Of a DNA stretch of 23,338 nucleotides, positions 1-23,338 are shown one piece after another. The stretch lies in the NCBI GenBank assembly GCA_049320885.1, contig JBMORA010000019.1:1-23338 (forward strand). The letters run 5' to 3'. The notes beneath the pieces are model-generated. The model was not told the origin of the DNA, did not search any database, and saw nothing but the letters and a program-made list of their open reading frames with translations. The translations under genes were made by a program, and so were the position numbers. Source of the DNA: Thermodesulfobacteriota bacterium (GTDB lineage: Bacteria; Desulfobacterota; Desulfobacteria; Desulfobacterales; SURF-7). Positions within the stretch are counted from its first letter, which is position 1, and every line of letters begins with the position of its first letter.

Positions 1-44
1 GGGGTCGGGGGGGCTCGGGGGTCGGGGGGGGCTCGGGGGTCGGG
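1..44. repeat. Low-complexity G-run tandem repeat (GGGGGTC/GGGGGGGCTC units)
   Basis: Alternating G5-G8 runs separated by TC or CTC at the window edge; may be a real repeat or a contig-end artefact. Confidence 0.6.
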
Positions 45-296
45 CCACGGAAGATCCGCGCCAGTCAGGGATTTTACCTCAAAACAAGGCCGTTTTTTGA
101 CCCAATAACGATGTGTTGGGGGGGCAAAAAAGGGCATATACTAAGGCGATCATAATTCAGTAGATATCAGATTAAAGTATATGAGCAATCAGGATGACTG
201 AAAAAAGCCATGACAATCGAGGGCAGCTTTTGCAACCGTCGAAGTTGACCAATCACCATGGCTTTCAACTGGTCGGGACCAAAGAATTTCTTCCTT

Positions 297-347
297 ATGC
301 CGGGTGGTGTGGGAGGGGGTGACCGTGAGGTCACTCCCTATCCCGAT
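297..347 (+). mobile_element. Group II (IIC-like) intron 3' remnant: 3' strand of domain V plus domain VI
   Basis: ATGCCGGGTGGTGT resembles the 3' half of IIC domain V. It is followed by the hairpin GGGAGGGGGTGACC-GTGA-GGTCACTCCCTATCCC with a GNRA loop, a bulged A at 340 (8th nt from the end) and a terminal GAT (AY end). The 5' strand of domain V and any RT ORF are absent. Confidence 0.75.
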
Positions 348-362
348 CTGCATTTATAAGTT

Positions 363-629
363 TTAATGATGCAATTCAGAATCAATTCGTTCCGAAAGGA
401 AAATCTTTAATAGAGACTGGTATGGGACATCTCTTTTGTTGGCTAATAGCTTTAATTCTTCGATCATTGATTCCGGAAGACGTATCGATATCGTTTTCGT
501 TGAAGGTTTAAGCCGGGAAAAAACTACTTCTTCTGCATCAGACCAATCAAGATATTCTGAAGAATCATTATTTTGCCAAAAAAGGCGCTCCTGAGCCTCG
601 CTATCAAATTTTGGTATTTTCTTTTTCAT
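363..629 (-). CDS. brnA: BrnA/CopG-like RHH antitoxin
   Basis: 88 aa; 'IPKFDSEAQERLFW', 'TKTISIRLP' (RHH beta strand) and 'VPYQSLLK' are typical of this antitoxin family; ATGA overlap with the upstream toxin. Confidence 0.85.
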   Translation of the reverse strand: MKKKIPKFDSEAQERLFWQNNDSSEYLDWSDAEEVVFSRLKPSTKTISIRLPESMIEELKLLANKRDVPYQSLLKIFLSERIDSELHH

Positions 630-928
630 TTTCTATACCTTTCAATTTCCGGTTCGGTCATATCTCGCGCGGAAATCACTCTAATTTTTTCATTGCGAAC
701 TGTAAAAACTACAAAAAGCAAACGGTCCATATTTGTTCGACCTAAGGCATAATATCGATTTTCAAGCAAGGAATGCCCTTTGTCACGTTTTACAATTATT
801 GGTTTATTGAAAAATATCTGCTCGCATTCAATACTTAAAACGTCATGCCGTTCCCAATTTTTAGTGAGATTCCCTTGGTCCCACTCAAAACCAGTGCAGT
901 TCGCTAATATTTTATAGGCTTTAACCAT
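626..928 (-). CDS. brnT: BrnT (DUF497) ribonuclease toxin
   Basis: 100 aa with 'FEWD..N..KN..RH', 'ENRYYALG' and 'IRVISAR' motifs; toxin-first gene order typical of BrnTA. Confidence 0.9.
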   Translation of the reverse strand: MVKAYKILANCTGFEWDQGNLTKNWERHDVLSIECEQIFFNKPIIVKRDKGHSLLENRYYALGRTNMDRLLFVVFTVRNEKIRVISARDMTEPEIERYRK

Positions 929-934
929 GAATTT

Positions 935-964
935 TGTATATCATGAATATATACATTTAGTCAA
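935..964 (-). promoter_or_regulatory. sigma70-type promoter of brnTA overlapped by a palindromic operator
   Basis: Minus strand TTGACT (964-959)-N18-TATACA (940-935) with an extended -10 TG; perfect inverted repeat TGTATAT-N7-ATATACA at 935-955. Confidence 0.65.
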
Positions 965-1089
965 TCGCATTATTGCAGAATGCTCGAACTGTGTGGCAAA
1001 GCCGTAAATTATCCAAGAACAACAACAGTACCTGATTCCTCATAAAGATGAAATGATACCTCTAGTTTCCTATCGGTATTCCAAATCCA

Positions 1090-1118
1090 TTGACACCCCG
1101 TCAGTCTGGTGATATCAA
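1090..1118 (+). promoter_or_regulatory. Putative sigma70 promoter of the sigma54 activator gene
   Basis: TTGACA (1090-1095)-N17-TATCAA (1113-1118), preceded by TGn. Confidence 0.45.
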
Positions 1119-1213
1119 TCCTGATTTACAGGCTTTTCACGGAACAGCAAGGATGCCGGCGGCGGTACAGGGGCACGCCGGCAGAAGAATGACGCTTTTG
1201 GGAACCGGAGCCA

Positions 1214-2623
<1,410 letters not shown>

Positions 2624-2681
2624 AACCCGGAATGAGAATCCGTACAACAATGCGGTCAAGCCGGAAAGATTCGATCCTTCC

Positions 2682-3041
2682 TCAGTTGTTGCCCAACTGG
2701 TCCTGCAACCATGTTTTTACCTCGCCTTCCACGGCGTAAACCCCCTTGTTGTATCCCACGGATTCCAGAAAATTTCTTTCCATTTCCGGCGGCATGGATA
2801 TCCGGGCCAGTTCCACGGCCTCCGCCGAATTCCGGCGGATCAGGTAGATCACCGGCTTTTCCTCCCAGGTGTTCACGGCGAAATAATAGGCCACATCGTT
2901 CTTCGACCGGATCACATAGTTGCTCCGGGCCCAGTTGTTGCCCCATTCCAGGTACAGGGTCACCGCTTCCTCGGGAGTCATTTCCCAGTTGATGTTGTTT
3001 AACAATTCCATATCGTTGCGGATTTCCGTCAAACCGTTCAT
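2682..3041 (-). CDS. DVU0772-family protein (oxidative-stress associated, function unknown)
   Basis: 'WEMTPEEAVTLYLEWGNNW' and 'YFAVNTW..KP..YLIRRNS' recognised as this family; start moved to ATG 3041, which follows GGGAGG. Confidence 0.75.
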   Translation of the reverse strand: MNGLTEIRNDMELLNNINWEMTPEEAVTLYLEWGNNWARSNYVIRSKNDVAYYFAVNTWEEKPVIYLIRRNSAEAVELARISMPPEMERNFLESVGYNKGVYAVEGEVKTWLQDQLGNN

Positions 3042-3488
3042 GCGTCCTCCCTTGTTCATTGTAAAAACCCATCCCCGTTTTCACCGATACGCAATCATTG
3101 GTGTAATAAAGCAAAAAGCATGCAAGCGATGGGCGGCAAAGCGGGCGGATCTTGTCCCGGGATAGCGGAAGCCTGGATTATCGCTGGTTGGCGGCCCCCA
3201 CCGGATACCGCCGTGCCGGTTTCCGGACAAGCGTAGTGGACGTGTTGCCGGAGAGGGACCGGAAAAATTGTCTTCCGGCGCAGAGATGTATCGGGATGGA
3301 ATCTGAGACATTACGATAACCGTTTAAAATAAAGAGATAAAACAACATTCATGCTGATTCGGCTTTACTTTGGATCTTTTTTTCTCTACATAATGAAAGG
3401 CAATGGGCAGCAGGGGTGCCGGCGTAGCAATCACCAGTCCTCTCTTTGGATGCACGATAAACCGAAACCTGAAGGAAAGGAGAACACG

Positions 3489-3647
3489 ATGGATAAATAT
3501 GTATGTCAGATCTGCGGGTATGTGTACGATCCCGAGGCCGGCGATCCGGACAACGGCGTGGCGCCGGGAACCTCCTTCGAGAATCTGCCGGACGACTGGC
3601 AGTGTCCCATATGCGGGGCCTCGAAAGACGATTTCGTCAAGGAATAG
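3489..3647 (+). CDS. rub: Rubredoxin
   Basis: 52 aa; CxxCGYVYDP...LPDDWxCPxCG; AAGGAG RBS before ATG 3489. Confidence 0.97.
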
Positions 3648-3760
3648 TTCGTGCAAGGTCGCGGCGCGGTCTGTTCGCCGCGCCTTCCCCCGGCCGACCG
3701 CCGTCGCGGTATCGGCCGGCGGGAGACAACCCTATGGATTCAGAATGACAAGGAAGGTGC

Positions 3761-4954
3761 ATGAAACCGATAGAAATTGCCAAGGGAATCTACGATGTGG
3801 GAGTAACAGATTGGAATATCCGGGATTTTCATGGATACTCCACCGACATGGGTACCACCTACAACGCTTTTTTATTGCTGGATGAGAAAATCACCCTGGT
3901 GGACACGGTGAAAAAGGAATTCAGCGATCAACTGCTGCAGAATATCGAACAGGTCATCGATCCGAAACAGATCGATCTGGTCATCAGCAACCATACGGAA
4001 ATGGACCATTCCGGCGCCCTTCCCCGGGTGATGCAGCGCATCGGCCGGGAAAAACCGGTTTATTGCTCCAAAATGGGCCTCAAGAACCTCGGCCTGCATT
4101 TCGGCAACGAATGGAATTACCGCGCGGTGGAAAACGGCGAGACGCTGAGCATCGGCCGGCGGACGCTCCAGTTCCTGGAAACCCGGATGCTCCACTGGCC
4201 GGACAGCATGTTCACGTATGTGCCGGAAGACAAGATCCTGTTTTCCAGCGACGCTTTCGGGCAGCATTACGCCGGTCCGGAAAAATTCGATGATCGTCTC
4301 GATGCGACCATCCTGCATCAGGCCAAGAAGTACTACGCCAACATCCTGCTGCTGTATTCCGCCAAAACCCAGAAACTGCTGGAAAAGGTGTCCGAGATGG
4401 GGCTGGAGATCCGGATGATCTGCCCGGATCATGGCATCATCTGGCGCAAGAACCCGGCGGCCATCATCCAGGCCTATGTCGACTGGAGCGCCCAGAAACC
4501 GGCCAAAAAAGCCATCGTGATCTATGACACCATGTGGCAGAGCACGGAAAAGATGGCGGCGGCCATTGGGCAGGGCATCAAGGAACATGGGGTGGACGTG
4601 AAACCGCTGCACCTGCGCAGAAACCATCGCAGCGACATCATGACCGACGTCCTGGACGCCAAAGCCATCGTCGTCGGTTCGCCCACGCTGAACAACTGCC
4701 TGTTCCCGACCATCAGTGATTTTCTGACCTATATGAAGGGCCTGAAACCGCGGAACAAAGTCGCCGCCGCCTTCGGGTCCTACGGCTGGAGCGGCGAGGC
4801 GGTGAAAATGATCAACCAGGAGCTGGAGGCCATGGAGTTCCGGCTCATCGATCCGGGATGCCGGATCCAGTATGTTCCGGATCCGGCGGGGATCGAGGCC
4901 TGCCTGGAGCTGGGCCGCAGGATCGGCGCCGCGGTGGTCTCCGAGGAAGCCTGA
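3761..4954 (+). CDS. fprA: Flavodiiron protein FprA / rubredoxin:oxygen oxidoreductase
   Basis: GTTYNA, HTEMDH, LHWPDSM, SDAFGQH, PDHG diiron motifs; flavodoxin domain with GSPTLN and FGSYGWSGE. Confidence 0.95.
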   Translation: MKPIEIAKGIYDVGVTDWNIRDFHGYSTDMGTTYNAFLLLDEKITLVDTVKKEFSDQLLQNIEQVIDPKQIDLVISNHTEMDHSGALPRVMQRIGREKPVYCSKMGLKNLGLHFGNEWNYRAVENGETLSIGRRTLQFLETRMLHWPDSMFTYVPEDKILFSSDAFGQHYAGPEKFDDRLDATILHQAKKYYANILLLYSAKTQKLLEKVSEMGLEIRMICPDHGIIWRKNPAAIIQAYVDWSAQKPAKKAIVIYDTMWQSTEKMAAAIGQGIKEHGVDVKPLHLRRNHRSDIMTDVLDAKAIVVGSPTLNNCLFPTISDFLTYMKGLKPRNKVAAAFGSYGWSGEAVKMINQELEAMEFRLIDPGCRIQYVPDPAGIEACLELGRRIGAAVVSEEA

Positions 4955-4965
4955 AAACATCCAAT

Positions 4966-5044
4966 CACCACCCACTGCGTCCGAGGCAGGGAGAACAAGG
5001 AGCAAACCTTCCCGGTCTCCCCAACTCGAGCGTGGCGGGTGGTG
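4966..5044. repeat. Intergenic long imperfect palindrome (REP-like)
   Basis: CACCACCC/GGGTGGTG outer stem, GGGAGA/TCTCCC and AAGG/CCTT inner stems; 5029-5043 matches 19850-19864 at 14/15 nt. Confidence 0.6.
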
Positions 5045-5076
5045 GAACAATCAAGATACGGGAAGTCGGGGGTTGA

Positions 5077-5286
5077 ATGGCCGAATCGGTGGCGTCAAAA
5101 GTTCCGGTGGTGGATCTCGATGAATGCATCCTCTGCGGGGTCTGCGTCGAGGTCTGTCCGGCGGTTTTCCGGGAAAACGATGCCGGGTACATCGAAGTGG
5201 CGGAGCTGGCCGAATATCCCGAGGCGGAAGTCGACGAGGCCGCGAAAAATTGTCCCAGGGACTGCATTCGCTGGGAAGACCGGTAG
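5077..5286 (+). CDS. Single-cluster [4Fe-4S]/[3Fe-4S] ferredoxin
   Basis: CILCGVCVEVCP plus distal CPRDCI; acidic, 69 aa. Confidence 0.9.
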   Translation: MAESVASKVPVVDLDECILCGVCVEVCPAVFRENDAGYIEVAELAEYPEAEVDEAAKNCPRDCIRWEDR

Positions 5287-5298
5287 GAAAGACACGGC

Positions 5299-5976
5299 TT
5301 GAAAACAGGCGCCGGAACATACCGCCGGCAGGTGGAAGCGAGCCTGCGCCGGCCCGGACTGGATGCCGTGGTGACGGACATGCTGCGGCTGGACGCCCGC
5401 AAAACCGTCGCCGCCCTCCTGTCGCTGCTCTGCCACCGGGAGGAGCTCCTTCGCTGGCGGGCGGTATCCGCCTTGGGGGCGGTGGTGGCCGCCCTGGCGG
5501 ACCGGGAGATGGAGGCCGCCAGGATCGTCATGCGGCGCTTCATGTGGTCCCTGAACGACGAGTCGGGCGGGATCGGCTGGGGAATTCCGGAATCCATGGG
5601 GGAGACCATGGCCAGGCAGGAAACCCTGGCCCGGGAATACCATCGCATCCTGATCTCCTACCTCCGGCCGGACGGCAATTTCATCGAATATGAAATGCTT
5701 CAGCGCGGCGTGTTGTGGGGTGTCGGGCGTCTGGCTCAGACCAGGGCCCATCTGCTCACGGATGCAGGGGAGCTGCTGCTGCCGTATTTCCGCTCGGCGG
5801 ATCCGGTCTGCCGGGGCCTTTCGGCCTGGGCCGCCGGAATGGTCGGGCCGGACGAAATCCGGCGATCCGCCGGAATACTTGCGGCAGACCACGCCGAGGT
5901 GAAACTCTATCTGGACGGCGAGCTGCGCCATCTGACCGTGGCCCGGCTGGCGGCGTCAGGAGGGACGGGCATATGA
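5299..5976 (+). CDS. DVU0298-family / HEAT-repeat-like protein
   Basis: 'MRRFMWSLNDESGGIGWGIPESMGE' signature; stop overlaps the next ATG; TTG start uncertain. Confidence 0.75.
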   Translation: MKTGAGTYRRQVEASLRRPGLDAVVTDMLRLDARKTVAALLSLLCHREELLRWRAVSALGAVVAALADREMEAARIVMRRFMWSLNDESGGIGWGIPESMGETMARQETLAREYHRILISYLRPDGNFIEYEMLQRGVLWGVGRLAQTRAHLLTDAGELLLPYFRSADPVCRGLSAWAAGMVGPDEIRRSAGILAADHAEVKLYLDGELRHLTVARLAASGGTGI

Positions 5977-7064
5977 ATATCGTTGCGCTGGTGCCTTCGC
6001 CCGATGCGATTCCGGTTCATTGGGGCTGGCTCCGGATTTTCCATCTGGCCACTTTTTTTCTCCATCTGCTGTGCATGAATGTGATGCTGGGCGGCAGCCT
6101 GATCGCCTGTTTCGAGGTTCTCGGCAATCCATCGGCGAAGCCCGGCGAAGGGGAATACCGGCGGACCCTGTTCCAGCACCTGCCGTTTGCCGCGGCCTTT
6201 GCCGTCAACGCCGGCGTGGCCCCGCTTCTGTTTCTCCAGACGCTTTACGGCAATCTGATATACACCAGCTCCATACTCATGGGCGCGTACTGGCTGTCGG
6301 TCATCGGGGCCCTGCTGATCGCCTACTACGGTGCCTATTTCCTGAAATACCGGTACGACGCCCTGGGGGCCTTGCGCTTGTTCCCGGCGATCCTGGTTCC
6401 CCTGCTGCTATTGTATATCGCCTTCGTGTTCACCAGCAACATGGCCCTGATGCAGCAACCGGCGGCCTGGGACGCCTATTTTACCAACCCCGGCGGGACG
6501 ATGCTGCCGGTATCCGATCCGACACTGCCGCCGCGGTTTTTCCATTTCGTTACCGCTTCCGTGGCCGTGGCCGGCTTGTTCACGGCCGCCTTCTGGTCCC
6601 TTGGAAAACGCAAGGCGACGGCGGCGGCGGAACGCCACGTCCGGCGGGGGATGCGCTATTATATCGGCGCAACCTGGGTGCAGATGGCCGTGGGGTTGTG
6701 GTTGCTGTGGAAACATCCCGGACCCGTCCGCGGTTTGATGCTGGGCGGTGATCCGCTTGTCACCGCCCTGTTGGTATTCGGCCTGCTCAGCGGGTTTGCG
6801 GGCATCGTCCTGGCATGGAAACGCCGGGTATGGGCAACGGTTTGGGTCACCCTGGCGTCCGTCGGGTTCATGGTCGGGTTGCGGGAAGCGGTGCGCACGG
6901 CTTACCTTGCGCCGTATTTCACGCTGGATTCCATTCCGGTTCAGCCCCAGTACGGCCCCCTGGCGGTCTTTATCCTGGCCCTCGCGGCGGGGGCCGCGGC
7001 CATCATCCATATGCTTCGTCTGAACTCCGGAACATCTTCCGGGAGAATGGACACGGAACCATGA
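5973..7064 (+). CDS. CydA-fold integral membrane protein (CydA'-like second subunit of a non-canonical cytochrome bd)
   Basis: 363 aa, about 9 hydrophobic segments; 'TFFLHLL..N..LGG', 'PRFFHFV.AS.AVAG' and 'LREAVR' parallel CydA helices I, V and VIII; ATGA overlaps at both ends, AGGAGGG upstream. Confidence 0.75.
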   Translation: MNIVALVPSPDAIPVHWGWLRIFHLATFFLHLLCMNVMLGGSLIACFEVLGNPSAKPGEGEYRRTLFQHLPFAAAFAVNAGVAPLLFLQTLYGNLIYTSSILMGAYWLSVIGALLIAYYGAYFLKYRYDALGALRLFPAILVPLLLLYIAFVFTSNMALMQQPAAWDAYFTNPGGTMLPVSDPTLPPRFFHFVTASVAVAGLFTAAFWSLGKRKATAAAERHVRRGMRYYIGATWVQMAVGLWLLWKHPGPVRGLMLGGDPLVTALLVFGLLSGFAGIVLAWKRRVWATVWVTLASVGFMVGLREAVRTAYLAPYFTLDSIPVQPQYGPLAVFILALAAGAAAIIHMLRLNSGTSSGRMDTEP

Positions 7065-9736
7065 ACGCGACCTGGTTGATTCAGTATCCGGTCTGGGACC
7101 TGGGCGTTTTCGGCGGCGGGTTGCTCATCGCCCTGGTGGCGACCGTCCATGTCTATGTTTCCCATTTCGCCGTGGGCGGAGGGTTTTTTCTGGTCCTGAC
7201 CGAACGCAAGGCCGTCCGGGAAAACTCCCAACCCCTGATGGACTATGTCCACCGCCACACCCGGTTTTTCCTCCTGCTGACCATGGTGTTCGGCGCCCTG
7301 ACCGGCGTGGGCATCTGGTTCACCATCTCCCTGCTGAACCCCACCGCCACCAGCCGGCTGATCCATATCTTCGTTTTTGCCTTCGCCACCGAATGGGTCT
7401 TTTTCCTGTGCGAGATCATCGCGTTGTTCATTTATTACCATCGCTTCGACAGCATGGAACGGAGCCGGCACCTGCGCATCGGCTGGCTGTACGCCCTGTT
7501 CGCCTTCCTGTCCCTGTTTGTCATCAACGGCATTGTCGCATTCATGCTGACCCCGGGGAAATGGCTCCACAGCGGGGATTTCTGGCATGGTTTCTTCAAC
7601 CCGACCTTCTGGCCGGCGCTGTTTTTCCGGACCTTCATGGCCTTGATGCTGGCCGGGATTTTCGGGCTCGTCACCGCGGTGTTCATCCGGCAGGAGGAGC
7701 TGCGCGCGACCCTGGTGCGGTACTGCGCCAAATGGCTGCTGCTGCCCTTCCCGGGGCTGGTGCTTTCGGCCTGGGGCTACATTGCCGTGTTGCCGGAACA
7801 ACAGGTTGCCATGATTTTCCAGCGTTCTCCGGAAATCCTGCCGTTTCTGAAATCCTTCGGGGTGATCGGCGGCCTGCTGTTCCTTGCGGGCTGTCTGGGG
7901 CTGACCCGGTTTGCCTCCCAACGCTGCCGGAAGATCCTTGCCTTCGGGTTGCTCCTGTTGGGGTTCGGTTTCATGGGCTCGTTCGAATGGATTCGGGAAG
8001 CCGGGCGCCGGCCGTTTATCCTGTATGGCCTTGCCTATTCGAATGCGGTGCTGGCCGAAGATCTGGAAGTCTTGTCGCAACAGGGGATTCTGGCCTCCAC
8101 CCGCTGGGCCCGATACCGGACCATCGGCAAAGACAACGAAATGGAAGCCGGCCGGGAGCTGTTTGCTTTCATGTGCGCCGGCTGCCATTCCATCGGCGGG
8201 CCCATGAACGACATCAAGGCCCTGACCCGGGATATCCCGGTTACGGGGCTGACGGCCATGCTGGCCGGCATGGGCAGGATCAACGACTATATGCCGCCGT
8301 TTCCCGGAACCGCTGCAGAGCGACAGGCCCTGGCGACGTATATCGCGGCGGGGCTGAACGGGAATGCCGAACCCCATGCCGGGGTGATGCCGGCGAAGGA
8401 GCGCGCCTTTGATCAGCCCCGCTTCGACGCCGGAAAGGATGCCCATGTGCTGCTGGCCTGGTGCGATCAGGGGGTGCAACTGTTGACGGATGCGGATGGT
8501 TTCTTCCGCCTGGCCGCACCGGGAGTGGACATCCACGCCCAGTTGATCCGGCGCGGGGAAACCCCGGAGATCGTCACCGAAGGCGCGGAGGTGACCTACC
8601 GGATCGAAGACGGCTTCCAGCAGCCGGCGGAGCGGGTCGATTATTGGCGTTTCGCCAGGACATCGGCTGGAAAGCCGCTGCCGCCGAACACCGGAGCGGC
8701 CGGTAAAACCGTCGCCGGCCGGATGGACATCCTGGAGGAAAGCACGGGATTCATCGCCCGGAAGGTTCCGGTGGTGCCCTACACCTCGTCCGGGGAGTTT
8801 CACCCATACCCGCTGATCACCGTCGAAGCCAGGGACAGCGACGACGGAAAGCTGCTGGCCGCGACCCGGTTCACGGCCGCCGTGTCCACGGAGCTGGGAT
8901 GCCGGCGCTGCCATGGTGGACCCTGGCGTTTCCAAAACACAACCGGCATTTCGGATCAAACCGCCCGCCATATTCTGTCCGTCCATGATCGCAGCAACCG
9001 CACCGATCTGTCCTCCCGGGCCGCCCGGGGGGCTCCCCCCTCCTGTCACGACTGTCATCCCTCCGGACAAGGCGCCGGAGACGGCCGGGGGGACCTCCTC
9101 AATCTTTCAGCGGCCATCCACGGGTTCCATGCCAATTACATGACCGGTGGTGATGCGGCCGACTCCTGCATGATCTGCCATCCGGATTCCCCGGAGGGCT
9201 TCACCCGCGGGTTCCGGGGGATCCACCATGCCCTGGGAATGGACTGCGGCAATTGTCATGGGCGCATGGAAGAGCATGCCGTCAGCCTGCTGCTGCCGGA
9301 ACTGGACGCCGCCAAAAAAGGCGCCTACCGGTTGATGAAACACTTGACGTCGGAAAATACCGGCGATATGAATGGGATAGCCGCGAGGAGACCCTGGGTC
9401 AACGAGCCGGATTGTCTGAACTGCCACCAGGATTTTCAGCCTCCGGAGACGGATCAGGCGGGACTCGATCAGTGGACCAAGGAAGAGGGCCTGCTTTTCC
9501 GTGCGCGAACCGATGAGGTCGGCCTGCGGTGTCCGGCCTGCCATGGGATCACCCACGCCGTTTACCCGGCCACGAATATTTTCGGGCAGGACCGCGACAA
9601 CATTCAACCGGTGCAGTATCAGGGCGAGCCGTATCCCATCGGCTCCAACCGGAATTGCAAGGTTTGTCATACAATCGATATGACGGAGGAAATTCATCAT
9701 CCGAACATGCTGGGGTTGTTCCGTAACACCCGGTAA
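7061..9736 (+). CDS. Cytochrome bd subunit I-like protein fused to c-type cytochrome domains (8 CxxCH)
   Basis: 891 aa. N-terminal CydA fold ('VHVYVSHFAVGG', 'GALTGVGIW', 'TEWVFFLCE', 'FFNPT', 'EWIREAGRRPF'), then CAGCH...MPPF, CRRCH, CHDCH, CMICH, CGNCH, CLNCH, CPACH, CKVCH. Start at ATG 7061 overlapping the upstream TGA. Confidence 0.9.
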   Translation: MNATWLIQYPVWDLGVFGGGLLIALVATVHVYVSHFAVGGGFFLVLTERKAVRENSQPLMDYVHRHTRFFLLLTMVFGALTGVGIWFTISLLNPTATSRLIHIFVFAFATEWVFFLCEIIALFIYYHRFDSMERSRHLRIGWLYALFAFLSLFVINGIVAFMLTPGKWLHSGDFWHGFFNPTFWPALFFRTFMALMLAGIFGLVTAVFIRQEELRATLVRYCAKWLLLPFPGLVLSAWGYIAVLPEQQVAMIFQRSPEILPFLKSFGVIGGLLFLAGCLGLTRFASQRCRKILAFGLLLLGFGFMGSFEWIREAGRRPFILYGLAYSNAVLAEDLEVLSQQGILASTRWARYRTIGKDNEMEAGRELFAFMCAGCHSIGGPMNDIKALTRDIPVTGLTAMLAGMGRINDYMPPFPGTAAERQALATYIAAGLNGNAEPHAGVMPAKERAFDQPRFDAGKDAHVLLAWCDQGVQLLTDADGFFRLAAPGVDIHAQLIRRGETPEIVTEGAEVTYRIEDGFQQPAERVDYWRFARTSAGKPLPPNTGAAGKTVAGRMDILEESTGFIARKVPVVPYTSSGEFHPYPLITVEARDSDDGKLLAATRFTAAVSTELGCRRCHGGPWRFQNTTGISDQTARHILSVHDRSNRTDLSSRAARGAPPSCHDCHPSGQGAGDGRGDLLNLSAAIHGFHANYMTGGDAADSCMICHPDSPEGFTRGFRGIHHALGMDCGNCHGRMEEHAVSLLLPELDAAKKGAYRLMKHLTSENTGDMNGIAARRPWVNEPDCLNCHQDFQPPETDQAGLDQWTKEEGLLFRARTDEVGLRCPACHGITHAVYPATNIFGQDRDNIQPVQYQGEPYPIGSNRNCKVCHTIDMTEEIHHPNMLGLFRNTR

Positions 9737-9754
9737 CACGACAAGGTGAGCGCG

Positions 9755-11239
9755 ATGGCGAGCAGAAGTTTCCGTTTTCGGGCGGCGATACGAATGGCGC
9801 CGGTGTTGTTGTTGCTGCAAATTTCCCTGGCGGCCGGGGAGGGAAAATACGATTATTCCAGCATCCGGGAGGAATATTCCGAGGCTGTTTGTCTGCTGGA
9901 ACGCGCCGATCAAGGCGGCGGTCCCCGGGACGAGGCCTCCCGGTGCCTCCTGGATCGCCCCGTCGATCTCCGGGAAGCCATCGGCATCGCCATTCAAAAC
10001 AACCCGGACAGCCAGATGGCCATGACCCGGATCCGGCAGACCGAAGCCGCCCTCGAAATGTCCCGGGCCGCCTTTTATCCGGCCCTGGGCATCTACACGG
10101 AATACCTCCAGGGCGACGCGCCTTCCGCCTATCTGTTCAAAACCATCGACCAGCGCTCCCTGCCACCCGGAACGGATTTCAACGATCCGGGCTGGTTCCG
10201 GAACATGGAAACCGGCCTGGTGGGGAAAATCAACCTGTTCAACGGCGGCAGGGACTGGCTCCAGAACCGGATGGCCGCCACCCAGGTGACCATTTCCCGG
10301 CTGGACCGGTTGGCGGTGGAGAATTCGCTGGCGGCGGCGGTGATCTCGGCATATTATGATTATCTGGCGGCCCAGGATTTCATCAAGATCGCCGAGGAAT
10401 CGGTGGCCACGGTCCAGTCCCAGCTCGATATCATGACGGCGCGATACCGGGCGGGCGGGGCCTTGAAATCGGATATTCTGTCGCTGGAAGTGCGGCTGGC
10501 CCGGGCCCGGGAAGAGGTGCTCATCAGCCGGAACCGGTCCCAGATGGCCATGGCGGCCCTGAGCAATCTCCTGGGCCTCCGTCCCGACCGGGAAATCCGC
10601 TTCCACAAGTCAACCCTGGGAAACATCGCCGTGCCGGAGGATTACGCCAGCGGGGTTGTCCAGGCCCTGGAGAACAGACCCGAGCTGAAGAAGGTCCGGG
10701 AACAGCTCAGCCAGTCCCGCATGGCCGTCGATCTGGCCAGGGCCGAGTATCTGCCCACCCTGGATCTCCAGGGGAAATATTATCACGATGATCCGGATTT
10801 CGCTTATGACCAGGATCGCCAGAACTGGACCGTGGGAATGGTGCTGAACTGGTATTTCTTTACCGGTCTGTCCACCCGGGCCGCCCACCGCCAATCCTCG
10901 GCCCGGCTGGAGGAGATTCTGGCCGGTGACCGCAAGAATGTCCTTTCAATTCAATTGGATGTAAAGAATGCCTACCTGAAGCTGGAGGAAGCCCGGGCGC
11001 GATTGACGGTGGCAGAAAAGAGCGTCGTGAGTGCCGAGGAGTCCCTGGCCCTGGTGAAAGTCCAATTCGAAGGCGGTTCGGCCACCATCACGCGGTATCT
11101 GGAGGCGGAATTGGCCCGGAATTCGGCGCGCATCAGTTCCACCACGGCTTTTTTTGACCGGGAAAAGGCCCTGGCCGATATCGGCAGGGCCGTGGGGTTG
11201 CTGGGCCCCATGTTCCGGCATGACCGGGAAGGTGGATGA
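9755..11239 (+). CDS. TolC-family outer membrane efflux protein
   Basis: Signal-peptide-like N-terminus; 'AIQNNPD', 'AAFYP', 'NLFNGG', 'ALENRPEL', 'AEYLPTL' duplicated OEP pattern; start may be GTG 9746. Confidence 0.9.
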   Translation: MASRSFRFRAAIRMAPVLLLLQISLAAGEGKYDYSSIREEYSEAVCLLERADQGGGPRDEASRCLLDRPVDLREAIGIAIQNNPDSQMAMTRIRQTEAALEMSRAAFYPALGIYTEYLQGDAPSAYLFKTIDQRSLPPGTDFNDPGWFRNMETGLVGKINLFNGGRDWLQNRMAATQVTISRLDRLAVENSLAAAVISAYYDYLAAQDFIKIAEESVATVQSQLDIMTARYRAGGALKSDILSLEVRLARAREEVLISRNRSQMAMAALSNLLGLRPDREIRFHKSTLGNIAVPEDYASGVVQALENRPELKKVREQLSQSRMAVDLARAEYLPTLDLQGKYYHDDPDFAYDQDRQNWTVGMVLNWYFFTGLSTRAAHRQSSARLEEILAGDRKNVLSIQLDVKNAYLKLEEARARLTVAEKSVVSAEESLALVKVQFEGGSATITRYLEAELARNSARISSTTAFFDREKALADIGRAVGLLGPMFRHDREGG

Positions 11240-11243
11240 GGCC

Positions 11244-11846
11244 ATGCTGTTCATCGAAAACACGCCGCCGAAAGCCTCGCGACCGAGAATCCCCATGGTA
11301 TTCATCGATGGGCAGCGCCGGCAGCACGCCCGGTACCAGATCCGGGGGTGCGCCCGGGCCGTTTTTTTCCAGCAGCGGATTCTCCTGGCCAAATCCCCGA
11401 GGATCATCCGGCTGGGCCCGATCATCGACATCGGCCGGGGAGGGCTGGCGGTGGAATATCTGGAGTCCAGATCCCGTTCGGGGGATTTCGGGGAACTGTC
11501 CGTGGAGATGCCGGACAAAAGCCTGGTTCTGTATCGCTTCCCGGTTCAAACCATTGCGGATTATCCCATCGCTGAGATGAATTCCGGTCAGTTGATCCGG
11601 CGGCGGTGCCTTCAATTTCTTCATTTGAATCAACACCAGCTCTTTCGCCTGGGAAAGTTCATCCGGATTCACACCTGCGGCCCGATGATCGACCGCCGCA
11701 GCGGCCGGGACCGCCGTTATCCCCAGGGACCGGAAGATCCGTTCATCGCCATACCCGGCTGGTGCTACGACAAGGGGCGTCGCCGCAAGCCGGATCGCCG
11801 GAAAAACGCGGTCAGCGGAACCGGAAAGGCGCCTCTCATCCGGTAG
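11244..11846 (+). CDS. PilZ-domain protein
   Basis: 'QRRQHARY' (RxxxR) and 'IIDIGRGGL' (D/NxSxxG-like, S replaced by G); C-terminal DRRSGRDRR...PDRR repeats. Start uncertain. Confidence 0.75.
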   Translation: MLFIENTPPKASRPRIPMVFIDGQRRQHARYQIRGCARAVFFQQRILLAKSPRIIRLGPIIDIGRGGLAVEYLESRSRSGDFGELSVEMPDKSLVLYRFPVQTIADYPIAEMNSGQLIRRRCLQFLHLNQHQLFRLGKFIRIHTCGPMIDRRSGRDRRYPQGPEDPFIAIPGWCYDKGRRRKPDRRKNAVSGTGKAPLIR

Positions 11847-11860
11847 TGATGGAGGATTCC

Positions 11861-12187
11861 ATGCCGCCTGATTCCCCGGCGCAGGATTCAGCGCCCGGCC
11901 CGGCCGGGAACCCTTGTCCGGCGGAAACCGGCTCCGACAGAACCCCCATTGTCTTTTCCCGTCTGGACTCGCATGAATATCATAACGGCTGGGCCTTGGC
12001 CTGCGACGCCGGCGGCATGAGCTTCGAATCCCGGACGGCCCTGCCTCCCGGCGCCCGTATTGTCATAAAAATGATGAATTATTGCATGATAATGGAAGCG
12101 GAAGTGACCTGGTGCCGGGAAGATATGCCGGCCAATCCCGGTCTGTTCCGCATGGGCGCCCGGTTTGACCGGAATGTTCTTGCCTGA
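11861..12187 (+). CDS. Degenerate PilZ-domain protein
   Basis: 'GGMSFES..ALPPG..I.I...AEVTWCR....FRMGARF' parallels the next gene; lacks RxxxR; GGAGG RBS at 11851-11855. Confidence 0.65.
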   Translation: MPPDSPAQDSAPGPAGNPCPAETGSDRTPIVFSRLDSHEYHNGWALACDAGGMSFESRTALPPGARIVIKMMNYCMIMEAEVTWCREDMPANPGLFRMGARFDRNVLA

Positions 12188-12240
12188 CCGGCCGGGCAAT
12201 GCAGTCACCTGTCAACACCATATATTGTATCATTTTTTTC

Positions 12241-12269
12241 TTGACACACAAAGAAGACTGGACTACGGT
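12241..12269 (+). promoter_or_regulatory. Putative sigma70 promoter of the third PilZ gene
   Basis: TTGACA-N17-TACGGT with an AT-rich upstream tract. Confidence 0.4.
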
Positions 12270-12341
12270 CCCGGTAACCGGTCTGCCAGGTTCCGGATGG
12301 TGGTGACAGGGAGATTTCTACAGTAACGGAGACTTACCAAG

Positions 12342-12701
12342 ATGTACGAAGATGGAATTTGGAGAAACGGAAAGCATCCGTCCCCGTCTGCCTCCGAGCA
12401 GCGGGCATACGTCCGCAAATCCCATTCCGCTCCGATTCTATATGAGTTTTACAACACCAACAATTATTACCAGGCGGTCATGCGCAACCACAGCATGGGC
12501 GGCATGTGCTTCGAGGCGGAATTCGCTCTGCCTAAAGGCGTTGAAATCTACATAAAAATTCCGAACCATCAGCCGGGTTCCAACGGACCCGAGGCCCGTA
12601 AGGGCTACCGGGCCGAGGTCCGGTGGTGCCGCAGAAAGAACGGCACCAATCCGCCGAGCTACGAAGTGGGCGTCAATTATTTCGAACCGGTGCTGTTCTA
12701 A
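12342..12701 (+). CDS. PilZ-domain protein with intact c-di-GMP motifs
   Basis: 'EQRAYVR' (RxxxR), 'NHSMGG' (D/NxSxxG), 'AEVRWCR', 'YEVGVNY'. Confidence 0.85.
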   Translation: MYEDGIWRNGKHPSPSASEQRAYVRKSHSAPILYEFYNTNNYYQAVMRNHSMGGMCFEAEFALPKGVEIYIKIPNHQPGSNGPEARKGYRAEVRWCRRKNGTNPPSYEVGVNYFEPVLF

Positions 12702-12718
12702 GAACGCCAACCATCCCG

Positions 12719-14584
12719 TCATTTCTGCTCAAACGGAATGGTCAGGGCGTACACCCCGTATTCCAGTTTGGCTTTCAACGGTCCCGCGCCTTTTTCGAAC
12801 ACTTTCATCATGGACGTGTTGGAGGAGAGCACATCGGCGGTGAATCCGTGGATGCCCCTTTCCTTGGCCAGGCGCATCAGCATCTGGTACATGTAGCTAG
12901 CGATCCCCAGGCCCTGATAGGCCTCGTCCACTACGAAGGCGACATCCGCGAACGGCGGGTTTCCGTTGTCCTTTACGAAACGCGCTTCCGCGATGATGTG
13001 CCCCTGGCCGGCATCCCCCACCAGACCCACGATGGACATGACTTTGCGGTAGTCCACATTGACGTATTTCTGCATTTTGTTGTGGGGCATGGTTTTGATG
13101 GAAGAAAAATACCGATAGTAGACCGCTTCGTCGGAAAACCGGTAAAACAGGCGGCGCATTTCCTCCTCATCGGAAGGCTTGATGGCGCGGAAACGAACTT
13201 CGACTCCGTTTTTAAAGGTATGCCGGGCGGCCACGTCGGCCGGATACAGGCTGGCCGCTTCGGCCAGGAAAATCTGGTCTTCGTACAGGATTTTTTCCGC
13301 TTTGGCCTGGGCCACGAGTTCGGCCCGGTCATCCGGATGGGCGATTTCGATCAATGCCTGGGCGCGTTCCCGGATGGTACGGCCGGATAAATTCGCCACG
13401 CCATATTCGGTGACCACCATGTCGACGGATTCCCTCAGGCCGAACTGGTTGGGGAATTGTTCCACTGTCAGGACGATATTGGCCGATTTTTTCAGATTCC
13501 GGCTGGGAAGGGCGAAGATGGTGAGACCGCCCTCGGATTGCTGGGCGCCGGTGACGAAATCGATGGCTTCCCCCGGGCTGGCGGCGACATTCCCCTTGCC
13601 GGTATGCAGGGCGATCCGGCCGGAAAGGTCCACCTTGCGGGCCGGCAATACCAGGGTGAACCGGGGATTGCGGCTGATCTGGGTGGAATCGAACACCTTG
13701 TCGGTGCTTTGAAATTCCACCAGGGGGTTGCGGTCCAGCCAGCACATCAGCTCCCTGCTGCCGAAGGCATAGGAGGCGACGGATTTCCCTCTCCAGATGG
13801 ATTTGTTGCGGTTGGTTACGGCTCCGCTTTTCACGAGGTCCATGAGGGCATCGGTGAAAAAGGGCGTATGGATGCCGAGATGGCGCTTGTTCGCCAGATG
13901 AGGGCTCAGGGCCTCGAACAAGGGGCCGATGGAAAAGGAGACGCAGCTGCCGTCCTCGATTTCCCGGGCCACGTTGGCGGCGACCTGATCGAAGACCTCG
14001 TCCACCGGCCACCTGTCGAAATAAATCGGCTCCTCGGTGGATTCGATGAGCATATCGAAGCAGGAGACCGGGACAAAGGTGTCGCCGAAGGTCTGGGGGA
14101 TCTGGCGGTTGATTTCCCCCACCACCAGGCAGGCCTGCTCCATGGCGTGATGGGCCGCATCCACGGAAACCCCGAGGCTGCAATAACCGGCCTCGTTGGG
14201 GGCGGTCACCTGAATGAAGGCGACATCCAGGGGAATGGTCCGGGAGGCGATGAGCTGCGGAATCCGGGAAAAACGGCTGGGAATCAGGTCCACCCGCCCG
14301 GCGACGATGGCTTCGCTGGCCACCCAGCCGGAAAAGAAGGTTTTCAGGCGGTATTTCTGCGTGCTGAGTTCCTGAATGGAAATGGCGTCACCGAGGCTCA
14401 CCAGCTGAATCAGGGAAAGATCCTGGAGATTGGGGGCGGTGGAGGCCATCAGATGTTTGACCAGGGTTCTGGGTTCCGCCAGGCCGGTGCCGATGAAAAT
14501 ACTCATGCCCGGTTCGATTTTTTCCATCACGGCGTCGGGTGTAACAATTATCCGTTTCCAGTCGGTTGGATTCTGGTTGTTCAA
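12719..14584 (-). CDS. Acetyl-CoA hydrolase/transferase fused to a C-terminal GNAT domain
   Basis: 'LDVAFIQV', 'GYCSLGVSVD', 'TDALMDLVKSGAVTN', 'VVTEYGVANL.G....ERAQALIEIAHPDDR'; GNAT 'VAFVVDEAYQGLGIAS'. TTG start with GGGAGA upstream. Confidence 0.93.
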   Translation of the reverse strand: MNNQNPTDWKRIIVTPDAVMEKIEPGMSIFIGTGLAEPRTLVKHLMASTAPNLQDLSLIQLVSLGDAISIQELSTQKYRLKTFFSGWVASEAIVAGRVDLIPSRFSRIPQLIASRTIPLDVAFIQVTAPNEAGYCSLGVSVDAAHHAMEQACLVVGEINRQIPQTFGDTFVPVSCFDMLIESTEEPIYFDRWPVDEVFDQVAANVAREIEDGSCVSFSIGPLFEALSPHLANKRHLGIHTPFFTDALMDLVKSGAVTNRNKSIWRGKSVASYAFGSRELMCWLDRNPLVEFQSTDKVFDSTQISRNPRFTLVLPARKVDLSGRIALHTGKGNVAASPGEAIDFVTGAQQSEGGLTIFALPSRNLKKSANIVLTVEQFPNQFGLRESVDMVVTEYGVANLSGRTIRERAQALIEIAHPDDRAELVAQAKAEKILYEDQIFLAEAASLYPADVAARHTFKNGVEVRFRAIKPSDEEEMRRLFYRFSDEAVYYRYFSSIKTMPHNKMQKYVNVDYRKVMSIVGLVGDAGQGHIIAEARFVKDNGNPPFADVAFVVDEAYQGLGIASYMYQMLMRLAKERGIHGFTADVLSSNTSMMKVFEKGAGPLKAKLEYGVYALTIPFEQK

Positions 14585-14597
14585 TGGGGTGTCTCCC

Positions 14598-14753
14598 TCA
14601 TGGGTTTGGCTGTTTCCGTTCGTCGGCCTTTTTTTTGTCTGTCACCTGACAGGCGTCCTTCATTCAGGTGGAAATGCCGAACCTGGGAAGAATGTAGGCC
14701 TGGAGCACATACCAGACGGCGATAAACAGGATCAGGGCGATGAGTTCCTTCAT
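14598..14753 (-). CDS. Candidate 51-aa single-TM selenoprotein (in-frame TGA at 14664-14666)
   Basis: AGGAGG RBS (14759-14764) 5 nt before ATG; reads MKELIALILFIAVWYVLQAYILPRFGIST-U-MKDACQVTDKKKADERKQPNP; SECIS-like hairpin 11 nt after the TGA. Without recoding it is a 29-aa membrane peptide. Confidence 0.7.
14639..14652 (-). promoter_or_regulatory. Putative bacterial SECIS hairpin
   Basis: CTGTC-AGGT-GACAG; stem begins 11 nt and loop 16 nt after the UGA, with a G in the first two loop positions. Confidence 0.55.
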
Positions 14754-14800
14754 GGTTTCCTCCTGTTGCCGGGAATGTCCCGGAAAAAATGGTCTTGTCC

Positions 14801-14830
14801 ATCATACAGGCTGGCGGGTAGGCTTTTCAA
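14801..14830 (-). promoter_or_regulatory. Putative sigma70 promoter for the small ORF and the CoA-transferase/GNAT gene
   Basis: Minus strand TTGAAA (14830-14825)-N18-TATGAT (14806-14801). Confidence 0.45.
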
Positions 14831-14962
14831 CCTTATTTTCACCATCTTGGAAAAATCGGTTTTCTCCGTTTCATCACGATTTGGTGATGCAGTGCCCTAG
14901 TCTTATATGGTATAAGAACCTATGGCGATTCCGCATGTAGACATTGAACAAAGGGGGTGAAC

Positions 14963-15667
14963 ATGGTTCGTCGGATCATTGTCGCCGTATGCTGGGTTTG
15001 CTGCTGTCTCCTGTTTGCCGGCGCCTGCCGTCCGGAAGCGGAAACCCCGGACCGGGAATCCCGGGCCGGGAACGCGCCGGTTCCCGGCCGGAAAACCATT
15101 GTCGCCCTGGGTGACAGCTTGACCTACGGTGACGGAGTTGCGGCCGGTGACGCCTATCCGGCGGTGTTGGCGGAGAGGTTGCGCAAGGAAGGTCGCGAGT
15201 TCCAGGTGATCAACGCCGGCGTCAAGGGTGAGGCCAGCAGCGGCACCTTGTTTCGAACCCCCAACCTGATCAAAACCCTGCACCCGGACATCCTGATTCT
15301 CTGCACCGGCGCCAATGACGGCCTGCGGAACATCAAGCCGGCGGTCCTGCGCACCAACCTGGACCGGATTCTCACCATGCTCAGACAGAGCCATGTCCGG
15401 GTCATCCTGGTGGGCATGCAGGCCTTTTTTCCCGCCAGGCCGGATTATCGGCAGGAATTTGATGCGGTTTATCCGGAAATCGCCCAAAAACACGGGGTGA
15501 TATTCGTGCCGTTCCTGCTGGAGGGCATTGCCGGCGATCCGGAGCTGATGCAGGAAGACGAACTGCATCCCAATGCCGACGGCTACGGCAAAGTGGTCGA
15601 TATTCTGTATCCCCATGTGATTCAGGCCATCGAGGAAGCGGTTGAAAAGCATCCGAAGGCCGAATGA
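14963..15667 (+). CDS. GDSL/SGNH arylesterase (TesA-like), possible lipoprotein
   Basis: GDSLT, INAGV.G, GANDGLR and DELHPN catalytic blocks; hydrophobic N-terminus ending 'FAGAC'. Alternative GTG start at 14957. Confidence 0.92.
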   Translation: MVRRIIVAVCWVCCCLLFAGACRPEAETPDRESRAGNAPVPGRKTIVALGDSLTYGDGVAAGDAYPAVLAERLRKEGREFQVINAGVKGEASSGTLFRTPNLIKTLHPDILILCTGANDGLRNIKPAVLRTNLDRILTMLRQSHVRVILVGMQAFFPARPDYRQEFDAVYPEIAQKHGVIFVPFLLEGIAGDPELMQEDELHPNADGYGKVVDILYPHVIQAIEEAVEKHPKAE

Positions 15668-15685
15668 TCGGGTTTTGGGGTTTCT

Positions 15686-16432
15686 TCAAGCGGCGTTCCG
15701 GTCCAGGATTTTCCCCCGACAGGCGATGACCACCTCCTGGTGGGGAATCTGTCCGCCGGCGGCCGCAAGGGCCTTGCGGACCATCATGGGCAGCCCCCCG
15801 CAGCAGGGCACTTCCATGAAAACGGAGGTGATGCTGCGCGGCTTCGCGGTCCGGAAGATGGCGGTGAATTTGTCCATATAGGCCTCCGCGTCGTCGAATT
15901 TGGGGCAGCCCATCAGGACCACCTTGCCTTTCAGAAAGTCCCGGTGCAGCGTGGGGTAGGCCACCGCCGCGCAATCCGCCAGGATCAGCAGGTCGGCGTT
16001 TTTGAGAAAGGGCGCATCGGGCGGCACTAGCCGGATCTGAACCGGCCAGTGGGACAGGGCCGAGGCTTCGCCGGCCACCTGTTGCGGTGCATTGGCCATC
16101 TGGCAGGGCGTCCGGGGCTCAAAGGACTGGATTTGGGCGGAAGGACAGCCGCAGGCCATGGTTTTGGCCGGTTCGGGCGCGGTCACGGAATGGGCCAAAT
16201 GTTCCTCCACGGCTTCCTCGTCGAATTCATCCGCCTCCCGCTCGATGACCCGGAGGGCGCCGTTGGGGCATTCCCCCAGGCAGGCGCCCAGGCCGTCACA
16301 GAAACGGTCCTCGATCACCCTGGCCTTGCCGTCGATGACCTGAATGGCGCCTTCGGCGCAGGCCGGCACGCACTGGCCGCAACCGTCGCAGCGTTCGTCG
16401 TCGATCTCAATTATTTTTCTCATGATTTTCAT
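15686..16432 (-). CDS. 2x[4Fe-4S] ferredoxin-domain protein of the type that accompanies hcp
   Basis: CDGCGQCVPAC and CDGLGACLGECP; 'CGCP', 'WPVQIRLV', 'ADC', 'GCPKFD', 'MEVPCCGG'; AAGGAGG RBS before ATG 16432. Confidence 0.9.
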   Translation of the reverse strand: MKIMRKIIEIDDERCDGCGQCVPACAEGAIQVIDGKARVIEDRFCDGLGACLGECPNGALRVIEREADEFDEEAVEEHLAHSVTAPEPAKTMACGCPSAQIQSFEPRTPCQMANAPQQVAGEASALSHWPVQIRLVPPDAPFLKNADLLILADCAAVAYPTLHRDFLKGKVVLMGCPKFDDAEAYMDKFTAIFRTAKPRSITSVFMEVPCCGGLPMMVRKALAAAGGQIPHQEVVIACRGKILDRNAA

Positions 16433-16463
16433 GGGTTTTTCCTCCTTGTCGGGTCGCAACGAA

Positions 16464-17201
16464 TCAGGCCGGCACTCCGGCCAGCCGTTTGGCGGCTTCT
16501 TCCCTGCCGGTCGCGGTCAGGAAAGAGTCGGTGAGAATGCGGCTCAGTTCATCCGGAGGAAGCGGTTCCTCCTTGTGGCGTTCTTCCAGATTGGTGAGCA
16601 GATCCGCGTCGTGGAGGGCCTTGAAATTGACGGTCTCCTCCGGCCGGGGGTGATGATGATGGGCGACGATGTCGCACACCTCCGCGATCAGTTCGGGTTT
16701 CGCGCCCAGTTTTTCCAAAATCGACCGGGCGATGGGCGGGCCTTCCTGTTCCTGGAAGGCCGCTGCCGTGCTGTTGTGCTGGCGCCGGGCCTCGTGGATG
16801 CCGATATCGTGCAGATACGCGGCCGCAAGGATCACGGCGAGGTTGCCGCCTTCGCGTTTGCCGATGGCTTCGGCATGGCGGGCCACCCGCATGGCATGGC
16901 CGATGCGCTTGAAATCGGTATGAAAATATTTCTTCATTTCCACCGCCACCCGGTCTTTCAGCAGGTTTTCCTTCTGGGCGATGAGTTCCGGGGGCAAATT
17001 GCCGATGCATTGCTCGGCGAATTCACAGTAGGAGGCGCAGCCGAAATCCATGTTGGGGTTCAGGAACCGGTGGCCGCAATTGGGACATCTCCTGGCCGGG
17101 TCGTCCTTGAAAAATTCCACCACGCTGCTGCATTTGGGGCAATTGGATTCGAAGATGGCCCCTTTTTTCCAGTATCGGCTGTCCTGTCCCGGGCATTTCA
17201 T
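16464..17201 (-). CDS. HD-domain phosphohydrolase with N-terminal Cys-rich/Zn-ribbon region
   Basis: MKCPGQD, CPKC, CPNC, GCASYC..AEQC; H..RV, 'AAYLHDIG', 'HHH', 'DAD'; GGAGG RBS before ATG 17201. Confidence 0.85.
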   Translation of the reverse strand: MKCPGQDSRYWKKGAIFESNCPKCSSVVEFFKDDPARRCPNCGHRFLNPNMDFGCASYCEFAEQCIGNLPPELIAQKENLLKDRVAVEMKKYFHTDFKRIGHAMRVARHAEAIGKREGGNLAVILAAAYLHDIGIHEARRQHNSTAAAFQEQEGPPIARSILEKLGAKPELIAEVCDIVAHHHHPRPEETVNFKALHDADLLTNLEERHKEEPLPPDELSRILTDSFLTATGREEAAKRLAGVPA

Positions 17202-17229
17202 GACGAACCTCCAAATCAAGGTTTTTTCA

Positions 17230-17260
17230 GGGTGTCCGCCCCTGTACCGGCCGGACACCC
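17230..17260. other. Intergenic stem-loop downstream of hcp
   Basis: 9-bp perfect IR GGGTGTCCG/CGGACACCC; no U-tract follows in the hcp direction, so more likely a stability or processing hairpin than a terminator. Confidence 0.45.
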
Positions 17261-17298
17261 CGTAAGCTAATCACCAAAGCTTTCCCTGTCATCCCGGC

Positions 17299-18927
17299 CT
17301 ATCCCAGGATGGCCTTCAGATCCTCATCCGGCGTCTTGATGGGCATGATGTTGAAATTCTTCACCAGCACATCCAGCACGTTGGGCGTGATGAAGGCCGG
17401 CAGGGAGGGCCCCAGACGGATGTTCTTGATGCCCAGGTGCAGCAGGCTCAGCAGGATGGCGCAGGCTTTCTGCTCATACCAGGACAGCACCATGGAAAGG
17501 GGCAGGTCGTTCACTCCGCAGTTGAAGGCGTTGGCCAGGGCCACGGCGATCTGCACCGCCGAATAGGCGTCGTTGCACTGCCCGATATCCAGGAGCCGCG
17601 GGATCCCGCCGATGTCGCCGAGTTCCTGGTCGAAGAACCGGAACTTGCCGCAGGCCAGGGTCAGCACCACGCAATCCCTGGGGATTTTTTCCACCAGCTC
17701 CGTATAGTAGTTGCGTCCGGGTTTGGCCCCGTCGCAGCCGGCCACCAGGAAGAAATGCCGGATGGCCTTGCTCTTCACGGCGTCGATGACCTGCCCGGCC
17801 ACGCCCAGAACCGCGTTGCGGGCAAAGCCCACCATGACGGATTTGCCGGCCTCGTCCGCCGGGAAGCCCGGCATGGAAAGGGCTTTATCAATGACCGGGG
17901 TGAAATCCTTGTTCGCTATATGGGCGACACCCGGCCAACCCACCAGTCCGGTGGTGAAGATATGATCCTGATAACTGTCCTTCGGCTTCTGAATACAGTT
18001 GGTGGTCATCAGAATGGCGCCGGGGAAGGCCTCGAATTCCTTGGCCTGATTCTGCCAGGCCGTGCCGTAATGGCCATGGAAATGCGGATATTTTTTCAGT
18101 TCCGGATACCCGTGGCAGGGGAGCATTTCCCCATGGGTGTAAACAGTGATGCCTTTGCCGGCGCTCTGTTTCAGGATCAGTTCCAGATCCTTCAGGTCAT
18201 GGCCCGACACCAGGATGGCCTTGCCCTTCTTGGCCCCCAGGGGCACGGCCGTGGGCACCGGATGGCCGTATGCGCCGGTATTGGCGGCATCCAGCAATTC
18301 CATGGCCCGCAGGTTGGTGGCTCCGCATTTCAGGGCCAGGCCCACCAGGTCGTTGACTCCCAGGGAGTTGTTGAGGGTGGCGGCCAGGCCTTCGTAAATG
18401 AAGGCGAACACCGCCGGGTCGCTTTTGCCCAGAATCGCCGCATGATCCGCGTAGGCCGCGACGCCCTTGATGCCGTAAACCAGGAGTTCCCGCAACGCGC
18501 GGATATCCGCATTCAGGGTGGGATCGGCCATGACGCCGACTTTTTCCCCCTGGGCCACCAGCCCGGCGGTGGTGGTCTCCGGCTGGAAGGCCACGGCGGC
18601 TTCCGTGAAACGGGTGTTGCCGCCGGCTTTACCGACTTTATCCGTCAGGGCTTTCCGGGCGTCGACGCTTTTACGGATGAGCGAAACGAAGCGGTCCGGA
18701 TCGAAATCGACATTGGTCAGGGTGGAAAAAATCGCCTCGCAGGCCAGCCGGTCGACGGCCTCATCCACGACGCCCACCCGTCTGCCCTCCAGGGCCACCA
18801 CGGAAAGCCCCTTGACGACATACAGCAGGGCATCCTGCAAAGCCGCCACTTCCGGTTGTTTGCCGCATACGCCGATTTTCGTGCATCCTTCGCCTTTGGC
18901 CGTTTGTTCGCATTGATAACAAAACAT
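17299..18927 (-). CDS. hcp: Hybrid cluster protein (hydroxylamine/NO reductase)
   Basis: MFCYQCEQT...C...GVCGK, SGHDL, YTHGEMLP, MTTNC, GCDG, LACGK, DIGQCNDAYS, SWYEQK; 542 aa; AAGGAG RBS. Confidence 0.98.
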   Translation of the reverse strand: MFCYQCEQTAKGEGCTKIGVCGKQPEVAALQDALLYVVKGLSVVALEGRRVGVVDEAVDRLACEAIFSTLTNVDFDPDRFVSLIRKSVDARKALTDKVGKAGGNTRFTEAAVAFQPETTTAGLVAQGEKVGVMADPTLNADIRALRELLVYGIKGVAAYADHAAILGKSDPAVFAFIYEGLAATLNNSLGVNDLVGLALKCGATNLRAMELLDAANTGAYGHPVPTAVPLGAKKGKAILVSGHDLKDLELILKQSAGKGITVYTHGEMLPCHGYPELKKYPHFHGHYGTAWQNQAKEFEAFPGAILMTTNCIQKPKDSYQDHIFTTGLVGWPGVAHIANKDFTPVIDKALSMPGFPADEAGKSVMVGFARNAVLGVAGQVIDAVKSKAIRHFFLVAGCDGAKPGRNYYTELVEKIPRDCVVLTLACGKFRFFDQELGDIGGIPRLLDIGQCNDAYSAVQIAVALANAFNCGVNDLPLSMVLSWYEQKACAILLSLLHLGIKNIRLGPSLPAFITPNVLDVLVKNFNIMPIKTPDEDLKAILG

Positions 18928-19020
18928 GGTTTCTCTCCTTTCGATGGCTATGTTGTCCGTTTTGAATGGTTGTTGCCGTTCTTGTTGACCCCTTTCTACC
19001 GGCAAAACCGTCGCATGACC

Positions 19021-19034
19021 TTGACTTAGGTCAA
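19021..19034. promoter_or_regulatory. HcpR (FNR-like) binding site
   Basis: Perfect TTGAC-N4-GTCAA between divergent hcp and the Crp/Fnr gene. Confidence 0.8.
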
Positions 19035-19084
19035 ATCCGGGTGGTAATGCATATTTTTTTGAAAAAATAATGAGGAGACCCTCC

Positions 19085-19786
19085 ATGAAATCCATTGCCG
19101 AGATTCTGACCGCCACTTCCCTGTTCCAGGGGCTGCCGGAGGAACAGCTCGCCGATATCGCCTCCATCGCGGTAAATCGTGAATACCAGCGGGATGAAAT
19201 GATTTTCAGCGAGGGCGACGACGGGGACGGATTCTATGTCGTGGCCGACGGGCTCATCAAAGTATTCAAGGTATCCACGGAAGGCAAGGAACAGATCCTT
19301 CATATTTTCAGCGGCGGCGAACCCGTCGGGGAAGTGCCGGTTTTTTCCGGCCGGAAATTCCCGGCCTCGGCCCTGGCCCTCAAAAGGAGCCGGATGCTGT
19401 TTTTCCCGCGAAAAGCCTTTGTGGATTTGATTTCCGCCCACCCGTCGCTGGCCTTGAACATGCTGGCCGTTTTGGCCATGCGGCTGCGCCAGTTCACGGT
19501 GCAGATCGAGAACCTCTCCCTCAAGGAGGTGCCGGGGCGGCTGGCCGGCTACCTGCTGTATCTTTCGGAGGAGCAGGGCGGAAGTAGAACCGTCAGTCTT
19601 TCCATTTCAAAGGGCCAGCTGGCGAGTCTGCTGGGCACCATTCCGGAGACCCTGTCGCGGATCCTTGCGAAAATGACTTCCCAGGACCTGATCCACGTCA
19701 AGGGCCGGGATATCCGCCTGCTTGACCTGGAAGGTCTGGCGGAGCTGTCCGAAACCGGAAAAATGGCGGAAGACAAGACATCATAA
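19085..19786 (+). CDS. hcpR: Crp/Fnr-family regulator HcpR
   Basis: cNMP-fold 'IFSEGD..DGFY.V..G.IKVFK.S.EGKEQIL', HTH 'LASLLGTIPETLSR'; divergent from hcp; GAGGAG RBS. Confidence 0.9.
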   Translation: MKSIAEILTATSLFQGLPEEQLADIASIAVNREYQRDEMIFSEGDDGDGFYVVADGLIKVFKVSTEGKEQILHIFSGGEPVGEVPVFSGRKFPASALALKRSRMLFFPRKAFVDLISAHPSLALNMLAVLAMRLRQFTVQIENLSLKEVPGRLAGYLLYLSEEQGGSRTVSLSISKGQLASLLGTIPETLSRILAKMTSQDLIHVKGRDIRLLDLEGLAELSETGKMAEDKTS

Positions 19787-19810
19787 CGATAAAAATCCCT
19801 TGCCCAATTC

Positions 19811-20000
19811 TCCGGCGCAGCCGGCAACTTCGTGCTCTTCGTGTCCTTCAGCGTAGCGGGTGGTTGAAAAAGAAATTGACCTGATTTGGAGATTATTTTT
19901 AACCACGAAGAACACGAAGGACACGAAGAAAGACAAAAGTGTTTTTCCGGCGCAGCCGGTAACTTCGTGTTCTTCGTGCCCTTCAGCGCAGCGGGTGGTT
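19811..20000. repeat. REP-like composite repeat: two 55-nt direct copies flanking a complementary arm
   Basis: 19811-19865 and 19946-20000 are 51/55 identical; 19901-19928 (AACCACGAAGAACACGAAGGACACGAAG) is complementary to their CTTCGTG triplet arrays; lies between convergent genes. Confidence 0.85.
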
Positions 20001-20008
20001 TGAACAGT

Positions 20009-20485
20009 TTATTTGGGCAGGGCCACCAGCTTTTTGCTCAGGGTGCGCACATGTCCCATTTCTTCCTTGATGACCTGATCGATGCGATTCCGGCCCATTT
20101 TTTCCGGCACCATGTCCCGCAGCCCCAGGTAGAAGACGATGGAGTCCTTTTCCGCCTCGATGGCGGATTTCAGGATCTCCCGGATGGAATCCACCGGCAT
20201 GTCCTTTTTATAGAAGACGCGGATGTCCACCAGGGCGCGGAGGTATTGGCCGGCCTCGCCGTCCGGGTCGAAGACCGTGGATTGTTTTTCTTTCTCGGAA
20301 AGTTCTTTTTTGATGGCGGTGAACGTTTTTTCGTGATCATCCTCCATGGCCGCCAGTTCCAGGAGGAGTTTCTTGGCGTCCGCATCCGTCATTTTCTGGG
20401 CGGATGCGCGGTAAAATCCCGCGCCGTTGCGCTCCATCTGCACAGCCATTTCCATGATGTCGGAGGCGTTGAAATCGTAACTCAT
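20009..20485 (-). CDS. Ferritin-like / rubrerythrin diiron-domain protein (no rubredoxin domain)
   Basis: 'A..MERNG..FY', 'LA.MEDDH', 'AIEAEKDSIVFY', 'EEMGH' - duplicated E...ExxH pattern. Confidence 0.88.
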   Translation of the reverse strand: MSYDFNASDIMEMAVQMERNGAGFYRASAQKMTDADAKKLLLELAAMEDDHEKTFTAIKKELSEKEKQSTVFDPDGEAGQYLRALVDIRVFYKKDMPVDSIREILKSAIEAEKDSIVFYLGLRDMVPEKMGRNRIDQVIKEEMGHVRTLSKKLVALPK

Positions 20486-20575
20486 CGGTGGGTTCCTTTC
20501 TTTTTTGACAGCTTATCTCTTTATTTTTCAAACGAATCCGTTTTCGATGGCATCGAAAAAACCGTATGTCAGGAT

Positions 20576-20604
20576 ACCATAACGGCTTTTATCCGGCTTG
20601 TAAA
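20576..20604 (-). promoter_or_regulatory. Putative sigma70 promoter of the ferritin-like gene
   Basis: Minus strand TTTACA (20604-20599)-N17-TATGGT (20581-20576). Confidence 0.45.
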
Positions 20605-20648
20605 GAGGGAAGGGCGGCCCTCTTTGGTCGGCTTTGGGGGCGGTGTCG

Positions 20649-21671
20649 TCAATGGCGGAGGTTGTCGATCAGGTGTTTGATCTGGCGGGCGAGATTTTCT
20701 CCCATGAAGATCATGCCCTGGTCTCCGGGATGAAGCATATCCGTTGAAAGCCCGCCGACATCATCCAATACCTCGGAGCCTTCCATGATGTAGACATTGT
20801 CGCAATCGCAGTTCCGGACCGCTTTGTGCAGCGCCTCGCGGTACTCATCCGGGGCCCCCTGGTCCTCCGACCCCATGAACGTGTCGCCGAATTCCCTGGC
20901 ATACGGGAAAAGGGTGATGCAGATCACCGGCCGCCGCGGATTCGCCCGGCAGATGGTGTGGATCATATTGGCAGCCCGTTCGTAGAAAAAAGCCGGCGTG
21001 AACTTGAGCATATTGACGGAGATGGACAGGGTCGCGAAATCCCAATCGGTCCGTTCGGCGATGTACTCGGCGAGTTCCGGTTCGCAATATGCCGAACCGC
21101 CGCACCCCAGGTTGATGACATCCGCGCCGAGACGGATACCGGCCTGCTCGACATAAGTCAAATGCGGCGCCGTGCAACGGCCGTGCTCGGTGATGGATGT
21201 GCCGTAGGCCAGGTAGCGCAAACGCGGCAGTTCATCAGGGTTCGGCGGCCGGCATCCGTCTCCTTCCATGTCATGGAGGAACATGGCATCCCCGGCCATG
21301 AGCAATCGGCAGACTTTCGGCGAAAAGGCCAGGTTGGAAAGCTTGGACTGGTCATACAAGGTCATCCGGTTGGGCATCTCCACGTGAATCACGGTAATCT
21401 CGTCCCGGATTTCATGGCATTCCGGGTCTTGAAACGGACCGTAAAACACTTCCACCATTCCACGTCCGTCCGGACAGGAAAGGGAGATATCCACCGGCCG
21501 CTCGCTCACAAACCGTATTTCCGCACAGGACGGGCGGCACATTTGAAACTGGGCGTTGGGATTCAGTCTCAACCGCAGGGCTTCCGGAACCCGCTGCATA
21601 CGCAAGCCCGGAAAACCGATGACTGCGACCAGATCTTCAATATTATGTAGTTTAACCTGTTTGTAGATCAT
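20649..21671 (-). CDS. SGNH/GDSL-family hydrolase with N-terminal accessory domain
   Basis: 'AYGTSIT', 'INLGCGGSA', 'SVNM', 'DMLHPGD' blocks; start uncertain (21671 or 21719). Confidence 0.82.
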   Translation of the reverse strand: MIYKQVKLHNIEDLVAVIGFPGLRMQRVPEALRLRLNPNAQFQMCRPSCAEIRFVSERPVDISLSCPDGRGMVEVFYGPFQDPECHEIRDEITVIHVEMPNRMTLYDQSKLSNLAFSPKVCRLLMAGDAMFLHDMEGDGCRPPNPDELPRLRYLAYGTSITEHGRCTAPHLTYVEQAGIRLGADVINLGCGGSAYCEPELAEYIAERTDWDFATLSISVNMLKFTPAFFYERAANMIHTICRANPRRPVICITLFPYAREFGDTFMGSEDQGAPDEYREALHKAVRNCDCDNVYIMEGSEVLDDVGGLSTDMLHPGDQGMIFMGENLARQIKHLIDNLRH

Positions 21672-21875
21672 GGCGGGCGTCCCTGGAAATATTCCAAACA
21701 GACAACCATCGCTGGCCATGTTTTTATGATTACAAAAAATTTCAATCCGTATCAAGGGATTTGATCGTACGCCGGGAGTTTTTATTGATGGCTTTTGAAC
21801 GGCATTTGTTATCCGGGGCAGGTCGGCATTTTCCTGGGAAAAAAACGCTGAACAAATGATACGCGCCTTTTTTCG

Positions 21876-23144
21876 TCAGGCCTTGATGTAAATTCCTTTG
21901 CCGGCGGTTGAAATTTTCCCCAGTTTTTTCAGTTTGTTGATGATAGCCTGCAGTATCTTGCCATCCAGGCCGGTTTTGTGTTGTAGGGTTTTCGAATCGA
22001 TTCCTGTTTTCGATTTTTCAATGAAAGAGTAAACCGTATCCATATCGGATTTGTTTCCTGTTTTTTCAACGGGAGGCCTGCTTGTTGCCGATTTGTCATT
22101 CGGTAGTACGTTGGAATCCAGTTTACCAGCCGGTTTTCCATTGTCATAGAAGCGTTGGAGTCTGGCTCGTATCCTTTTTTCAAGATAGCCCTGAACGACG
22201 TCCTTTTCTATGATCGGTAAAGCTGTTTCTTCCAACTCGTTTATGATCATGTCCTTGGTTATTCCTATGTCCTTGAGCAGGCGGCGCATCCTTTTTTTTC
22301 CGTATTTTTCAAAAAAATACGTAATCAGGTTGTTTGCTATTTCCGAGAATATACTGCTTTGCCGATAATCCGTCCAGAAATCCCTGATATTTTGAGCCAG
22401 GGCGTCAATATGGCCTTTGTCGATAAATTCGGCGATGGAGTGCGAATTATATTTTCCCGCTTTTGACCATATCTCTGCTCCGGATTTCCGGATCATTTTT
22501 TCATCAAAAGCATCGATAAGAAATTGCTCACTTTTTTTCAAATGGTTTTCAATATAGGCTTTGACGAATTTTTTGATCTGCTCATCGATCTGGCCGGCAA
22601 TATTATCCGACAGGCCAAAAGTTGTTTTATTCAGAAAACCCTTGTAGGCGTGTAGAAGGGAAGATGCCCCGGGAACTTTTTTCATGATCAGGTTCTCGGA
22701 GACAACAAACGCCTTGATGCCGCCGTAAAGTGTTTCGGTAATCAGCATGGAAAAAATCGTGCTGGATACAATATGGTTGATAATTTCGTTCCGGAGATTT
22801 TCGATCCCCAATGTGTTTTGGACGAATTCATCAAACAATTTCCTTGAGAGGATCTGCTTTAAAATGGTGTCGTCGTTGTCCAGGCACCCCTGAATTTTTT
22901 TTGCGCATTCGGTAATGAAATCAGGTATCTCATCGGGAATCGGACGATGAATGACATTCCGTTGAAAAAAATCGATGATCATTTCGGCGGAAGTAAAATC
23001 GTCAAGGCATAATTCGTCGAACAACGCAAACAAAGCGGTTACTTCTTCACGGATGGTCTGCCGTAAACCCTCCCCTCTCAGGGCCTGTAGCTCAAACTGA
23101 ATATGATTCTCAACAGCAGTGTTTTTTTCATTGCGCGGTGGCAT
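21876..23144 (-). CDS. Hypothetical helical protein with a C-terminal winged-helix-like domain
   Basis: 422-aa AT-rich ORF with AAGGAG RBS; the last ~55 aa ('VYSFIEKSKTGID...L..KTGL.......I.KLKK.GKI.....GIY') look like a wHTH. Confidence 0.75.
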   Translation of the reverse strand: MPPRNEKNTAVENHIQFELQALRGEGLRQTIREEVTALFALFDELCLDDFTSAEMIIDFFQRNVIHRPIPDEIPDFITECAKKIQGCLDNDDTILKQILSRKLFDEFVQNTLGIENLRNEIINHIVSSTIFSMLITETLYGGIKAFVVSENLIMKKVPGASSLLHAYKGFLNKTTFGLSDNIAGQIDEQIKKFVKAYIENHLKKSEQFLIDAFDEKMIRKSGAEIWSKAGKYNSHSIAEFIDKGHIDALAQNIRDFWTDYRQSSIFSEIANNLITYFFEKYGKKRMRRLLKDIGITKDMIINELEETALPIIEKDVVQGYLEKRIRARLQRFYDNGKPAGKLDSNVLPNDKSATSRPPVEKTGNKSDMDTVYSFIEKSKTGIDSKTLQHKTGLDGKILQAIINKLKKLGKISTAGKGIYIKA

Positions 23145-23192
23145 AAACGGCTCCTTGCCATAACAGGATTTATGAAAGCGAGGTGGACACCA

Positions 23193-23338
23193 TCACTGAG
23201 CGGCAAGTGCCAGCGTTACATGCGCCACGCCGGATTCATAACTCACTTGCATCGGAAAACCGCAGCGCTTGAACACGGCGAGCATGGGCTTGTTCTCGGA
23301 CAGGACTTCGGCGTGAAACTCCCGCAGGCCCTTCGCCG
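23193..23338 (-). CDS. 3' end of a GNAT-family acetyltransferase (truncated by window edge)
   Basis: Manual translation AKGLREFHAEVLSENKPMLAVFKRCGFPMQVSYESGVAHVTLALAAQ*, similar to the GNAT tail of 12719-14584 (AKERGIHGFTADVLSSNTSMMKVFEK). Confidence 0.8.
   Translation of the reverse strand, partial: AKGLREFHAEVLSENKPMLAVFKRCGFPMQVSYESGVAHVTLALAAQ

Follow-up and report, generated by a model that had tools for sequence, protein, structure and literature searches.

Gene content of the locus

The window analyzed here, a 23,338-nucleotide stretch of contig JBMORA010000019.1 from a sulfate-reducing member of the Desulfobacterales, contains a co-oriented run of genes that includes two overlapping genes for CydA-like proteins. 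Judged by sequence and predicted structure, this pair matches the published description of OR-C1a and OR-C1b, which Murali, Gennis and Hemp (2021; bioRxiv 10.1101/2021.01.16.426971) place as families within the cytochrome bd superfamily. The features are as follows.

3489..3647, + strand: rubredoxin, opening the run of co-oriented genes (PF00301, 92.4 bits)
3761..4954, + strand: two-domain flavodiiron protein (FDP; solved relatives 1ycf and 1e5d)
5077..5286, + strand: small single-cluster ferredoxin (PF13459/PF13370)
5299..5976, + strand: DVU0298-family HEAT-repeat protein (NF045662, 237.7 bits, cut-off 75), overlapping the start of the partner gene
5973..7064, + strand: partner subunit gene (OR-C1b-like), 363 aa, CydA-fold paralog with nine predicted helices
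7061..9736, + strand: OR-C1a-type subunit gene (large gene), single open frame, 891 aa
7121..8008 (aa 21-316), + strand: eight-helix CydA-like domain, from the structure model and alignments
8126..8356 (about aa 356-432), + strand: class I cytochrome c domain, with CAGCH at 8174
8423..8893 (about aa 455-611), + strand: heme-free beta-rich domain, from the predicted structure model
8900..9700, + strand: seven-heme region, with seven CxxCH motifs and eight conserved non-motif His

The stop codon of the partner gene and the start codon of the large gene share an ATGA. The partner gene is part of the finding; it and the rubredoxin-FDP operon are both absent from a preliminary description of this DNA. 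The closest solved structures to the FDP are 1ycf, named 'nitric oxide reductase' (E 1e-121), and 1e5d, a rubredoxin:oxygen oxidoreductase (E 8e-110); literature searches for DVU0298 and DVU0772 gave nothing useful. Scans for promoter-like (2 versus 3.2 expected) and terminator-like sites (14 versus 10.0 expected) were uninformative.

The complete order rubredoxin-FDP-ferredoxin-DVU0298-partner-large gene is found in the window and in six of 60 other loci. In genomes G219 and G221 the island extends upstream, still co-oriented, with genes for rubrerythrin, desulfoferrodoxin, CydA, CydB, a class III cytochrome c and an FMN reductase, and G202 has the same gene order with an insert. The upstream half of the island in the present genome lies at the end of contig C62, which also carries, beside the canonical cydA, the only CydB (PF02322) match of the genome. 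In Desulfobacterales, the OR-C1-type pair is located at the end of an oxygen-defence island, a context added by this analysis. When neighbourhoods were mapped on a quick tree of 59 rows, eight of the 11 island-linked rows fell within one branch, only three changes being forced by starred branches, and oxygen-defence neighbours were absent within the fetched span in 48 of the 59. An independent link is provided by a one-heme form (L050) situated between ferritin and rubredoxin-FDP genes.

The large subunit and its heme-binding regions

The large subunit consists of a CydA-like membrane domain followed by a class I cytochrome c, a beta-rich domain and a seven-heme domain. The preliminary description had recognized the first of these from its helix-I His, E..FF..E and E.GR.P motifs and had staked the assignment on structural homology to CydA. 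Both points are borne out: PF01654 matches with 42.9 bits (cut-off 26.2), the top ten Foldseek matches of the structure model are all CydA chains (E 6e-8 to 2e-6), and in a VIA comparison model residues 18-330 match Geobacillus CydA residues 9-396 (Z 31.1, rmsd 2.5, 311 residues). H30 is equivalent to canonical His19, E111 and E118 to Glu99 and Glu107, and E313 to Glu445; the first three are aligned to Geobacillus H21, E101 and E108. The roles of His19, Glu99, Glu445, His186 and Met393 in canonical bd are taken from the portions of PMC8585947 and PMC6853902 consulted; no passage on propionate-binding residues was found in the bd literature consulted. In an alignment of 121 rows, E111, E118 and E313 are conserved in all and H30 in 119 (gaps in two), and all four are also conserved in 21/21 sequences spanning three architectures. 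Six residues separate the glutamates (E111-WVFFLC-E118, the motif EWVFFLCE occupying aa 111-118), E313 begins the motif EAGRRP, and Y125 is invariant, whereas position 127, His here, is Tyr in 90% or more of family members.

The quinol-binding Q-loop motif was correctly reported as missing, since neither K.AA.E nor K.A..E occurs in aa 1-450, while KxAAxE is present in 17/17 canonical CydA proteins of the same phylum. The His186 position is occupied by R190 (121/121 rows), no conserved Met was found at the helix-7 Met393 position in the family alignment, and the Trp441 position corresponds, in an ungapped register, to E309. Residues invariant in this family specifically are an extra His, H35, together with E309 and R312. 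Given the Glu at the Trp441 position and the invariance of the extra His35 and of Arg312, the chemistry may not be the same as in bd. Eight helices are indicated by both hydropathy peaks and the model, and the structural match stops at Geobacillus residue 396, before the ninth helix of CydA. The C-terminus is therefore likely periplasmic, as previously proposed; as a topology control, partners bearing their own c-hemes (loci L058-L061) carry these after helix 8 and lack the ninth hydrophobic helix.

Eight CxxCH motifs follow the membrane domain. The first is CAGCH at nt 8174 (aa 372); the others start at nt 8900, 9044, 9167, 9245, 9413, 9530 and 9656, the last of which ends at nt 9670. Since eight CxxCH are present in 120/120 proteins (the query and 119 homologs) and all eight Cys/Cys/His sets are conserved across the 121-row alignment, with altered spacing of the last motif in five rows, the pattern is not due to chance. 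This agrees with the single class I-like heme (CAGCH at 8174 followed by MPPF, aa 411) and seven further motifs at 8900-9670 noted earlier. Genes for heme c maturation were found in the same genome. The class I domain matches PF13442 (29.1 bits) and cytochrome c6 (E 6e-5); C372, C375, H376 and M411 are present in 121/121 rows, and Met411 is the likely distal ligand of a His/Met heme. What had been described as a heme-free spacer of about 200 aa is indeed free of heme motifs but is predicted to be a folded, beta-rich domain rather than a mere spacer; its matches to Ig-like and macroglobulin structures are weak (Z 5.1-5.7, under the trust level of the tool).

Within the seven-heme region, eight non-motif His are conserved (642, 687, 690, 722, 739, 832, 879 and 880), numerically enough that each of the seven hemes could be bis-His ligated. 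The C-terminal module within the full model gave no clear match to a solved structure, which is not proof of a new fold. It also occurs as stand-alone proteins without a bd domain: among 90 shorter proteins, 24 module matches are at least 400 aa long.

The partner subunit and distribution of the family

Pfam searches of the partner gave no match, and hhalign comparison with one CydA sequence likewise. Homology is nevertheless indicated by hhalign (95.6%, E 1e-8) and by profile-profile comparison with CydA (90.9%), and the CydA match of the model extends along the entire chain (VIA, Z 27.1). Eight helices are detected by hydropathy and nine in the model, the last matching CydA helix 9. Partner helix 3 contains no Glu, leaving Glu99 and Glu107 without counterparts, but His19 is retained as H30. 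H30, R187, H190, M299 and R303 are invariant in 149/149 rows (numbered as in P0002, where the first Met is missing), and H30, H190, M299 and R303 are also present in 21/21 sequences across architectures. H190 is aligned to the canonical His186 position, and the invariant His30, His190 and Met299 possibly form an extra heme site. M102 was considered as a general heme ligand and rejected, being kept in 146/149 close rows but in only 5/21 sequences across architectures.

In 34 of 37 loci the large gene is directly preceded by the partner gene; the remaining three are cut by contig ends. At L082 (genome G229, 83% complete), no partner occurs within 1 kb upstream of the large gene and the partner is found on another contig. 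A fusion of the two genes suspected at L080 was not found on checking. The two subunits would be expected to form a heterodimer.

The family is frequent (2271 matches among 8000 candidates), and since named matches include the cultured organisms Desulfonema and Halodesulfovibrio, an activity test is feasible. Canonical CydA, which in this genome was missed by tblastn with the two subunits and found by Pfam search, co-occurs here and in 12/12 other eight-heme genomes tested, so that the eight-heme enzyme is not needed as sole oxidase. Fifteen of 33 partner-bearing genomes have neither canonical CydA nor a heme-copper match above the cut-off.

Proposed function and relationship to known systems

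The reading we favour, with moderate confidence, is that the OR-C1a-type subunit, likely together with its upstream paralog, reduces O2 to water using electrons from periplasmic cytochromes instead of quinol. The seven probably bis-His hemes would be reduced by periplasmic carriers of low potential, for example the class III cytochrome c encoded in the island; electrons would then move to the His/Met class I heme and on to a two-heme site held by H30 and E313. Because the class I heme comes directly after the E313-GRRP loop, it would take over the entry-point role of heme b558, and the empty b558 pocket would probably be filled by R190 and E309. Protons would be taken from the cytoplasm through E118 and E111, and turnover would therefore be electrogenic. 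In an anaerobe, the likely role is O2 scavenging at the envelope, alongside CydAB, the FDP and superoxide reductase. The heme content and potentials, the topology, the electron direction and the substrate are all predictions of this model. In its favour are the CydA fold of the structure model, the conserved site residues, the missing His186 and Met393, the adjacent partner gene, the gene island with the separate L050 link, the topology control, and the 15 partner-bearing genomes with neither canonical CydA nor a heme-copper match above the cut-off. Counted against it are the largely single-lineage island link, the presence of canonical CydAB and the Glu at the Trp441 position. The invariant His190 and Met299 of the partner are left unexplained by it.

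Those partner residues are accommodated by a second, rather unlikely, scheme, in which the partner binds its own heme or hemes (His190/Met299, His30), exchanges electrons with menaquinone and feeds the heme chain across the subunit interface, O2 reduction being optional, as in a quinone-to-periplasm oxidoreductase or a dual device. The location of His19 near the subunit interface, as given in the main text of Murali et al. (2021), and the whole-length match of the partner to CydA are in keeping with it, and the same alternative has been published for a cytochrome-fused CydA homolog of cable bacteria. M299, however, lies on helix 8 rather than at the helix-7 Met393 position, the KxAAxE motif is absent from the partner sequence, the candidate second ligand of H30 (M102) is not conserved outside the close eight-heme group, and the proton-channel glutamates of the large subunit would be superfluous in a pure electron conduit. 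A related and similarly doubtful proposal is that OR-C1 represents a split, re-wired bd in which the low-spin quinone-facing heme has moved to the partner (His190/Met299, with relay through an interface His30 heme), so that the menaquinone pool, the eight-heme periplasmic wire and the O2-reducing site would be joined in one complex switching between electron export and burning.

The substrate had earlier been given as O2 or NO; the gene neighbourhood in one lineage favours O2 over NO. Reduction of NO or H2O2 at the membrane site, in nitrosative or peroxide defence, appears quite improbable, even with 1ycf as nearest relative of the FDP, with Hcp and a Crp/Fnr regulator encoded in the window at a distance of 8-10 kb, a Crp/Fnr regulator also immediately preceding the L055 locus, family-invariant H35, E309 and R312 that could alter the site, and the quinol peroxidase activity that is reported for E. 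coli bd (PMC4899803). Hcp falls inside the span of three of 60 loci, lying on the opposite strand and several kb off where it is near other loci, and gave no match in the G219 and G221 spans, while O2/ROS genes are present in the conserved island of G219, G221 and G202. In a simple palindrome scan the region preceding the operon showed no Crp-like site, the one Crp/HcpR-like site being far away at 14636, and a NOR-like heme-copper protein is encoded separately in the genome. The FDP relationship, Hcp with Crp/Fnr, and the NOR-like protein were also counted against the O2-reductase reading. Least probable is a role of the beta-plus-seven-heme module as an enzyme or electron store in its own right, with the bd-like domain only venting or supplying its electrons. 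Of the 24 longer stand-alone matches, 14 have an N-terminal hydrophobic segment (KD15 at least 2.0), and Atlas structure neighbours (TM 0.75-0.87) join the module to Ig, PKD and secretion-tail domains, as would suit an independent function. Against this, the spare His could close all seven hemes, a motif scan of the large subunit and homologs found no CxxCK-type motif, the GMHC motif of the stand-alone relatives varies among the fused proteins and has been lost here, and one-heme family forms lack the entire module.

A bd oxidase driven by cytochrome c has been a prediction since 2021. Demonstrating the favoured O2-reductase activity would show that the superfamily is not confined to quinol oxidation and would provide sulfate reducers, when exposed to O2, with a membrane sink for electrons from the periplasm. 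The value of this copy is its clear oxygen-defence context, not novel architecture. Should the split, re-wired scheme hold, the pair would be a tractable system in which to study the cytochrome-fused CydA known from cable bacteria.

The large gene fits an already named family and its architecture is not new; the earlier assignment to an OR-C type agrees with the OR-C features found, whereas no relevant paper was found for 'CydAc' as a published name. In the main text of Murali et al. (2021), OR-C1a is a CydA homolog, typically of eight helices, that keeps His19 and Glu99/Glu107 with six intervening residues and a nearby conserved tyrosine pair, lacks the Lys252/Glu257 quinol site, and has a C-terminal heme c extension and an adjacent OR-C1b; O2 reductase activity is assumed for it. 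OR-C1b is described there as an eight-helix CydA paralog that keeps His19 and has lost Glu99/Glu107. The present pair shares the eight-helix homolog without a quinol site, the C-terminal CxxCH motifs, the glutamate spacing and the adjacent paralog with His19 but not the glutamates. That text, as consulted, gives no heme number, seven-heme module or b-subunit His/Met pair, and its eight OR-C1b helices contrast with nine in the partner model, points that its supplements may cover. Added here are the oxygen-defence island, the invariant partner His/Met set and the stand-alone occurrence of the seven-heme module. No activity, purification or assay data for OR-C1 were found in the literature searched, and searches for multiheme-fused bd gave nothing useful. 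OR-N, with 10 or 14 transmembrane helices, does not match the eight-helix large subunit.

Canonical quinol oxidases (qOR; E. coli CydAB, Geobacillus CydABS) share the fold of helices 1-8, His19, Glu99, Glu107, Glu445 and the GRxP loop. Unlike them, the large subunit has no Q-loop, Met393 or ninth helix and carries Arg for His186 and Glu at the Trp441 position, and the complex would combine a CydA paralog, in place of CydB, with eight fused c-hemes. Archaeal CydAA' (qOR4a/4b, Caldivirga) also comprises two CydA paralogs, the second keeping His19, and has been shown to reduce O2 with b hemes only; it differs in retaining the quinol site and lacking c-hemes. The cable-bacteria protein is likewise a distant CydA homolog from Desulfobacterota with a C-terminal periplasmic cytochrome (10.64898/2026.01.20.700514, PMC13047784), and its role is left undecided in that account between quinone-to-periplasm transfer and O2 reduction.

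Membrane domain and partner of an octaheme CydA homolog

The coding frame at 7061–9736 of the window (forward strand) specifies 891 amino acids, and every motif named for it in the preliminary description was recovered by motif scan: eight CxxCH, MPPF, EWVFFLCE and EAGRRP, with no K.AA.E quinol-site motif. The octaheme protein is real and was correctly described. Among canonical CydA controls, KxAAxE occurs in 17/17 and FRxM in 16/17. Of 8000 scored candidates, 2271 matched this large subunit; the top 120 are 49–100% identical to it over nearly the full length, and eight CxxCH were present in 120/120 proteins of the family checked.

5973–7064, forward strand: partner gene, overlapping the start of the large-subunit gene
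nt 8174, 8900, 9044, 9167, 9245, 9413, 9530 and 9656, forward strand: the eight CxxCH of the large subunit (motif scan)
aa 411 of the large subunit: MPPF (motif scan)

An AlphaFold2 model of the large subunit (121-sequence alignment; pLDDT 91.7, pTM 0.88) comprises, in order, eight long helices (aa 21–316), a helical cytochrome domain, a beta-rich domain (about 455–611) and the multiheme region, and its top ten Foldseek matches are all CydA chains. Superposition (VIA) places residues 18–330 on 9–396 of Geobacillus CydA (Z 31.1, rmsd 2.5, 311 residues), ranges that agree with loss of the Q-loop and helix 9. By alignment, H30, E111, E118 and E313 are the equivalents of E. coli CydA His19, Glu99, Glu107 and Glu445. 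The E. coli bd heme ligands are His186/Met393 for b558, Glu445 for b595 and His19 for d (accessible portion of PMC8585947). Since R190 replaces His186 in 121/121 rows and helix 7 has no conserved Met in the 121-row alignment, the large subunit, judged from its sequence, probably lacks heme b558. The Trp441 position is E309 in ungapped register, one HMM alignment opening a gap there instead. Residues H35, E309 and R312 never vary and are particular to this family. The first c domain is cytochrome c6-like with M411 invariant, and eight spare histidines are conserved in the seven-heme region. Five of 121 rows (loci L015, L019, L020, L022 and L024) have altered Cys spacing in the last heme motif, possibly a non-canonical heme attachment site.

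The partner has no Pfam match and is a paralog of the large subunit's membrane domain (95.6% in profile comparison, 97.7% with wider profiles); its model (pLDDT 93.3, nine helices) superposes on CydA over its whole length (Z 27.1). Its gene lies directly upstream of the large gene at 34/37 loci, the remaining three ending at contig edges; at one further locus, L082, it was found on a different contig. Partner residues H30, H190, M299 and R303 (numbered without the first Met) are invariant in 149/149 close rows and 21/21 across architectures. H190 occupies the His186 position and M299 lies in helix 8, next to the Trp441 position rather than at that of Met393; the two may form a heme site.

Electron transfer and alternative roles

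We read the pair, with moderate confidence, as a cytochrome c-fed O2 reductase, each functional step being inferred from the observed anatomy, conservation and gene order. Periplasmic electrons would enter at the seven low-spin hemes and move on to the class I heme, which would hand them to the H30/E313 heme pair, the putative O2 reduction site, and protons would come from the cytoplasm via E118/E111. His/Met hemes are usually of higher potential than bis-His hemes.

The candidate H190/M299 site bears on two further readings, both rather unlikely: that the complex uses the partner hemes as a quinone-periplasm conduit or as a dual device, and that in OR-C1 the low-spin, quinone-facing heme has moved to the partner; the complex would then link the menaquinone pool, the heme wire and the O2 site and could switch between exporting and burning electrons. 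Reduction of NO or peroxide by the complex seems less probable still; on the side of NO are the flavodiiron protein of the window, nearest to 1ycf and then to 1e5d, a hybrid cluster protein (Hcp) and Crp/Fnr regulator inside the window, and Hcp within the span of 3/60 loci. That the seven-heme module is itself catalytic we consider highly improbable; its stand-alone relatives (beta-domain plus 6–8 hemes, N-terminal hydrophobic segments; P0249, P0250, P0281, P0285–P0301, P0327, P0330) are an uncharacterised family for which the searches here gave no clear match among solved structures.

Family range and genomic setting

The partner profile (cut-off E <= 1e-10) matched in 35/201 genomes sampled from the phylum. 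Loci surveyed from 20 of the 34 other matching genomes comprise six eight-heme forms, ten with a one-heme large subunit then the partner, and four with a one-heme large subunit and a partner fused to two hemes. The last four, loci L058–L061, carry the fused hemes after helix 8 and lack the ninth hydrophobic helix, which provides a natural control for the fusion point being periplasmic. They also have a two-heme cytochrome gene upstream, and L061 has more heme proteins downstream. Loci L078, L079 and L081 (genomes of family f13) encode another CydA-like protein of 330–345 aa, with weak matches to PF01654 as well as to the partner profile. Fifty-nine membrane domains were placed in a quick tree (60 loci minus one truncated and one duplicate, plus the window's protein), where the multiheme forms group in a single branch of 45 rows (support 97). 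The beta-plus-seven-heme module looks like a mobile unit joined to a one-heme core, because it is also found in free-standing proteins that have a hydrophobic segment at the N-terminus, and combined with Ig, PKD or secretion-tail domains in multidomain proteins.

The 5.6-Mb host genome, 98% complete, carries dsrA and heme c maturation genes. As the closest named relatives of the large subunit (73% and 63% identity) are from Desulfobacterales, the host is most likely a sulfate reducer of that order. Further relatives belong to Desulfovibrionales, Calditrichota, Cloacimonadota, Fibrobacteraceae, Bacteroidales and Planctomycetales. Canonical CydA is present in 16 of 33 partner-bearing genomes and was not found in 17; in 15 of these 17, no heme-copper family protein scored above the cut-off either. 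These counts come from draft genomes, related ones not being independent. It is present in 13/13 eight-heme genomes checked, the studied one included and one assigned to that class by frame length only. The studied genome also encodes a 745-aa heme-copper family protein (L040:667–2904, contig C9; PF00115 match), which by length and motifs may be a quinol-dependent NO reductase.

The pair closes a co-oriented run of rubredoxin, flavodiiron protein, ferredoxin and a DVU0298-family gene; the same four genes stand beside it at 6/60 other loci. In genomes G219 and G221 the run extends upstream unbroken through FMN reductase, class III cytochrome c, cydB, cydA, desulfoferrodoxin and rubrerythrin, and in G202 this order is kept except for an insert. 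A segment at a contig end of the studied genome is probably the upstream half of the window's island, adjacency being inferred:

G000:C62:584–6438, minus strand: rubrerythrin, desulfoferrodoxin, flavodoxin, cydA, cydB, three-heme cytochrome c and FMN reductase, to the contig end

At 10/60 loci, many of the 60 being truncated, the span fetched holds one or more of rubrerythrin, desulfoferrodoxin, ferritin, cydAB, rubredoxin or flavodiiron protein. With the window, 11/59 tree rows have O2-defence neighbours; eight share one branch, and the quick tree forces at least three changes. The link to O2 defence is thus strong within Desulfobacterales but weak in other groups.

Genes for a PAS sigma-54 activator and a DVU0772-family protein (1214–3059) precede the operon in the window, as they do at L002/L086 and L085, and may regulate the island. 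A TolC-like outer membrane protein gene (9746–11239) begins 9 bp past the large gene, with no membrane-fusion or RND gene after it in the window; a membrane-fusion gene follows the TolC-like gene at L084, and membrane-fusion and RND genes occupy that place at L083. The Hcp gene (NF003658 over cut-off; minus strand, probable start near 18927) and divergent Crp/Fnr regulator (17299–19786) are followed by HD and Fe-S protein genes, likely a nitrosative-stress module. On the minus strand are also two short genes (363–928) in a low-GC stretch (0.42), resembling a BrnT/BrnA-type toxin-antitoxin pair; an acetyl-CoA hydrolase/transferase fused to a GNAT acetyltransferase domain (12719–14584); a rubrerythrin/ferritin-like protein (20009–20485); and, at a low-GC end of the window, a 422-aa protein without Pfam or NCBIfam match (21876–23144).

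Relation to known systems

In the text available from Murali et al. (bioRxiv 10.1101/2021.01.16.426971), OR-C1a is a CydA with typically eight helices, no quinol site and C-terminal heme c motifs, beside OR-C1b. The features of both that can be compared from the main text agree, with a mixed picture for two of them: in the conserved tyrosine pair Y125 is invariant but position 127 is His here and Tyr in at least 90% of the family, and the partner, an eight-helix protein in that text, shows eight helices by hydropathy and nine in the model. By sequence, the 7061–9736 protein is a further member of this already described OR-C1 family, whose function is predicted. A literature search, to which most subscription journals were closed, found no biochemical study of OR-C; the qOR/OR-C/OR-N scheme is still cited in a 2026 paper (PMC13189123, accessible portion). 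A cytochrome-fused CydA homolog of cable bacteria is described, in the part of the account available, as undecided between the same two roles, quinone-periplasm transfer and O2 reduction.

Follow-up and report, generated by a model that had tools for sequence, protein, structure and literature searches.

A small single-pass membrane protein with a predicted selenocysteine, widespread in Desulfobacterota and with some relatives near sulfur and thiol stress genes

We analyzed a stretch of 23,338 nucleotides (hereafter, the window; contig JBMORA010000019.1) from a Thermodesulfobacteriota bacterium, whose minus strand carries a short reading frame (14598..14753) with an in-frame TGA. The frame is preceded by the Shine-Dalgarno sequence AGGAGG (14759..14764), 5 nt upstream of the ATG at 14753, and reading through the TGA at codon 30 (14664..14666, predicted Sec30), which is exchanged for Cys codons among the homologues, gives a product of 51 aa ending at the TGA at 14600-14598. 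This product would comprise a single hydrophobic helix (residues 2-25, 14679..14750) with conserved positions W/Y14, Q/N18, L22 and P23, a P-x-x-G-x-x-T motif just before the predicted Sec (14667..14687), the residues M-K-D-A-C right after it, which include Cys35 (14649..14651) in a U-x4-C arrangement, and a poorly conserved Lys-rich tail (14601..14648), probably cytoplasmic according to the positive-inside rule. A hairpin of the bacterial SECIS type, with a 5 bp stem and the loop AGGU (14639..14652), starts 11 nt after the TGA, its loop beginning 16 nt past the UGA. The ribosome binding site, the start codon, the membrane helix, the internal TGA followed by an open frame to 14598 and the position of the hairpin are all as the original prediction had described them. 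That prediction had also held that the gene had escaped the ORF track; gene callers often call the ORF and stop at the TGA, the protein database contains the exact 29-aa stub, and this stub was the sole match of a word-index protein search.

Upstream of the gene, a sigma-70-like promoter (TTGAAA, 18 nt, TATGAT; 14801..14830, minus strand) is recognizable by consensus match only, with 10 of 12 consensus positions, and it is the sole such site in 700 bp (0.4 +/- 0.7 in shuffled sequences). Under a loose pattern, SD-like words precede 120 of 125 homologues. Downstream, 14 nt past the distal stop, starts a gene for an acetyl-CoA hydrolase/transferase-GNAT fusion (12719..14584, minus strand). A contig from an RNA library coincides with 14361-14754 with zero differences, confirms the TGA and bridges both genes, a match that proves neither transcription nor strand; runs X2 and X3 did not cover the small gene. 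The two genes are probably co-transcribed. The fusion gene is no family-wide partner, as the same neighbour was present in only 4 of 123 downstream ORFs.

The nature of codon 30 was followed through the relatives of the gene. Among 128 distinct loci from genomes it is TGA in 127 and Cys (TGT) in one, two more loci with a variant motif, both TGA by eye, having been excluded from this count; the 73 distinct loci from metagenomes, drawn from the best 80 of 534 matches, divide into 38 with TGA and 35 with Cys; and the 19 loci from the phylum of genome G688 divide into 13 with TGA and 6 with Cys, the latter including a re-fetch of the single Cys gene among the genome loci. TAA or TAG occupies this codon in none of the 220 loci, even though the searches treat all stops alike, and the distal stop is TGA in 51 cases, TAA in 50 and TAG in 24. 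The frame stays open for 10 codons past the TGA in 127 of 127 genes, a figure that, like the share of loci with the second Cys, is somewhat inflated because the loci were recruited by a similarity that includes the tail. In a representative protein library, the 151 proteins considered (the best 150 plus one earlier match) end exactly before this codon in 92 cases, and have Cys in 28, Trp in 21 and other residues in 7, with 3 unparsed; the Trp residues probably arose where gene callers applied a different code to a TGA. Re-initiation at the ATG that follows the TGA was rejected as the cause of the downstream conservation, since this codon is also GTC, CTG, GGT or TTC.

The published model of bacterial SECIS elements comprises a loop of 3-9 nt, a stem of 4-16 bp, a distance of 16-37 nt from the UGA, a G within the first two loop positions and a free energy of at most -7.5 kcal/mol (PMC13188914). 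The hairpin in the window matches it in loop, stem, G and spacing; the G that the original prediction placed at the start of the apical loop is in fact the second loop base, a position that the model allows. The folding energy is -6.2 kcal/mol over 42 nt and -8.6 kcal/mol over 57 nt, the latter including a second small hairpin. Taken alone, this hairpin lies within the range expected by chance (-6.2 kcal/mol, z -0.5); the case for it comes from comparison. In an alignment of 30 genes, which are related to each other and were scored on the structure taken from the window, 97% of the stem cells pair and 8 cells are changed on both sides, which 0 of 500 shuffles reach. Compared with synonymous recodings, native sequences fold more stably, with a mean z of -2.0 across 124 genes, and a SECIS-type hairpin follows 115 of the 127 TGA genes from genomes. 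In the metagenome set (best 80 of 534) it follows 30 of 38 TGA genes versus 9 of 35 Cys genes, kin in these counts not being independent. Distant members have a different stem 5-6 nt further 3', and the Cys is still kept. A role of the hairpin as a terminator was rejected, as no T-run lies behind it.

The host genome possesses selA, two selB over the cut-off, selD with an in-frame TGA of its own and two tRNA-Sec genes (selC). One of its two selB lies directly after a tRNA-Sec (C1:315730-317766, C12:2364-2461 and C27:42821-44713 of genome G000), and two selB are also present in several relatives (G308, G418, G436 and G649). Across the phylum, selA was found in 371 of 401 genomes. Eleven genomes have the small gene and were negative for selA, and all 10 of those examined have selB over the cut-off. 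The four genomes of family f97 (G308, G385, G418 and G349), which are 61-79% complete, lack selA at E<=1e-60, and selB and the TGA gene are present in all three genomes examined for them; the absence of selA may be due to incompleteness or to a divergent Sec synthase. In the phylum of G688, 11 of 13 genomes with the TGA form have selB. It was not found in the other two, G719 and G749, nor in the TGA-form genome G689. Neither G719 nor G749 showed a convincing tRNA-Sec (loci L234 and L238), G719 having contigs of more than 2 Mb and a hairpin that is kept by eye. The contig of G689, labelled Margulisbacteria (L047), displays the order thioredoxin, small gene, PAS/sigma-54 that is typical of Desulfobacula, and it is possibly mis-binned. 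The Cys-form genome G688 has no selB, and three other Cys-form genomes gave partial selB matches over the cut-off, which indicates that the Cys form is not restricted to genomes devoid of Sec.

Regarding the protein, AlphaFold2 predicts one helix over residues 2-25, with pLDDT 90-95 over residues 1-20, and a low-confidence coil for the remainder. A thioredoxin fold with UxxC or CxxU does not appear in this model, in which a single helix and coil go together with an x4 spacing. The median 19-residue hydropathy of the helix across the homologues is 2.4, and column counts reveal one conserved helix face. Column counts over 201 loci give 100% for the P, 100% for the G and 99% for the T of the P-x-x-G-x-x-T motif, values that are partly due to construction because the loci were anchored on it. 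The U-x4-C pair proposed in the original prediction is the rule and not a universal trait: the second Cys, at +5 from the Sec/Cys codon, is present in 96% of the 201 loci and missing from one subfamily, among the loci of the phylum of G688. This loss suggests that what is essential is the first Sec/Cys and not the pair. The Cys35 equivalent is retained where the hairpin takes another register and also in Cys-form genes. Lys and Arg average 4.7 after the helix versus 0.6 before it, with a weaker bias in the metagenome set (best 80 of 534), from which we infer a tail facing the cytoplasm. Pfam and NCBIfam returned no family at a meaningful E-value for the protein or for 26 Cys homologues, the PDB search gave no match (best E 0.22), and for a Cys homologue the ESM Atlas returned a single cluster, unnamed, at 0.89, which we consider a lead only.

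Taken together, these results make it very probable that the gene product is a translated, single-pass membrane selenoprotein of 51 aa, a conclusion drawn from sequence comparison. The original prediction had also pointed to small hypothetical proteins with Cys in the position of the TGA; such proteins exist and carry C-x4-C. Its proposed searches yielded Cys-for-TGA homologues, sequence and hairpin conservation past the TGA, and selA, selB, selC and selD in the host, while the codon itself was TGA or Cys in every one of the 220 loci. That the TGA might be a true stop, leaving a 29-aa membrane peptide and a conserved hairpin with another role, appears highly improbable to us. The 29-aa form called in databases, the weakness of the single hairpin in the window and the three TGA genes in genomes without detected selB would agree with it; against it stand the lack of TAA and TAG at a codon whose distal counterpart uses all three stops, the Cys aligned there, the 10-codon open frame in all 127 genes, a hairpin whose presence tracks the TGA form and the selB found in all 10 selA-negative phylum genomes examined.

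The family is widespread. With the read-through product as a query, 271 of 301 genomes of the order match at E<=1 and 255 (about 85%, counted by eye) at E<=1e-5, and all 150 of the 150 matches listed carry the TGA. Profile searches matched 181 of 401 genomes of the phylum (about 45%) at E<=1e-3 and 19 of 151 genomes of the phylum of G688 (Myxococcales record), and the representative protein library gave 874 matches at E<=1e-3. The named Cys forms are "hypothetical" proteins, one of them from Planctomycetota; no viral relatives could be confirmed. Peng et al. 2016 list an "Unknown (Geobacter lovleyi)" selenoprotein in 5 organisms in their Table S3 (PMC5029168), and this entry is probably the same family, although the identity rests on the name because the table gives no sequence. 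The sequences of the "Geobacter lovleyi" hypothetical selenoprotein family predicted earlier, six of them in Data S1, display, as judged by eye, the same helix, the P-x-x-G-x-x-T-U-x4-C motif and the charged tail, those in the Desulfosarcina section nearly matching the family consensus. In contrast with that count of 5 organisms, the spread described here is far wider. The passages on these predictions available to us mention no function, topology or context. Neither the family name nor the motif was found in Table S1 of deep-Sep, term searches of the main texts of a 2022 review (PMC9312934) and of the GOS paper (PMC2398784) did not return the family name, and the 119-family table of a 2026 review (PMC13188914) holds no matching entry; BSepDB or Haft and Tolstoy 2025 may list the family. 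The listings from our literature searches showed no paper on its function. Thus, in the literature examined, the family is already predicted as a selenoprotein, unnamed and uncharacterised. The present analysis adds how widespread it is, that HMM libraries and the 2026 table lack it, and a first functional lead from gene context. Since the family has no HMM and is stored as a 29-aa stub, counts of the selenoproteins of sulfate reducers probably miss one in most genomes.

In Desulfobacterota the small gene is mobile among neighbourhoods, with two recurring settings. In the first, an ECF sigma factor lies directly downstream in 24 of the 128 loci, in most cases together with a zf-HC2 anti-sigma (22 of 87 order loci). 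An ECF sigma and/or zf-HC2 gene is nearby in 24/87 order loci, 18/73 metagenome loci (best 80 of 534) and 6/19 loci of the phylum of G688, and the sigmas of these three groups are only 31-38% identical. The anti-sigma beside the small gene matches zf-HC2, with RsrA below the cut-off. In all 24 ECF-linked order loci the ATG of the sigma gene lies 37-46 nt past the UGA, so that it falls within the read-through tail just 3' of the hairpin; the region is A-rich and shows no clear SD by eye. Of the 24 ECF-linked loci, 18 have an ECF-type promoter 5' of the small gene, versus 0 of the 103 others, the pattern having been defined on the same loci that it counts and loosened after a stricter first version caught 3 of 24. 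In the second setting, mostly in Desulfobacula, a gene for a PAS/sigma-54 activator is downstream in 19 loci, 13 of which have a sigma-54 promoter. Among the 87 order loci, 18 have a thioredoxin gene right beside the small gene. In eight Desulfobacula loci (L062, L069, L071, L074, L076, L092, L093 and L101), a divergent run of thioredoxin, AcsV-like (corrinoid reactivation protein) and ACR3-like (transporter) genes is found upstream, opposite the small gene.

The metagenome loci (best 80 of 534) show another context, 37 of 73 having a rhodanese, MBL-fold dioxygenase-like, YgaP-TM, TauE, SQR or YeeE gene within 3 kb. In 300 random windows of the host genome, sulfur genes occurred in 2 and ECF/zf-HC2 in 0; the enrichment in sulfur genes is overstated, because the queries came from these loci themselves and a different organism served as the control. 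Elsewhere, this context was seen in 1/87 order, 2/41 phylum and 1/19 phylum-of-G688 loci. Some loci (L154, L156 and L225) have the run ArsR, rhodanese, MBL-rhodanese, small gene, TauE, SQR, with enzyme labels that fall below NCBIfam cut-offs. DUF302 is nearby in 8 of the 19 loci of the phylum of G688 and is fused to the Cys form in 4, 3 of which are near-identical; according to the passages of PMC5248467 consulted, DUF302 genes occur within some sox operons. Arsenic and metal genes (ACR3, ArsR, HMA ATPase) also recur nearby. In the window, the neighbours of the small gene are the CoA transferase and an esterase, and a persulfide operon does not surround it. In the host genome, queries with the anti-sigma, YgaP-TM and TauE found no match, and those with the ECF sigma gave matches of only 31-33%.

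On the basis of these contexts we tentatively propose that the protein is tethered to the membrane, faces the cytoplasm and uses its Sec/Cys to carry or sense sulfane sulfur. SelB would bind the hairpin 11 nt past the UGA and insert Sec30; the helix would anchor the protein in the inner membrane, with the short N-terminus outside; and P-x-x-G-x-x-T may end the helix and present Sec at the cytoplasmic face. The chemistry of rhodanese, persulfide dioxygenase or SQR would then supply Sec30 (Cys30 in relatives) with sulfane sulfur or with an oxidising equivalent, Cys35 would resolve the adduct as a selenenyl-sulfide and a thioredoxin or DUF302-type partner would reset the pair, all these chemical steps being suggested by gene context. 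The small protein would be part of a response to sulfur or thiol stress that in many cases is under the control of an ECF sigma and a zinc anti-sigma. Against a sulfur role speak the sulfur context, which comes almost wholly from one set of related metagenome loci (best 80 of 534), as well as the neighbours of the gene in the window, the missing matches in the host genome, the arsenic and metal neighbours elsewhere, the three selB-less TGA genomes and the subfamily without the second Cys.

A general thiol-redox relay or sensor at the membrane, in which U-x4-C passes oxidation to a zinc anti-sigma, another regulator or a membrane enzyme without any special link to sulfane sulfur, seems somewhat unlikely to us. 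It would account for the ECF/zf-HC2 link that recurs in three groups of loci with such divergent sigmas, for an anti-sigma that is RsrA-like, if below the cut-off, for the adjacent thioredoxin and for the sigma-54 promoter at 13 of the 19 loci with a PAS/sigma-54 activator; yet most Desulfobacterota copies, including that of the window, have no such neighbour, the host genome has no anti-sigma match, and the first place in an autoregulated operon suits a regulon member as well as a sensor. We regard as unlikely a metal- or metalloid-binding accessory peptide, whose Sec30 and Cys35 would bind Cu, Hg, As or an Fe-S cluster in the service of an efflux pump or a respiratory complex. Scattered ACR3, ArsR, MerR and HMA ATPase genes, RND efflux (HlyD, 8/73) and the cytochrome bd-I-like protein (5/73) near metagenome loci (best 80 of 534), and the conserved helix face are in line with it, but the gene is not followed by any one transporter or oxidase, a subfamily has lost the second Cys and sulfur-handling genes are commoner as neighbours.

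The position of the sigma start, 37-46 nt past the UGA in 24 of 24 ECF-linked order loci, could also be explained by a selenium-sensing leader ORF, in which UGA decoding sets the translation of the next gene and the peptide itself is minor. As a general explanation this is very unlikely, considering that Cys forms retain the same protein motif, that the downstream gene is highly variable and often on the opposite strand, that the next gene in the window begins past the distal stop and that the sigma overlap may be one inherited event; in the ECF loci, a leader effect could be a second layer. Returning to the sulfane sulfur carrier or sensor, its fullest version is a membrane tether of about 50 residues that carries or senses sulfane sulfur on Sec and feeds an ECF/zinc anti-sigma circuit, with the UGA gating the sigma in some Desulfobacterales, a combination that we consider rather doubtful as a whole. 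If true, UGA decoding would tie a stress response to selenium supply in these Desulfobacterales, and the family would be among the most widespread selenoproteins of Desulfobacterota. Its presence in about 85% of the order and 45% of the phylum sample compares with 5 organisms in 2016, if the family is the same, and a role in sulfur or thiol stress, drawn from the gene context, is the first function for the family that can be put to a test.

Most bacterial selenoproteins are thioredoxin-like or enzyme subunits, and among them a minimal Sec tethered to the membrane would be unusual. MgrB, the FeoB-associated Cys-rich protein and the eukaryotic SELENOK and SELENOS share with it a single membrane helix and a short tail that bears a reactive Cys or Sec. 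None of these analogues was matched in sequence in Pfam, NCBIfam or PDB, and here, in contrast, the predicted Sec adjoins the membrane and is not at the C-terminus. Among regulatory systems, SigR/RsrA resembles the ECF-linked loci in that a zf-HC2 anti-sigma, RsrA-like below the cut-off, is a neighbour and the small gene lies within the same transcription unit, the tie here being one of gene order and promoter alone. RsrA is not known to have a membrane component. The persulfide and sulfide detoxification operons (BigR-Blh-TauE; SQR-PDO-rhodanese) are comparable in that relatives of the small gene sit among ArsR/BigR-like, MBL-rhodanese, TauE and SQR-like genes. The window is without such an operon. 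The parts of PMC5823870 available to us describe the content of the BigR operon (BigR-Blh-TauE) with no small membrane Sec or Cys peptide in it.

Some other genes of the window deserve mention. About 5 kb from the small gene and on the opposite strand, 7061-9736 (plus strand) encodes a cytochrome bd-I-like membrane domain fused to a multiheme cytochrome c, which is 33% identical over 445 aa to the product of a gene downstream of Cys-form relatives in L180; a cytochrome bd-I-like gene is near Cys-form relatives in 5 of 73 metagenome loci (best 80 of 534). The segments 2682-5976 and 15686-20485 constitute an oxidative/nitrosative stress region with DVU0772, a rubredoxin-like ORF (by eye), a flavodiiron protein, DVU0298, a ferredoxin-domain protein, a hybrid cluster protein, a Crp/Fnr-like regulator (by eye) and a ferritin-like protein. 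Finally, small PilZ-domain ORFs are clustered at 11154-12701, convergent on the CoA transferase-GNAT gene, and PilZ-like ORFs also occur after this gene in three other loci (L037, L043 and L084).
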